From assembly GCA_050015395.1 (NCBI GenBank), contig JBEKBM010000025.1, positions 1-50,460 of the forward strand: a DNA stretch of 50,460 bases. Reading direction: 5' to 3'. A program made the position numbers and the translations under genes. Position 1 is the first letter of the stretch. Every line of letters begins with the position of its first letter. Shown here one piece after another: positions 1 through 50,460 of the stretch. The notes below the pieces were generated by a model. The model did not search any database. It was not told where the DNA came from and was given only the letters and a program-made list of their open reading frames with translations. The stretch is from Candidatus Bathyarchaeia archaeon. Lineage in GTDB: Archaea; Thermoproteota; Bathyarchaeia; Bathyarchaeales; Bathycorpusculaceae.

Positions 1-203
1 AGCTGACGTTTTGAGGCTGCACTTGGCAGTGTTCTTGGTGATTTCTTTTTTGCCAGATTTGGAGAAGCCGATTGATGGAGAGTTAAGTCTTCAGGAGGAA
101 CTATGAGGTTAATTTTTTGATCTACTGGGAAGCGGCGAGTAGTTCACTTTTCCTCAATCCTCAAAATTGATAACAATAATTTTTCCCGTTTCAAGTGAGA
201 AAT

Positions 204-422
204 TTACCAAGGCGTTATCTTTTTGTTCACTTTAAGTTTAAAGATGGTTTGATGCGGCACTTTGTTATTTACATCCAAAGGTATTTGTGCGATGAAATCT
301 ATTCGTTCTTCACCAACATCTGGATGGATTGACAATGAAAGCACTTGCTTGGAATCCTTTTTTGACTCTGACAAATTAATTTTCTCATTTGCTTTATAGT
401 GAAGCAAGAAAACAGCCGGCAT
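204..422 (-). pseudogene. Probable C-terminal remnant of a DegT/DnrJ/EryC1/StrS sugar aminotransferase
   Basis: Segment SKQVLSLSIHPDVGEERIDFIAQ resembles the DegT-family C-terminal motif (xxxxLSLPxHPxLxEExIDxI); the N-terminal PLP domain is absent. Confidence 0.45.
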
Positions 423-472
423 AGCAAAATAGATAAAGGAAAAAAGTAATCACTTGTTAAAGGGGAGACGCA

Positions 473-1240
473 ATGGGAAATAATCTGAGGAAAGTACGTT
501 ATTTACGTCATCCATACTTGATTGTGCGAACTGCACTTTTACCCTTTGAAAAACGGGCATCAAGGAAACATTCTTCAAGATTGAGTGAGTATGCACAGTA
601 TTCCGCGTCCCTTGAAGAGGGCATAACAAAAATTACTGACCTTGCCCAAAAAGATGTAATTAATTTTATGGCAGATGTAAAAAACTCTGAATTTTTACGT
701 CATATCGAATTATGTGACATAATGCCCTCAGGTATGGGTGGGGTTTCCATGGATTCTAGGCTAATGCTTTATGTTCTGACTAGGTCGTTATGTCCAAAGA
801 CCGTCGTAGAAACAGGGGTTGCTAGTGGCGTATCCTCAGCTTTTATTCTTAACGCCTTAGATAGGAATAAAAAGGGCGATTTGTATTCCGTGGATTTGCA
901 TTATCGAGAAGGCATCGCTGTACCTTCAGAGAAGCAATTAGGTTGGGTGATTCCGAAGCAGTTACGATATAGATGGCATCTGACTCTTGGAGAAAGCACC
1001 AAGGTACTCTCGACGTTATTGGCTTCTTTAGTTAAGATTGATATTTTTCTGCACGATTCGCGTCATACGTATAAGACTATGATGTATGAGTACACTACAG
1101 CATGGAAATATTTGAATTACGGCGGTCTTTTGCTCTCAGATGATGTAGCATGCAATGATGCCTTTCTCGATTTCGCTGACTCTGTTAAACAAAAACCTGT
1201 AGTTATAGGTCGTATGGGCGCACTACGTAAAATATCGTAA
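473..1240 (+). CDS. Class I SAM-dependent methyltransferase (Methyltransf_24-like)
   Basis: 255 aa; VVETGVASGVSS motif I, LYSVDL, IDIFLHDSRHTY, LLSDD. Confidence 0.85.
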   Translation: MGNNLRKVRYLRHPYLIVRTALLPFEKRASRKHSSRLSEYAQYSASLEEGITKITDLAQKDVINFMADVKNSEFLRHIELCDIMPSGMGGVSMDSRLMLYVLTRSLCPKTVVETGVASGVSSAFILNALDRNKKGDLYSVDLHYREGIAVPSEKQLGWVIPKQLRYRWHLTLGESTKVLSTLLASLVKIDIFLHDSRHTYKTMMYEYTTAWKYLNYGGLLLSDDVACNDAFLDFADSVKQKPVVIGRMGALRKIS

Positions 1241-1249
1241 GCAAAGCGC

Positions 1250-1581
1250 TGTTGTTCTTCTAAATTTTATTCAACATAAGGCGTGGTTGCTTCTAGAAAA
1301 GAATCTATGCCAAGGTCTTGAAGTATTTCTTCCAAAGATCCTCTTCTGAAGTGTTTTTTGTTAGCCTAGAGATTGGTTACAGTAAGGACAGAAGTTGATT
1401 AGCTTTGCCTTTGACGAGCTATAGTCTAGCATGAAAAGGGGTTGGCTAAATTCTTTTTTGCAAGTCGGACAGGTTATTTTATTTTTGTTTTTTATGTCTG
1501 CTTCTTGGTTGGTTGTTGCATTTTTATCAGTGTTTGGTTGGGTGGGCATTTGAGTCGTTGATTGTTTGGTTGGTTGAATGA
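1250..1581. repeat. 332 bp direct repeat of 11554..11885 (palindrome right arm plus 3' part of the 11614..12279 gene); pseudogenised copy
   Basis: About 7 substitutions by eye; GAA->TAA creates a stop at 1361; ORF 1361..1549 is this fragment. Confidence 0.95.
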
Positions 1582-1657
1582 CTAACGCGGCTTTTGGGAT
1601 TGTAGGGAGTATTAAATTATTTAAGGAAGTTCAAAAGTAATAATAAAGGATTTCAAA

Positions 1658-3841
1658 ATGCAAAAAGAAGTATCAACCAAAAAGAAGTTAGCTTTCGGGT
1701 CGATACCAGCAATAGTTTTAGGCGTTTTCCTTGTAGTTTGTGGACAAGGGGTGGCTTATGGCGTAATCTCCGCGTTTCTGTCAGTTTCAGGTATGAAACT
1801 TAGTCTTTTACAACTCGTCAATTTACTTCAGAACATGCCCCTTTACGGCTTAATTCCTCAAGTTTTTGGTGCTGGCTTGTTGACTTACCTTTTAATGCGA
1901 AGCCGTTTTCAAGTTAATGTGTCTAAACTTAAGCGTCAAATCGTTAAAGTTTCCGTTTTAGCTGGAATAGCCATCATACTTATCTGTGCTTTTTTTGTTT
2001 CTACTCCGCTTGTTCGTGCGGATGCTATTGCCACATCAAACTATTATTTAGACACTCCGTTGCCGATTGCTAACGCTTATGTGGGTCAATACACGAACTC
2101 TAGTTATTTTGCGATTGACGGTGCCACATGGAACAACTTTATCGTTAATTCAAATTTGACTGTTGTTGAACAAGCAGCAATCGCTGATATTTCATCGGGA
2201 AACGTGTGGATGGAAGTACCCTTCAATTACAATGTGACGATTCCACCGAATATCAGCGTGACCGAGAATGTTAATGGTATGCAACGGGTTTTCATTAACT
2301 CTGCGAATAGTCAAGGTTCACCGTACACTATTTCAGTTGACACGGTTAACAGTGGCTATTATCTTGCTCAAGATTCAGCCGACCGATACATAAATAGTTG
2401 GTCCTCAACAAACGCAACCTCTGTTATTGATTCTGCCACTGCAATTAACGGTGCAGACGTACTTTTGATGAATGGACTTTACCCTGCGAGTGTAACCATA
2501 AATGGAAACAATGTTGTTTTGGAAGGGCAAGGTCGAAGCACCATACTTCAAGAGCCTCCAACTTCCACTGTCGATGTCATAGAAAATAATTGGGTAACTG
2601 GAAACAATAACATAACCATTGAAAACTTGCAGATAGATGGAAATGCTGCTAATGTAATAACTCCCTTATACCAAAAAGGAATCGAGTTTCAACAAGCACA
2701 TAACTGCTTGGTTTATAACTGCTATATCCACAATACTGTGATTGATTGTTGTGGTTGTTGGCATGGCTGTACTGATTGCACTTTCCAAAATAATGAAATT
2801 GGCTACGCTGGACAGCATAATGGAATCTTTATTGAGTGTAATGCACCGCAACCTCTCATTAATGCTGATAGGTGTTCAGGATGCAAGGTTTTGGATAATG
2901 ATATTTACAACGTGACAAACGGAAGCCTTACGACAGCGTCTGCGGCTGGGGTAATAATTCAATATGGATATAATTGTATCGTATCAGGGAACACTATAAG
3001 CAACTGTTTTCAAGCGATATATTTAGACGATGTGGCGACAGGGTGCAACATTTTAGTTCAAGGAAACACCATTAACGATTCCAGCTATGGAATATATCTA
3101 AATAGTAATTCTTCCACTGTAATAGGAAACTCTATTTCTAACAGTCTCATCGCATCTATTTCGCTTCGTAATGCAAGTGACAATTTGGTAACATCAAATA
3201 GCATCTTTAATTCATCAACAACCGTTTCTTATGGGGATGCCATCTATGTTGACAGTATTTCTAATGGTAATTCAATTTTAGATAACATGATTGACCATTT
3301 CGGGCAAACAGGGTTCGTTACAGGTCAAGGGATTGATGTGGGTGGAAGCTACAATATTATAGAAAACAACCACATCTTGGATGATGTTTTACCTTATACT
3401 TCATGGGCAGGAATAATGTTATACGGTGCATCATACTGTGTTGTCGGTGGAAATACTATTCAAAATATGAACAGATGGGCAATCTATAGTGATGAATCAA
3501 GTGTAAACCTTACTTGTTACAATACTTATTACCAAAATCTAGGATACAACCCTGTCGGAATCATAGCTTCACCAATTACTAACACTTTGGATATAGCTGA
3601 CAGAGGAGGAAACCCAAGCCTTTCATTTACTAACAATACAGTTTACATGTGGACTGACTCTAATGGCTTCATAACACTTACAGGTGGAACTTACATAAAC
3701 ATATACATTAACGGTGTAGCTGACCCCGCCTATGCTGGGTCAGCTAATTCAGGAGTTATTTGCATTCCGGTACAGTCAGGTCAAACTTTCAAATATGTTG
3801 ATTCCGCTAACCCCACCGTTGTTTCAGTACAAAAAACTTGA
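1658..3841 (+). CDS. Membrane-anchored right-handed parallel beta-helix protein (NosD/pectate-lyase-like)
   Basis: 727 aa; about 3 N-terminal hydrophobic segments; LEGQGRSTIL, NITIENLQIDGN and many Asn-rich xxNxIxN repeats. Confidence 0.8.
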   Translation: MQKEVSTKKKLAFGSIPAIVLGVFLVVCGQGVAYGVISAFLSVSGMKLSLLQLVNLLQNMPLYGLIPQVFGAGLLTYLLMRSRFQVNVSKLKRQIVKVSVLAGIAIILICAFFVSTPLVRADAIATSNYYLDTPLPIANAYVGQYTNSSYFAIDGATWNNFIVNSNLTVVEQAAIADISSGNVWMEVPFNYNVTIPPNISVTENVNGMQRVFINSANSQGSPYTISVDTVNSGYYLAQDSADRYINSWSSTNATSVIDSATAINGADVLLMNGLYPASVTINGNNVVLEGQGRSTILQEPPTSTVDVIENNWVTGNNNITIENLQIDGNAANVITPLYQKGIEFQQAHNCLVYNCYIHNTVIDCCGCWHGCTDCTFQNNEIGYAGQHNGIFIECNAPQPLINADRCSGCKVLDNDIYNVTNGSLTTASAAGVIIQYGYNCIVSGNTISNCFQAIYLDDVATGCNILVQGNTINDSSYGIYLNSNSSTVIGNSISNSLIASISLRNASDNLVTSNSIFNSSTTVSYGDAIYVDSISNGNSILDNMIDHFGQTGFVTGQGIDVGGSYNIIENNHILDDVLPYTSWAGIMLYGASYCVVGGNTIQNMNRWAIYSDESSVNLTCYNTYYQNLGYNPVGIIASPITNTLDIADRGGNPSLSFTNNTVYMWTDSNGFITLTGGTYINIYINGVADPAYAGSANSGVICIPVQSGQTFKYVDSANPTVVSVQKT

Positions 3842-3859
3842 TTTGTTAACGACAAAAAG

Positions 3860-4258
3860 ATGAAGAAAAAAATGAAACAGAAAAACGTCTTAGCAATTGT
3901 TTGCTTAACGGTTTTTCTGGCTCTGCTTATTCCATCTGTACACTGCCAAACATGGACTATTAGTCCGAATTACCAAGTAGGTCCAAATTGGAACATACAA
4001 GGATATGTAGCTCCAACACCAACACCTACGTCTTCAACTGGAGGAGGAGGTAGTACAACACCAACTCCGACCCCTGCACGGACCCCACTATCAACACCAT
4101 CACCTACCCCAACAATTCAACCGTCACCAACACCTGCCATTCCAGAGTTTCCATCAATAATTATCCTTACACTGTCAGTTACAGCAACATTTGCAATAGC
4201 GGTTGAATATAAAAGAAAAGCCAAGTCTAAAAATCAAGTGGAGAAATGCGTACATTAG
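3860..4258 (+). CDS. Small secreted Pro/Thr-rich protein with PEF-CTERM-type sorting signal
   Basis: Signal peptide, PTPT linker, IPEFPS followed by a TM helix and basic tail KRKAK. Confidence 0.75.
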   Translation: MKKKMKQKNVLAIVCLTVFLALLIPSVHCQTWTISPNYQVGPNWNIQGYVAPTPTPTSSTGGGGSTTPTPTPARTPLSTPSPTPTIQPSPTPAIPEFPSIIILTLSVTATFAIAVEYKRKAKSKNQVEKCVH

Positions 4259-4447
4259 AGCGCCTAAAATGTAACATTACTAATGCGTAATTTTTAAATG
4301 ACCCATTGACTACTCGCTCGACTCAACTATTTAGTTCTCGATTACTTGGCTACATCCAAAGATGAGCTGGAAGTCTAAAATTAAATATGTTAAACTAATT
4401 TTGTTAAACTCGGTTTTTAACCTTTTTTTTCCCTTTAAATACCCTTT

Positions 4448-4571
4448 GTTTTGTGGTTTACCGCTGTTTCTGTTGCTGATCCAAAAAAGCAGTGTTTGCT
4501 GGTTGTTTTGATGGGGGGTGGGAGTAGCTTTTTACAAGCTTTTTCTTGTTGTAAATAGCGGTTGAGCGCGG
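4448..4571. repeat. 124 bp non-coding direct repeat, copy 1 (copy 2 at 12504..12627)
   Basis: GTTTTGTGGTTTACCGCTGTTTCTGTTGCTGATCC...GTAAATAGCGGTTRAGCGCGG is nearly identical in both places. Confidence 0.95.
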
Positions 4572-4620
4572 CTTCAGCTTTGAAGGGTTATTGTGCGGGG
4601 AAATAGATCGGTTTACTGAT

Positions 4621-4658
4621 AGAACAACAACAGTTGAAAAATGAATTGTTGTTGTTCT
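4621..4658. repeat. Imperfect palindrome AGAACAACA-N20-TGTTGTTCT (family also at 7706, 11526, half copy at 1242)
   Basis: Arms AGAACAACAACAGTT / AATTGTTGTTGTTCT are 14/15 complementary. Confidence 0.9.
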
Positions 4659-4785
4659 TTCGAATTGCTACTCCTTTACTATAGCTCTGACTAAAACTGT
4701 GCTGCATCCTTTCTTGCGTGACTGCTCCAAAGTTAACAACAAAGCGTCAGTATTTTCGCTCGCAGAAGATGCTGCAGATAGTAAG

Positions 4786-4871
4786 TGCAGGTTCTATTTG
4801 GGTCATCTATAGGGTCCTATTTGGCTCATCTATTAGACCGGGGGGTAGGCTGTGAGAGAGCAAACACAGAC
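4786..4871. repeat. Tandem 21 bp repeats (23 bp period), then TAGACCGGGGGGTA and a GAGAGAGCAAACACAGAC box
   Basis: GGTTCTATTTGGGTCATCTAT (4790) and GGTCCTATTTGGCTCATCTAT (4813); left part homologous to 6916..6976, right part to about 48195..48222. Confidence 0.8.
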
Positions 4872-4888
4872 AGGCATCGAGTCGTATT

Positions 4889-5260
4889 CTAGACAAAGCA
4901 TACCGCCTTGAGTGCTCGCAAATCCTCATCACTAGTATATAGGTTAGCTTTCCAATGGCGTGCAGTAGCGTAAACGAGAGCATCACAAAAGTGCAGGCCA
5001 TATTCAAGACTGTAATCTGCAGCCTCAAGTGATATTGTTTGGTCGATATGAACAATAGTTGTCTGACTAAGTGCAGCAACCGCTAAAAGTGCATGCTTCT
5101 CGCCTCTGAGCTTCTTTACCTTCTTGTAAACCTCATAAAGAACCGCAACTGAGGTGACAATATCCTTAGGCTGACATGACTCAATTATCTGGTTGTACTG
5201 TGGTGCCTTAGGCCCATTTGTAAACCGCTCAATCCAACCGTAACTGTCGATACTAATCAA
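4889..5260 (-). CDS. vapC: VapC-family PIN-domain ribonuclease toxin (no intact antitoxin upstream)
   Basis: IDSYGW, LYEVYK, FCDALVYATA and TSDEDL contain the PIN acidic tetrad. Confidence 0.88.
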   Translation of the reverse strand: MISIDSYGWIERFTNGPKAPQYNQIIESCQPKDIVTSVAVLYEVYKKVKKLRGEKHALLAVAALSQTTIVHIDQTISLEAADYSLEYGLHFCDALVYATARHWKANLYTSDEDLRALKAVCFV

Positions 5261-5287
5261 TTCTGTCGGACGTAATTCCTAAGTATG

Positions 5288-5935
5288 TCACGCTGCATCT
5301 TGTATAGTGTCGACTGTGTCTTTGCCGCTTGCACGTTTAGATTCAGCACTTTCAGCTTCAGCTGCTTCAGTCTCTTCGCTCTCGCTATCTTCCTCGTCTT
5401 CAGGTTGCTGCAACTGCTTAGAAAGCTCACTAATCTTCTTGCTTAAATCACGCATAGTAGCCCTCTTAGCAATCTCCTTATTCAAATCCGCAAGCTTCCT
5501 TTTCAATGCGGCAAGTTCAGCATAGCTAGCGCTTGGAACTTGCTTAATCTGCTTTTCCAAGTTTTGTAGTTGATTCATCAAATCCTCGTATGTCCATTCT
5601 TTTGACTCCACTTCTTCCGACGCAGTATATGCATTGCTGATTACGCCTTGTCCCGGTTGTGTAGAAGCATCTTGCTGAGTGTTCTGTTCAGACAAAGGCT
5701 TCCCCTCTTCTTTGTTTTTCTGTTTGTCTTCAGGTTCTTGCAAGAACGCTGGGATTCCTTTACTTCGACTATTGTCGAGGGCTTGCTCCCAAGCACAAAA
5801 ACTCGGCCAGTCCTCAAGCAAACTTTTTGTCGGTGTTTTTTCTTCAGGTTTTTTGATTTTTTTATTCTCTTTGTCCATTAAATTTTTCACCTTATATTCA
5901 ATTACCAATAAACTGAGGCAAACGCTCAGCAACAA
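5288..5935 (-). CDS. Acidic coiled-coil protein, possibly a fused remnant of viral head scaffolding genes
   Basis: Heptad-like segment YEDLMNQLQNLEKQI...ISELSKQL with an acidic tail; lies directly downstream of the terminase remnant. Confidence 0.4.
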   Translation of the reverse strand: MLLSVCLSLLVIEYKVKNLMDKENKKIKKPEEKTPTKSLLEDWPSFCAWEQALDNSRSKGIPAFLQEPEDKQKNKEEGKPLSEQNTQQDASTQPGQGVISNAYTASEEVESKEWTYEDLMNQLQNLEKQIKQVPSASYAELAALKRKLADLNKEIAKRATMRDLSKKISELSKQLQQPEDEEDSESEETEAAEAESAESKRASGKDTVDTIQDAA

Positions 5936-5954
5936 AGCTCATCTTCAATCACCA

Positions 5955-6086
5955 TTAATACGGCATAACAGCGCCTCTACCAGGCAACGGCGCCTGCACA
6001 GAACCTAGAACAGCCAACGCAGTGCTCCAGAAAACGTCATCATGCCCACCTTCAGGATGACTAAAGCGCAAGTGCCCAGTCTTCAT
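5955..6086 (-). pseudogene. C-terminal fragment of a viral terminase large subunit
   Basis: Manual translation MKTGHLRFSHPEGGHDDVFWSTALAVLGSVQAPLPGRGAVMPY*; GxHDDxxxxxALA is the typical end of the TerL nuclease domain. Confidence 0.65.
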
Positions 6087-6312
6087 GAGCCCACATCTGC
6101 CGCTGCTTAGGAGTTATGAACTCTACCCTACCGCCAACTCGCTGCCGATTAACTTCACCCTTAGCAATCGAAGTAACCAAAGCGAACACAGCGTCAAGCT
6201 TATCAATCCACTTACTTCTAAGACACTGCGTATCATAATCAGCAGTTTGCCGAAGCTGAGAAATACGCCTTTCAACAAAAACCGTAAACCCTCTATTAGC
6301 TCTGTATTTAAA
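6061..6312 (-). pseudogene. Start-less reading frame preceding and fused to the terminase fragment (small-subunit position)
   Basis: Open frame ...ERRISQLRQTADYDTQCLRSKWIDKLDAVFALVTSIAKGEVNRQRVGGRVEFITPKQRQMWAH after a GGTGA RBS-like site, with no start codon at the 5' end. Confidence 0.4.
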
Positions 6313-6718
6313 TCACCATGAAAATTTTAGGTCAGAACTGCACAATAAAGCCTAAAAACCTGTTACTGTGCAAATTATCATCTTAACACCACTCGAGGCG
6401 GCGATATAATCTTGTTATTTCCTTGCTGACACATAGATGTTTAAAATGTATTTAGGCTTTGTCAACATCAACCGCTCAATCGGTCTACAAAAGATCACCC
6501 CCTTTATACACAGACAAGCCCAAATCCACGTTACTCACGGGTGACTCATGAGTGCATCAAGTCCACTATCTTTTCCCCAAAAAGTATTAGCAAACCTTAA
6601 ATTTTGCAAAAAGTGGTGGAGAGAAATAGTGGATAGATAAAAAAACAATCGATTTGCTTAAGCTTAGGGCTTCTTTACTTAAGGAAGCAAGAAGTAGGGA
6701 TTCTTTCTCAAACTGATG

Positions 6719-6819
6719 GTATCTACAGAGTGTATCGACAAAACGTATTGACATTTACCCTCCCAGTAGGTACCTGCGCGCACACACACATTAAAGCTAA
6801 CCCACTTGCGAATCTACTG
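6719..6819. repeat. ~100 bp element with three 13-bp-period repeats, then GTAGGTACC and GCACACACAC (copy 1)
   Basis: About 95% identical to 10326..10428 and related to 48147..48222. Confidence 0.92.
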
Positions 6820-6915
6820 TTTGAGGTCGTGGCTTGTTATGAAGTCCATGTTAATAGTGCCAAAAACTACATGAAAAAACACGTTTCTATGTTGAAAGTG
6901 CGGGCATTTATTCCA

Positions 6916-6976
6916 TGCAGCTCTATGTTGAATCATATTTAGAGCCTATTAGAAGCATCTAGTAGACCAGGGGGTA
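6916..6976. repeat. Diverged copy of 4786..4847
   Basis: TGCAG...CCTATTAGAAGCATCTAGTAGACCAGGGGGTA versus CCTATTTGGCTCATCTATTAGACCGGGGGGTA. Confidence 0.7.
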
Positions 6977-7051
6977 CCTTTCTGAAGCTTTTCTGGGAAA
7001 CTGTAATATATCAATTTGCATCATTGTATTAACAGTAAAAGAACATGATGG

Positions 7052-7288
7052 TTGATTTGCATGGAAGAGATTGCGGATAGAATAGTTATCGATCCCGACG
7101 TCATGGTAGGAAAACCAGTCATAAAGGGGACTCGTATTCCAGTTTACCTTATTGTTGAGTTTGTGGCAAACGGCATGACTGAAAAAGAGATCCTGAAGGA
7201 GTACCCGCAATTAAGAAAGGAAGACATCAAAGCTGCGCTTCTTTATGCTTCAAAATGCTTAGAACGTGAAGTCACTGTTACGCTTTAA
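7052..7288 (+). CDS. DUF433-family antitoxin (likely start ATG 7061)
   Basis: RIVIDPDVMVGKPVIKGTRIPV...EILKEYPQLRKEDIKAALLYA is the DUF433 signature. Confidence 0.92.
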   Translation: MICMEEIADRIVIDPDVMVGKPVIKGTRIPVYLIVEFVANGMTEKEILKEYPQLRKEDIKAALLYASKCLEREVTVTL

Positions 7289-7299
7289 GGGCAAAGCTT

Positions 7300-7656
7300 T
7301 TGACAGGTATATTAGTAGACGAAAACGTGCCAAATAACGTCAGAGAGTGGCTCAAGAAGAAAGGATTCGACGTTGCTAACGTTTCGGAAACTAGCCTCAA
7401 AAGAGCCAAGGATTATGCGATAGCTGAGTACGCCGCAAAAAACAACATGACGATTTTAACTTTAGACGCAGACTTCGCCCAAATATATCACACGCTTAAG
7501 AAAGGCACGCTTTCAGTGATAGTCATAAAAGCTAACCCTGCCACAGCCTTTAACATCTTGGAAACGCTCATAACTGCCTACAAGAAAGTAGACCTTCACG
7601 AAGCGGAGAACAAACTGATTATAATCACAAAAAAGAGAATAAGAATAATTACTTAA
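7300..7656 (+). CDS. DUF5615 PIN-like toxin
   Basis: ILVDENVP, AKDYAIAEYA, ILTLDADF; directly downstream of DUF433. Confidence 0.88.
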   Translation: MTGILVDENVPNNVREWLKKKGFDVANVSETSLKRAKDYAIAEYAAKNNMTILTLDADFAQIYHTLKKGTLSVIVIKANPATAFNILETLITAYKKVDLHEAENKLIIITKKRIRIIT

Positions 7657-7705
7657 CCGCCCTAACAGGTCCTATTTTCGCATTGAGATACTAGCGCGTG
7701 CATCA

Positions 7706-7747
7706 AGAACAACAACAGTTGAAAACAAAGCGCTGTTGTTCTTCTAA
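7706..7747. repeat. 37 bp palindrome family copy
   Basis: AGAACAACAACAGTTGAAAACAAAGCGCTGTTGTTCT; its right-hand 22 bp (7726..7747) are identical to 1242..1263. Confidence 0.9.
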
Positions 7748-7767
7748 CAACTAAAAATACTATAGCT

Positions 7768-7982
7768 TGTTCCGCTCAGTCCCAACCATAACTGTGCTGT
7801 ACCCCTTCTCACTCAACCTCTCTAAAGCCAAGAGCAAAGCACCCGAATCATCATCTACTGAAGACACCACAGTTATAACCGCAGGACCCTGCATACACTT
7901 GACAGCTTTAGCCAACGCCAAAGTAGCAGGATGCTTCTTTGCGGCTTCCTGATTAGCCTCAAACTCAAACTCCAAAAGTTCC
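7768..7982 (-). pseudogene. Displaced 215 bp duplicate of the 3' end of the DUF58 gene (14202..14416)
   Basis: About 6 substitutions by eye; encodes the same ELLEFEFEANQEAAKKHPATLALA...GTERN. Confidence 0.95.
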
Positions 7983-8220
7983 TTTAGCTTTTGTACAACT
8001 TCATTTCCATTTTGTCTATTTGCCCAATTGACCTTTAAGCATCCGCACCTTAGTAGGCTACAAAACCGCATTGGATGCTATGTAATCGGATGATATTTTT
8101 GAAAGATTCATGATTCTGCTACGAGAACGAGTATTTTTTAATTTTTGTTGATTTTAATAATAGAAAAATTTAAAGGCTGTTAATAATTCTATTGATAAAG
8201 CTTAAGGAAGACAAAGCCAA

Positions 8221-9501
8221 ATGAGTGAAACGTACCCAAGAGACATCCTGTTAAACCTCACAAAATGGATAGACCGTCGGGAAGCATACGCCATAAAAGG
8301 CCCAAGGCAATCAGGAAAAACAACCATCCTCAGACAACTACAGAAAAGCTTGCCTGAGAAAAAAGCTATTTTCCTAAATTTCGAAGATCCCGACGTGCTG
8401 GACACCTTTGAAGCCAACCCAAAAGAATACATCAAAAGCTACATTACCAGCCAAGATCGACACTTTTTCCTGATGGATGAGTACCAGTATGTAAAAAACT
8501 GCGGTAAAACTCTCAAACTGCTGTATGACACCTTCGAAAACGCCAAGTTCATAGTTACCGGTAGCTCCTCACTAGAACTTTGTGGAGACATGGCTAAATT
8601 CCTCGTCGGAAGAGTTTTCTTCTTCGAACTATTCCCTTTTAATTTCCACGAATTCTTAACGACCAAAAGCCCTCGGCTAGCTATTATTTACCGAGAAAAA
8701 AACACCAAAATCAAAGAATTCCTGCTTAAAGGCACCTTACCCAATATAGAGGGCGCTGAAGTTTTCCACCGTGAATTCACTCCGCTTCTAAACGAGTTCC
8801 TAACATTCGGAGGATACCCAGCCGTTATGACCGCTAAAGATGCCGAAACCAAAAGAATCGTCCTCAAAAACATCTACGACACCTATGTCTCCAAAGACGT
8901 AATCGAATTCCTTAAAGTTAGTGACCCCTCAAAGTACCGGTGCATCGTCAGAACCCTAGCAGCCCTAACAGGAAAAATACTAAACTACAATGAAGTCAGC
9001 AACACATGCCAAAGCTACTACAAAGAAACAAAGAAAACAATCTCCATGCTCCAAGAAACCTACATAGCTCAACTCATCCAACCATTCCACAAAAATCCTC
9101 TCACCGAACTGAAGAAAAACCCAAAAGTATACTTCTACGATATAGGACTTAGAAACCATATACTTAACAACTTCAACCCACTGGAGAAAAGAACCGACGC
9201 CGGTAACCTCATCGAAAATCATGTTCTCCTTGCCTTAAGAAACAGCTTTCCAGATAAAACTATCAATTACTGGAGAACCACAAACAAAGCAGAAGTTGAC
9301 TTCATACTTCACTTAGACAATGAAATTGTTCCCGTAGAAGCCAAATACCAAGTGTTCCAGAAACCTAAAATCTCAAGAAGCTTCCGAAGCTTTATAGAAA
9401 CCTACAAGCCCCAAAAAGCACTCATCGCCACAAAAGACTACTGGAACATTGAAAAAATCGAAAACACAACGATACTATTCACACCGTCATACTACATCTA
9501 A
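8221..9501 (+). CDS. AAA_14 ATPase with C-terminal DUF4143 (PD-(D/E)xK-like) domain
   Basis: GPRQSGKT, LMDEYQ, VTGSS, FGGYP, KVYFYDIGL, EVDF...VEAK. Confidence 0.92.
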   Translation: MSETYPRDILLNLTKWIDRREAYAIKGPRQSGKTTILRQLQKSLPEKKAIFLNFEDPDVLDTFEANPKEYIKSYITSQDRHFFLMDEYQYVKNCGKTLKLLYDTFENAKFIVTGSSSLELCGDMAKFLVGRVFFFELFPFNFHEFLTTKSPRLAIIYREKNTKIKEFLLKGTLPNIEGAEVFHREFTPLLNEFLTFGGYPAVMTAKDAETKRIVLKNIYDTYVSKDVIEFLKVSDPSKYRCIVRTLAALTGKILNYNEVSNTCQSYYKETKKTISMLQETYIAQLIQPFHKNPLTELKKNPKVYFYDIGLRNHILNNFNPLEKRTDAGNLIENHVLLALRNSFPDKTINYWRTTNKAEVDFILHLDNEIVPVEAKYQVFQKPKISRSFRSFIETYKPQKALIATKDYWNIEKIENTTILFTPSYYI

Positions 9502-9756
9502 CAATGACTCATCTCTAAGCCTTAAAAAGCAACTCCTGCAGACCAGAACAAGTAAACCTTCATCTGTAGTAACATTCCAAGAAAGTTTACTCGTTGAGCC
9601 GCCATTTCTTCGTAACTATCGCCACTGCAGGTAAACCCTCCAAAACGTACCTTTGCGCCCTATGAGAGCCTTTGTGAATTAGGACTGGACCTTTCATCCT
9701 GCGACATTCACAGACGATTTGTTCAGCTCTGAGTTCGTCTCCAACTTCTTTTCCAA

Positions 9757-10104
9757 TCAACTTACTTTTCCCTCTTCCCACAGTTTTTTCAAAACTTTAA
9801 CTGTAAAATCCAAGTCAAACCTGAGGTCATTGGCGATATCGAAAGTTTCAGCCTCTTTATGCTCATTCAAGTAAGCGAGAATCTCTGTTCCAGCTTGCTG
9901 CATGCTGACGTTTTCTCTTATTTCAATAACTTTCAAGCCGCCAACTTCCTGAACATACTTTTCAGTTGCCTCTCTAATGAAAGCGCTCCTGGACTTTGCT
10001 CCTGCGCGTTTCGCCGCTTCGTCAATTTTTTGGAGTTCATGTTTAGGGAAACGTACGGGGACGATTGTTTCTTTTTCTACGACTTTCTGCATCATCATCA
10101 ACAT
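9757..10104 (-). CDS. CopG/RHH plus winged-helix DNA-binding protein (antitoxin-like)
   Basis: VPVRFPKHELQKIDEAAKRAGAKSRSAFIREA RHH pattern; C-terminal EILAYL...DIANDLRFD...LWEEG helix-turn-helix. Confidence 0.78.
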   Translation of the reverse strand: MLMMMQKVVEKETIVPVRFPKHELQKIDEAAKRAGAKSRSAFIREATEKYVQEVGGLKVIEIRENVSMQQAGTEILAYLNEHKEAETFDIANDLRFDLDFTVKVLKKLWEEGKVS

Positions 10105-10136
10105 TATACGAATAATACATGTAATACAAATTTAAA
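10103..10136 (-). promoter_or_regulatory. TATA-like TTTAAA plus three 9-bp-period GTATWAY boxes (putative RHH operator)
   Basis: Plus-strand ATTATAC 10103, ATAATAC 10112 and GTAATAC 10121 lie immediately upstream of the RHH gene. Confidence 0.5.
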
Positions 10137-10325
10137 GCTTACCATAATTAAGCGCTTTATCTTTCCCCAAAAACAGTATCTATTCTTGCCTTATGGTTCC
10201 TTCTTTAGCACGCTTAACCCAAAACACAGTAAATCCGCAAGAGAGCTGCAAGGCATCTAAAAAAAGCTTAACGATTCTGGGAGGAGCTTTGCTCCCAAGA
10301 ACCCGCCTATCCTATGCTCTTCAGT

Positions 10326-10428
10326 GTATCTGCAAAGTGTATCGACAAAACGTATTGACATTTACCCTCCCGGTAGGTACCTATGCGCGCACACACACAT
10401 TAAAGCTAACCCACTTGCGAATCTACTG
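10326..10428. repeat. ~100 bp element with 13-bp-period repeats (copy 2)
   Basis: TGTATCTGCAAAG/TGTATCGACAAAA/CGTATTGACATTT followed by the same tail as 6719..6819. Confidence 0.92.
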
Positions 10429-10492
10429 AAACAAGTAGTAAACTGTACCGTTAGCTAATTGCCACTTGCTTAAGCGAACAATCAGAGTTAAT

Positions 10493-10518
10493 CTTATATG
10501 CTGGTTTACCAGTAAACC
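10493..10518 (+). promoter_or_regulatory. TATA-like box plus inverted-repeat operator of the vapBC operon
   Basis: CTTATAT followed by perfect GGTTTAC-CA-GTAAACC (10503..10518), 20 bp before the antitoxin start. Confidence 0.6.
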
Positions 10519-10537
10519 CCTTCAGAGGAATACATAA

Positions 10538-10828
10538 TTGGCTAAGGTTAGCATATATGTAGATGATGAAGTCTGGGCTAGCTTCAAAGCGCAGGTATTC
10601 CAAAAGCATGGAAACCTGAGAAAACTGAGTACCGAAGTTGAAATGCTTTTGCGGGCGGCAATAGTAAAAGACCAAGTAGTTTCAGCATTCGAAAAAATAG
10701 GCGTCACAGCCAAAGGAACAGCTTCTTCACAAGAAATTAAAGCTATAAGACCCAAACTCAGAGGACCCCCATCTGAGGAAATCCTAAGGCAAATGAGGAA
10801 CAAACGAATTGCTCAAACTCTATCTTGA
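10538..10828 (+). CDS. vapB: RHH-like VapB antitoxin
   Basis: KVSIYVDDEVWASFK...LSTEVEMLLR N-terminus and SEEILRQMR C-terminus; overlaps the PIN gene. Confidence 0.72.
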   Translation: MAKVSIYVDDEVWASFKAQVFQKHGNLRKLSTEVEMLLRAAIVKDQVVSAFEKIGVTAKGTASSQEIKAIRPKLRGPPSEEILRQMRNKRIAQTLS

Positions 10829-11318
10829 TACAAGTGTAATTCTGAAACGCTACATAACTGAACCAGGAACAGAAACAACAGACATAATCTTTGACAAAGC
10901 AGAAACAGGAGAACTAACAATAACGCTCTCCCTCTGGAACATAGGGGAAGCTTTGGGCGTTCTCGACGAAAAACGCAGAAAAGGCTCGCTAACAGAAAAA
11001 GAATTTGAGCAAACATTAAACCTCTTCGCTGATGAACTATCGAAACTCATGCGCCTAAAAACCCTTGAAATCATACCTGTCCAAACACCAATTCTCACCG
11101 ACACATGGAATCTAGTCATGAACTACCACATATACGAAGCTGACGCACTCCAAATAACAACATGCAGTTACGCCAATAACAATGCCTTATTAACCTGCGA
11201 CCAAAAACTCGCTCAAACAAGTAGAAAAGCAGGTCTAAAAACAATCCACGTTCCAAAAGATGAACAAGAACTCAAAACACTAATCCAACAAGCAAGTAAA
11301 CAAAAGCAAGATAAATAA
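10809..11318 (+). CDS. vapC: VapC-family PIN-domain toxin
   Basis: YLDTSVILKRY, IGEAL, ADALQI, LTCDQKL. Confidence 0.9.
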   Translation: MLKLYLDTSVILKRYITEPGTETTDIIFDKAETGELTITLSLWNIGEALGVLDEKRRKGSLTEKEFEQTLNLFADELSKLMRLKTLEIIPVQTPILTDTWNLVMNYHIYEADALQITTCSYANNNALLTCDQKLAQTSRKAGLKTIHVPKDEQELKTLIQQASKQKQDK

Positions 11319-11525
11319 AATACTGCCACAACCCTTGGACACGAACTTTTATCATCCAACCGAGAGCTTAGAAGTAGTCGACGCGAAGGGTTTATACGAC
11401 TACTACTTCCAAGAACTCTTTTTCATGCCCAGTACAACTGCTTTGGCTTTACGCTAAAAAGAAGGAGAAGTAGTTGCACAAAAGTTTTCTTCTTCTTTCA
11501 AAAAGCCATCTAACAGGTTCCAAGT

Positions 11526-11562
11526 AGAACAACAACAGACTAAAAAACGCGCATGTTGTTCT
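11526..11562. repeat. 37 bp palindrome family copy
   Basis: AGAACAACAACAGACTAAAAAACGCGCATGTTGTTCT. Confidence 0.88.
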
Positions 11563-11613
11563 TCTAAATTTTATTCAACATAAGGCGTGGTTGCTTCTAG
11601 AAAAAAATCTATG

Positions 11614-12279
11614 TCAAGGTCTTGAAGTATTTATTCCAAAGATCCTCTTCTGAACTGTTTTTTGTTCGCCTAGAGATTGGTTACAGTAAGGACAGAAGCT
11701 GATTAGCTTTGCCTTTGACGAGCTATAGTCTAGCATGAAAAGGGGTTGGCTAAATTCTTTTTTGCAAGTCGGACAGGTTATTTTATTTTTGTTTTTTATG
11801 TCTGCTTCTTGGTTGGTTGTTGCATTTTTATCAGTGTTTGGTTGGGTGGGTATTTGAGTCGTTGATTGTTTGGTTGGTTGAATGATTGGTTGTTTGGCTG
11901 ATTGGTTTTTTTGTTCTGTTTTGTTACTTTCGGGGTTATTGGTGATTTTTTGGTTATTAGTTGGTGGGGTGACTCTAACTGGTGCTTCATTTGTTGCTTT
12001 GATTGTGCGAATAACTGGTTTATTGTGTGTTTCTGGGAACAGAGTCTTTGGTTTTTGGATGAGATTTATGGTTAAGGGCGTTATGGTTAAGGCGATTGCT
12101 ATTATTACAGCTACATAAGTAACAATGTTATGAGCAGTTTGATAGCTTATTATCCAGAACATAGAGAATACAGGAGACGCAAATAAATTAGTTGCAATGC
12201 CACTAGCATAAAATATTAAAACGCAATCAACTATTAGTATCGGGACATGCAGTTTTTGTTTTTTGGATAATTCTCTCAA
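11614..12279 (-). CDS. Membrane protein with Q/N/T-rich linker and C-terminal zinc ribbon
   Basis: Two or three N-terminal TM segments; CPTC...CPYC. Confidence 0.75.
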   Translation of the reverse strand: MRELSKKQKLHVPILIVDCVLIFYASGIATNLFASPVFSMFWIISYQTAHNIVTYVAVIIAIALTITPLTINLIQKPKTLFPETHNKPVIRTIKATNEAPVRVTPPTNNQKITNNPESNKTEQKNQSAKQPIIQPTKQSTTQIPTQPNTDKNATTNQEADIKNKNKITCPTCKKEFSQPLFMLDYSSSKAKLISFCPYCNQSLGEQKTVQKRIFGINTSRP

Positions 12280-12503
12280 TTTTTTTTCCTACGTGTTTGC
12301 TTACATACATTATGGGGTTGCCTTTTTAACGTCTTAACGATAACAAATAGAAATTAACGATTTTAAAAAGTATTGTGTGTCATCAAAGAATATTACTGCT
12401 AATTAGGCTTTAGTCGACTTTGATAATGTTGTATCCTTTCTCTTTTACGGTTTCTAAGATTATACTCAACGCATCTTCATCACTGGAAGAAGAGTATACA
12501 ACC

Positions 12504-12627
12504 GTTTTGTGGTTTACCGCTGTTTCTGTTGCTGATCCAAAAAAGCAGTGTTTTGCTGGTTGTTTTGGTGGGGGCGGGGGTAGCTTTTTACAAGCTTTTT
12601 CTTGTTGTAAATAGCGGTTAAGCGCGG
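12504..12627. repeat. 124 bp non-coding direct repeat, copy 2
   Basis: Matches 4448..4571. Confidence 0.95.
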
Positions 12628-12672
12628 TTTAGGCTACCCGGCAGCACAAAGGCAAGTCCCAAAAGAACATTC

Positions 12673-12826
12673 TCAACTCTTGAAGTACTTCTTCCAAAGA
12701 TCCTCTTCCGCAACGGTCTTCTGCCGTAAATCTAACGCTTGGTTTCAGTAAGGACAGAAACTGATTAGCTTTGGATTTGACGAGCCATAGTCTACCATGA
12801 AAATGGGTGTGCTAAACTCTTTTTTG
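12673..12826 (-). pseudogene. Third, diverged 3' fragment of the zinc-ribbon membrane gene
   Basis: Translates KKEFSTPIFMVDYGSSNPKLISFCPY*NQALDLRQKTVAEEDLWKKYFKS*. Confidence 0.85.
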
Positions 12827-12838
12827 AACCACGGGTTC

Positions 12839-13096
12839 TTATTTATAGACTTTCTTCCTATGGCTCACGTCATATAGCAACACGGTTTTCTTATCTTCGC
12901 TTATCGCGTAAATGACTCTATAGTCGCCGTTTCTAAGTGACCATTTATCCGCAAGATCCCCTCGCAAAGGCTTACCTACATACGGATCTGTTTCAAGCAA
13001 TCTTACTGTTGAATCTATTCTCCTTTTAGTTTGAACGTCAAGTTTGCGGAAGTCTCTTTCAAAAGTCCTAGTAACTCTAAGCTTATATTTCGCCAG
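12839..13096 (-). CDS. relE: RelE/ParE-family toxin (missed by ORF track; CTG start)
   Basis: Manual translation (L/M)AKYKLRVTRTFERDFRKLD...GKPLRGDLADKWSLRNGDYRVIYAI...VSHRKKVYK*, 85 aa; overlaps the antitoxin stop. Confidence 0.9.
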   Translation of the reverse strand: MAKYKLRVTRTFERDFRKLDVQTKRRIDSTVRLLETDPYVGKPLRGDLADKWSLRNGDYRVIYAISEDKKTVLLYDVSHRKKVYK

Positions 13097-13292
13097 TTTT
13101 CCTCAACTCCTTGAGGAAATCATCGTAATCTCTAACTCTTCCAGCTTTGACGTCTTCTTCAGCCTGTTTTAAACATAACATAGTTTCTTTATCTTCCAGT
13201 ATACCAAAAGTTTCAACTACTTCCTCAAGTAAGTTACTTACCTTTACAAGTAGAGCTCTATCTTCGTCAGTAAGGAGAATACCCTCAGGCAT
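13083..13292 (-). CDS. Antitoxin partner of RelE
   Basis: EVVETFGILEDKETMLCLKQAEEDVKAGRV is a typical antitoxin C-terminus; ATG 13292 is preceded by GGTGA. Confidence 0.8.
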   Translation of the reverse strand: MPEGILLTDEDRALLVKVSNLLEEVVETFGILEDKETMLCLKQAEEDVKAGRVRDYDDFLKELRKTGEI

Positions 13293-13530
13293 GAAATCAC
13301 CATTATACTTAGAACTCAATACTTTAATATATTTTACCCATTTTTCTCAAAAAAGAATCGTATAAAAGACAAAACCATGTGACTAATAGCTACCCATCAA
13401 AAAATCTTAACCAGCTTCTATTTGCTGATTCACACAAAACAAAAACTCGGCTTAGATGGCAACACCATCATGATTCCGCTTTGGCTATTTCTTCTTATAT
13501 AGGCTCAGAGCAAAAAAGATGATCCGCGTA

Positions 13531-13561
13531 TTCCGCATTCTTAGCCGTCAAATCAGCAACA
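13531..13561. repeat. 31 bp internal fragment of the DUF58 gene (14695..14725)
   Basis: TTCCGCATTCTTAGCCGTCAAATCAGCAACA versus TTCCGCATCCTTAGCCGTCAAATCAGCAACA, one mismatch. Confidence 0.85.
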
Positions 13562-13816
13562 TTACAATGCTAACAGCATAAAAAATTAAACCACATACAA
13601 CTATTATCATTGCAACCCAAAGCTTTCGTATCTTGAACAAATCCATCAATTTATCACCTGAGTGTTTGCTTACAAACAGAAATCGATTACAGCTTAGCGC
13701 TAACAAACTTGAGATCAACGAGTAATAAAAGTATTATGCACCAGCATTCCGGCTAATCCAATACCATTTCAAATTTAAAAAGAAAACAGAAAAAAAGACG
13801 AAATTCAAACAGGTCC

Positions 13817-14017
13817 TTATGCCTTCTTACTTTCTTTCTGGCGAGCCCAAAAATACATGCTAGATATCACCGCAACTACGAAAATCGAAGGCACAACAAA
13901 CACTGCATAGTTAGCGGTATCCCTACTTAAGAACCAGAAAGAAGAAAACGCTGAAGAAGCGAACAAGCTAGTTACAACACCAAGAGACCAGACAGCTAAG
14001 CATACCGCTACAACCAA
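13817..14017 (-). CDS. Small two-TM membrane protein
   Basis: Two hydrophobic segments and a basic tail; a GGGGAG RBS-like site precedes an in-frame ACG a few codons upstream. Confidence 0.5.
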   Translation of the reverse strand: MVVAVCLAVWSLGVVTSLFASSAFSSFWFLSRDTANYAVFVVPSIFVVAVISSMYFWARQKESKKA

Positions 14018-14190
14018 GCAGATGGCAGCTAAATATGAATTTTTCGTTTAACTCCCCCCTTTCAAATCAATTAACAACAGCTAAGCAGTATCTTTAGCAA
14101 GTGCTATTTAAAATTATAGAAAACAACTTAAACATAAAAAATCTGCCAATATCCAAGTGCCAAACCCAAAAAGAAACGAATCGTTCTTCT

Positions 14191-15765
14191 TTAAAACTGC
14201 GTGTTCCGCTCAGTCCCAACCATAACTGTGCTGTACCCCTTCTCAGTCAACCTCTCCAAAGCCATCAACAAAGCACCCGAATCATCATCTACTGAAGACA
14301 CCACAGTTATAACCGCAGGACCCTGCATACTCTTGACAGCTTTAGCCAACGCCAAAGTAGCAGGATGCTTCTTTGCGGCTTCCTGATTAGCCTCAAACTC
14401 AAACTCCAAAAGTTCCGAAAGTTTACGCGTAGACTCTGTTTTCACGTGGTCTAACTGCCCAATAGACCTTTTGAGCCTGCGCATCATAGTTGGCTGTAAA
14501 ACTTTCTGCTTAGGCTCAACAATAGTTATTTTTTCGGTTAATTCTAACGCTTTCTTGAGCGTTTCCCGAGGATTCATCGGCGCAGTAGCAGCGAGAACTT
14601 CCTTGCGGTTATAAACTGCTAAAGCAGACGGCAAAGCTTCTGTCGCCAAAGTTAAAGCTGACATAACCAAATTATACGCCAACTTATCAGCATCTTCCGC
14701 ATCCTTAGCCGTCAAATCAGCAACAATAATCCCAACTTGTCCCTGGGCTCCAGCAAACTCCTTAACAATTAACTCCCCAAGCATGTAGGTGTGTCTCCAA
14801 TCCAAATCCTTCAACCGGTCACCAGACTGATACGGACGGCTACCGAGAAACTCAACCCCGCCCTTAGCAGCCCTATACAACGACTGAGAAACACCAGCCG
14901 CTGTACCTGCTCCAGCGGACGTCTGCTCCAAAAACTTGTTAGCAAGCCACTGAGCATACTTTGCCCTAGGAATTATATGTAAATCAACAGGCTGCAGGAT
15001 TTGTCCAGTCACAATTAAACCACGACAATCCACAACAGACGCTTGAACCTCAATCTTAGATGGACCTGCAAGAGGCGGAGTAAACCGCAAAGCCGCATCT
15101 ACTCCACCTTGGCTAGCCAAAGTGAAACTAGAAGGCTCAACATTAACCCACGAATCAGCCGACTGCAAAAAAACAAAAACAGGCATACTCGCCTTCCCTT
15201 TAACGTTAACCAATTTAGAATCGGTATCACCTACCACGATTCTGCTCCAAGTTTTACTTTCCTGCAACGCTATTTTCGGCACCCGACGATAAACATAAGC
15301 TAACACGATTGCAAGATAACCAAGCAAAACAGCAACCGCCAACATTAAAGTTAAATTCCATACAACGACAGAAACCAAAAAAACAACAGCCAAACCAGCC
15401 CCCAAAGCCTTCAAAACAGCAGTAGCGCTTCTCCCAACCCTTGAAAAAGAAAAAACCAGAGTCAAAGCATACTCCCTCAAGCTCCAATCAAACAAGAACA
15501 AAGCAGGAACCACAAGCAAAACCGCAAACACCCCGCCAGCCAAAGCTTCAAGCGCCAAAGGAGCCAAAACTAACGAACCGACAACCAAAATCAAATTCAA
15601 ACCTGCCCTCGGCGGCCTATAGACACAATACAACTGAATAGCCAACAAAGCAAGCGCTAAACCAAGCTGAAAAAGCGAAGAAACGAAAACAGCCAGCAAA
15701 AGCACTATAACTAGGTACGCTCTAGCAATCGTGCCAGCATTCATCCGCCTCATTGCACTACTCAT
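14191..15765 (-). CDS. DUF58 domain membrane protein (MoxR partner)
   Basis: N-terminal TM helices; EFLGSRPYQSGDRLKDLDWR...LIVKEF. Confidence 0.88.
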   Translation of the reverse strand: MSSAMRRMNAGTIARAYLVIVLLLAVFVSSLFQLGLALALLAIQLYCVYRPPRAGLNLILVVGSLVLAPLALEALAGGVFAVLLVVPALFLFDWSLREYALTLVFSFSRVGRSATAVLKALGAGLAVVFLVSVVVWNLTLMLAVAVLLGYLAIVLAYVYRRVPKIALQESKTWSRIVVGDTDSKLVNVKGKASMPVFVFLQSADSWVNVEPSSFTLASQGGVDAALRFTPPLAGPSKIEVQASVVDCRGLIVTGQILQPVDLHIIPRAKYAQWLANKFLEQTSAGAGTAAGVSQSLYRAAKGGVEFLGSRPYQSGDRLKDLDWRHTYMLGELIVKEFAGAQGQVGIIVADLTAKDAEDADKLAYNLVMSALTLATEALPSALAVYNRKEVLAATAPMNPRETLKKALELTEKITIVEPKQKVLQPTMMRRLKRSIGQLDHVKTESTRKLSELLEFEFEANQEAAKKHPATLALAKAVKSMQGPAVITVVSSVDDDSGALLMALERLTEKGYSTVMVGTERNTQF

Positions 15766-15775
15766 CTATCCACGG

Positions 15776-16729
15776 CTATATTTTCGGAACAGGAACCCCA
15801 CTTAAAACCCTATCAATAACCATCTTGGGTGTTACATCTTCCATTTCAGCTTCAGGCTTAACACGAATCCTATGGGCAAACGCGGGTAAAGCAAGCCTCT
15901 TAACATCATCAGGCAACACAAAATCCCTCCCTTGCAAAAACGCCAAAGCTCTCGATCCCTTAAACAATGCAATACTAGCCCTTGTACTTGGACCTAAAAG
16001 AACATCCGGGTCCTCTCGAGCACTCCTAACCAAAGAAACCATATACGCCCCAACTTCATCAGAAACATGAACCGTTTTCACAAGCTCCTGAAGCTCCACA
16101 ATCTGCTTAACTGAAGCAACAGCCAAAACATTAGGCTCCTCAATATAATCCACCTTAGAAATAACCAGTTGCTCATCTTCCTTGCTTAAATAACCGCTCC
16201 ATACCCTAAACATAAATCTGTCAGATTGAACCTCACTCAAAGGATAAGTACCCTCAGACCCATAAGGCAACTGGCTGGCAATAACCATAAATGGTTCTGA
16301 CAACGGATGCGTCGCTCCCTCAATAGTCACTTGCCTCTCCTGCATAGCCTCAATCAAAGCCGCTTGAGTACGAGGCGTAGTTCGATTTAACTCATCAGCC
16401 AACACAATATTAGCAAACAAAGGTCCAGCAACAAAACGAGACCGCCCACCAGGAGAATAAACATTAAAACCAGTCACATCAGCCGGCAACATATCAGAAG
16501 TAAACTGAATTCTTTTGAACCTTCCAGATATGACTTGAGCAAAAGTCTTTGCAAGCAACGTCTTCGCTGTTCCAGGTAAACCCTCAATCAAAATATGCCC
16601 TTCACTTAAAAACGCAACAAGCAACATCTCTTTAATATCCTGCTTACCAACAACAACCTTCGAAATTTCATCCAAAATCTTATTTGGAACACTAACCGAA
16701 CTTTCAACGTTTTTCGTCATGACTTTCAC
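15776..16729 (-). CDS. moxR: MoxR-family AAA+ ATPase
   Basis: GHILIEGLPGTAKT, RIQFTSDMLPADVTG, LADELNR, EGTYPL, DRF. Confidence 0.95.
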   Translation of the reverse strand: MKVMTKNVESSVSVPNKILDEISKVVVGKQDIKEMLLVAFLSEGHILIEGLPGTAKTLLAKTFAQVISGRFKRIQFTSDMLPADVTGFNVYSPGGRSRFVAGPLFANIVLADELNRTTPRTQAALIEAMQERQVTIEGATHPLSEPFMVIASQLPYGSEGTYPLSEVQSDRFMFRVWSGYLSKEDEQLVISKVDYIEEPNVLAVASVKQIVELQELVKTVHVSDEVGAYMVSLVRSAREDPDVLLGPSTRASIALFKGSRALAFLQGRDFVLPDDVKRLALPAFAHRIRVKPEAEMEDVTPKMVIDRVLSGVPVPKI

Positions 16730-17633
16730 GTCTCTTCCAAATCGGTGTTAATAACAATGCCAATACCACAACTATTAAGCTTAACGTTCCCAAAGGAGAA
16801 GCAACCACCCCATAAACAACAGCCAGAAATGCCTTGCCCTCATCCAAACTGGTCTCAGGCAAATGAAATTGATCAACAAAAACCTTAGGACTCGAACCCT
16901 TAATGCTCACAACATTACCAATAAACTGCAAATTATTATCCATATTTATCATGCCATTAATAAGCAAACCTGGATTAGCTACTGCAACAACACAGCCCTG
17001 ACCCATCATAACATAAGCAGCCATCGGAAGAGGCCCAGTGGGCTCACCAGCATCCCAAACCCCATTCTCATTAACATCCAAAAAACTAAAACTAGAAGAC
17101 TCAGCTATCACCGTCGCGCCAGAAGTATCATTTAGACACGTCGCATGATCGAACACTATACTGCTCACATTACGGTTCACAGATGAGTTACTAAAATCAG
17201 TAATTTCCGGGAACCACTCATTACGATAATCAAACAAAGGATCCAAAAGCGGTTGCCCCGTAAACCTCATGCCTAACCCTAAGCCGCCAAGAACCTGATT
17301 TCCAAAGCCATAATTATCCATCAACACAAGGGTTCCACCACTTAAAACATAACTCTTCAACTGTGCAAGTTCATTTTCAGTAAATTGCTCATAAGGTATC
17401 ACAATCAAAGCAGTACCTTTTCCAGAAGACGGCAAATTAACATAAGAATCCAAAGGCACAACCTTAGCCACACTACTATACGCTGACAGGCCATTCCAAA
17501 AAGGATTATCCACACTAAAGTTACCTGTCGGAGGATAAAACCAAACAATCGCAGATAACGCGAGCACTATAACTAACATTAACAAGGGCAAAACCTTACG
17601 CGCTTTCACCGCTAAGAATCCTCCCAATTTCAC
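16704..17633 (-). CDS. DUF4350 domain membrane protein
   Basis: NPFWNGLS, YVLSGGTLVL, GQGCVVAVANPGLLINGMI; TM at both ends; sits in the MoxR operon. Confidence 0.8.
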   Translation of the reverse strand: MKLGGFLAVKARKVLPLLMLVIVLALSAIVWFYPPTGNFSVDNPFWNGLSAYSSVAKVVPLDSYVNLPSSGKGTALIVIPYEQFTENELAQLKSYVLSGGTLVLMDNYGFGNQVLGGLGLGMRFTGQPLLDPLFDYRNEWFPEITDFSNSSVNRNVSSIVFDHATCLNDTSGATVIAESSSFSFLDVNENGVWDAGEPTGPLPMAAYVMMGQGCVVAVANPGLLINGMINMDNNLQFIGNVVSIKGSSPKVFVDQFHLPETSLDEGKAFLAVVYGVVASPLGTLSLIVVVLALLLTPIWKRRESHDEKR

Positions 17634-19554
17634 CAGCTAAGTCTTTAGCTGTCTCTAAATCCCCTGTTTCCGGTTCATGCGACGAATACAAGCTCCTTTC
17701 CGCCAACATGGTTAACTTATAAAAGGGATCAGCTGCTTTCCCAATTCTTGCGCCTGTTTGCTGCATAAATTCACGCAAAGTCATGCTAGGCATCAGAGAA
17801 TCCCCAGTCGCCAACTCAACACGCCCCAAAGCCTCAATATACGCCTTAAGAACCGCTCCTTTACTGCCCTCAAGCTTTAACTCAGGATTTGATGAAACAA
17901 CAACGCCAACTCCTCTCTCCAGCAAGGTTGAAACAGCTGAAGCTTGAACCGTTCCTTGTACTTTCTTGCCCTTACTTTTGATAAATCTCGTGTAAGTCAC
18001 AAAAACTACTGAAAGCGAAGTTGCCAACGCAAGACCAATGCTAACGGAATTCAAAACAAAAACACTAGCCTTTGTTTGTGCAGTAGCTTGCCAAGGCTCA
18101 GAAGGCTGGGCTCTCACACTAAGATCCTGGTAACCTGCTAAAACCGAGCTTGGCATATCCAACGTCAAATTAAAACTTCCATCACTCAACGTTGTAACGT
18201 TAGCTGAAATATTTGCTAACTCTATCAGCACGGTTGCGCCTTTTAAAGGACCTGATGCTGATCTAACAGCCCCACTGACATGAAGCTTTGAGGGAAGCAC
18301 AACAAAAGAAGGCACATTAACCTTAACAAAAGAAGCCATCTTCTTAATGGTCAGCGTTCTCTGCACAGACGCGCCTGCATACAAACCCGAAGAATCAACG
18401 CTAATCGTTAAAGTATGTGCCCCCAACTTAGCCCCAGAATTAATTGTAAATTTAGCTGAGAAAACTCCACTCTGATTTGTCATAACCCGAGCCATAACAG
18501 CACCATCAAGCAGCACCCTAACTTGCCTCCCGTCAAGGGGCACTCCAGCCTCCGAAGTAACATTACCCTTAATTGACAACGAAAGCCCAGGATAAGCAAC
18601 ACTTGAAACCGAAACATTAAGCGCTGTATGGTAAAATAAAACTTGAAGCTTAACCGTTGGGCTTGAAGATGGTAAATAGACACCCTGGTCGTTGCCTGCT
18701 GGAGTATAAAGAGCGCTAACAGACACAGAATTAACGTATTTGTAAGGGATTTTTATTGTTACATTATAGGAGCCGTCTGCTTGTGTATTTGCCGTTGCAA
18801 CTTGACTTCCATCTAACAGCACCTCCACCGCTCGGTTTTGCAAACCCTGACCTTTAGAACTTAGGACCCCCGAGGCGCTAACATATCCGCCCACAAAGCA
18901 TTTTGTTGTATTCAAAGCCAAGCTCAACGTGGTAGAAGCAAGTTTTTCTGACTTGATTTCTTGTGCTCTCTCATTAGCTTCAGTCAAAAGAGTATGATAT
19001 CGATTAATCAGGTCATTTAGTTCTTGTAACATGCGCTGAAGCTCATCGTAGGCTTGCCTTACCTTGCTCGCGGCTGGAGTCGCTAACACTCCGAAGCTCT
19101 GGCTTAACACTGATGTGGCATCTTGCAGATCACCCAGCAAAATCTGAGCCTGAGCCACCTGAACCCCCGCGTGGTCCAACGCTTGCCCCGCTTCATCAAG
19201 CCTATACTGATCCAGCAAGCTTGAAGCGTTATTTAACGTGCTTTGTAAATCACTTAATACATTTATCAACTGCTGCGTTAAACTGTTATACCTGTTTACG
19301 ATATAGGTTAAATCTGCAGGCACAGTGATATGACTCAACTCCTCGCCCAACCGACTAGCATTAGCAAAATCTTGAGCTGACATAAGCGCAAAAAGTTCAG
19401 CATACTGAATTAAAAAAGAATAAGGATCCAGCGTACTTTGAGCTGTAGCTGGATCTGCAAGAGGAACAAGCCTTGGTTGAGCACCAACCGACAGGCAAGG
19501 AACCAAAGCCGCCACCATCAGCAAAGAAATAACAAATACGGGTAGCCATCTCAT
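17596..19554 (-). CDS. Secreted Ig-like repeat protein with C-terminal TM and DUF4129-like domain
   Basis: Start ATG 19554 (MRWLPV...) with signal peptide; helical region; beta-sandwich repeats (TxxDGSF/Y); SMTLREF...LTMLAERSLYS. Confidence 0.78.
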   Translation of the reverse strand: MRWLPVFVISLLMVAALVPCLSVGAQPRLVPLADPATAQSTLDPYSFLIQYAELFALMSAQDFANASRLGEELSHITVPADLTYIVNRYNSLTQQLINVLSDLQSTLNNASSLLDQYRLDEAGQALDHAGVQVAQAQILLGDLQDATSVLSQSFGVLATPAASKVRQAYDELQRMLQELNDLINRYHTLLTEANERAQEIKSEKLASTTLSLALNTTKCFVGGYVSASGVLSSKGQGLQNRAVEVLLDGSQVATANTQADGSYNVTIKIPYKYVNSVSVSALYTPAGNDQGVYLPSSSPTVKLQVLFYHTALNVSVSSVAYPGLSLSIKGNVTSEAGVPLDGRQVRVLLDGAVMARVMTNQSGVFSAKFTINSGAKLGAHTLTISVDSSGLYAGASVQRTLTIKKMASFVKVNVPSFVVLPSKLHVSGAVRSASGPLKGATVLIELANISANVTTLSDGSFNLTLDMPSSVLAGYQDLSVRAQPSEPWQATAQTKASVFVLNSVSIGLALATSLSVVFVTYTRFIKSKGKKVQGTVQASAVSTLLERGVGVVVSSNPELKLEGSKGAVLKAYIEALGRVELATGDSLMPSMTLREFMQQTGARIGKAADPFYKLTMLAERSLYSSHEPETGDLETAKDLAGEIGRILSGESA

Positions 19555-19814
19555 AGAAAGCTTCCACCTAGAATTTCTAAAACTTTTACAGCTACTATAA
19601 AAATGAAAACAGCAAACAGAGCATAACCAATCCAATTCGTAACTTTCTGCGTCTTAGAATTGAACGGTGAATGCAACAATGTGATGATGAAATACTCAAC
19701 GATATACACTGACACATACAAGTCCAAAGTCCCAGCGCTGTAAAACGAAATAGCAAAGGTAGTAAGTGCATAAGCAATGGTTAATGAAAGAAGATACCTT
19801 TCGTAAACTCTCAG
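19551..19814 (-). CDS. 87 aa three-TM membrane protein (missed by ORF track; CTG start)
   Basis: (L/M)RVYERYLLSLTIAYAL...VKVLEILGGSFL*; CTGA overlap with the upstream stop and ATGA overlap with the downstream start. Confidence 0.8.
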   Translation of the reverse strand: MRVYERYLLSLTIAYALTTFAISFYSAGTLDLYVSVYIVEYFIITLLHSPFNSKTQKVTNWIGYALFAVFIFIVAVKVLEILGGSFL

Positions 19815-20626
19815 AGACTTCGCCCCATCACTTTTAACTCAATAAGGCATTTACCTCTGCTAGAAGTTTCGCTCTGGATAACAACGGGCTTATCTAAAAC
19901 TTGAGCAACTACTGAAGCAACCAAAGAAGCTATAGGAGTGCCCAGACTCTCATAAATCCACATGTTATTGCCTTCAAGCCGTGGATTAGTAACCTCAACC
20001 AAAACCTTCTCTGCATCCATTGTTACCCTCGCGCCATCAGCCAAATTAACCGTACTCAAAAGAACCTGCGAAATAGCAGACTCCAAATCTCCAGCAGAGC
20101 AATCAGACTTTGACTCAACCAAACCACCGACCGCTGAACCTGGAGTAATAACCAACAAGCCAACATCTTGAGGCTTTGAACCATACTTAACGATAAAACG
20201 TTTAGGAAGCACCTTATCAGCGAACTCGATATTGGAATCCAATGGGATAAGCGCCTTTGGCTTGTCACCAGTCATCGAAGATGGCAAGTAAACCGCCTTA
20301 GACTTAAGTCCAAGCTCCTCAACCACCGCCGAAATGTTTTCAACCCCAGACTGCAACAAAATAGCGCTGGCTTCAGGCGAAATTTTTGGTTGCCCTCTGG
20401 CTATGGCAAACGAAACCGCACCAATCAAGATCGCGGATAATCCAAGCGCAGTTAAAGGGGTAGAACTCAAAATCAAGTATGCAACAACAGAAAGCAGCAC
20501 ACCGGTTAAAGCCAAACTTGTTGCAAGCGTTGAATACGTGCTCTTAAATGAAATGAAGTATACACCTCTGTAAATTATTCTCTCTCGCGTCCGTTCCGCA
20601 TAATCTCTTAAACGTAAAGAGTCCAT
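19811..20626 (-). CDS. Hypothetical membrane protein
   Basis: 271 aa; two TM helices and a soluble C-terminal domain; in the operon. Confidence 0.75.
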   Translation of the reverse strand: MDSLRLRDYAERTRERIIYRGVYFISFKSTYSTLATSLALTGVLLSVVAYLILSSTPLTALGLSAILIGAVSFAIARGQPKISPEASAILLQSGVENISAVVEELGLKSKAVYLPSSMTGDKPKALIPLDSNIEFADKVLPKRFIVKYGSKPQDVGLLVITPGSAVGGLVESKSDCSAGDLESAISQVLLSTVNLADGARVTMDAEKVLVEVTNPRLEGNNMWIYESLGTPIASLVASVVAQVLDKPVVIQSETSSRGKCLIELKVMGRSL

Positions 20627-20662
20627 CTAATAACTCTTATTTCTTAATTAAACAAGACGAAA

Positions 20663-21268
20663 TTACTTTAGGCTAAGCTGGTGATACCTAAACCTTCGCA
20701 CAACACACACAACAGCCATAACCTCAGCAAACAAAGCCATAGAAACCATTATCGGTTCCAGCCTAATACCCCATGGCGTATAGTTAAGCATAAGCCCAAT
20801 AAGAGGCACTATGGCAAGACTAAGCCCAATAGACAAAGCCAACCTTTCAAGTCCATCCAACTCTCCGCCTCTAGGGTAAAGCACTGAAATAAGCATAAAA
20901 CCAGGCAAAAACAAAACAAAAACACCGCCTAAAACGTAGCGGGCATACAGCAACACGGAACTGTTAACTGCGAAAACAATGATGACGCAGAGGGCAACTA
21001 GAGCGGTAACGCCCCAAAACCACAAGTTTTCAACGCTAAATGCGTAACCAGAAATCGTTGACGCTGGCTTATCGTCATTGAGGTCAAGGGCACCTTTCTT
21101 CCACAGTACATAGACCGCTCGGGTAGCATCTTTAAACTTTAACCCTTTATCCTTCACAAGCTTATCAACAAGCTCTGACACGGTTGGATTGCCCAAGGAG
21201 AGCGCTGTATCCTTAACCACTTTCTCAACATAATCCACACTCAACCCCTTATCCTCCAACCTAAACAT
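20663..21268 (-). CDS. DUF1616-family membrane protein
   Basis: LFLPG...LERLALSIGLSLAIVPLIGLMLNYTPWGI. Confidence 0.82.
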   Translation of the reverse strand: MFRLEDKGLSVDYVEKVVKDTALSLGNPTVSELVDKLVKDKGLKFKDATRAVYVLWKKGALDLNDDKPASTISGYAFSVENLWFWGVTALVALCVIIVFAVNSSVLLYARYVLGGVFVLFLPGFMLISVLYPRGGELDGLERLALSIGLSLAIVPLIGLMLNYTPWGIRLEPIMVSMALFAEVMAVVCVVRRFRYHQLSLK

Positions 21269-21339
21269 CCATCAATTCATGTACACTTTTTATATATGTA
21301 TTATGCTTAGAAATCCTTGTCTTAGGGGAGAGTGAGGGG

Positions 21340-22314
21340 ATGAAAGTTTCACAAAAAACAGCCATTTTGCTACTCATATCCATCCTGCTGCTACTATTAC
21401 CAGTAGCCATCACCCACGCTCAAACAACAACCAATGACGCGCAAAACTCACTGCATAACGCCTACAACGCCATCGTCAGCGCATACAATGCAGGCGTAGA
21501 CACAAGCAAACTAATAATACAACTCAACCAAGCCATAAACCTAACATCCCAAGCTCAAGCCATAATCAGTTCCAATCCACAACAAGCACAATCGCTAAAT
21601 TCCCAAGCCCAAGCTATAGCCCAGAACGTTACCACGCAAGCAGCCCAAGCCAAACAATCAAGTAGCCTGATGATGGCGCCAGTCACGGCTGCTGTGGCAG
21701 CTGCTGCACTAATCGTCGGTGGGTGCCTCGTTTACTTATATGGACCTAAATTTTTCTGGAAGACATGGCTTAAGCTTAGAAAAAACAATCGGGTAAGAGC
21801 CAAAAACTCACCAACCAAAACCAAAGGTCTCATAGTCACCTGGGAACAAGTCTGCGCAGTAATCTTAGGCGTAACAGTGATAATCGCTTTGGTTGCCACT
21901 GTACCATTCTTTCTCCCAAAAAGCACATCCGAAAAATTCTCAGAACTCGGCATCCTGGGGCCAAACATGCAACTAGGCGATTACCCAACAGCAACTGTTG
22001 CGGGCCAACCTGTTAACCTCTATGTTTACGTCGGTAACCAAATGGGCATACCAATGTACTACGGCGTTATGATTAAACTTGGAGACAACAACACAATCGT
22101 AGACCCCGCCTCAGTAACACCCATCCAACAATTCACAAGCGTTGTACCAGACAATGGAACGTGGACTTTTCCAGTAAGCGTAACCTTAACGCAACCCGGC
22201 TTAAACCAAAGAATCATCTTTGAACTCTGGATATACAACCAAACCCTAAACCAAATGCAGTACAACCAGAGGTGGGGGCAGGTCTGGCTTAACGTTACAG
22301 CTCCAGCCAGCTAA
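21340..22314 (+). CDS. Membrane protein with DUF1616-type C-terminal extracellular domain
   Basis: Signal peptide, helical domain, two TMs, EKFSELGILGP...DYP; divergent from the MoxR operon. Confidence 0.75.
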   Translation: MKVSQKTAILLLISILLLLLPVAITHAQTTTNDAQNSLHNAYNAIVSAYNAGVDTSKLIIQLNQAINLTSQAQAIISSNPQQAQSLNSQAQAIAQNVTTQAAQAKQSSSLMMAPVTAAVAAAALIVGGCLVYLYGPKFFWKTWLKLRKNNRVRAKNSPTKTKGLIVTWEQVCAVILGVTVIIALVATVPFFLPKSTSEKFSELGILGPNMQLGDYPTATVAGQPVNLYVYVGNQMGIPMYYGVMIKLGDNNTIVDPASVTPIQQFTSVVPDNGTWTFPVSVTLTQPGLNQRIIFELWIYNQTLNQMQYNQRWGQVWLNVTAPAS

Positions 22315-22356
22315 AAAATAAAACTAAAATTAACTATTCACGGAGGGGAGATTGGA

Positions 22357-23490
22357 GTGCAATCTTTAACTTTCAAAATGCTATTCCGAAAGAAAGGAAC
22401 AGCCTCAGCCATTATCGCCATCGCACTCCTGATCGCCCTACTAGCATCCATAAATTCCCTTCTAAACAACATCAACGCAGAAACAACCGTTTTAAGCGCA
22501 CTGTCAAGCACGGGACAAACCTACATAATAACCAGCACAAACTCGACATCACTATCCGACAGCCACATAGACGCTAACCTAATCAACCAAATCCGCAACA
22601 ACTCAAACGTCAACTATGCAACCAGCCAACAATTAACCCAAGCAACCCTAACCACAAAGAGCGGAAACTACACTATCAACATTTTGGCAGTGGATAACGT
22701 GCAAGCCTACCTAAACAACAGGCGAGCGAGCATCAACGGGTCAATCAGCCAAAAACCGTCAGAAACCGACGTAGGCATAATCCTTTCCCAGCTTGCCTCA
22801 ATAAACAAAAATGACTCAGTACAAATAACAGTCAATAACCAGCGGGCTCAACTCAAAGTTGTTGGAATCACACAAACAACACAACAAAGCGACACACAAC
22901 TAATCATGCCACTAGCAACGCTCCAGAATCTAACCCAACAAAATAGTACAGTCTCCTTCATCGAATTCTCCTTAAAAAACCCTGACACAAACAACAAATC
23001 AATAAAAAACATCACGCAAATCCTGCCAAACGATGTAAAAGTAACAAAAATCCAACAAATAACCCAATTTGCTCAAAGCATAAACAACCAAACAACCAAT
23101 TTCATAAACGTCTGGTCGATAGCCATCTACGCCGTGGTAATTGCAGCCTCATACGTTATGGCAACCAGACTGGTAAACGAAGCCAAATACGAACTCTACA
23201 CGCTGAGAACGCTTGGAACAAAAAAGAAAGCCACCATCAGCCTAATCATCACACATGCACTAATTATTGCTTTTATCGGGACAATCATTGGATTAGCAGT
23301 AGGCATAGTTGGAACCCAAGTAGCCGCAACAGGCGTAAGATGGGTCTGGGGCAACACACAGCTAGCGCCGTTCCTGCAGCCGGAACAGGCAATGCAAATT
23401 CTACTGTTAGCATTGGCAGCGTCGCTTCTCGGCAGCGTCTACCCAGCAGTCAAAACAACGCAAATCATGGCAAAGGAGCAGCCAGCATGA
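22357..23490 (+). CDS. ABC transporter permease, FtsX/MacB-like
   Basis: TM1, large extracellular domain, ELYTLRTLGT and further TMs. Confidence 0.85.
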   Translation: MQSLTFKMLFRKKGTASAIIAIALLIALLASINSLLNNINAETTVLSALSSTGQTYIITSTNSTSLSDSHIDANLINQIRNNSNVNYATSQQLTQATLTTKSGNYTINILAVDNVQAYLNNRRASINGSISQKPSETDVGIILSQLASINKNDSVQITVNNQRAQLKVVGITQTTQQSDTQLIMPLATLQNLTQQNSTVSFIEFSLKNPDTNNKSIKNITQILPNDVKVTKIQQITQFAQSINNQTTNFINVWSIAIYAVVIAASYVMATRLVNEAKYELYTLRTLGTKKKATISLIITHALIIAFIGTIIGLAVGIVGTQVAATGVRWVWGNTQLAPFLQPEQAMQILLLALAASLLGSVYPAVKTTQIMAKEQPA

Positions 23491-24680
23491 GCCTAATCAA
23501 ATTCAAATACCTACGCAAACAACGCATTGCCATCTTAATCCTGATACTGACTTTAACTTCAATGCTCTTCTCAATCACGGCTTACAGCTTCCTAGGATTT
23601 TATAACGGCTTTACAAGCTACGTGGGCGAAGGCAAAGGCGTCATAGCAATCTATAGCAAAGCAGGAAGCACACCCTTCACAGGAATTGTTCCAATCACCG
23701 CCGTTAACAAAATAGCTTCAGTGAAAGGAGTCATAGCCACCAGCCCCGAAGTCATAGCACCAAGTATGATAAACGGTCAATCAGTCTTCGTCCGTGGTGT
23801 CCTACCCCAAGAACTCGCCCAACTCAACCAGATCACCATAACACAAGGAAGCAGCCTAAACCTTAACAACACAGACTCAGCCATCATAGGTCAAGGCGCG
23901 GCACAGAGGCTAAACCTGAAAACAGGCGATAACATACTTGTAATCAGCGTACTATCACAAAAATACGTTCAACTCCAAATCAAAGGGATATTCCAAACCT
24001 CATCATCGCTAAATGACGAGGTGTTAGTGCCGCTCTACGTTGGCCAATGGCTAAGAGGGCTAACCTACAATGAAGTCACCTTAATACGGGTCAAAATTGA
24101 CCCTGCCCAAACCAACGCCAACCAACTATACCAAGTAATCGCCAACCACACCCAAACAGCAAAACCATCACCCTCACCGACGCCAACAAGCGAAGCACAA
24201 AAAGAACTCCAAGCCCTAATTCCGCTGACCTCATCAGGCATCAACATACAAAACATTGGCGTTGAAGAATCCCAACAATTCATGTCAAGCTACCTTGACA
24301 GGTACGGAATCAGCCAAGACACACTCATCATCCTATCCATCATCGTTCTTGTTTTCGCCAGCGGAACAGCGACTTGCGCCATGGCACTCTTCATAAGACA
24401 ACACTCATCAGACATAGACATACTAAGATCAATAGGCGCATCAACCAAAAAAATAAAAATCGACCTCTCCCTCAAAATGCTCGTCTGGGCACTGATAGCA
24501 ACAACAATAGGCACCGTAATCAGCGCCTTACTTTTAATCATCTTTCAAAAAATAGGTTACCTCCAAGTTCTATCACACACAATCACTTTCCAACTTGACC
24601 CACTCATCATAGTCGCCAACATCATACTCCTATCACTGCTAATCATGATAAACGTAGCGCGCGCGGAGCTAAAACAATGA
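23487..24680 (+). CDS. ABC transporter permease, FtsX/MacB-like
   Basis: ATG 23487 in an ATGA overlap; AIIGQGAAQRLNLKTGD, DIDILRSIGAS. Confidence 0.85.
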   Translation: MSLIKFKYLRKQRIAILILILTLTSMLFSITAYSFLGFYNGFTSYVGEGKGVIAIYSKAGSTPFTGIVPITAVNKIASVKGVIATSPEVIAPSMINGQSVFVRGVLPQELAQLNQITITQGSSLNLNNTDSAIIGQGAAQRLNLKTGDNILVISVLSQKYVQLQIKGIFQTSSSLNDEVLVPLYVGQWLRGLTYNEVTLIRVKIDPAQTNANQLYQVIANHTQTAKPSPSPTPTSEAQKELQALIPLTSSGINIQNIGVEESQQFMSSYLDRYGISQDTLIILSIIVLVFASGTATCAMALFIRQHSSDIDILRSIGASTKKIKIDLSLKMLVWALIATTIGTVISALLLIIFQKIGYLQVLSHTITFQLDPLIIVANIILLSLLIMINVARAELKQ

Positions 24681-26296
24681 AAAAAGCGCTCTACATACTA
24701 ATACCCTTATTCATCGCCCTCGCGCTAAGACTTTACCCAACAGTCATCAGCGGAATGCCCTTCTCAACCGATGCCTGGCCACTAATAAGAAATACTAACC
24801 TGCTAATACAAAACACACCAATACCATTAAACAGCAAAATATTCGACGGCTACAACAATTTCTGGCCAGCCAGCAGCCTCTTCGCAGCAATTTTATCCCT
24901 AGTCATAAATCTTCCACCAATTACAACAATGGCGTTTGGCATACCCATAGCAGCTGCTTTAACGATCCCATTATTCTATTTTATAGTTAAAAAAATAACA
25001 CAAAACAGCAAAATATCCCTTATAGCCACAGTCCTTTTAGCCACCGCTTTCCCATACACCCTACTCACAGCAGGTGTCACAAAGGAAACATTCGCAAACC
25101 CAATCTACTTCTCAATAATCCTAATATTTCTACTCAAACACAACTGGAAAACCACATTCCTATTCACCATAGCATCAATAGCACTGGTACTATCACACCA
25201 CTTAACAGCATTCTTAACTATAGGCATAATCGCCAGCATAACAATCGCATCATACATCGCAAAACCAAACAAAGACCAAAAAACCAACTCAGCCAAATCC
25301 AACATCCTACTACTCGCAATCGTATCAACCATGACCGCGCTCTACTTCGGACTCTACGCTTATCCAGCATTAGCGACAGTAGTAATAACAATAACACCAA
25401 GCGATCTACTAACAGTAGCCGCATACCAAATCATCGCCCTCGCCGCAATACTCTACATTGTACATATATCAAGCAAAGAGTCCCCATTAACCACCATCCT
25501 CAAATGCTCCCTAAGCCTCATTATGATAACCATATTCTTCTTTCTCGCAACACAAATCTCCATCCTGCCGATAGCACCAATAATACCACTTCGCTATTTC
25601 CTATACGCCACACCACTTATCATAGCAGTACCCTTAACAATATTCGCACTAAGCAAGCTACACCAAAAGAAACTTTCCCTACTCCTACCCCTTTTCTGGC
25701 TTCTACCTGCAATCGCCTTTGCAACCTACGGAGTCTTCGCCAACCCACCAGACGGATTAACATTCGCCGTCAGATCCATAGATTTCATTCTTCCACCCCT
25801 AACAATCCTGATAGCAATAGGCATCTACAAACTATACACAACCCCAAAACATCTCAAAACCCGCAAACTCACGAAAATAATAGCCCTCATAGCAGTCTTC
25901 TCCATGGTTACCCTAAACACCTACAGTTTATACGCAGCAGTCTCTCTGCAAGAACCCTGCCTAGGCTACTTCTGGCGTTATGAACCATCTGAATACCACG
26001 CATCAAACTGGATCGCAATTAACGCAAATAATCAAACCGTCGCAGGAGACTCAAAAGTTTACTACTTACTTCACGGCTACTTCAACGAAAACGTAAACAT
26101 CCAACAAGGCTTACAATACCTAGACGGAAACGGTTCAGCACCACAGATACTATACATTTATAATCAAATGTACACAAATGGATACGTCCTCTACGAAGGC
26201 ATACCAATAACTCTCCCAGCAAACTGGACAAACAAACTGACAGACTACAACATAATCTACGCTAATAGTCAGGTAACCATCTATGCAAAACGATAA
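24677..26296 (+). CDS. Polytopic membrane protein, GT-C glycosyltransferase-like architecture
   Basis: About 13 TM segments; acidic motif in the first loop (FSTDAW); LSHHLT; soluble C-terminal domain ending IYANSQVTIY. Confidence 0.6.
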   Translation: MKKALYILIPLFIALALRLYPTVISGMPFSTDAWPLIRNTNLLIQNTPIPLNSKIFDGYNNFWPASSLFAAILSLVINLPPITTMAFGIPIAAALTIPLFYFIVKKITQNSKISLIATVLLATAFPYTLLTAGVTKETFANPIYFSIILIFLLKHNWKTTFLFTIASIALVLSHHLTAFLTIGIIASITIASYIAKPNKDQKTNSAKSNILLLAIVSTMTALYFGLYAYPALATVVITITPSDLLTVAAYQIIALAAILYIVHISSKESPLTTILKCSLSLIMITIFFFLATQISILPIAPIIPLRYFLYATPLIIAVPLTIFALSKLHQKKLSLLLPLFWLLPAIAFATYGVFANPPDGLTFAVRSIDFILPPLTILIAIGIYKLYTTPKHLKTRKLTKIIALIAVFSMVTLNTYSLYAAVSLQEPCLGYFWRYEPSEYHASNWIAINANNQTVAGDSKVYYLLHGYFNENVNIQQGLQYLDGNGSAPQILYIYNQMYTNGYVLYEGIPITLPANWTNKLTDYNIIYANSQVTIYAKR

Positions 26297-26960
26297 CAAC
26301 ATCGTCGAATTAATCAACATACATAAAAACTATGGAGTAACCGAAGTACTAAAAGGCGTAAACCTTACAATAAAACAGGGCGACTTCATCTCAATAAGAG
26401 GCAAATCAGGCGTAGGCAAAACAGCCCTCTTCAAAATCATAGGCCTACTAGAAACACCCAACCAAGGCACACTAAATATCTTCGGAAAAGATGCCTCAAC
26501 ACTAAACGACGACCAAAAAGCAGAATTAAGACTAAAACAAATGGGCCTAGTCTTCCAATTCTTTAACCTTCTACCTTCACTAACCGTTCTGGAAAACATA
26601 GAACTACCAATGGCACTAAACGGCTCAAAAAAACAACAAAGACGAGAACGCGCAAATGAACTACTAAAATTCTTTGAAATAACAAAATTAGCCGAAAGAT
26701 ACCCGGACAATCTAAGCGGAGGCGAAAGGCAACGGATCGCCATAATTCGTGCATTAGTCAATTACCCGATAATGCTGTTAGCGGATGAACCAACATCAAG
26801 CCTCGACGACGAAAACTCAGCATTACTCTTGAACTTACTCAGCAAAATTCAACACGAACAGAAGGTAACGATACTTTTAACCTCAACAGACCTTTACGAG
26901 AAATTGCCAACAACAAAAGATTACATGCTTAGAGAAGGACAAATCCGGCAAATAGCCTAA
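26283..26960 (+). CDS. ABC transporter ATP-binding protein (LolD/MacB-like)
   Basis: GKSGVGKT, VFQFFNLL, LSGGERQR, LLADEPT. Confidence 0.92.
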   Translation: MQNDNNIVELINIHKNYGVTEVLKGVNLTIKQGDFISIRGKSGVGKTALFKIIGLLETPNQGTLNIFGKDASTLNDDQKAELRLKQMGLVFQFFNLLPSLTVLENIELPMALNGSKKQQRRERANELLKFFEITKLAERYPDNLSGGERQRIAIIRALVNYPIMLLADEPTSSLDDENSALLLNLLSKIQHEQKVTILLTSTDLYEKLPTTKDYMLREGQIRQIA

Positions 26961-27051
26961 CCCAAAACTACACACCGTTAAATCTTAAAAGGTTTGTAAG
27001 AATTTTGCCCTTGCGCACTTGCGGGTGCCTACAAATTATACAGTGGTATCT

Positions 27052-27501
27052 CTAATCCTTCAACAAAACATATGTCACAGCGATTCTTATATAAATCGAA
27101 AACGCCATCATCCATGAAGTAACGGGTATAATAACGAAGCCCAAGTTCAAATTGAACAGCGGAACACTTTGCGGCAAAAGCCAGTGGTTATAATAGCTAG
27201 ATAGGCTGATGTGGAAACCGATTAGGTACCTTAAGAAGTTATAGAAAACATCATTCATCAAAGATGCGATAAACCCTAACCCAAGGGTAAGCTTCCAATT
27301 TTTCAGATTGAAGATTGAGAAGGCAACGAACGGGAAAAAATACAATAAAACTAGCCATAAATGGTACCCATAGTCTAAACCAGAAGAGGAAATATCAATA
27401 TAGTTAACGAACAGCAAGCCATAAAGAACCGCAAAAAGTATTAGCGGATAAAGTTTGCCTTCTAAAACCTCACTAATCTTACTCACATCCTTCTTTGGCA
27501 T
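27052..27501 (-). CDS. Membrane protein, tandem paralog 1
   Basis: NYIDIS, DYGYHLWLV and SLMNDVFYNF are shared with 27650..28291. Confidence 0.8.
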   Translation of the reverse strand: MPKKDVSKISEVLEGKLYPLILFAVLYGLLFVNYIDISSSGLDYGYHLWLVLLYFFPFVAFSIFNLKNWKLTLGLGFIASLMNDVFYNFLRYLIGFHISLSSYYNHWLLPQSVPLFNLNLGFVIIPVTSWMMAFSIYIRIAVTYVLLKD

Positions 27502-27649
27502 CTAGACCTAGAATCAACTGGTCAAAATACCCAACAGAAAATTCGGAATAACACGCAAATCAATTTAACGTATCGATCAATTAAAACGTTTCCAACACAT
27601 CAAACCCAAGCACCTGGCTTAACCAAGCCGCCTCTAAAGATTTTTTGAG

Positions 27650-28291
27650 CTAGTCGTCCCCTAAAATGGGGGAAGAAAGAGACGTTTGCCGCTCAACGGC
27701 ACGATTGAAACTTCCAAGCCTTTGCCGCTTAACAGACCGATAATTGAATATCTGCATGTTGCTCAAAGGAATATTCCAGGTTTTCAGCATTAAGCATACT
27801 GCTGCAACTCTAAGGTAGATCGACGCCGCCATCATCCAGGACTGGACGGGGAAAACTACGAAGCCTAAGTTGAGATGGAACAGTACCGCGTTTTGAGGGA
27901 TTAGCCACTCACTGTAGTAGGTCGATAGGTTGATATGCATTCCAATTAGGTATCTAATGAAGTTGTAGAATACGTCGTTCATGAGTGAGGTGATAAGTCC
28001 TAATCCAATTGTAAACTTCCAATTTTTTAGGTTAAATATTGAGAAACCAACGAACGGTAAAAAATACATTAAGACTAACCATAAATGGTAACCGTAGTCT
28101 GAACCTCCTGGAGTGGAAATGTCAATATAATTGATAAATACTAATCCGTAAATAACAGCGAAAATTATTAAAAAAGGCAACTTTCCTTCAAGAGCTCCAG
28201 TTAACCCTTTTTTGCCTCTTGTTTGGGTTTCTGTCTCTTGCAGGTGGGTTACTTTTTTTAACGTCAAGGCGTCTTCACTGTTAGTCCTCAT
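27650..28291 (-). CDS. Membrane protein, tandem paralog 2
   Basis: Same motifs as 27052..27501 with longer termini. Confidence 0.8.
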   Translation of the reverse strand: MRTNSEDALTLKKVTHLQETETQTRGKKGLTGALEGKLPFLIIFAVIYGLVFINYIDISTPGGSDYGYHLWLVLMYFLPFVGFSIFNLKNWKFTIGLGLITSLMNDVFYNFIRYLIGMHINLSTYYSEWLIPQNAVLFHLNLGFVVFPVQSWMMAASIYLRVAAVCLMLKTWNIPLSNMQIFNYRSVKRQRLGSFNRAVERQTSLSSPILGDD

Positions 28292-28861
28292 GTCGTAAGT
28301 CTTAATAAATATTGTTTATCTTGGATAAACATTTAACAGCCTTAATAGCACGGCGTAAATCTTGCCTGTTTGCCACCTCATACATGTGACCCTGCGGATT
28401 ACAAGATTTACCTAGCAGTTGATCCTTTCTTAGAGTTTTTTGCATTTTCAATTCCTCGAATCTTTAAAGTCTTAAGTATTAATAACCGTTATTAGTTATC
28501 TGAACTACACAAATGCACAACTACACACCAAAAAACCATCATTCTCACAAGCAAGCAATCAAGAAACATCAAATCTGTTCAACTATTCCAAATTTTTCCT
28601 TAAGTCTTATCCTCATTGCGCCAGATGTTAATTGAAATTTAACACTACCAGCAACATAAACAAAGTCGTTCCAATAGAACTCGTTTCAACTGCTACCCAT
28701 AAAGAACTTACAGATATCTAAACCGTAGGGAAATAATTTTGCGCATAATTATAGACTAAGCTTATTTGTCATATCAAACAGTAAAATAGCCTCAATACAC
28801 TGGTGGACGTTAAATGCCCCGACAAAAACTATAAACCTTCAATAAAACCATCATATCGGCC

Positions 28862-29016
28862 ATGCTCGCACTAAGCATAGGATTAGTAGTAACTACACAC
28901 CCTGGGGCATACGGTTAACACCCATAACCCTCAGCTTACTCGCATTAACCATAGTTTTTGCAACAGCCTCCGTCCTACGCGAATATCAAGCAAAAGCTGT
29001 CAAAGTCAGCGCCTAA
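28862..29016 (+). pseudogene. DUF1616-family remnant
   Basis: MLALSIGLV / frameshift / NYTPWGIRLTPITLSLLALTIVFATASVLREYQ...*; homologous to the end of 20663..21268. Confidence 0.75.
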
Positions 29017-29580
29017 TTCTTAAACTAAAAGGCAAATAGACAAAAGCACTTGCTAATTTTTCCAACTCTCGCAAAGCGCAGCCCAAAACATGCTTGCAGC
29101 GGTCGCAAATATTTTTTGTAATTTTTCTTCTGGTTAGCCGTGACTATGCCAGTAGTGCTCCGTAGTATGCTTAAGCCAAATTGTGTGTTCGCTTTGACGC
29201 CATACTGGTTATTTTCGAGTTCGCTCCAGTCTTCAACGGTTATGTCTCAGCCATTCGACCCCAACATAAGCGACATGCACATTATGGCAAGCGCGCTCAA
29301 ACCAAATTATCTGTATTAGTAGAAGTGTGACGTGAATTGGAGCATTAATATCGGCATATCAATTTAGGTAGAGCCCCATAGTTGGCTGGCTTCTTCTTGT
29401 TTCTTTTGTTCTTTGAGTTTTTGGTTTCGATAAATACCTCGATTGCCATTAGAGTTGTCCGTTGTATTTTTGCATCGTATACTCCAGCTTTTTGAGTTTG
29501 CTTTGCTTTTCAGGTCCAGTTTTCCGATTGTGTGCTTGTGTAGCGCATATGCTCAATGAGGCTTATTTCTGCATTGCACC

Positions 29581-30066
29581 TTGGCGTTAGTGATGATTGA
29601 TATGCGAAAACCTCTACGAGCAATCTCTGTTTTTCTTGTGATTGGACTGGTGCTGGCTGTGGGAACTGCGATATTCGCTTCCTCTGCGTCAACTAATCAA
29701 GTGAGCCAATCTGTGTCTTCAAAAGGAAAACTAACCGTGATTAACCTTGGCGTCTACTCCAACAGTGCTTGCACTTTGATTTTGACTTCTTTAAATTTTG
29801 GTTCTATATATTCGGGTGGCAGTTCAAACATTACCTTATGGGTCAAGAACTTAGGTAACTCTAATGAGCAGCTAAGTTTAACGACAAACACTTGGTCTCC
29901 TGTGAGTGTTTCCCAATGGCTGACGCTGTCGTGGAACCAAGCAGGCACTGTATTGACGCAAAACCAGGTAGTGGCTGCAAATTTGATTTTGAATGTTTCA
30001 CCTTCCGTGAATCCCAGCTTGAGCAACTTCACATTTAATGCGGTGATTACTGGAACGGCAGCCTAA
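29581..30066 (+). CDS. Small secreted or anchored beta-rich protein
   Basis: N-terminal hydrophobic segment; LNFGSIYSG, LWVKNLGN; T-rich terminator-like run follows the stop. Confidence 0.75.
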   Translation: MALVMIDMRKPLRAISVFLVIGLVLAVGTAIFASSASTNQVSQSVSSKGKLTVINLGVYSNSACTLILTSLNFGSIYSGGSSNITLWVKNLGNSNEQLSLTTNTWSPVSVSQWLTLSWNQAGTVLTQNQVVAANLILNVSPSVNPSLSNFTFNAVITGTAA

Positions 30067-30263
30067 TCTGCTTCCTTTTTTTTATAGAGAAGTTAGCAAG
30101 AAAGCTACCGACTTTAGTCGGTGAGAGTGTCAACTTTATTCCATTAACATTCATTGAATTTAAAATAGCCATCAATGTACCTTAATCGAACAGAATCCCC
30201 CATAGAAAAACTAATGACCACCCTCAAACAATAACCAGAAAGTAGGAAAGTGCATCAAAAAAC

Positions 30264-30633
30264 TTGAAAATAAATTGGCGCCCTGAACCTAATGTTATCG
30301 CTATGGTCATTTCCATAAATAATGTGAACGTAAGGCTAACCGAGGAACGATGGCTCCATATAGTCGAATATCACAGAGAACTCGTAAATTTCCAACTTGA
30401 AGTTCTGTTGACCATTGCCGAGCCTGATAGAGTTTACTTTTCTCCAACAGGCATGGAACCAAATTTTGTCGCTTTCAAAGTTTTTGATCGATTTGCAGAT
30501 TTTGGTTTGTCAAAGAATCTTGCTGTTCATTACAGGGAAGTTTCTCAGCCCAATGGATTTATATTAACGGCCTCTTGTAATTTCTGATAAGAGGCTTAAG
30601 AAGAGGTTTAGACTATGGCAGAGATTAAAGTAA
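30264..30633 (+). pseudogene. Frameshifted toxin-like nuclease (BECR/BrnT-like partner of DUF2283)
   Basis: VRLTEERWLHIVEYH, TIAEPD, GFILTA; a natural-looking C-terminus LVISDKRLKKRFRLWQRLK* continues in another frame after about 30572. Confidence 0.55.
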
Positions 30634-30635
30634 GA

Positions 30636-30892
30636 ATGGTCATAGACCCGTTTAGGACCGTAGGAAACGCCTTATCTTGTGCCAAAAAACTAAAATTGCC
30701 CAGACAATGGTTTCTGTTGACTACGACGATGAAGCAGATATTCTGTATGTTAAATTTAAGCACGCAAAAATCGTTGATAATGACCCTCTTGACGATAAAG
30801 GACTTGTCACCGCGTCTTTAGATGAACGTGGAAAAGTCGTTGGATTAGTGATTATGGAAGCTTCAAAGTTTACTAAACAACGCAAAAATTAA
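30636..30892 (+). CDS. DUF2283-family protein (intact from ATG 30707, or frameshifted from ATG 30636)
   Basis: VDYDDEADILYVKF...DERGKVVGLVIMEAS. Confidence 0.8.
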
Positions 30893-30912
30893 GCGTACGA
30901 CCTGATAAAAAG

Positions 30913-31179
30913 TTGCGGAATGGACGAACCAGGAGCATTCTCGTTATAAAAGTCATTGGCGCAATGCTCTTCATATACGGTTTGCTCGGCTGGATCTACG
31001 GAGTAGCAATACAGTTCTATCAACTTTTGTTGTTACTTTCTAGAATTTCTCACTTTACTCCTTGGTTGAGATTGGACACTTTCACGGTTTTGTCGTTTCT
31101 TGCTAGTGCACTCGGCTTTTTCATTTGGAGGTTGTCCGCAGAATTGATCGTTTGCTCACATGACTATGAACGTCACTGA
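30913..31179 (+). CDS. Small membrane protein
   Basis: 88 aa with two hydrophobic segments. Confidence 0.6.
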   Translation: MRNGRTRSILVIKVIGAMLFIYGLLGWIYGVAIQFYQLLLLLSRISHFTPWLRLDTFTVLSFLASALGFFIWRLSAELIVCSHDYERH

Positions 31180-31416
31180 ATACTGCAGACCGTCCCCATT
31201 TTTGTTTTAAGCTTTACTTATCCCATTTGATAACTCAACTTAACAGTGCCGGGAGCATGCTACCAACTGATGTTTCAAATTTGTAATCGCGTTTGCTCGA
31301 TTGTTGATATTGTTACATCGTACGTGCCACATAGATTTATTTACATAGTTGTAAGTTATGTAGTGGATGTTTGGGCGACCCTTTTAACGTAAGGTAAATT
31401 TTTTGGTTGGTATAAA

Positions 31417-32592
31417 ATGAAATCGCGTGAATTCTCAACGGCTTTTGAGAAGGTAATTAAAAGATTAGATATATTAGACGCGAAAATGGGCGAATTTCCT
31501 CAGATTCGCGTCCAAGTCTCATACAGACTCCTGCCCACTCTCACCGCTTTGACAAATCTCGGTTCCGGAACTGCAAGCCAGATAAGCAAAATAACTGGCA
31601 GGGCTCGTGCGTTTGAAAGCAAAAACCTGAACGAGCTGTATTCAATGGGTCTTCTGACCAAGCATCACCAAGGGCGAGCGCAAGTTTTCAAATCAAAGCA
31701 TTATGTATTGCAAACCGCTTTTCAGCGCTTCTATACAGTCCTTTCAAGCATGTGTGATGGCATCGTAATAGTATCAAATAATGACCAAATTGAATTTGCT
31801 AATCAAGCGTTCTGCGAATATTTTGGTTTGAAGGAATTACCCACGGAGCTCAAGGGGCTAAAAGCAGAAGAAGTTAATGAAAGAGTTACGGAATCTTATC
31901 TGCATCCCGAGGAACAAAAAGCTCGAATTAGGGAAATAATTACCCAAGGAAAAACAATAAAGGGCGAAGAAATAGCACTGAAAGATGGCAGGACCTTCCT
32001 GAGAGAAGTCATTCCGATAAATGTAGACGGAAAGCCTTTTGGTTGGTTATTTCAGCACATTGACGTTACCGAAAATAAGAAAGCTACAGAAGCCCTGCGC
32101 AAAAGCGAGGAACGCTACCGATCATATATTGAACTCACATGTGAGATAGGGTGGACTACTAACGGCGAGGGTGAAGTGGTTGAAGATATTCCATCTTGGA
32201 GAAAATACACGGGCCAATCCTTTGAAGAAATGAAAGGTTGGGGTTGGTCAAAAGTCATTCACCCCGATGATGTTGAACATGCAATTAAGGCGTGGAAAGA
32301 TGCAGCAAAAACAAAAACCAGATATGAAGTTGAATATCGCCTGCGCCGCTTTGACGGCGTTTACCGCAACTTTTTAGCCCGAGCCGCTCCCGTGATTAAC
32401 GATGATGAGAGCACAAGGGAATGGGTAGGCACCTGCATAGATATAACCGAACGTACGCAAGCGCAGCAGAAAACAGAAGAATTCGCTTCTCACATAGAGG
32501 AACTAGTTCAGGAGCACACGAAGCTGCTAAAACACGAGAAACGTCTTCTAAAGCCAAATTCCAGCCCACACCAGATTCAATCGTTAGGCTAA
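31417..32592 (+). CDS. Winged-helix plus two PAS/PAC domains; C-terminally truncated sensor
   Basis: GTASQISKITGRARAFESKNLNEL HTH; FANQAF; IHPDD...WVGTCIDITE; no HisKA or HATPase domain. Confidence 0.8.
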   Translation: MKSREFSTAFEKVIKRLDILDAKMGEFPQIRVQVSYRLLPTLTALTNLGSGTASQISKITGRARAFESKNLNELYSMGLLTKHHQGRAQVFKSKHYVLQTAFQRFYTVLSSMCDGIVIVSNNDQIEFANQAFCEYFGLKELPTELKGLKAEEVNERVTESYLHPEEQKARIREIITQGKTIKGEEIALKDGRTFLREVIPINVDGKPFGWLFQHIDVTENKKATEALRKSEERYRSYIELTCEIGWTTNGEGEVVEDIPSWRKYTGQSFEEMKGWGWSKVIHPDDVEHAIKAWKDAAKTKTRYEVEYRLRRFDGVYRNFLARAAPVINDDESTREWVGTCIDITERTQAQQKTEEFASHIEELVQEHTKLLKHEKRLLKPNSSPHQIQSLG

Positions 32593-32696
32593 TCAAAAGT
32601 GCTAATACAACAGCTGGAACCGCACTCAGTTTTTTCAGTTGTCTCGCTCTGCGAACTCCCTTGTGAAGTTTATCAACAGCATAACAATGCATCACC

Positions 32697-33101
32697 TTGC
32701 CACCTTGCATCAGCCAAAACGGGCTTGCACTCTCAGCAGGCGCTACCGCGATTCTTGTTTTACTTATTCTCTATGCTGTATACTTGGATAGAAAAGAGAA
32801 ACTTGCTCTTTTAAACCTCTACCGAAAACTTCCATCACAAGACCAACTCATAATGAAAGCAGTCACAAACGCCGAAAACATGCACAACCCATCAACCCAA
32901 GCTATAACTCTTGGATTCCAAAAACTCTCCCAAACACCCACTTCTGAAACTTGGATCGCACAAAAACTAGACGAAGCAGAAAACACCGGCTTAATCAAGA
33001 AAACACTCACAAACAAAGATGACACCCCCGCTCTCGCATGGAAAAATCAAATGCCTGAAAAAGGTTCTGTTAACTTCATAGGCGATGTTTTTCCCTGTTA
33101 A
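32697..33101 (+). pseudogene. Probable C-terminal fragment of a larger membrane protein (TM plus winged-helix-like tail)
   Basis: No clear N-terminus; one TM, then LYRKLPSQDQLIMKAV...KLDEAENTGLI. Confidence 0.4.
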
Positions 33102-33446
33102 CGGTCGGGTGATGAACGGTTTTACTGCTGTTAACTTTCGGGTGATACGAGCAATCCAATTTAACATTTTTCAATGTATTTTTCTGTTTCGAGATCTTGT
33201 CTAAAACTGCTATTTTGCAAGTAGACTCGTCCAAAATAAAATTCAATAAATTGTGCGTGTTAAGTTAGGTATTTTTCTTTCAAGTTGTTTAGTATGTTCT
33301 TTTCTTTTTCCCTAAACAACTTAAAGGTAGCTTGTTGTTGATGATGATAAACTATTTTTCTTCTTTTCAGAAATTATAAGGCCTAGGCAGTATAACTTTA
33401 GCTTCATATCACTAAACACACAATAAATTTAATAATTAAGCAAACG

Positions 33447-33908
33447 TTAGGTCGCGTGAAGCCAACCGCGTCCGCCTTTCTTAGGCTGTTGAACTTCCCG
33501 CTTCTTAGGAACATACGCCAAAGTACGCTTGTTTCTCTGAGGCTCGCGACCGGTGATTTTGGTTTTTACGAATTTACTCCAGCCGCCCGCATCAACATTT
33601 GGCTGAACAAAACGGTCAGAGTCTTCAACCATATGTTGTTCAAGGATTTCCTTAAAATTTAACGCCTTAAAATCCCGAGTCGCATGAATAATGGTGCCGC
33701 GCTCCACGCGCAAAGAGGTATAGTCACTCACCGAAACGCCTTCAGCTCTCACCTTATCATTAAAGCGCTCACTCCACAAAAGCTTCCATTGAACCGTAAG
33801 CTTCTCAACTAATTCCTTTTGCACCTTGAGTCTTTCAAGAGAAGCATCAGTAAAAGCTGGAGGCGAATCCTTAGTAACCCGCAATCGCGTCTCTCCTTCT
33901 CTACTCAC
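33447..33908 (-). CDS. Hypothetical protein
   Basis: 153 aa ORF with RBS-like GGAG/AGGTG upstream. Confidence 0.75.
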   Translation of the reverse strand: MSREGETRLRVTKDSPPAFTDASLERLKVQKELVEKLTVQWKLLWSERFNDKVRAEGVSVSDYTSLRVERGTIIHATRDFKALNFKEILEQHMVEDSDRFVQPNVDAGGWSKFVKTKITGREPQRNKRTLAYVPKKREVQQPKKGGRGWLHAT

Positions 33909-33972
33909 ACCTTTCTCCTTGAACTATTTAACAATTATTCTAGAACAAACATAAGCTTTTCCATAAATTTAG

Positions 33973-34899
33973 TGTGTTGAATAACTTAAGTTCTACTTCT
34001 GCATAGAACGTTTGAATTAGATTTAGACTTTGTTGCAGCCTGGTCTAGAGAACTAAAAGCGATGAACGAACGCAAAGAAGGCGCCAGATACCGCTACCCT
34101 GAATCATTCGTAAAGCTGCTGGCAGTCGTACACGCCTACGTTTTGCCGTATCGGCAGCTCGAAGGCTTCATGCGAGCCTTAAGCCAGCACGTTGACGGTC
34201 TCAAAGCACTCGACTACACCACCATCTGGTGGCGAGTTGCCAAAATGAAGGTTGATATGGTCTCTTCCGTAGAGTTAGACAAGGATGTCACCATCGCAGT
34301 GGATTCCACCGGCATCAAAGTGTCCAACAGAGGCGCGAGTGGATCCGCAAAAATGGAAAGTCAAACGCGGCTTCATAAAAGTGCACATAGCAGTAGATAT
34401 CAAGACCAAACAGATACTGGCTATTGAAGTGACGCGCGAGGACGTTGGAGACGGAAGAATGCTTGGGAGGCTGGTGAAGGATTCTGCGGGAGTAGCGGAT
34501 TTGAAGCGGGTCATTGGCGATGGCGCGTATGATTCCAAAAACAATTTTCGGATGCTCAGTGAAAGGGGCATTGATCCTTTGATAAGGGTTAGAAAGAATG
34601 CTTCTTTGAAGGGTGGCGGATGTATGCCGCGCAAGTTTGCTGTGGTTTTGCAGCTTGGCAATGTTGAGTGGCGCAAAGAGGGGGGTTATGGTTATCGGTG
34701 GATGGCTGAGTCAGCGTTCTCATGCATAAAGCGAATCTTCGGAGAACACATCACTTCAGTAAAGTGGAACAACATAGTTAACGAACTGCTCCTCAAGGCG
34801 TCAATTTACAATTTGTTCATGTCAATGAATCCACAGTAAGCAACAGCGAAACTGTGAAGAGAAACCTGATTTAAAAAGAACCATCAGTCATTCGGCACA
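33973..34899 (+). mobile_element. IS5-family insertion sequence remnant
   Basis: Imperfect terminal inverted repeats TGTGTTGAATAACT (33973) and AGTCATTCGGCACA (34886) enclose a DDE transposase pseudogene. Confidence 0.8.
34062..34839 (+). pseudogene. IS5-family DDE transposase, 5'-truncated and frameshifted near 34335
   Basis: LPYRQLEG, AVDSTGIK in one frame; KVHIAVD, GDGAYDS, YGYRWMAESAFSCIKRIFG in another. Confidence 0.9.
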
Positions 34900-35138
34900 G
34901 CACTAATGATAAATTATATATACTGTAATGTGACAAATAGTCACCGTTTGTCTGCCAGATGAGTAATCATGAAACCACAAATTTACCCTCTAGAGGTCCT
35001 AAAAAGGTGCACGTACAGAACCAACATAATAGCATGGTATAGGAAACCGCAAAAATTCTGCAATGCTCCCTCAGAACACCACTTCTGCGATAACGCCCAA
35101 GCAAAACTGAACCAACCAACCCGTAAAGGTGGCTACTA

Positions 35139-35465
35139 ATGCAAGCAACAAAAAATAACAAATCAGCCGCTTGCCCCAAAAATATCTACATCGTAGGCAC
35201 AAAAACCGGCAAATGCCGACTCTGCAAGGAAACAAAAAAATTATTCCTACTAAGATACGGCTTTACTCTTTGCGAAGACTGCTTAAGCATTTGTACAAGC
35301 ATCTTAGAGCAGCTGCAGTCTGGAGTGACAGAGCAGAAATCGAAAGAAAACCTCAACTCTGAAAAAGAAAAAGCGGACTCTTGCAAAAAATCCCAAGTAT
35401 CCAAATCAAACACTAACGTTGGCAGAAAAAACAAGCAATACGCAAAAATGGGAACTCAGGTCTGA
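35139..35465 (+). CDS. Small zinc-finger-like protein
   Basis: CRLC...CEDCLSIC. Confidence 0.6.
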   Translation: MQATKNNKSAACPKNIYIVGTKTGKCRLCKETKKLFLLRYGFTLCEDCLSICTSILEQLQSGVTEQKSKENLNSEKEKADSCKKSQVSKSNTNVGRKNKQYAKMGTQV

Positions 35466-35467
35466 AC

Positions 35468-35944
35468 ATGACGATTTCTTCTAAACTTGACAAAATGCCC
35501 AGCAAAAACAACTTAATAAAATCCGAAGTGACTAAGGATATCTCTATCATGATACGTTATGGTGGACGAAAATTCCTGTCAAAGTTAAAACAGAAATCAA
35601 TCCGAAGTAACAACTCTTGGTTTCGTGTACTTAGCATGGATAAGCGAAGATTCATAGATGCAGTAATCCAAACCGTGGATAAAATACGTAGCTCTTTGCT
35701 GCTTAAAATTTTAACTGGGTTCGTTGAAAAACTGTTTCGCGCTATAGGTGGAATTCGCGGATTAATAGGCAATCTCGCCTTTGAGATGCAGAACTTTGGG
35801 CATCCATTAGCACAAAGAATCAGCTTAATCGCGGCCAACTGGGGAAATAACCTTGCTGCGGCCTGGTCAAATGATGAAGGCTTCATAAGGTATCTAACTG
35901 TTATCGACATGAATAACCTTCCAATTTTCAAAATTTTTTCTTAA
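35468..35944 (+). CDS. Hypothetical basic protein
   Basis: 158 aa ORF co-oriented 2 bp after the previous gene. Confidence 0.65.
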   Translation: MTISSKLDKMPSKNNLIKSEVTKDISIMIRYGGRKFLSKLKQKSIRSNNSWFRVLSMDKRRFIDAVIQTVDKIRSSLLLKILTGFVEKLFRAIGGIRGLIGNLAFEMQNFGHPLAQRISLIAANWGNNLAAAWSNDEGFIRYLTVIDMNNLPIFKIFS

Positions 35945-36077
35945 GTGACTACTTGAAAACTTTATCATATCCCATTAGAGCATATATTTTCCGAAAGGCC
36001 ATCTTTGGGGTATTTTAGACTTATTCTTAGCTATTCATAGCCCTAATTACAATTAATAGTGTAGAAAAAATGGGCTT

Positions 36078-37355
36078 TTGAGTTTTTTCAGTGGTACTCT
36101 GGAAAAAATATTGATTAAAGGATGCAATAGCCTAGAAGGCACCGTTTGCATAAGTGGTGCTAAAAACGCAGCATTGCCTATACTGGCGGCTTCAATTCTG
36201 ACGAGCGATAATGTGACTTTGTTTAATGTCCCAAGCTTGCTTGATGTTACATCAAAAACTAATCTACTTCAAAGCATTGGCGTCGTAGTAGAATCAAACG
36301 GTAACACCCTTAGAATTAACTCACAAAATCTAGATTTAACTATGTTAGCTGGCAACGTATATGCAAAGCAGGTTAGAACTTCAGTTCTCATGTTAGGAGC
36401 ACTGATACATCGCCAAAAAGAGGTTAAAATGCCTTTACCCTGTGGTTGCGATCTGGGCGATCGAGGTTTAGATCAGCATATCTTGGCGTTATCAAATTTA
36501 GGTGTAAAAATAGTGATTGAGAACGGATTTTTAAAAGCAACCGCAGACAAGCTCCATGCATGTGAGACGATTCTAGACTTTCCGAGTGTGGGAGCGACCG
36601 AGAACGCTATAATAGCATCTTCCGTTGTTGAAGGAACATCCGTTATACGAAATGCTGCAAAAGAACCTGAAATAGTGGATTTAGCAAACTTCCTCAATTC
36701 TATGGGAGCAATTATTACAGGAGCTGGAACCAATTCAATAATAATAACTGGTGTAAAAGAACTTGCTGGTACCAAATATGAAATAATCCCTGATCGCATT
36801 GAGACTGGAACCTATATTGTTGCAGTAGCAGCAACTGGAGGAAACTTGCTCATAAGGAACACTAATACTAAGTTTTTAGAGCAGGTTTTATCTACGTTAA
36901 TGCAAATTGGCGTCGTTATTAGAAAGACTGAAGAGGGCATAAGGGTTTTATCCGATAGTTATCTTTACCCAACAGATATTATAACCGCTGTTTATCCAGG
37001 CTTTCCCTCTGATATGCAACCAATATTAACAACTCTCCTATCAGTTGTCGAGGGAAAAAGCACAATTAAAGAAACGATCTATAAAAACAGGTTTTATCAC
37101 GTTCCAGAACTTCTCAAAATGGGTGCAATGATCCAAATTAAAGAAAATATGTTACACATTACAGGAGTAAAAAAACTTCAAGGGTGTTTAGTTAATGCAC
37201 ATGACATACGAGCAGGTGCTTCATTACTTATCGCAGGGCTCATTGCGAACGGCCCTACTGTTATAGAAAACGCTAATCAAATCTTCCGAGGTTATGAAGA
37301 TATAATCGGAAAACTTGCTGCAATTGGCGCAGATTGTAAATTATTAAAGGATTGA
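36078..37355 (+). CDS. murA: UDP-N-acetylglucosamine 1-carboxyvinyltransferase (possible start CTG 36099)
   Basis: SGAKNAALP, LPCGCDLGDR (catalytic Cys loop), SVGATEN, AAKEPE, PDRIETGT, YPGFPSDMQ, DIRAGASL, RGYE. Confidence 0.92.
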   Translation: MSFFSGTLEKILIKGCNSLEGTVCISGAKNAALPILAASILTSDNVTLFNVPSLLDVTSKTNLLQSIGVVVESNGNTLRINSQNLDLTMLAGNVYAKQVRTSVLMLGALIHRQKEVKMPLPCGCDLGDRGLDQHILALSNLGVKIVIENGFLKATADKLHACETILDFPSVGATENAIIASSVVEGTSVIRNAAKEPEIVDLANFLNSMGAIITGAGTNSIIITGVKELAGTKYEIIPDRIETGTYIVAVAATGGNLLIRNTNTKFLEQVLSTLMQIGVVIRKTEEGIRVLSDSYLYPTDIITAVYPGFPSDMQPILTTLLSVVEGKSTIKETIYKNRFYHVPELLKMGAMIQIKENMLHITGVKKLQGCLVNAHDIRAGASLLIAGLIANGPTVIENANQIFRGYEDIIGKLAAIGADCKLLKD

Positions 37356-37740
37356 AGAGAAAAAGGAAGTTCAGAACTGTTAGAGAAAGCGAAGGCTCGC
37401 TTAATCTATCTTGCAATGACATTAGTTGGCTGTTTTATGACGTGGTTAGGAAAATATTTTGTTTCTTGGGTTTCCATAAGTGGTTCGATGGTCGAGGCAA
37501 CGGATTGCCAATTTATTGCATCCGTTATTATACGACTTTCCCATTTGGCAGAAAACTGGGGGTTCAAGATAACGATATTCCAAATAACCACTCATGAAAA
37601 TTCCACTATCAGTAAAGCAATGCTGTCCCTCAAATGTTGTCTTTGAACATAAAAGGTAAGCAATCATTCTTATTTTTAGTCCGATTCTGAATCAAATTTA
37701 ATTTTAAAAGCTAATCGATTTCTTAATGTAATCAAGAGAG

Positions 37741-37935
37741 GTGCAAAGTATCTTGGGTGTAGTGCAAAAGAAAAGAGTTGAAGTGACAATGGCTAATCCT
37801 TACTTGGACGGCATGGAATTATTGTTAAAAGATGGGCTCTATGAGAGCCAAGCAGAAATTGTTAAGGATGCTTTAAGGCGACTATTCGTGCATTATGAAA
37901 TTCAATTAATAACCGATGTCACGGTAGATAGCTAA
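37741..37935 (+). CDS. Small RHH/CopG-like regulator
   Basis: RVEVTM...LLKDGLYESQAEIVKDALRRL. Confidence 0.6.
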   Translation: MQSILGVVQKKRVEVTMANPYLDGMELLLKDGLYESQAEIVKDALRRLFVHYEIQLITDVTVDS

Positions 37936-38059
37936 ATTTTTTCCTAGGAATCTTAATTTTTAATTATGTCCATAGTTCTGAAAGTAACGGTTTTTTGTTA
38001 GACAAAGTTTTTATTCGCGTTTGAAACTTATTTTCGACCGTTAAGACAAAGGATGATTC

Positions 38060-38806
38060 ATGATGGCCCTACAAAAAGGAGATTTCATATTAATCAAATA
38101 TACCCGAAAAGTTAAGGAAACAAACGAAGTTAACGAAACAACAAGCGAAGAAGTAGCTAAGAAAGAACATATTTTCAAGGAAGGGGGAATTTACGAGCCC
38201 AAACTTGTAATTATAGGCGAGCATGTTTATCTTGAAGCCTTAGAAGACAGCCTAACAACAATGGAGATAAACAAACCGGCGACCATTGAAATTCCACCCG
38301 AAAAAGGATCCGGACTAAGAGACCCAAAAAAAGTAAGGCTTGTACCACTCAAGCAATTATTGGCAAAAGAAATTAACCCAGTTGTTGGAGCACAGATAGA
38401 ATTCCAAGGAAAAGAGCCGATTGTCCGTTCAATTGGCGCTGGAAGAGTACTTTTAGATTTCAACCCTCCATTGGCTGGAAAAACCCTAATCTACGATGTT
38501 ACAATCACCAAGAAACTTGAAAGCAACGAGGAAAAAATCGGCGCCCTTGTACACCGCAGAATATCAGTCGTCGAAGAAAACCAGTTCAAGCTAACTATAC
38601 AAGACAAAAACTTAACCATTGACATGCCAGAGATAGCCTTCTACATAGAAGGTATCCAAATTATGAAACGTAGCATCGCAAAGGATATCCAGAAATACAT
38701 CCCTGACTTGGCTGAGACAAAATTCGTCGAAGCCTTCAAAGCTGAACCCAAACCAGCACCAGCAGCACCGACACCTGCACCAGAAGCACAAGCTAGCGCG
38801 CCCTAA
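38060..38806 (+). CDS. slyD: Long-type FKBP peptidyl-prolyl isomerase/chaperone (SlyD-like)
   Basis: GDFILIKY, IEIPPEK, VLLDFNPPLAGKTL, archaeal C-terminal extension. Confidence 0.88.
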   Translation: MMALQKGDFILIKYTRKVKETNEVNETTSEEVAKKEHIFKEGGIYEPKLVIIGEHVYLEALEDSLTTMEINKPATIEIPPEKGSGLRDPKKVRLVPLKQLLAKEINPVVGAQIEFQGKEPIVRSIGAGRVLLDFNPPLAGKTLIYDVTITKKLESNEEKIGALVHRRISVVEENQFKLTIQDKNLTIDMPEIAFYIEGIQIMKRSIAKDIQKYIPDLAETKFVEAFKAEPKPAPAAPTPAPEAQASAP

Positions 38807-38969
38807 AAAAGCGTTAACAAACCTTTCTATCTTTTATAATCAAATTTTTACTTCTGTTCTGAGCTAAGAATATAGTTAAATCAGTCATGACGCTATAATT
38901 ACAGTGTACAAGCACTCACGTTCACTGTTATTCTCGCGTACATGCTTTGTAGGGAGGTGAAAAGCAGAG

Positions 38970-39353
38970 ATGGATCATACAATAGTCCACTTTGAAATCC
39001 CAGCCCAAGATGTAGAAAAACTAAAGCGGTTCTATGAAGAAGTTTTTGGCTGGAAAATAATCCAGTACCCTGCACCGGAAGACTACTGGGTTATACAAAC
39101 TGTTCCTGTCGACTCAAACGGTATGCCGTTGAGGCCAGGAGTAAACGGTGGCATGTTTAGGAAACAACAGCCTGAAATTAAACCTATCAACTATTTTGCC
39201 GTTGAGTCCATTAACGATTACTTAGCTAAAATTCAAAAGCTTGGTGGAAAAGTGATCTCGCCCAAACAGGAAGTTCCTAATGTTGGTTGGATAGCTGCGG
39301 CAGAAGATCCTGAAGGAAACCAGTTTGCGCTTATTCAGCCGTTACGCGTTTAG
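38970..39353 (+). CDS. VOC/glyoxalase family protein
   Basis: VHFEIPA, FYEEVFGW, GVNGG, DPEGNQFAL; GGAGGTG RBS. Confidence 0.9.
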   Translation: MDHTIVHFEIPAQDVEKLKRFYEEVFGWKIIQYPAPEDYWVIQTVPVDSNGMPLRPGVNGGMFRKQQPEIKPINYFAVESINDYLAKIQKLGGKVISPKQEVPNVGWIAAAEDPEGNQFALIQPLRV

Positions 39354-39364
39354 AATTCAAGTGA

Positions 39365-40432
39365 TTAATTGATTATTCCTGTTGCCTTTGCTGTTTTCTC
39401 GCACGCTTCGAAATTAAGATTTAACTTTTGAAGGATTGTGTAGCGTTCAGGCCTTATTTTCGCTGCTACCTCCAACGCTTTAACCACATCAACGTCTTTA
39501 ACGCCTAATTCGCTAGCAGTTGTTGGTGCACCTATCTGCTTGAGCGTATTTCTTATTCTTTGCCAGTTTGCTCTGTAAAGATAAGCGGTCAATATTGAGC
39601 CTACACCGCATTGTTCGCCGTGCATGGCATGGTGCGAATTAAACATGTCCAGGGCGTGGCTAAAGAGGTGTTCTGAACCGCTGCATGGGCGGCTGCTTCC
39701 AGCGATGCTCATCGCGACGCCGCAGCTTATCAAAGCCTCAAGAAGTACATGTAGTCCTTCATCTTTGCGGGAGACGATTAACTCTGCGTTTTCCATAACC
39801 AGTTTTGCACTCATTAAGGCTAGACTGGCTGCGTACTCGCCGTAATACTCGTTTTGTTCCAGATGTGCCAGTTTCCAATCTTTAACTGCTGTAATTTTGG
39901 CGATGACGTCTCCGCAGCCGCTTATTACAAAACGCCAGGGTGCTTGGGCAATAACTTCTGTGTCAGCTATTATCGCCAGGGGCGCTTGTGCCAGTACTGA
40001 GTAGGGCTTGTCTGAACCTTTAATTGAAGCTAAGGGGCTTGCGATGCCGTCGTGAGAAACAGTTGTGGGCACGCTGATGAAGGGGATGTTTTGGCTTCCT
40101 GAACTTATTTTGGCCGCGTCAATTATTGTTCCGCCGCCCACACCGAAAAGCACTTGCGGCTTTAACTCTTTTATTTGGCTTTCAATATCTAACACGTCTC
40201 TTGTAGTCATGGTCTTAACAAGAAGAAAATCAACCGACAAACCTGATTCCATAAGAAAATCAGAAACCGCTTTTCCAGCTACATCATAACATTTTGAGTC
40301 CGACATTACCAACGCTTTCCCCCTAAGTCCTAACCGTCTTGCCACTTCAGGAACCCGTTGCAGTGTTCCTTTTCCAACGATGACTTCGCGAGGAAGCTGC
40401 ATGTAATGGTAATTTAGTGTCAAACTAACCAC
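39365..40432 (-). CDS. egsA: NAD(P)-dependent glycerol-1-phosphate dehydrogenase
   Basis: QLPREVIVG, GVGGGTIIDAAK, SVPTTVSHDGIAS, SRPCSGSEHLFSHALD, HGEQCG, RPERYTIL. Confidence 0.95.
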   Translation of the reverse strand: MVSLTLNYHYMQLPREVIVGKGTLQRVPEVARRLGLRGKALVMSDSKCYDVAGKAVSDFLMESGLSVDFLLVKTMTTRDVLDIESQIKELKPQVLFGVGGGTIIDAAKISSGSQNIPFISVPTTVSHDGIASPLASIKGSDKPYSVLAQAPLAIIADTEVIAQAPWRFVISGCGDVIAKITAVKDWKLAHLEQNEYYGEYAASLALMSAKLVMENAELIVSRKDEGLHVLLEALISCGVAMSIAGSSRPCSGSEHLFSHALDMFNSHHAMHGEQCGVGSILTAYLYRANWQRIRNTLKQIGAPTTASELGVKDVDVVKALEVAAKIRPERYTILQKLNLNFEACEKTAKATGIIN

Positions 40433-40591
40433 TGTTAACTTGCAAACATTAATTTAACTCCAATGGTTTAAAACTTTGGGAACTGCACAGAAAACAAGCC
40501 AGTATAACCGAGTAAAGGATTATCTTTTCAAGAAATTTTGAATATCGAATGAGAAGAAAAGCATTAAATACTTTAATCGAGTACTTTTTAC

Positions 40592-40993
40592 TTGTACAGG
40601 CGAACGCTTGTAAAAGATAACAAATTTTTTGGTGATTTCATGCTTCAAACAATCGAAGACTCATGTAAAAATGAAAAAATAGCGCGTAATGCGCACCCGA
40701 AAGCTCCTCAAATGCTATTATTTGAGCAAAACACGAAGGGAATTACGGAAGCTGATTTGATTGATTGTGAAGCGGGCGTAATGTTCCTTGAAGAAATGGT
40801 CAAATGGTTAGAAACCTTTGTTCAATTAAGAAAAAAGAACACGGGTAGCCATTTTAATAAAGTAGAAAAAAGGGTTGATGAATTAAGCACAGATTTTTTA
40901 GAAAGCTGCAAGAGAGAACTGCAAGCAAGCGTTGCTACTTGGGGCAGAAGACCTTTTGAAGACTATATTCATGAGAAGGGCGTTTATAAGTAG
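40592..40993 (+). CDS. Hypothetical protein
   Basis: 133 aa ORF; probable ATG after GGTGA at about 40640. Confidence 0.6.
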   Translation: MYRRTLVKDNKFFGDFMLQTIEDSCKNEKIARNAHPKAPQMLLFEQNTKGITEADLIDCEAGVMFLEEMVKWLETFVQLRKKNTGSHFNKVEKRVDELSTDFLESCKRELQASVATWGRRPFEDYIHEKGVYK

Positions 40994-41092
40994 CTGCAAA
41001 GCTTCTTTGAGTACTCACTGATTTTTTGAAAATAAGCTGAGACCCGCGTAGAAGTAGGAAACAATAAAAATCCGTAAAACAAAATTCTATTT

Positions 41093-41470
41093 ATGATAAA
41101 ACAAAGAACGATTGATGAAATTTTAAGCAGCCTTGAACCCGCTCAGAAGGAAACCATACAAAACCTTCGCGCATTAATCAAAAGTGCTGTTCCAGAAACT
41201 GTTGAAATAGTGAGACAGGGAAAAATCGTTTACAAGTTAAATGATAAAGACTTTGTTTGGATAAGCCACTACCAAGACCATGTGGATTTGGAGTTTTTTA
41301 TGGGCGCAAGCCTTGACTCTGACCTGCTGAAAAGCAGGGGAGAAGCGGAAAAATCAGAAAACGTTAGACACATAACAGTAAGCCATCTTGATAAGTTAAA
41401 ACCTGAAATAGTGCGGCTTCTGAAAGCTGCAGCGGCAGTGGGATTTGAGCACTGTCCAACCTCTGCATGA
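41093..41470 (+). CDS. DUF1801 (YdhG-like) protein
   Basis: TIDEIL, LRALIKSAVPE, HVDLEFFMGASL, VRHI. Confidence 0.8.
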   Translation: MIKQRTIDEILSSLEPAQKETIQNLRALIKSAVPETVEIVRQGKIVYKLNDKDFVWISHYQDHVDLEFFMGASLDSDLLKSRGEAEKSENVRHITVSHLDKLKPEIVRLLKAAAAVGFEHCPTSA

Positions 41471-41483
41471 AACAAAAACTGCA

Positions 41484-41720
41484 TTAATTTTCCTTAGGCT
41501 TAATCGCTATTTTTGTATTGAAGCTTACACTGAATTTTCCGTTCATTTTGCCGACTGAAAAATTAAAGCTGTCTACGCTAACATTCATGGGTTTGCCAGA
41601 TATCTCTCTAACATTATCCGCAAAATCTCTTACCTTGTCTATTATTTCAGCTACGTCAATGTTTGTGGTAGATACTTTTTCTTTTTCTGGCTCGGACTGG
41701 CGTATTTGCATTTCAACCAC
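41484..41720 (-). CDS. Hypothetical protein
   Basis: 78 aa ORF with GGAG upstream. Confidence 0.6.
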   Translation of the reverse strand: MVEMQIRQSEPEKEKVSTTNIDVAEIIDKVRDFADNVREISGKPMNVSVDSFNFSVGKMNGKFSVSFNTKIAIKPKEN

Positions 41721-41941
41721 TTATTTCGTCTCCAAAAAACCTAACGTATTCATGCCAAACTGATTTTTTAAACATATGTGACTAGCCTACCACATACACA
41801 ATCTAATGAGCGCCCTATACCCAAGAGAAACGCAAAGAGCTCAATCAACAAAACTTATCAGGTGGTAAAGTTTCTTATCCACGACAAGAAGCCACGAAGC
41901 AGCTAGTAAAGGCAAATCAAGCGCCATTTTAAATGCGGTTT

Positions 41942-42019
41942 GGGCGAGTAGCTCAGTACGGATAGAGCACCAGCCTCCTAAGTTGGGGGTCGAGGGTTCA
42001 AATCCCTCCCCGCCCGCCA
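41942..42019 (+). tRNA. tRNA-Arg (anticodon CCT), CCA encoded
   Basis: GGGCGAG acceptor; D arm GCTC/GAGC; anticodon arm CCAGC-CTCCTAA-GTTGG; T arm GAGGG-TTCAAAT-CCCTC; CCCGCCC-G-CCA. Confidence 0.96.
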
Positions 42020-42048
42020 CAACGTACTAACTTATGAGGAAATCGACC

Positions 42049-43032
42049 CTAAGGCGACGTGTCCCCCTTCACAATCGGACGACCATCCCTGTATGAACAC
42101 TGAAGCCCATACTTCTTCACGCACTCTAAACAGAGAATGGGATCGCAGAGGGTCGTGCTCAAGTATTTTTCGCCGCCATCAGGAGCAATGGCAACAATCA
42201 TGCCTTTCTCGATTTCTCTTGCTTTGGCTGCCGCAATGTGGAAAATGGCTCCTGAACTTGGGCCTACAAAAATTCCTTCCTGCAAGGTGAGAAGTCGGGA
42301 AGCTTCCTCAGCGTCCTTAGGGTTCACGTAATAGATTTCGTCGACCAACTTTGGGTTCCAGATTGCTGGCACGTACTGGGTCTTCAGGTCCTTCAAGCCT
42401 TGAATCGTTGTGCCAGGTTCAGGCTGAATCCCGATAACCTTCACGGCGGGGTTGTGTTCCTTGAGCCGTTTCGAGACACCCATTAACGTGCCTGTGGTTC
42501 CGATGCCAGCCACAAAGTGAGTGACCCGCCCCTTCGTATCTCGCCATATCTCCTCACCCGTCGTTTGGTAATGTGCCAAGACATTTGCTTCGTTTGCAAA
42601 CTGGTTGGGTATGAAGTACTTGTCTGGGTTACGTTTGACTATTTCATGCGCTAAGTCTTCAGCTCCATCCATTCCCTTGGACCCATCGCTGAGCAGAATC
42701 TTAGCCCCCAACGAAATTAGGATCTGGCGCCTCTCCAACGTCATGGTTTCAGGCATAACCAGCACCAAGTCGTACCTCTTGGCGCGGCAGACCAAAGCCA
42801 ACCCGATGCCCGTGTTTCCACTCGTGGGTTCAATCACCGTTTTGCCGCCTGTCAACTGCCCCGATTTTTCAGCCTCTTCAATCATGTATTTGGCGATTCG
42901 ATCCTTAACTGACCCGCCTGGGTTGCATTTCTCCAACTTGACGTACATCTGAACGTTAGGGTTAGGATTCAAGCGTCTTATCTCCACCATAGGAGTGTTG
43001 CCGATAAGTTCGAGCACATTTTTCGCATTCAT
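42049..43032 (-). CDS. Cysteine synthase (CysK/CysM family, PLP-dependent)
   Basis: IGNTPMV, KLEKCNPGGSVKDR, EPTSGNTGIGLA, NQFAN, GIGTTGT, GPSSGA; ATG 43032. Confidence 0.93.
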   Translation of the reverse strand: MNAKNVLELIGNTPMVEIRRLNPNPNVQMYVKLEKCNPGGSVKDRIAKYMIEEAEKSGQLTGGKTVIEPTSGNTGIGLALVCRAKRYDLVLVMPETMTLERRQILISLGAKILLSDGSKGMDGAEDLAHEIVKRNPDKYFIPNQFANEANVLAHYQTTGEEIWRDTKGRVTHFVAGIGTTGTLMGVSKRLKEHNPAVKVIGIQPEPGTTIQGLKDLKTQYVPAIWNPKLVDEIYYVNPKDAEEASRLLTLQEGIFVGPSSGAIFHIAAAKAREIEKGMIVAIAPDGGEKYLSTTLCDPILCLECVKKYGLQCSYRDGRPIVKGDTSP

Positions 43033-43144
43033 CTTTAAGCACCGCAAAAGACTGATAATAATTAGTTCGCTACAGTACTATAAATTATATGCGGACAAAC
43101 TCTTCTTTCAACGGAGTACGTGAGCATCGACATTGCTAAACGAA

Positions 43145-43176
43145 GGTCAAGGGTTCAAATCCCTCCCCGCCCGCCA
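43145..43176 (+). repeat. tRNA-Arg 3'-end copy 1 (att-like)
   Basis: GGTCAAGGGTTCAAATCCCTCCCCGCCCGCCA, 31/32 identical to the tRNA end. Confidence 0.95.
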
Positions 43177-43280
43177 TGTTTTGTGATAGTGCGCTTGGTC
43201 TGAAAGTTTTCAATTGAAAGTAACTCTCGTAAGAAGGCTTTAGTAATACTTTGTCATTCACACTACTATTTGGTGATAAA

Positions 43281-43493
43281 ATGAAATTCGGTGTAGTGGT
43301 TGAAAAAGATGAAGATGGCTATTATGTTGCTTCTGTTCCAGAGTTACCTGGCTGCCACACCCAAGCCAAAACACTGGACGAAGTTATGAGAAGAATCAAG
43401 GAAGCCATCCAGGCTTGTTTGGAAGTTGAAGGCCCGAAAGGCCGTGAACACACCGAACTCGTTGGAGTTCAGTTCGTAGAGGTTCAAGCTTAA
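43281..43493 (+). CDS. hicB: HicB-family antitoxin (short form)
   Basis: VVVEKDEDGYYVASVPELPGCHTQAKTLDE...IKEAI; GGTGA RBS. Confidence 0.92.
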   Translation: MKFGVVVEKDEDGYYVASVPELPGCHTQAKTLDEVMRRIKEAIQACLEVEGPKGREHTELVGVQFVEVQA

Positions 43494-43724
43494 TGAGCTT
43501 GAAGTCGCAATCAGCCAAAAAGATAATTAGGGTTCTTTCAAAGTTAGGTTTTTAAAATTGTGAGAAAACAAGGCAGTCATGTTGTACTAAAGCATGCGGA
43601 TGGAAGACTTACAGTTGTTCCAGTCCATGCAGGTGAAGAAATAGGCAGAGGGTTACTTAACAAGATTATCAAAGATACGGGACTGCCTAAAGAGGAATTC
43701 ATCAAACTACTAGAAAACGAATGA
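43493..43724 (+). pseudogene. hicA: HicA toxin interrupted by one extra T (GGT TTT TAA)
   Basis: Removing one T at 43549..43553 gives MSLKSQSAKKIIRVLSKLGFKIVRKQGSHVVLKHADGRLTVVPVHAGEEIGRGLLNKIIKDTGLPKEEFIKLLENE*. Confidence 0.9.
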
Positions 43725-43800
43725 TTCCGATTTTTATAGTGCGTACTCTAAACGTACCTTAGGTTGCCAAATTCTGGGATAACCAAATAATTGTATAGGG

Positions 43801-43853
43801 GCACCAGCCTCCTAAGTTGGGGGTCGAGGGTTCAAATCCCTCCCCGCCCGCCA
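43801..43853 (+). repeat. tRNA-Arg 3'-end copy 2 (att-like), 53 bp exact including anticodon arm
   Basis: GCACCAGCCTCCTAAGTTGGGGGTCGAGGGTTCAAATCCCTCCCCGCCCGCCA. Confidence 0.97.
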
Positions 43854-44164
43854 TAGCGTGCGGCTAAAAATTTTTAAAAAAATATTTTTCGCTAGATTCT
43901 ATTACACTGTACGCTGTGTGGGCTGCCCAAACTAATGTATCCAAACACACCTTGTTCAATTTTGCTTGCCCTTGTATACATTCACCTCACTTATTTCGTT
44001 TGCGAAGCTCTCGGAAAAAAAACATAGTGAATTGATTATTGAATAAGGAGTTTTGATAGTTTTTTACCTTAGCAAAATCAAGAGCTGTATTTTCTTTTCC
44101 AAAAGGTTAAAAAAAAACATAACGTTATAATTAATTGTCATAATTTCTGGACATATGAAGAAAT

Positions 44165-46102
44165 ATGGTGCAAATAAAAAGAATTGCTACAATTCCCGTA
44201 ATTGTTTTAGTACTTTTAATAACAATTCTGTACGCCTTTAACATCAGCACGGCCGTTTTTAATCCGCCCTATTTGGAGTTAGCCCTCCAAATTCTTTTCG
44301 TTTTGGTAACAGGTCTGGCTGTTGCTGTCGTATCCGCGATAAGTTATCTGCGTTCTGGGTCGTTCAATGTTCTTTTGCTAGGCAGCTCCCTTCTCGTAAG
44401 CGGGCTTGCTTTAACAATTTCTTCTTTAGCGTTAGACCCAATTGTTCCGCCAACTCTCTCGCCAGATCAAGCAGTTACAATAGGCAACATTGGACTCTTA
44501 GTCGCCTCAATTATTATGCTCATAGGCGCCATAACAACTTGGTCTGGAAGAGGAGCAAATTCACAAGCCAACCGCAAAATCGTCTTAGCAACAACGTACT
44601 TTGCATTTGTCCTCTTGGTCATTGCTATAGCCGTAGCGGCTGCATCTAATCTGACTCCACCTTTTCTTACCTCGACAGGTCCAACCGCAGAGCGCTTAAC
44701 TGTTTTAGCGCTCCAGATCGTCATCTATTTTGCAAGTTGCTTGCTGTTTAGTTTGATGTATTTCAAATCAAAAAAGCCTACTTTGTATTGGTATTCTTTA
44801 GCGCTTGGATTGCTTGTTGTTTCTTTGATTGCTGCGCTTTTCGTAATTAATATAGGCGATGTCATGAATTGGATAGAAAGGGTTGGATTGTATCTTTCTG
44901 GATTGTATTTCTTAGCAGCCCTTTTGAGTCTTGAAACAAGGGAACAAGAAGGTGTTGGTTTTTATGAAAGTTGGGCAGAAGCGTTTAGGTCTGACCGCAA
45001 GCAAATCGCTACCTTCTTCTCCAAAATGATTGACGGATTCGCATATTGCAAAATCATAACTGACAAAGGGGGAAAACCAATCGATTATGTTTACCTTGAT
45101 GTTAATGATGCTTTTGAGAAAATAAGCGGGGTCAAAAAAGAGAGTATTTTGAGCAAGAGAGAAACTGAAGTATTTAATGAAATAGAGAGCGATCCAAGTT
45201 GGATAAGTATCGATGGTCGTGTCGCTCTTACGGGCGAACCAGTCATTTTTGAGAAGTATTCGCTGGCGATGAAGAAGTGGCTTCACGTTTCTGTTTACTG
45301 CCCACAAAAAGGGTATTTTGTCTCAATCTTAGAGGATATAACTGAGCGCAAGAAAGCTGAAGAGAAGCTTGAGGAATATCGAGAGAACTTGGAGAAGCTT
45401 GTTGAAGAACGTACTAAGCAGCTTAAAGATTTTGAGCGTTTAGCCACTATAGGCGCAACTGCTGGTATGGTTGGGCATGACATTCGTAATCCGTTGCAGG
45501 CTATTACTGGTGACGTGTTTTTGGCAAAGACAGATTTGGCTTCGATTCCCGAGAGCGAAGAGAAAAATAACGTTCAAGAAAGTCTAGTGGAAATTGAGAA
45601 GAACGTTTCTTACATTAACAAGATTGTGACAGATATTCAAGACTTCGCAAAGCCTATATCGCCAAAACTTGAAGAAACCGACCTTGAACAGATTATCCAC
45701 CTTGTCTTAGCTAACCTCAAAATCCCCGGAAACGTAGCCGTTAACCATTTCATCGGAAAAGGTTTCCCAAAACTCAAAGTCGACCAATTATACCTCCAAA
45801 GAATATTGACCAATCTAGCCAACAATGCGATCCAAGCTATGCCGAAAGGAGGAAAATTAACCATAAACGCGGTCCAAAAAGGCAAAAAAGCGGTTATCAG
45901 CGTGGAGGACACAGGCGAAGGCATACCGGAAAACGTGAAAAGCAAACTGTTCACACCGCTTGTGACGACGAAAGCTATGGGTCACGGCTTTGGCTTAGCC
46001 GCAGTTAAGAGGTTCACGGAAGGAATGGGCGGAACGGTAACGTTTGAAAGTGAGGTTGGGAAAGGAACAAAATTCATAATCGAACTTCCGGTTAGTTTGT
46101 AA
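44165..46102 (+). CDS. Membrane sensor histidine kinase (multi-TM, PAS, HisKA, HATPase)
   Basis: About 8 TMs; VNDAFE PAS; GHDIRNPL, NLANNAIQA, EDTGEGI, GHGFGL. Confidence 0.93.
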   Translation: MVQIKRIATIPVIVLVLLITILYAFNISTAVFNPPYLELALQILFVLVTGLAVAVVSAISYLRSGSFNVLLLGSSLLVSGLALTISSLALDPIVPPTLSPDQAVTIGNIGLLVASIIMLIGAITTWSGRGANSQANRKIVLATTYFAFVLLVIAIAVAAASNLTPPFLTSTGPTAERLTVLALQIVIYFASCLLFSLMYFKSKKPTLYWYSLALGLLVVSLIAALFVINIGDVMNWIERVGLYLSGLYFLAALLSLETREQEGVGFYESWAEAFRSDRKQIATFFSKMIDGFAYCKIITDKGGKPIDYVYLDVNDAFEKISGVKKESILSKRETEVFNEIESDPSWISIDGRVALTGEPVIFEKYSLAMKKWLHVSVYCPQKGYFVSILEDITERKKAEEKLEEYRENLEKLVEERTKQLKDFERLATIGATAGMVGHDIRNPLQAITGDVFLAKTDLASIPESEEKNNVQESLVEIEKNVSYINKIVTDIQDFAKPISPKLEETDLEQIIHLVLANLKIPGNVAVNHFIGKGFPKLKVDQLYLQRILTNLANNAIQAMPKGGKLTINAVQKGKKAVISVEDTGEGIPENVKSKLFTPLVTTKAMGHGFGLAAVKRFTEGMGGTVTFESEVGKGTKFIIELPVSL

Positions 46103-46287
46103 GAAAAAAGGTTAATTTCGCGTCTGTAATCTTTCAAGTGAAGCTTGGTTCTAAACTCTGCTTGGTGGCTTTTTTTGTTGTAGTTTCGTTTTCCAATTTG
46201 GGTTGGGATCCATGTTTGCGCGAATGCTAGACTGAATATCGAAATAACAAGCGAAAACGGATAGGCAGATATAGACCTTCACCCAAC

Positions 46288-47295
46288 TTGGAAATCGCAA
46301 TGATAGAATCCGTTTTGCTCTTGATATTCAGTATTCTTGCTGTTTTTGTTTCGGCTTTGTTGTACGTTAATTCCATCGAGTTTCTGGGTTACAGATACAG
46401 TATAGGCGGTTCTTTTGTTGGAGCGATTTTGTCTCCGCTTTTCACTTCGCTTCCTGAACTCATCATTCTGTTGATCGCTGTTTTTGAGTTTGGAGGAGCC
46501 AACGGCTCCGCGATAGGAGTAGGCACAATATTTGGCCAGCCTTTTATGGCCTCAAGTCTTTCATACGGGTTGGTCGGGGTTTTAGTTCTCTTAAGTTTCA
46601 TCCTAAAGAAGCGAAACCACAGTTACATGGAAGTAAGCCGCACATTGTCGATACCGTTCATTTTCGTCACGGTCCTGTTTCCATTGACTCTTATACCATC
46701 CTTCTTCTCGTCAAGGCTGGTGCGTTTTCTTTTTGGGTTAATTTTTCTAGGCGCCTATCTTATTTACCTAGCCATAATGTACAAGAGACGGTCGCTTGAA
46801 GCCATAGGTGAAGCGGAGCAGCCTTACTTTTGCCGAGTTTGCCGAAACAGAGAGCTTGCCGGTTTTGTCCAGTTGATTGTTTCAGTCGTTATCCTTTATT
46901 TTGGAGCAAGCCAGTTGGTGGCTGCCGTAAATCAGATAGCTGTCAGCTTTGGAGTTAGCGTGTTGGGATTGGCGATAATTGTGATACCCGCGGCCACAGC
47001 GGTTCCTGAGACCGTAAGCGCTTTGATTTGGGGTTTTAGGGGGAAAGACACGTTAAGCATAGGGTCACTGGTTGGCGAGAAAGTTCTTTATTCCACATTG
47101 TACCCTGCGATTGGGCTGTTTATTACTTCATGGACGTTAAACATTCAAGTTTATCTGAGCGTTCTAGCCACTTCAGTAGTCTCGCTGTTGATGCTTTTCT
47201 TTGTCTACCGAAAGAGGATACCATGGTACGGTCTGATTTTCGGATTGGCATTCTTTGCGGCTTATGTGCTGCTGACGTTTTGGTTGCATGTTTGA
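46288..47295 (+). CDS. Ca2+/cation antiporter (CaCA, Na/Ca exchanger family)
   Basis: Two alpha repeats FTSLPEL and ATAVPET; about 10 TMs. Confidence 0.85.
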   Translation: MEIAMIESVLLLIFSILAVFVSALLYVNSIEFLGYRYSIGGSFVGAILSPLFTSLPELIILLIAVFEFGGANGSAIGVGTIFGQPFMASSLSYGLVGVLVLLSFILKKRNHSYMEVSRTLSIPFIFVTVLFPLTLIPSFFSSRLVRFLFGLIFLGAYLIYLAIMYKRRSLEAIGEAEQPYFCRVCRNRELAGFVQLIVSVVILYFGASQLVAAVNQIAVSFGVSVLGLAIIVIPAATAVPETVSALIWGFRGKDTLSIGSLVGEKVLYSTLYPAIGLFITSWTLNIQVYLSVLATSVVSLLMLFFVYRKRIPWYGLIFGLAFFAAYVLLTFWLHV

Positions 47296-47666
47296 CTCGA
47301 AAACATGACTTCATTAAAAACTTTTAGAACCATTCTCATTGAGTCAATCATGTTTTTGTCGATAATTACTTTCACTCAACCAGAAGAGCAATAGGCTTTC
47401 CACAAGCATTACAGTTTATACTAATTCTTGTAACCTTTTTGTCTGCAGCGAAGCTTTTCACCATTTTTTTGGTTCTTGTTCTATCCCGTGCAGCTTCTTC
47501 ATCCGATAGAAATCCTGGGCGGGTACGACGCTTGTGCAGATGTTTTTTCCTCAAAATTATATTGCCGAAACCTCGTTAAAGTGTTTGTATCGAACGAGCG
47601 TATATTCGTTTCTGACTTTGGCAATGGAAAAGAGGGAATTTGCGGGTGAAATCTCCACGTTGGTTG

Positions 47667-47692
47667 GGGTTCAAATCCCTCCCCGCTCGCCA
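47667..47692 (+). repeat. tRNA-Arg 3'-end copy 3 (att-like)
   Basis: GGGTTCAAATCCCTCCCCGCTCGCCA, 25/26 identical. Confidence 0.9.
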
Positions 47693-47797
47693 CGGATCAC
47701 TTCGGATAACAATTATAACAAAAATAACAAGAAAATAGCATTGCTAGAAAAAACGTTATTTCACAGAACCCAATTCAAAAGAGTCAGTTGCCTTAGG

Positions 47798-48136
47798 CTA
47801 AGGCTTTTTCTTCAAGGTTTCTTCAATATCCAATCTCAAATCAGCATTTTCAACATTCGGCAAAAGCTGCAGAAGACGACCTCTAGTGCTCGTCTCTTCT
47901 CCGCCACCGAGATTAACCCAGTACCGCCCTTCTTTAAGCCAAGCCAACATAACACGAGCTTCAGCCTCCACGTTTTCTGTTTTAGCGGCTGATGGGAAAA
48001 CAAGCCCAAACTCAACAGCGGACGCCATGAACTTTTCAAAAGCTGCAGTCACAGTGTAACCGTTCTTAGACGCTAACTCCTTGAAACCAGCGTAAAGCTG
48101 AGGGTTAAACCTAAACGCCTTAAACACCTTAGGCAC
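47798..48136 (-). CDS. Small RHH-like DNA-binding protein (GTG start)
   Basis: MPKVFKAFRFNPQLYAGFKELASKNGYTVTAAFEKFM fits a beta-helix-helix pattern; AGGAG RBS upstream of GTG 48136. Confidence 0.65.
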   Translation of the reverse strand: MPKVFKAFRFNPQLYAGFKELASKNGYTVTAAFEKFMASAVEFGLVFPSAAKTENVEAEARVMLAWLKEGRYWVNLGGGEETSTRGRLLQLLPNVENADLRLDIEETLKKKP

Positions 48137-48146
48137 ACATCTCTCC

Positions 48147-48222
48147 TGTATCAACAAATTGTATTGACAAAATGTATAAACTTTCACCCTACCGGTAGGT
48201 AGCTGAGAGAGCACACACAGAC
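48147..48222. promoter_or_regulatory. 13-bp-period repeats overlapping the promoter of the RHH-like gene; third member of the 6719/10326 family
   Basis: TGTATCAACAAAT/TGTATTGACAAAA/TGTATAAAC, then CCCTACCGGTAGGTAGCTGAGAGAGCACACACAGAC. Confidence 0.75.
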
Positions 48223-48432
48223 CGTCAGAGTCGATCTTTGTCTTTTTGGCTTAAAACAAATGATTTTTTAGAACTGATCAGGCTTTTACTTATTATCTTG
48301 AAATACATAAAAAATAACGTTTGCCTTGCCCTCGATGCAGCTTGCCTTTTACAAGATAGATATTTAGACCTGCATAAGTTAAAAAATAAAAAAAGGAACC
48401 AAAGAGGTTAAGAACTTGGTTTCTTAGGTTTC

Positions 48433-49584
48433 TTAAAAGAAACTTTTTATGGGTGAATCATCGTCAACGGCTGCAGATTTTATCTCTTGAATTTTCGTTT
48501 TTGTTAAAGCTTTAATATTGTTGAAGTCTGACATTTCACCGTAGCTTACCAGCGTTATGGCTGTGCCTTCTTCTCCTTTGCGGGCGGTTCTTCCTATGCG
48601 ATGGAAATATATTAGCGCCTCCATGGGCACGTCATAGTTGATTATGTGCGTTATGCCCTCGATGTCTAAGCCTCTTGCCGCAACATCCGTTGCTACGAGC
48701 AGGCTAAGTCTGTCCGAGCGGAAATCGTTGATTGCGCGGTCTCTTTGCGCTTGGGTAAAACCAGCGTGCAATGCTTGTACTCGGAACCCTTTCCTGTACA
48801 GCTGCTCTGAAAGTCTGCTTGTTTCCCTGCGCGTTCTGCAGAAAACTATGGCTTTACTCACCCGTTCGTTGCGGATTATATCGCAGAGAGCATCAAACTT
48901 GCCATGCTGATTAACGATTGTGTAGAACTGCTTCATCTGCGTTAACGCAATCTCATCTTTGCTAACAAGGATTTTCAGCGGGTTCTTCATGTACTTATTG
49001 CAGACTTTCATAACTGACTGGTCAATTGTCGCTGAAAAAAGACTAGTTTGCCTATCATACGGCGTTTTTGAGAGGATAAATTCGATGTCTTCTATAAAGC
49101 CCATGTCAAGCATTCTGTCGGCTTCATCAAGAACCACAATTTTAACAGACCCAAGGTTTAAAACTCGCCTTTCCATGAGATCGATTAATCTGCCAGGTGT
49201 ACCGACAACAATTTGGACACCGCTTGATAGCGCGTGTATTTGCTTGTTGATTGATTCTCCACCATAAACAGCCAAAACCTTGATTCTGGCGTATTTCGAA
49301 AACCAAGCCATGTGTTCGGCTACTTGCACGGCTAACTCGCGTGTTGGCACTAAAATCAAGCCTTGAACACCGCGGATTTCACGGTTTAACCGTTGAACCA
49401 TGGGAATGCCAAAAGCAGCTGTTTTTCCTGTTCCAGTTTGTGCTTGCCCGATAACATCTTTGCCTTCGAGCAAGGGTATTATTGCTTGGGCTTGAATTGG
49501 AAAAAGACTCTCAAACCCGAGTTCTTCTATACTTCTAAGGATTTCCCTAGTTAAAGGTAAGTCCTTGAACGATTGAATTTGCAT
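48433..49584 (-). CDS. DEAD-box RNA helicase (DeaD/CshA-like core)
   Basis: AQTGTGKT, PTRELA, TPGRL, DEAD, SAT, ARGLD, HRIGRTAR. Confidence 0.96.
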   Translation of the reverse strand: MQIQSFKDLPLTREILRSIEELGFESLFPIQAQAIIPLLEGKDVIGQAQTGTGKTAAFGIPMVQRLNREIRGVQGLILVPTRELAVQVAEHMAWFSKYARIKVLAVYGGESINKQIHALSSGVQIVVGTPGRLIDLMERRVLNLGSVKIVVLDEADRMLDMGFIEDIEFILSKTPYDRQTSLFSATIDQSVMKVCNKYMKNPLKILVSKDEIALTQMKQFYTIVNQHGKFDALCDIIRNERVSKAIVFCRTRRETSRLSEQLYRKGFRVQALHAGFTQAQRDRAINDFRSDRLSLLVATDVAARGLDIEGITHIINYDVPMEALIYFHRIGRTARKGEEGTAITLVSYGEMSDFNNIKALTKTKIQEIKSAAVDDDSPIKSFF

Positions 49585-49894
49585 ATATTATTTTTTCTCC
49601 TGCCACAGAACTTTTTCATGATTTCTCTAAAAGCTTCAGGAGCTTTGTGGTGATACATGAGTTAATGTGACAATCCAACAGTCGGGTTTGGCATATAAAA
49701 ACGTTTAGCATGGTTTCAGGCAATCGGATACATGTAAAAAATAGGTTTTCGTAAAAAACAGTACTTTACTCTTCTAAAGGACAATTTTTAATTGTGATTG
49801 TCAAGGCTCAGTCACATAATCATAAAAGTAATTGAATTATAATCTGTTTCAAGACACAAGTGCTTGAACGTTTAAAATTTGGGAGATTAAAAAA

Positions 49895-50170
49895 ATGAGT
49901 AAGGCAAAAGCTAGAAAAAAACCGGCGCCATACTTTTACGAAGGTCCTCCTTTAAGTAAACAAGAAAAGGAAGAGGAAACAGACGACCCCTATGATACCG
50001 ACGAAAGAGAAAATATGCTAGATGAAGATGAAATTACCGCTGCTGAAGAAGGCTTCATGAAGGGACGAGAACAGGAACCGCCAAGCAAAAAAGAAACACG
50101 CAAAAAAGCCATAAGTCACGATGATACTATTTCGGTTGAATTAGCCAAAGAAGACAGCGAAGAAGATTAA
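49895..50170 (+). CDS. Small acidic hypothetical protein
   Basis: 91 aa; GGGAG RBS; DEDEITAAEEGFMKG. Confidence 0.7.
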   Translation: MSKAKARKKPAPYFYEGPPLSKQEKEEETDDPYDTDERENMLDEDEITAAEEGFMKGREQEPPSKKETRKKAISHDDTISVELAKEDSEED

Positions 50171-50333
50171 CCAACCAGCTAAACCATGCTTCACAGTCTT
50201 TAGCAATTTTCAGGAACCTTACGGTTTATCCTCTTTAAGTGGTAAACTTATAACTATTGAACGTTACAAAATTAGGTTTTGATACAATTTTGTTCCTAGC
50301 ATTAGAATAACGGCTGTTTTAGGTTTACCTACC

Positions 50334-50460
50334 TGTCATGTCAACTTTCCAACGTTACACTCATAGAGGTCGGCTGGGAATGCTTTTACTCCTCTGTGAA
50401 AGCGTGAATGGTTAAACCAGTCTCTGTAATCGCCTATTTGGCCGTTGAGCCATTGAGGAA
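50334..50460 (-). mobile_element. End of a probable IS481-family element (transposase C-terminus), cut by the window edge
   Basis: Minus frame 50458..50336 reads PQWLNGQIGDYRDWFNHSRFHRGVKAFPADLYECNVGKLT*, an rve-like YNxxRxHxG..P motif; the terminus begins TGT (TGTCATGTCAACTTTCCAACGTTACA). Confidence 0.6.

Follow-up and report, generated by a model that had tools for sequence, protein, structure and literature searches.

Integrase-less gene units between copies of a tRNA-Arg 3′ end in a Bathyarchaeia genome: candidate modules for shuffling by an integrase in trans

How can genes come to be stacked behind a tRNA gene, unit by unit and each unit bounded by a copy of the tRNA 3′ end, when none of the units carries an integrase? 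Bathyarchaeia are abundant, almost uncultured archaea of sediment and peat, and little is known of their ways of acquiring genes. The locus that raises the question lies in a Bathyarchaeia MAG of 42 contigs (contamination 3.3%), DNA of which is present in peat and wetland runs. In the 50,460 nucleotides of the contig that were analysed (the window), ARAGORN finds a single tRNA gene, an intact tRNA-Arg(CCT) with encoded CCA at 41942-42019 on the + strand (Rfam RF00005, 62.3 bits), and Rfam reports no other tRNA signal in 41000-49000. On sequence grounds this gene is the proximal, attL-like end of an array, as three copies of its 3′ segment follow as direct repeats on the same strand (+) and bound three units. 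Copy 1 (43145-43176) corresponds to tRNA positions 47-78 (32 nt, 31/32 identical), copy 2 (43801-43853) to positions 26-78 (53/53 identical) and copy 3 (47667-47692) to positions 53-78 (26 nt, 25/26 identical). The repeats that the first-pass annotation had placed at 43145, 43801 and 47667 are real: the 26-nt T-arm/acceptor word occurs four times in the window with two or fewer mismatches, and none of 100 dinucleotide-preserving shuffles gives a single match. At copy 1, a weaker tRNA-like similarity (68%) reaches upstream to 43124, and the copy together with its upstream flank is also present in the relatives G019 and G130. The single difference in copy 3 is the allele of a second tRNA-Arg(CCT) gene, on contig C16, and the flank that follows it (CGGAT..) resembles the flank 3′ of the tRNA in G003; copy 3 is probably the original chromosomal tRNA 3′ end. 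The copies were also considered as missed or intron-containing tRNAs, and neither ARAGORN with introns allowed nor Rfam recognised any. Elsewhere in the genome, some apparent tRNA fragments are genuine missed tRNAs, such as tRNA-Leu(TAA) on contigs C16 and C3.

The contents claimed earlier for the three intervals hold in searches of Pfam and NCBIfam. Unit 1 (42020-43144, 1125 bp) contains a cysteine synthase gene at 42049-43047 on the − strand (Pfam PALP, 7.3e-72; TIGR01136 cysKM, 365 bits, above cut-off), is 89% coding and has a GC content of 49.2%, against 41.5% for the contig. Unit 2 (43177-43800, 624 bp), between copies 1 and 2, contains a hicBA pair with both domains adjacent: a HicB-like gene at 43251-43493 (Pfam HicB_lk_antitox, 7e-10) and hicA at 43560-43724 (Pfam HicA_toxin, 8.8e-13). 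Relative to seven homologous copies, hicA is split by one extra nucleotide in a T-run near 43549-43553, with its first ~20 codons in another frame, from 43494; the same base is present in the contigs of three runs, possibly those of the source population. The cargo of unit 3 (43854-47625) is a sensor histidine kinase (44165-46102, +), a Ca/Na antiporter of the Na_Ca_ex family (46288-47295, +) and a 60-aa ORF (47372-47554, −). The units are compact, at 65-89% coding with gaps of less than 100 nt from gene to att copy, and their genes lie on both strands, the cysteine synthase gene and the 60-aa ORF being antisense to the tRNA-Arg gene.

That no unit has an integrase, as the first-pass annotation had stated, was borne out. 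None of the genome's six PF00589-like matches is on the window's contig, tblastn with five integrases over 41900-48450 gave a best E of 0.1, and neither Pfam nor NCBIfam identified integration or transfer genes among the units' ORFs. The genome's four intact integrase-like genes sit elsewhere than the array; truncated integrases and several short remnants of integrase C-terminal parts also occur in the genome. No canonical XerA and no intact integrase of matching specificity were identified in the genome, in which the type found in the relative G016 is present as remnants only.

Comparison with relatives was anchored on the left by an Fe-ADH_2 gene, glycerol-1-phosphate-dehydrogenase-like (39365-40432, −; Pfam PF13685, 7.7e-39), matched in 38 of 41 relatives, and on the right by a DEAD-box RNA helicase gene (48433-49584, −; Pfam DEAD, 1.8e-51), matched in 29 of 41. 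The genes upstream of the array are conserved, of housekeeping type and common to the relatives, and the tRNA-Arg gene occupies the same locus in G019 and, with a 30-nt intron at 9/10, in G003 and G016. The spacing between the anchors is ~3.5 kb in G003, 8.0 kb in the window, 10 kb in G013, 24.6 kb in G016 and 30.5 kb in G019. The first-pass annotation had proposed such a comparison for cassette number and order, and both vary between species: G003 represents the empty state, with the tRNA followed directly by the flank and the helicase 0.8 kb away, and in G019 att copies divide four integrase-less units (~2.1, 16.2, 1.1 and 9.4 kb). Judged by these arrangements, the tRNA-Arg locus is hypervariable within the genus, an apparent hot spot of integration, at which the arrays of relatives also contain units of 9-16 kb and one integrase-bearing element. 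The window's array is followed by a segment (47693-48372) without counterpart at the locus in G003, G013, G016 and G019, and between array and helicase flank lies a 138-aa gene (47798-48214, −) with no family in Pfam, NCBIfam or PHROG and an Atlas top score of 0.88, below the meaningful level. This gene is multicopy in the genome, with paralogous DNA on contigs C19 (81%), C1 (78%) and C7 (72-73%).

Two of the window's units recur as such in other genomes. The cysteine-synthase unit is kept boundary to boundary in at least 10 of 120 genomes (G019, G130, G094, G078, G095, G016, G097, G075, G123 and G021) at 83-96% identity, with neighbours and array positions that differ between them: it adjoins the tRNA in the window, lies 18 kb from the tRNA in G019, is preceded by motif-type junctions (described below) in G078 and G095, and is the last unit in G078, beside the helicase flank. 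G130 has a copy of the hicBA unit at 97% identity, with surroundings that are unrelated and with homology that starts and ends inside the two T-loops; no empty site for this insertion was found, its right flank being unique and its left flank a patchwork of small modules. In G003 and G046, more distant hicBA copies (78-80%) have a tRNA-Ala-type junction on each side, and in G098 such a copy precedes a ~70-nt tRNA-Arg fragment. From unit 3, the antiporter alone occurs at 88-90% identity in G013 (contig C14) and G073 (contig C26), with no T-arm copy nearby, and the kinase has no close full-length copy in the 120 genomes. The first-pass annotation had read the unequal repeat lengths as suggesting more than one crossover point or enzyme; all resolved junctions break in the T-loop, including one at the 53-nt copy. 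Since two units recur at other array positions, recombination must have taken place at internal copies and not only by insertion at the tRNA. A like architecture exists in the source genome on contig C39, where one type IIG restriction-modification gene stands between two tRNA-Arg fragments, on contig C16 (tRNA-Leu) and at other tRNAs.

These observations bear on whether the intervals are fossil scars, that is, leftovers of ordinary integrase-bearing islands that suffered deletion, have been inherited vertically and are immobile now. The divergence of the cysteine-synthase unit (89-96%) resembles that of flanking core genes (87-95%), and the unit may therefore be vertically inherited while its neighbours changed; insertion solely at the tRNA, together with deletion, does not account for a unit that is first in the window's array and last in G078, however. 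Its att flanks are degenerate or undetected in G094, G016, G097, G075 and G123, whereas the same small units hold exact boundaries in many genomes. Toxin-antitoxin pairs are typically among the last genes left when an element decays. The hicA gene is frameshifted not only in the window but also in the G003 copy, and the hicBA unit, at least, is decaying; against a purely relict origin stands the G130 copy, with unrelated flanks on both sides and breaks that are precise to the T-loop. Integrase decay is common, given the remnants and truncated integrases in the genome, but the window's three units are compact and contain neither pseudogene debris nor an integrase remnant, and no relative examined embeds any of them in a larger integrase-bearing island: among 72 ORFs from the loci of four relatives there was one integrase, which belongs to a different element. 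Although the hicA frameshift and the degenerate att flanks fit fossils as well as mobile units, we regard fossil scars as an unlikely account of the array. The conserved boundaries of the cysteine-synthase unit and the T-loop breaks of the hicBA copy in G130 support the reading of the intervals as discrete units instead of random deletion remnants, in agreement with the earlier claim.

Another possible source of such an array is the assembly itself, in which tRNA-tail repeats could have joined strain variants chimerically. The genome is a MAG in 42 contigs with the contamination given above (3.3%), short-read unitigs break at the 53-nt repeats, and a second tRNA-Arg(CCT) and further fragments exist on other contigs. 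However, over 41991-43830 and 43825-47837, stretches that cross copies 1 and 3, independent contigs of three runs show no differences, and with the contig sets in agreement there is no sign of misassembly at the level of contigs. Furthermore, usual reads are longer than the two 53-nt repeats, and the cysteine-synthase and hicBA units, each with both att copies, were assembled independently in other genomes. An artefact thus appears extremely improbable. The first-pass annotation had listed parent islands among relatives, an unvarying order and misassembly as findings that would tell against its reading, and none of the three was encountered. For none of the three units did the run contigs reveal a circular form, a polymorphism with an empty site or a junction left by excision. 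The one joint in the source-like runs, from 42020 to 43828 in run X8, has one side of 25 letters, inside the repeat, and is therefore uninformative on excision, and in run X23 the block of kinase and antiporter is arranged differently, with joints for which what lies between is not known; both serve as hints only that a related population has the segments in another arrangement.

The explanation that we favour, and consider reasonably probable, is that the units are integrase-less, att-flanked modules that are shuffled by recombination at the T-loop with an integrase supplied in trans. The 3′ half of tRNA-Arg(CCT) would serve as the attachment site of tyrosine-integrase elements, and circular DNAs with a tRNA-like att would recombine at the tRNA itself or at any copy of its tail already in place, the crossover falling in the T-loop (TTCAAAT). 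With each event one more direct repeat of the tRNA 3′ end would arise, and the tandem array would grow accordingly. Unable to move alone, the units could be inserted, excised or reshuffled whenever an integrase of matching specificity arrived from another element. A candidate source is a split-integrase element like that on the same att in G016, where the C-terminal part of an integrase (295 aa; PF00589, 5.5e-15; phrog_1, 2.4e-16) lies directly 3′ of the tRNA copy, and, 5.4 kb downstream, the reading frame of an N-terminal integrase stub continues unbroken across an att copy of 30-31 nt; this is the split (‘suicidal’) arrangement of the SSV type. An integrase acting in trans on the units is plausible because this element occupies the same att and because trans excision is documented in passages of PMC8371274. 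The window's units have no such arrangement, as no int(C) follows any att copy. An ORF at 47624 that passes through att copy 3 would end directly past the att in a circular form.

An alternative emerges from a conserved junction motif at 47626-47666 (+), which abuts att copy 3 and consists of an A-run, GGG, a spacer, GCGGGTGAAATCTCCAC (47642-47658) and about 8 nt. It occurs at seven sites in the source genome, all abutting tRNA-tail copies (att copy 3 and six others), and as a ~50-nt motif in 74 of 120 genus genomes, with ~220 matches versus ~15 for a reversed control in those 120 (a hand count from the match table); of the 80 genome matches listed for it, 73 carry Bathyarchaeota/Bathyarchaeia labels. 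Alignments of the motif included ~50 and 81 further copies. The motif is often found in same-strand tandem arrays of small cargo units, spaced 0.1-5 kb, at many tRNAs, and at a fixed distance from the T-arm it joins the tails of Arg, Leu, Cys, Ala and other tRNAs, or a second conserved arm. The cargo is unrelated between motif-bearing units: no shared proteins were identified by tblastx, and blastp of adjacent unknown ORFs returned one unrelated pair. A set of 46 loci (316 kb in all) yielded no integrase-like sequences beyond the G016 element and two remnants of ~28 aa. In the array L050, interior junctions combine the motif with a non-tRNA arm and the last combines it with a tRNA tail, as predicted by serial insertion at one site. 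Adjacent ORFs in motif arrays were on the same strand in ~15 cases and on opposite strands in ~10, as read from maps by eye.

Potentially, then, some Bathyarchaeia recombinase stacks small cassettes without integrases at tRNA T-loops, each cassette ending in a conserved site of ~50-105 nt (A-run, GGGG, GCGGGTGA-N-ATCTCCAC and the 5′ half of a T-arm), in a dedicated system analogous to integrons and with unit 3 as one cassette. We consider this very unlikely as the explanation of the window's array, in which the motif is present at just one of the three junctions and gene orientation is mixed. Furthermore, no recombinase could be linked to the motif: C4-type integrases (in 82 of 120 genomes) and C8-type integrases (in 19 of 120) were excluded, showing neither co-occurrence with it nor proximity to it, and a canonical XerA is absent. 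The motif with its flanks was not found on viral contigs, where 13 exact matches all lacked the flanking features and are chance matches by context, and the reciprocal junction, the tRNA 5′ part with the conserved right arm, was absent among 15 right-arm sites. The motif could also serve otherwise, for example as a protein-binding or transcription signal. In its broader form, the proposal would be that Bathyarchaeia have their own undescribed cassette system, which docks at many tRNA T-loops by means of a dedicated recombinase and includes the window's array; this is quite unlikely in our estimation. Such a system, in which cassettes would be inserted, stacked and exchanged, would be a functional analogue of integrons with another site and enzyme, its cassette site sometimes having a conserved right arm.

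Other identities for the motif were tried and rejected. As an RNA gene it has no Rfam match and no consensus fold on either strand: applied to 50 motif copies, RNAalifold gave no consensus structure for either strand, and only -5.4 / -0.3 kcal for 13 of 15 extended copies, the two copies without the motif being left out. Motif and tail are not 3′ halves of split tRNAs, for the same leader precedes different tRNAs, partner copies are absent and full genes exist. Start codons occur after the motif, and it was considered as the promoter, RBS and first codons of a split integrase, but the frames differ between copies and no int(C) follows any att.

If the favoured reading of T-loop shuffling in trans is correct, single metabolic, signalling and defence genes would travel as very small modules with att flanks, stacking up and changing places at tRNAs without a recombinase of their own. 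This would extend the idea of CIMEs and gene capture to a mesophilic archaeal lineage. The locus also shows split ‘suicidal’ integrases operating beyond the hyperthermophiles, from which their description comes. The junction motif offers a searchable handle for cataloguing units in metagenomes and for finding the acting enzyme. Were that enzyme dedicated, an integron-like cassette platform would have been invented a second time, independently.

Among known systems, She and co-workers reportedly described archaeal ‘gene capture’ in 2001-2004. Such capture, and the tandem accretion of tyrosine-integrase elements at tRNA genes, resemble the window's array in that tRNA 3′ repeats bound the segments, the site is re-used, the region is variable between relatives and integrases can be lost while the captured cargo stays behind; passages of PMC6563490 likewise derive arrays from the re-use of one integration site. 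The window's array differs in that its units are very small (0.6-3.8 kb) and compact without an integrase remnant, and in that two of them recur discretely in other genomes and array positions. Where tRNA islands are recognised by an integrase within or at the edge of every element, the window's units have none and the G016 element has one.

Integrons and CALINs, including those of archaeal MAGs in passages of PMC9668308, share with the array small units of one or two genes, a recurring site, frequent absence of an adjacent integrase and the possibility that units are moved in trans. In contrast, the window's array has no IntI, attI or attC-type imperfect hairpin, and no PF00589 match lies on the contig; its recurring site is a tRNA tail, with a linear, apparently Bathyarchaeia-specific motif at one junction, and its genes are in mixed orientation with no common promoter. 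In the main text of PMC9668308, the word tRNA does not appear. The integron-like reading of the first-pass annotation is supported as far as the discrete, integrase-free, att-bounded units are concerned; a dedicated integron-like platform at the array is not supported, given the missing adjacent integrase and attC-like fold and the mixed orientation.

SSV-type elements resemble the G016 element, whose attP lies inside the integrase gene and yields int(N) and int(C) on integration. As described in sections of PMC8371274, split elements with ‘suicidal’ integrases, which are also treated in part of PMC7253208, require a complete integrase in trans to excise, and related integrases can provide it. 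The window's units, however, have no int(N) or int(C) remnant, and the G016 integrase is a PF00589 protein, not of the PF16795 family that those sections of PMC8371274 assign to suicidal integrases. The elements in these sections of the review are from hyperthermophilic archaea, whereas DNA of the window's MAG is found in peat and wetland.

CIMEs of Firmicutes ICE families, which keep attL and attR and have lost their integration genes (PMC6323972, in part), are alike in having an att on both sides and no integration or transfer genes, and in lying in tandem with integrase-bearing relatives at one and the same site. In the same parts of that source they are defined in bacteria, relative to ICEs and conjugation, whereas here the host is archaeal and there are no conjugation genes. 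CIMEs are moved by the integrase of another element, according to these parts of PMC6323972; for the window's units, such movement would have indirect support in the redistribution of whole units between genomes. Of the known systems, the three units are most like bacterial CIMEs or ‘captured genes’, of which they are probably the archaeal counterpart.

The genome comprises 42 contigs totalling 2.59 Mb, and the window is one whole contig of archaeal gene content. Peat and wetland populations contain this DNA, most of whose sampled words were present in contigs of 22 sequencing runs. Its sole tRNA gene, tRNA-Arg(CCT) (41942-42019, plus strand; Rfam 62.3 bits), is followed by three copies of the tRNA 3' end in direct orientation: att copy 1 (43145-43176; 31/32 identical), att copy 2 (43801-43853; 53/53) and att copy 3 (47667-47692; 25/26). 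A 26-nt word from this tail occurs four times in the window and any match to it occurs in none of 100 shuffles, confirming the first-pass annotation of a tRNA gene whose 3'-end copies bound successive gene units. That the three tail copies are missed tRNAs was ruled out. Unit 1 holds a cysteine synthase of the CysK/M subfamily (42049-43047, minus strand) and has a GC content of 49%, versus 41.5% for the contig. Unit 2 holds hicB (43251-43493) and hicA (43560-43724), the latter split by a single inserted base when compared with seven homologous copies. Unit 3 holds a MASE3/PAS sensor histidine kinase (44165-46102), a Ca/Na antiporter (46288-47295) and a 60-aa ORF (47372-47554, minus strand). 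All three are compact, with coding shares of 89, 65 and 82%, respectively. They are also integrase-free, as had been claimed: the six PF00589-like matches in the genome are all on other contigs, and tblastn searches of 41900-48450 with five integrases gave a best E of 0.1. An assembly artefact as the source of the array is highly improbable, since contigs of three other sequencing runs cover 41991-43830 and 43825-47837 without differences, and there is therefore no sign of misassembly.

Comparison with 120 genomes of the genus revealed that these units are conserved one by one, while their neighbours and order change. The cysteine-synthase unit, with its att boundaries, is present in at least 10 of the 120 genomes at 83-96% identity. 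Its left neighbour is the intact tRNA in the window and 18 kb of other DNA in the relative G019; in G078 and G095 there are motif-type junctions to its left, and in G078 it is the last unit of the array, 130 nt from the helicase flank. Insertion next to the tRNA alone cannot yield both orders, so there must have been recombination at internal copies or relocation of the unit. The hicBA unit recurs in G130 at 97% identity in unrelated surroundings, the homology starting on the left exactly at TTCAAATCCC and ending on the right at GGGTTCAAA. These ends are those predicted for a crossover in the T-loop, and the left junction of the G078 cysteine-synthase unit breaks at the same place, so that the breakpoints are precise to the T-loop. 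Diverged hicBA copies (78-80% identity) have a tRNA-Ala-type junction on either side in G003 and G046, and another precedes a ~70-nt tRNA-Arg fragment in G098. Unit 3 looks composite: its antiporter occurs alone in G013 and G073 (88-90% identity), away from any tail copy, and the 120 genomes yielded no close full-length copy of its kinase. Contigs from a run on a related population are ~97% identical over hicBA and the kinase, with an att copy less than 700 nt from the helicase gene and the kinase-antiporter block ~4 kb upstream of the 5' end of a tRNA-Arg, an arrangement that is a hint only because the contig joints are uncertain.

The same locus in relatives was delimited by conserved genes on either side of the array, a G1P-dehydrogenase-like gene on the left (matched in 38 of 41 relatives) and a DEAD-box helicase gene on the right (29 of 41). 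These anchors lie ~3.5 kb apart in G003 and 8.0 kb apart in the window, and the distance rises through 10 kb (G013) and 24.6 kb (G016) to 30.5 kb (G019). G003 represents the empty state, with the flank directly behind the tRNA, whereas G019, at the other extreme of this spacing, has four units of ~2.1, 16.2, 1.1 and 9.4 kb with att copies between them. The G019 units are bounded by a compound att variant (5778-5818, 22031-22068 and 32669-32709 of its two joined loci, L015 and L016), in which a 16-nt insert (...GGGCTCAAACC...) separates the 5' half of the T-arm from the acceptor 3' part; a degenerate form related to it flanks the cysteine-synthase unit in G130. The tRNA itself varies between relatives. 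In G003 (locus L011) and G016 (L013) the gene is complete; ~39 nt upstream of the tRNA-Arg body, a non-canonical intron of 30 nt, missed by ARAGORN, separates positions 9 and 10. In G013 (L012, 6860-7004) the D-arm region carries a 60-nt insertion with a piece resembling a variable loop and T-arm, as if recombination had left it there.

Exactly one integrase was found among the 72 ORFs at the G003, G013, G016 and G019 loci, and it lies at the same att site in G016. Its 295-aa C-terminal part starts immediately behind the tRNA copy (phrog_1, 2.4e-16), and 5.4 kb downstream lies an N-terminal stub, which runs in the same frame through an att copy of 30-31 nt. Such a split is the 'suicidal' SSV-type layout that passages of PMC8371274 describe. 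No integrase-like sequences other than this element and two remnants of ~28 aa were found across 46 loci with motifs or arrays (316 kb). Two other integrase types, one of 470 aa (C4-type; 82 of 120 genomes) and one of 429 aa (C8-type; 19 of 120), neither track the junction motif described below nor lie near it, and a search for a canonical XerA in the window's genome gave none (best 57 bits versus a 220-bit cut-off). As a separate observation, short remnants that match the G016-type integrase solely over its final 30-40 residues occur at several loci, four of them in the window's genome (C20:22855-22947, C26:24361-24481, C26:5592-5699 and C2:39335-39433) and two others at L055:3952-4032 and L035:1925-2011.

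We consider it probable, on the comparative evidence, that the locus is an accretion array. The tRNA 3' half would act as an att site at which units accrete, the crossover would fall in the T-loop, and the three units of the window would be integrase-less, att-flanked modules, having entered as circles and been inserted and rearranged by integrases provided in trans. We infer both that the enzyme came in trans and which enzyme it was. The main rival, which appears somewhat unlikely, is that the array consists of fossil scars. It owes that rank to three points against ongoing mobility: the frameshifted hicA, the decay of att flanks in several relatives, and the finding that no circular or empty-site form of the units was seen among the contigs compared.

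The tail-copy pattern on which the accretion reading draws goes beyond this locus. A second complete tRNA-Arg(CCT) in the same genome (C16:47461-47538, locus L009) is one base off the window's gene; it carries the allele of att copy 3 and has a similar TATA-like upstream box. Two kb upstream of it is a tRNA-Leu(TAA) gene, missed by ARAGORN, with a motif-type Leu tail copy 2.35 kb on and radical-SAM and NYN genes in the unit. On the 17-kb contig C39, where no full tRNA was found, 47-nt and 25-nt tRNA-Arg(CCT) tail copies flank a single restriction-modification gene of type IIG (Eco57I/MmeI-type, 994 aa; 12136-15457, L010); the second copy carries the junction motif, and ApeA-HEPN, MazE and HicA genes lie just upstream. 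Further tail copies follow tRNA-Thr(GGT), Ser, Pro, Arg(TCG), Ala and Leu genes. The tRNA-Thr(GGT) region (C3:66759-68185) has two partial copies of the middle and 3' part of the tRNA, at 67399 and 68159. The intervals measure 0.6 and 0.76 kb, which makes this a further array of very short units.

Other features of the window lie outside the array. A ~73-nt sequence (48147-48219) upstream of a gene for an unknown 138-aa protein (47798-48214, minus strand; paralogous DNA on C19, C1 and C7) recurs at 78-85% identity on 15 or more other contigs, and is perhaps a small repeat of a mobile or regulatory kind. The last 127 bases (50334-50460) match the end of C18 exactly and ends of C1 and C12 at 96-97% identity, which looks like a k-mer-sized overlap of the assembly graph at a repeat; the contig end is therefore a repeat boundary. 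Several toxin-like PIN-domain and DUF5615 genes and a DDE transposase fragment (4889-5260, minus strand; 7300-7656; 10809-11318; 34285-34839) make the contig rich overall in accessory and mobile genes.

The most surprising part of our analyses is a Bathyarchaeia-specific motif borne by hundreds of small units, at many tRNAs, without any evident recombinase. In the window this junction motif lies directly upstream of att copy 3 (47626-47666) and consists of an A-run, GGG(G), 3-4 nt, GCGGGTGA-N-ATCTCCAC and 8-10 nt, followed by the T-arm 5' half. The genome has it on seven tail copies, joined to different tRNA tails and ending units that share no genes. With at most one mismatch, its 15-nt core is present in 74 of the 120 genomes, with ~220 matches versus ~15 for a reversed control (counted from the match table), and the copies often form same-strand arrays with a spacing of 0.1-5 kb. 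The fixed-spacing pattern holds in all copies aligned from the loci (51, reduced to 50 by dropping one obvious false match on C2) and in at least 81 further copies from species-representative genomes, in which at least 123 stretches matched. Among the 80 matches listed, 73 carry Bathyarchaeota or Bathyarchaeia labels, one an unnamed archaeon and six bacterial labels, four of the latter on contigs below 10 kb and two on large contigs, one of these a chance match by its context. None of the 13 exact matches in viral contigs has the features that flank the motif. Past the T-loop, some copies run on as tRNA tails (Arg, Leu, Cys, Ala and others) and others as a second conserved arm (TGCAACGGCTGCCCAA..GCCAGGGGGTGTAGCTTCTAT). 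The second arm is found at 15 sites in 11 of 120 genomes; nine have the motif by pattern, four have it in degenerate form by eye and two have none. No Rfam family matched the motif, and no consensus fold was found on either strand. The cargo of the motif arrays is very diverse, including beta-propeller surface proteins, kinases, transposases, a hydrogenase and TBP/TFB-like genes. One locus (L143; CAYFXZ010000009.1, 55311-56056) has two motif-plus-tail copies separated by just 113 nt, which amounts to an empty unit, and the short spacers behind both copies resemble one another.

Gene capture after the loss or splitting of an integrase was reportedly noted by She et al. Sections of PMC8371274 treat such capture, and excision in trans, as known, and parts of PMC6563490 document arrays that arose when archaeal and bacterial tyrosine-recombinase elements used one integration site repeatedly. 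The first-pass annotation had proposed an integron-like system in which minimal gene circles are stacked at the tRNA by an integrase in trans. Its discrete, integrase-less units, shuffled with their boundaries kept, stand; a dedicated integron-like platform is not supported. Integrons reported from archaeal MAGs are, according to passages of PMC9668308, classical ones, mostly integrase-less attC clusters. The tRNA-Arg and motif arrays fail every testable defining integron feature: they have no counterpart of IntI or attI, attC hairpins were not found in them, and their cassettes are not co-oriented. A dedicated integron-like system built on the motif is quite doubtful. Searches of freely accessible main texts on Bathyarchaeia mobile elements, archaeal integrons and tRNA introns or integration found no description of tRNA-tail-delimited, integrase-less cassette arrays, nor of the junction motif. 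In Caldiarchaeum, integrating elements have been proposed to disrupt tRNA genes (PMC3293823), a proposal that the intron- or insertion-bearing tRNA-Arg alleles of G003, G016 and G013 fit.
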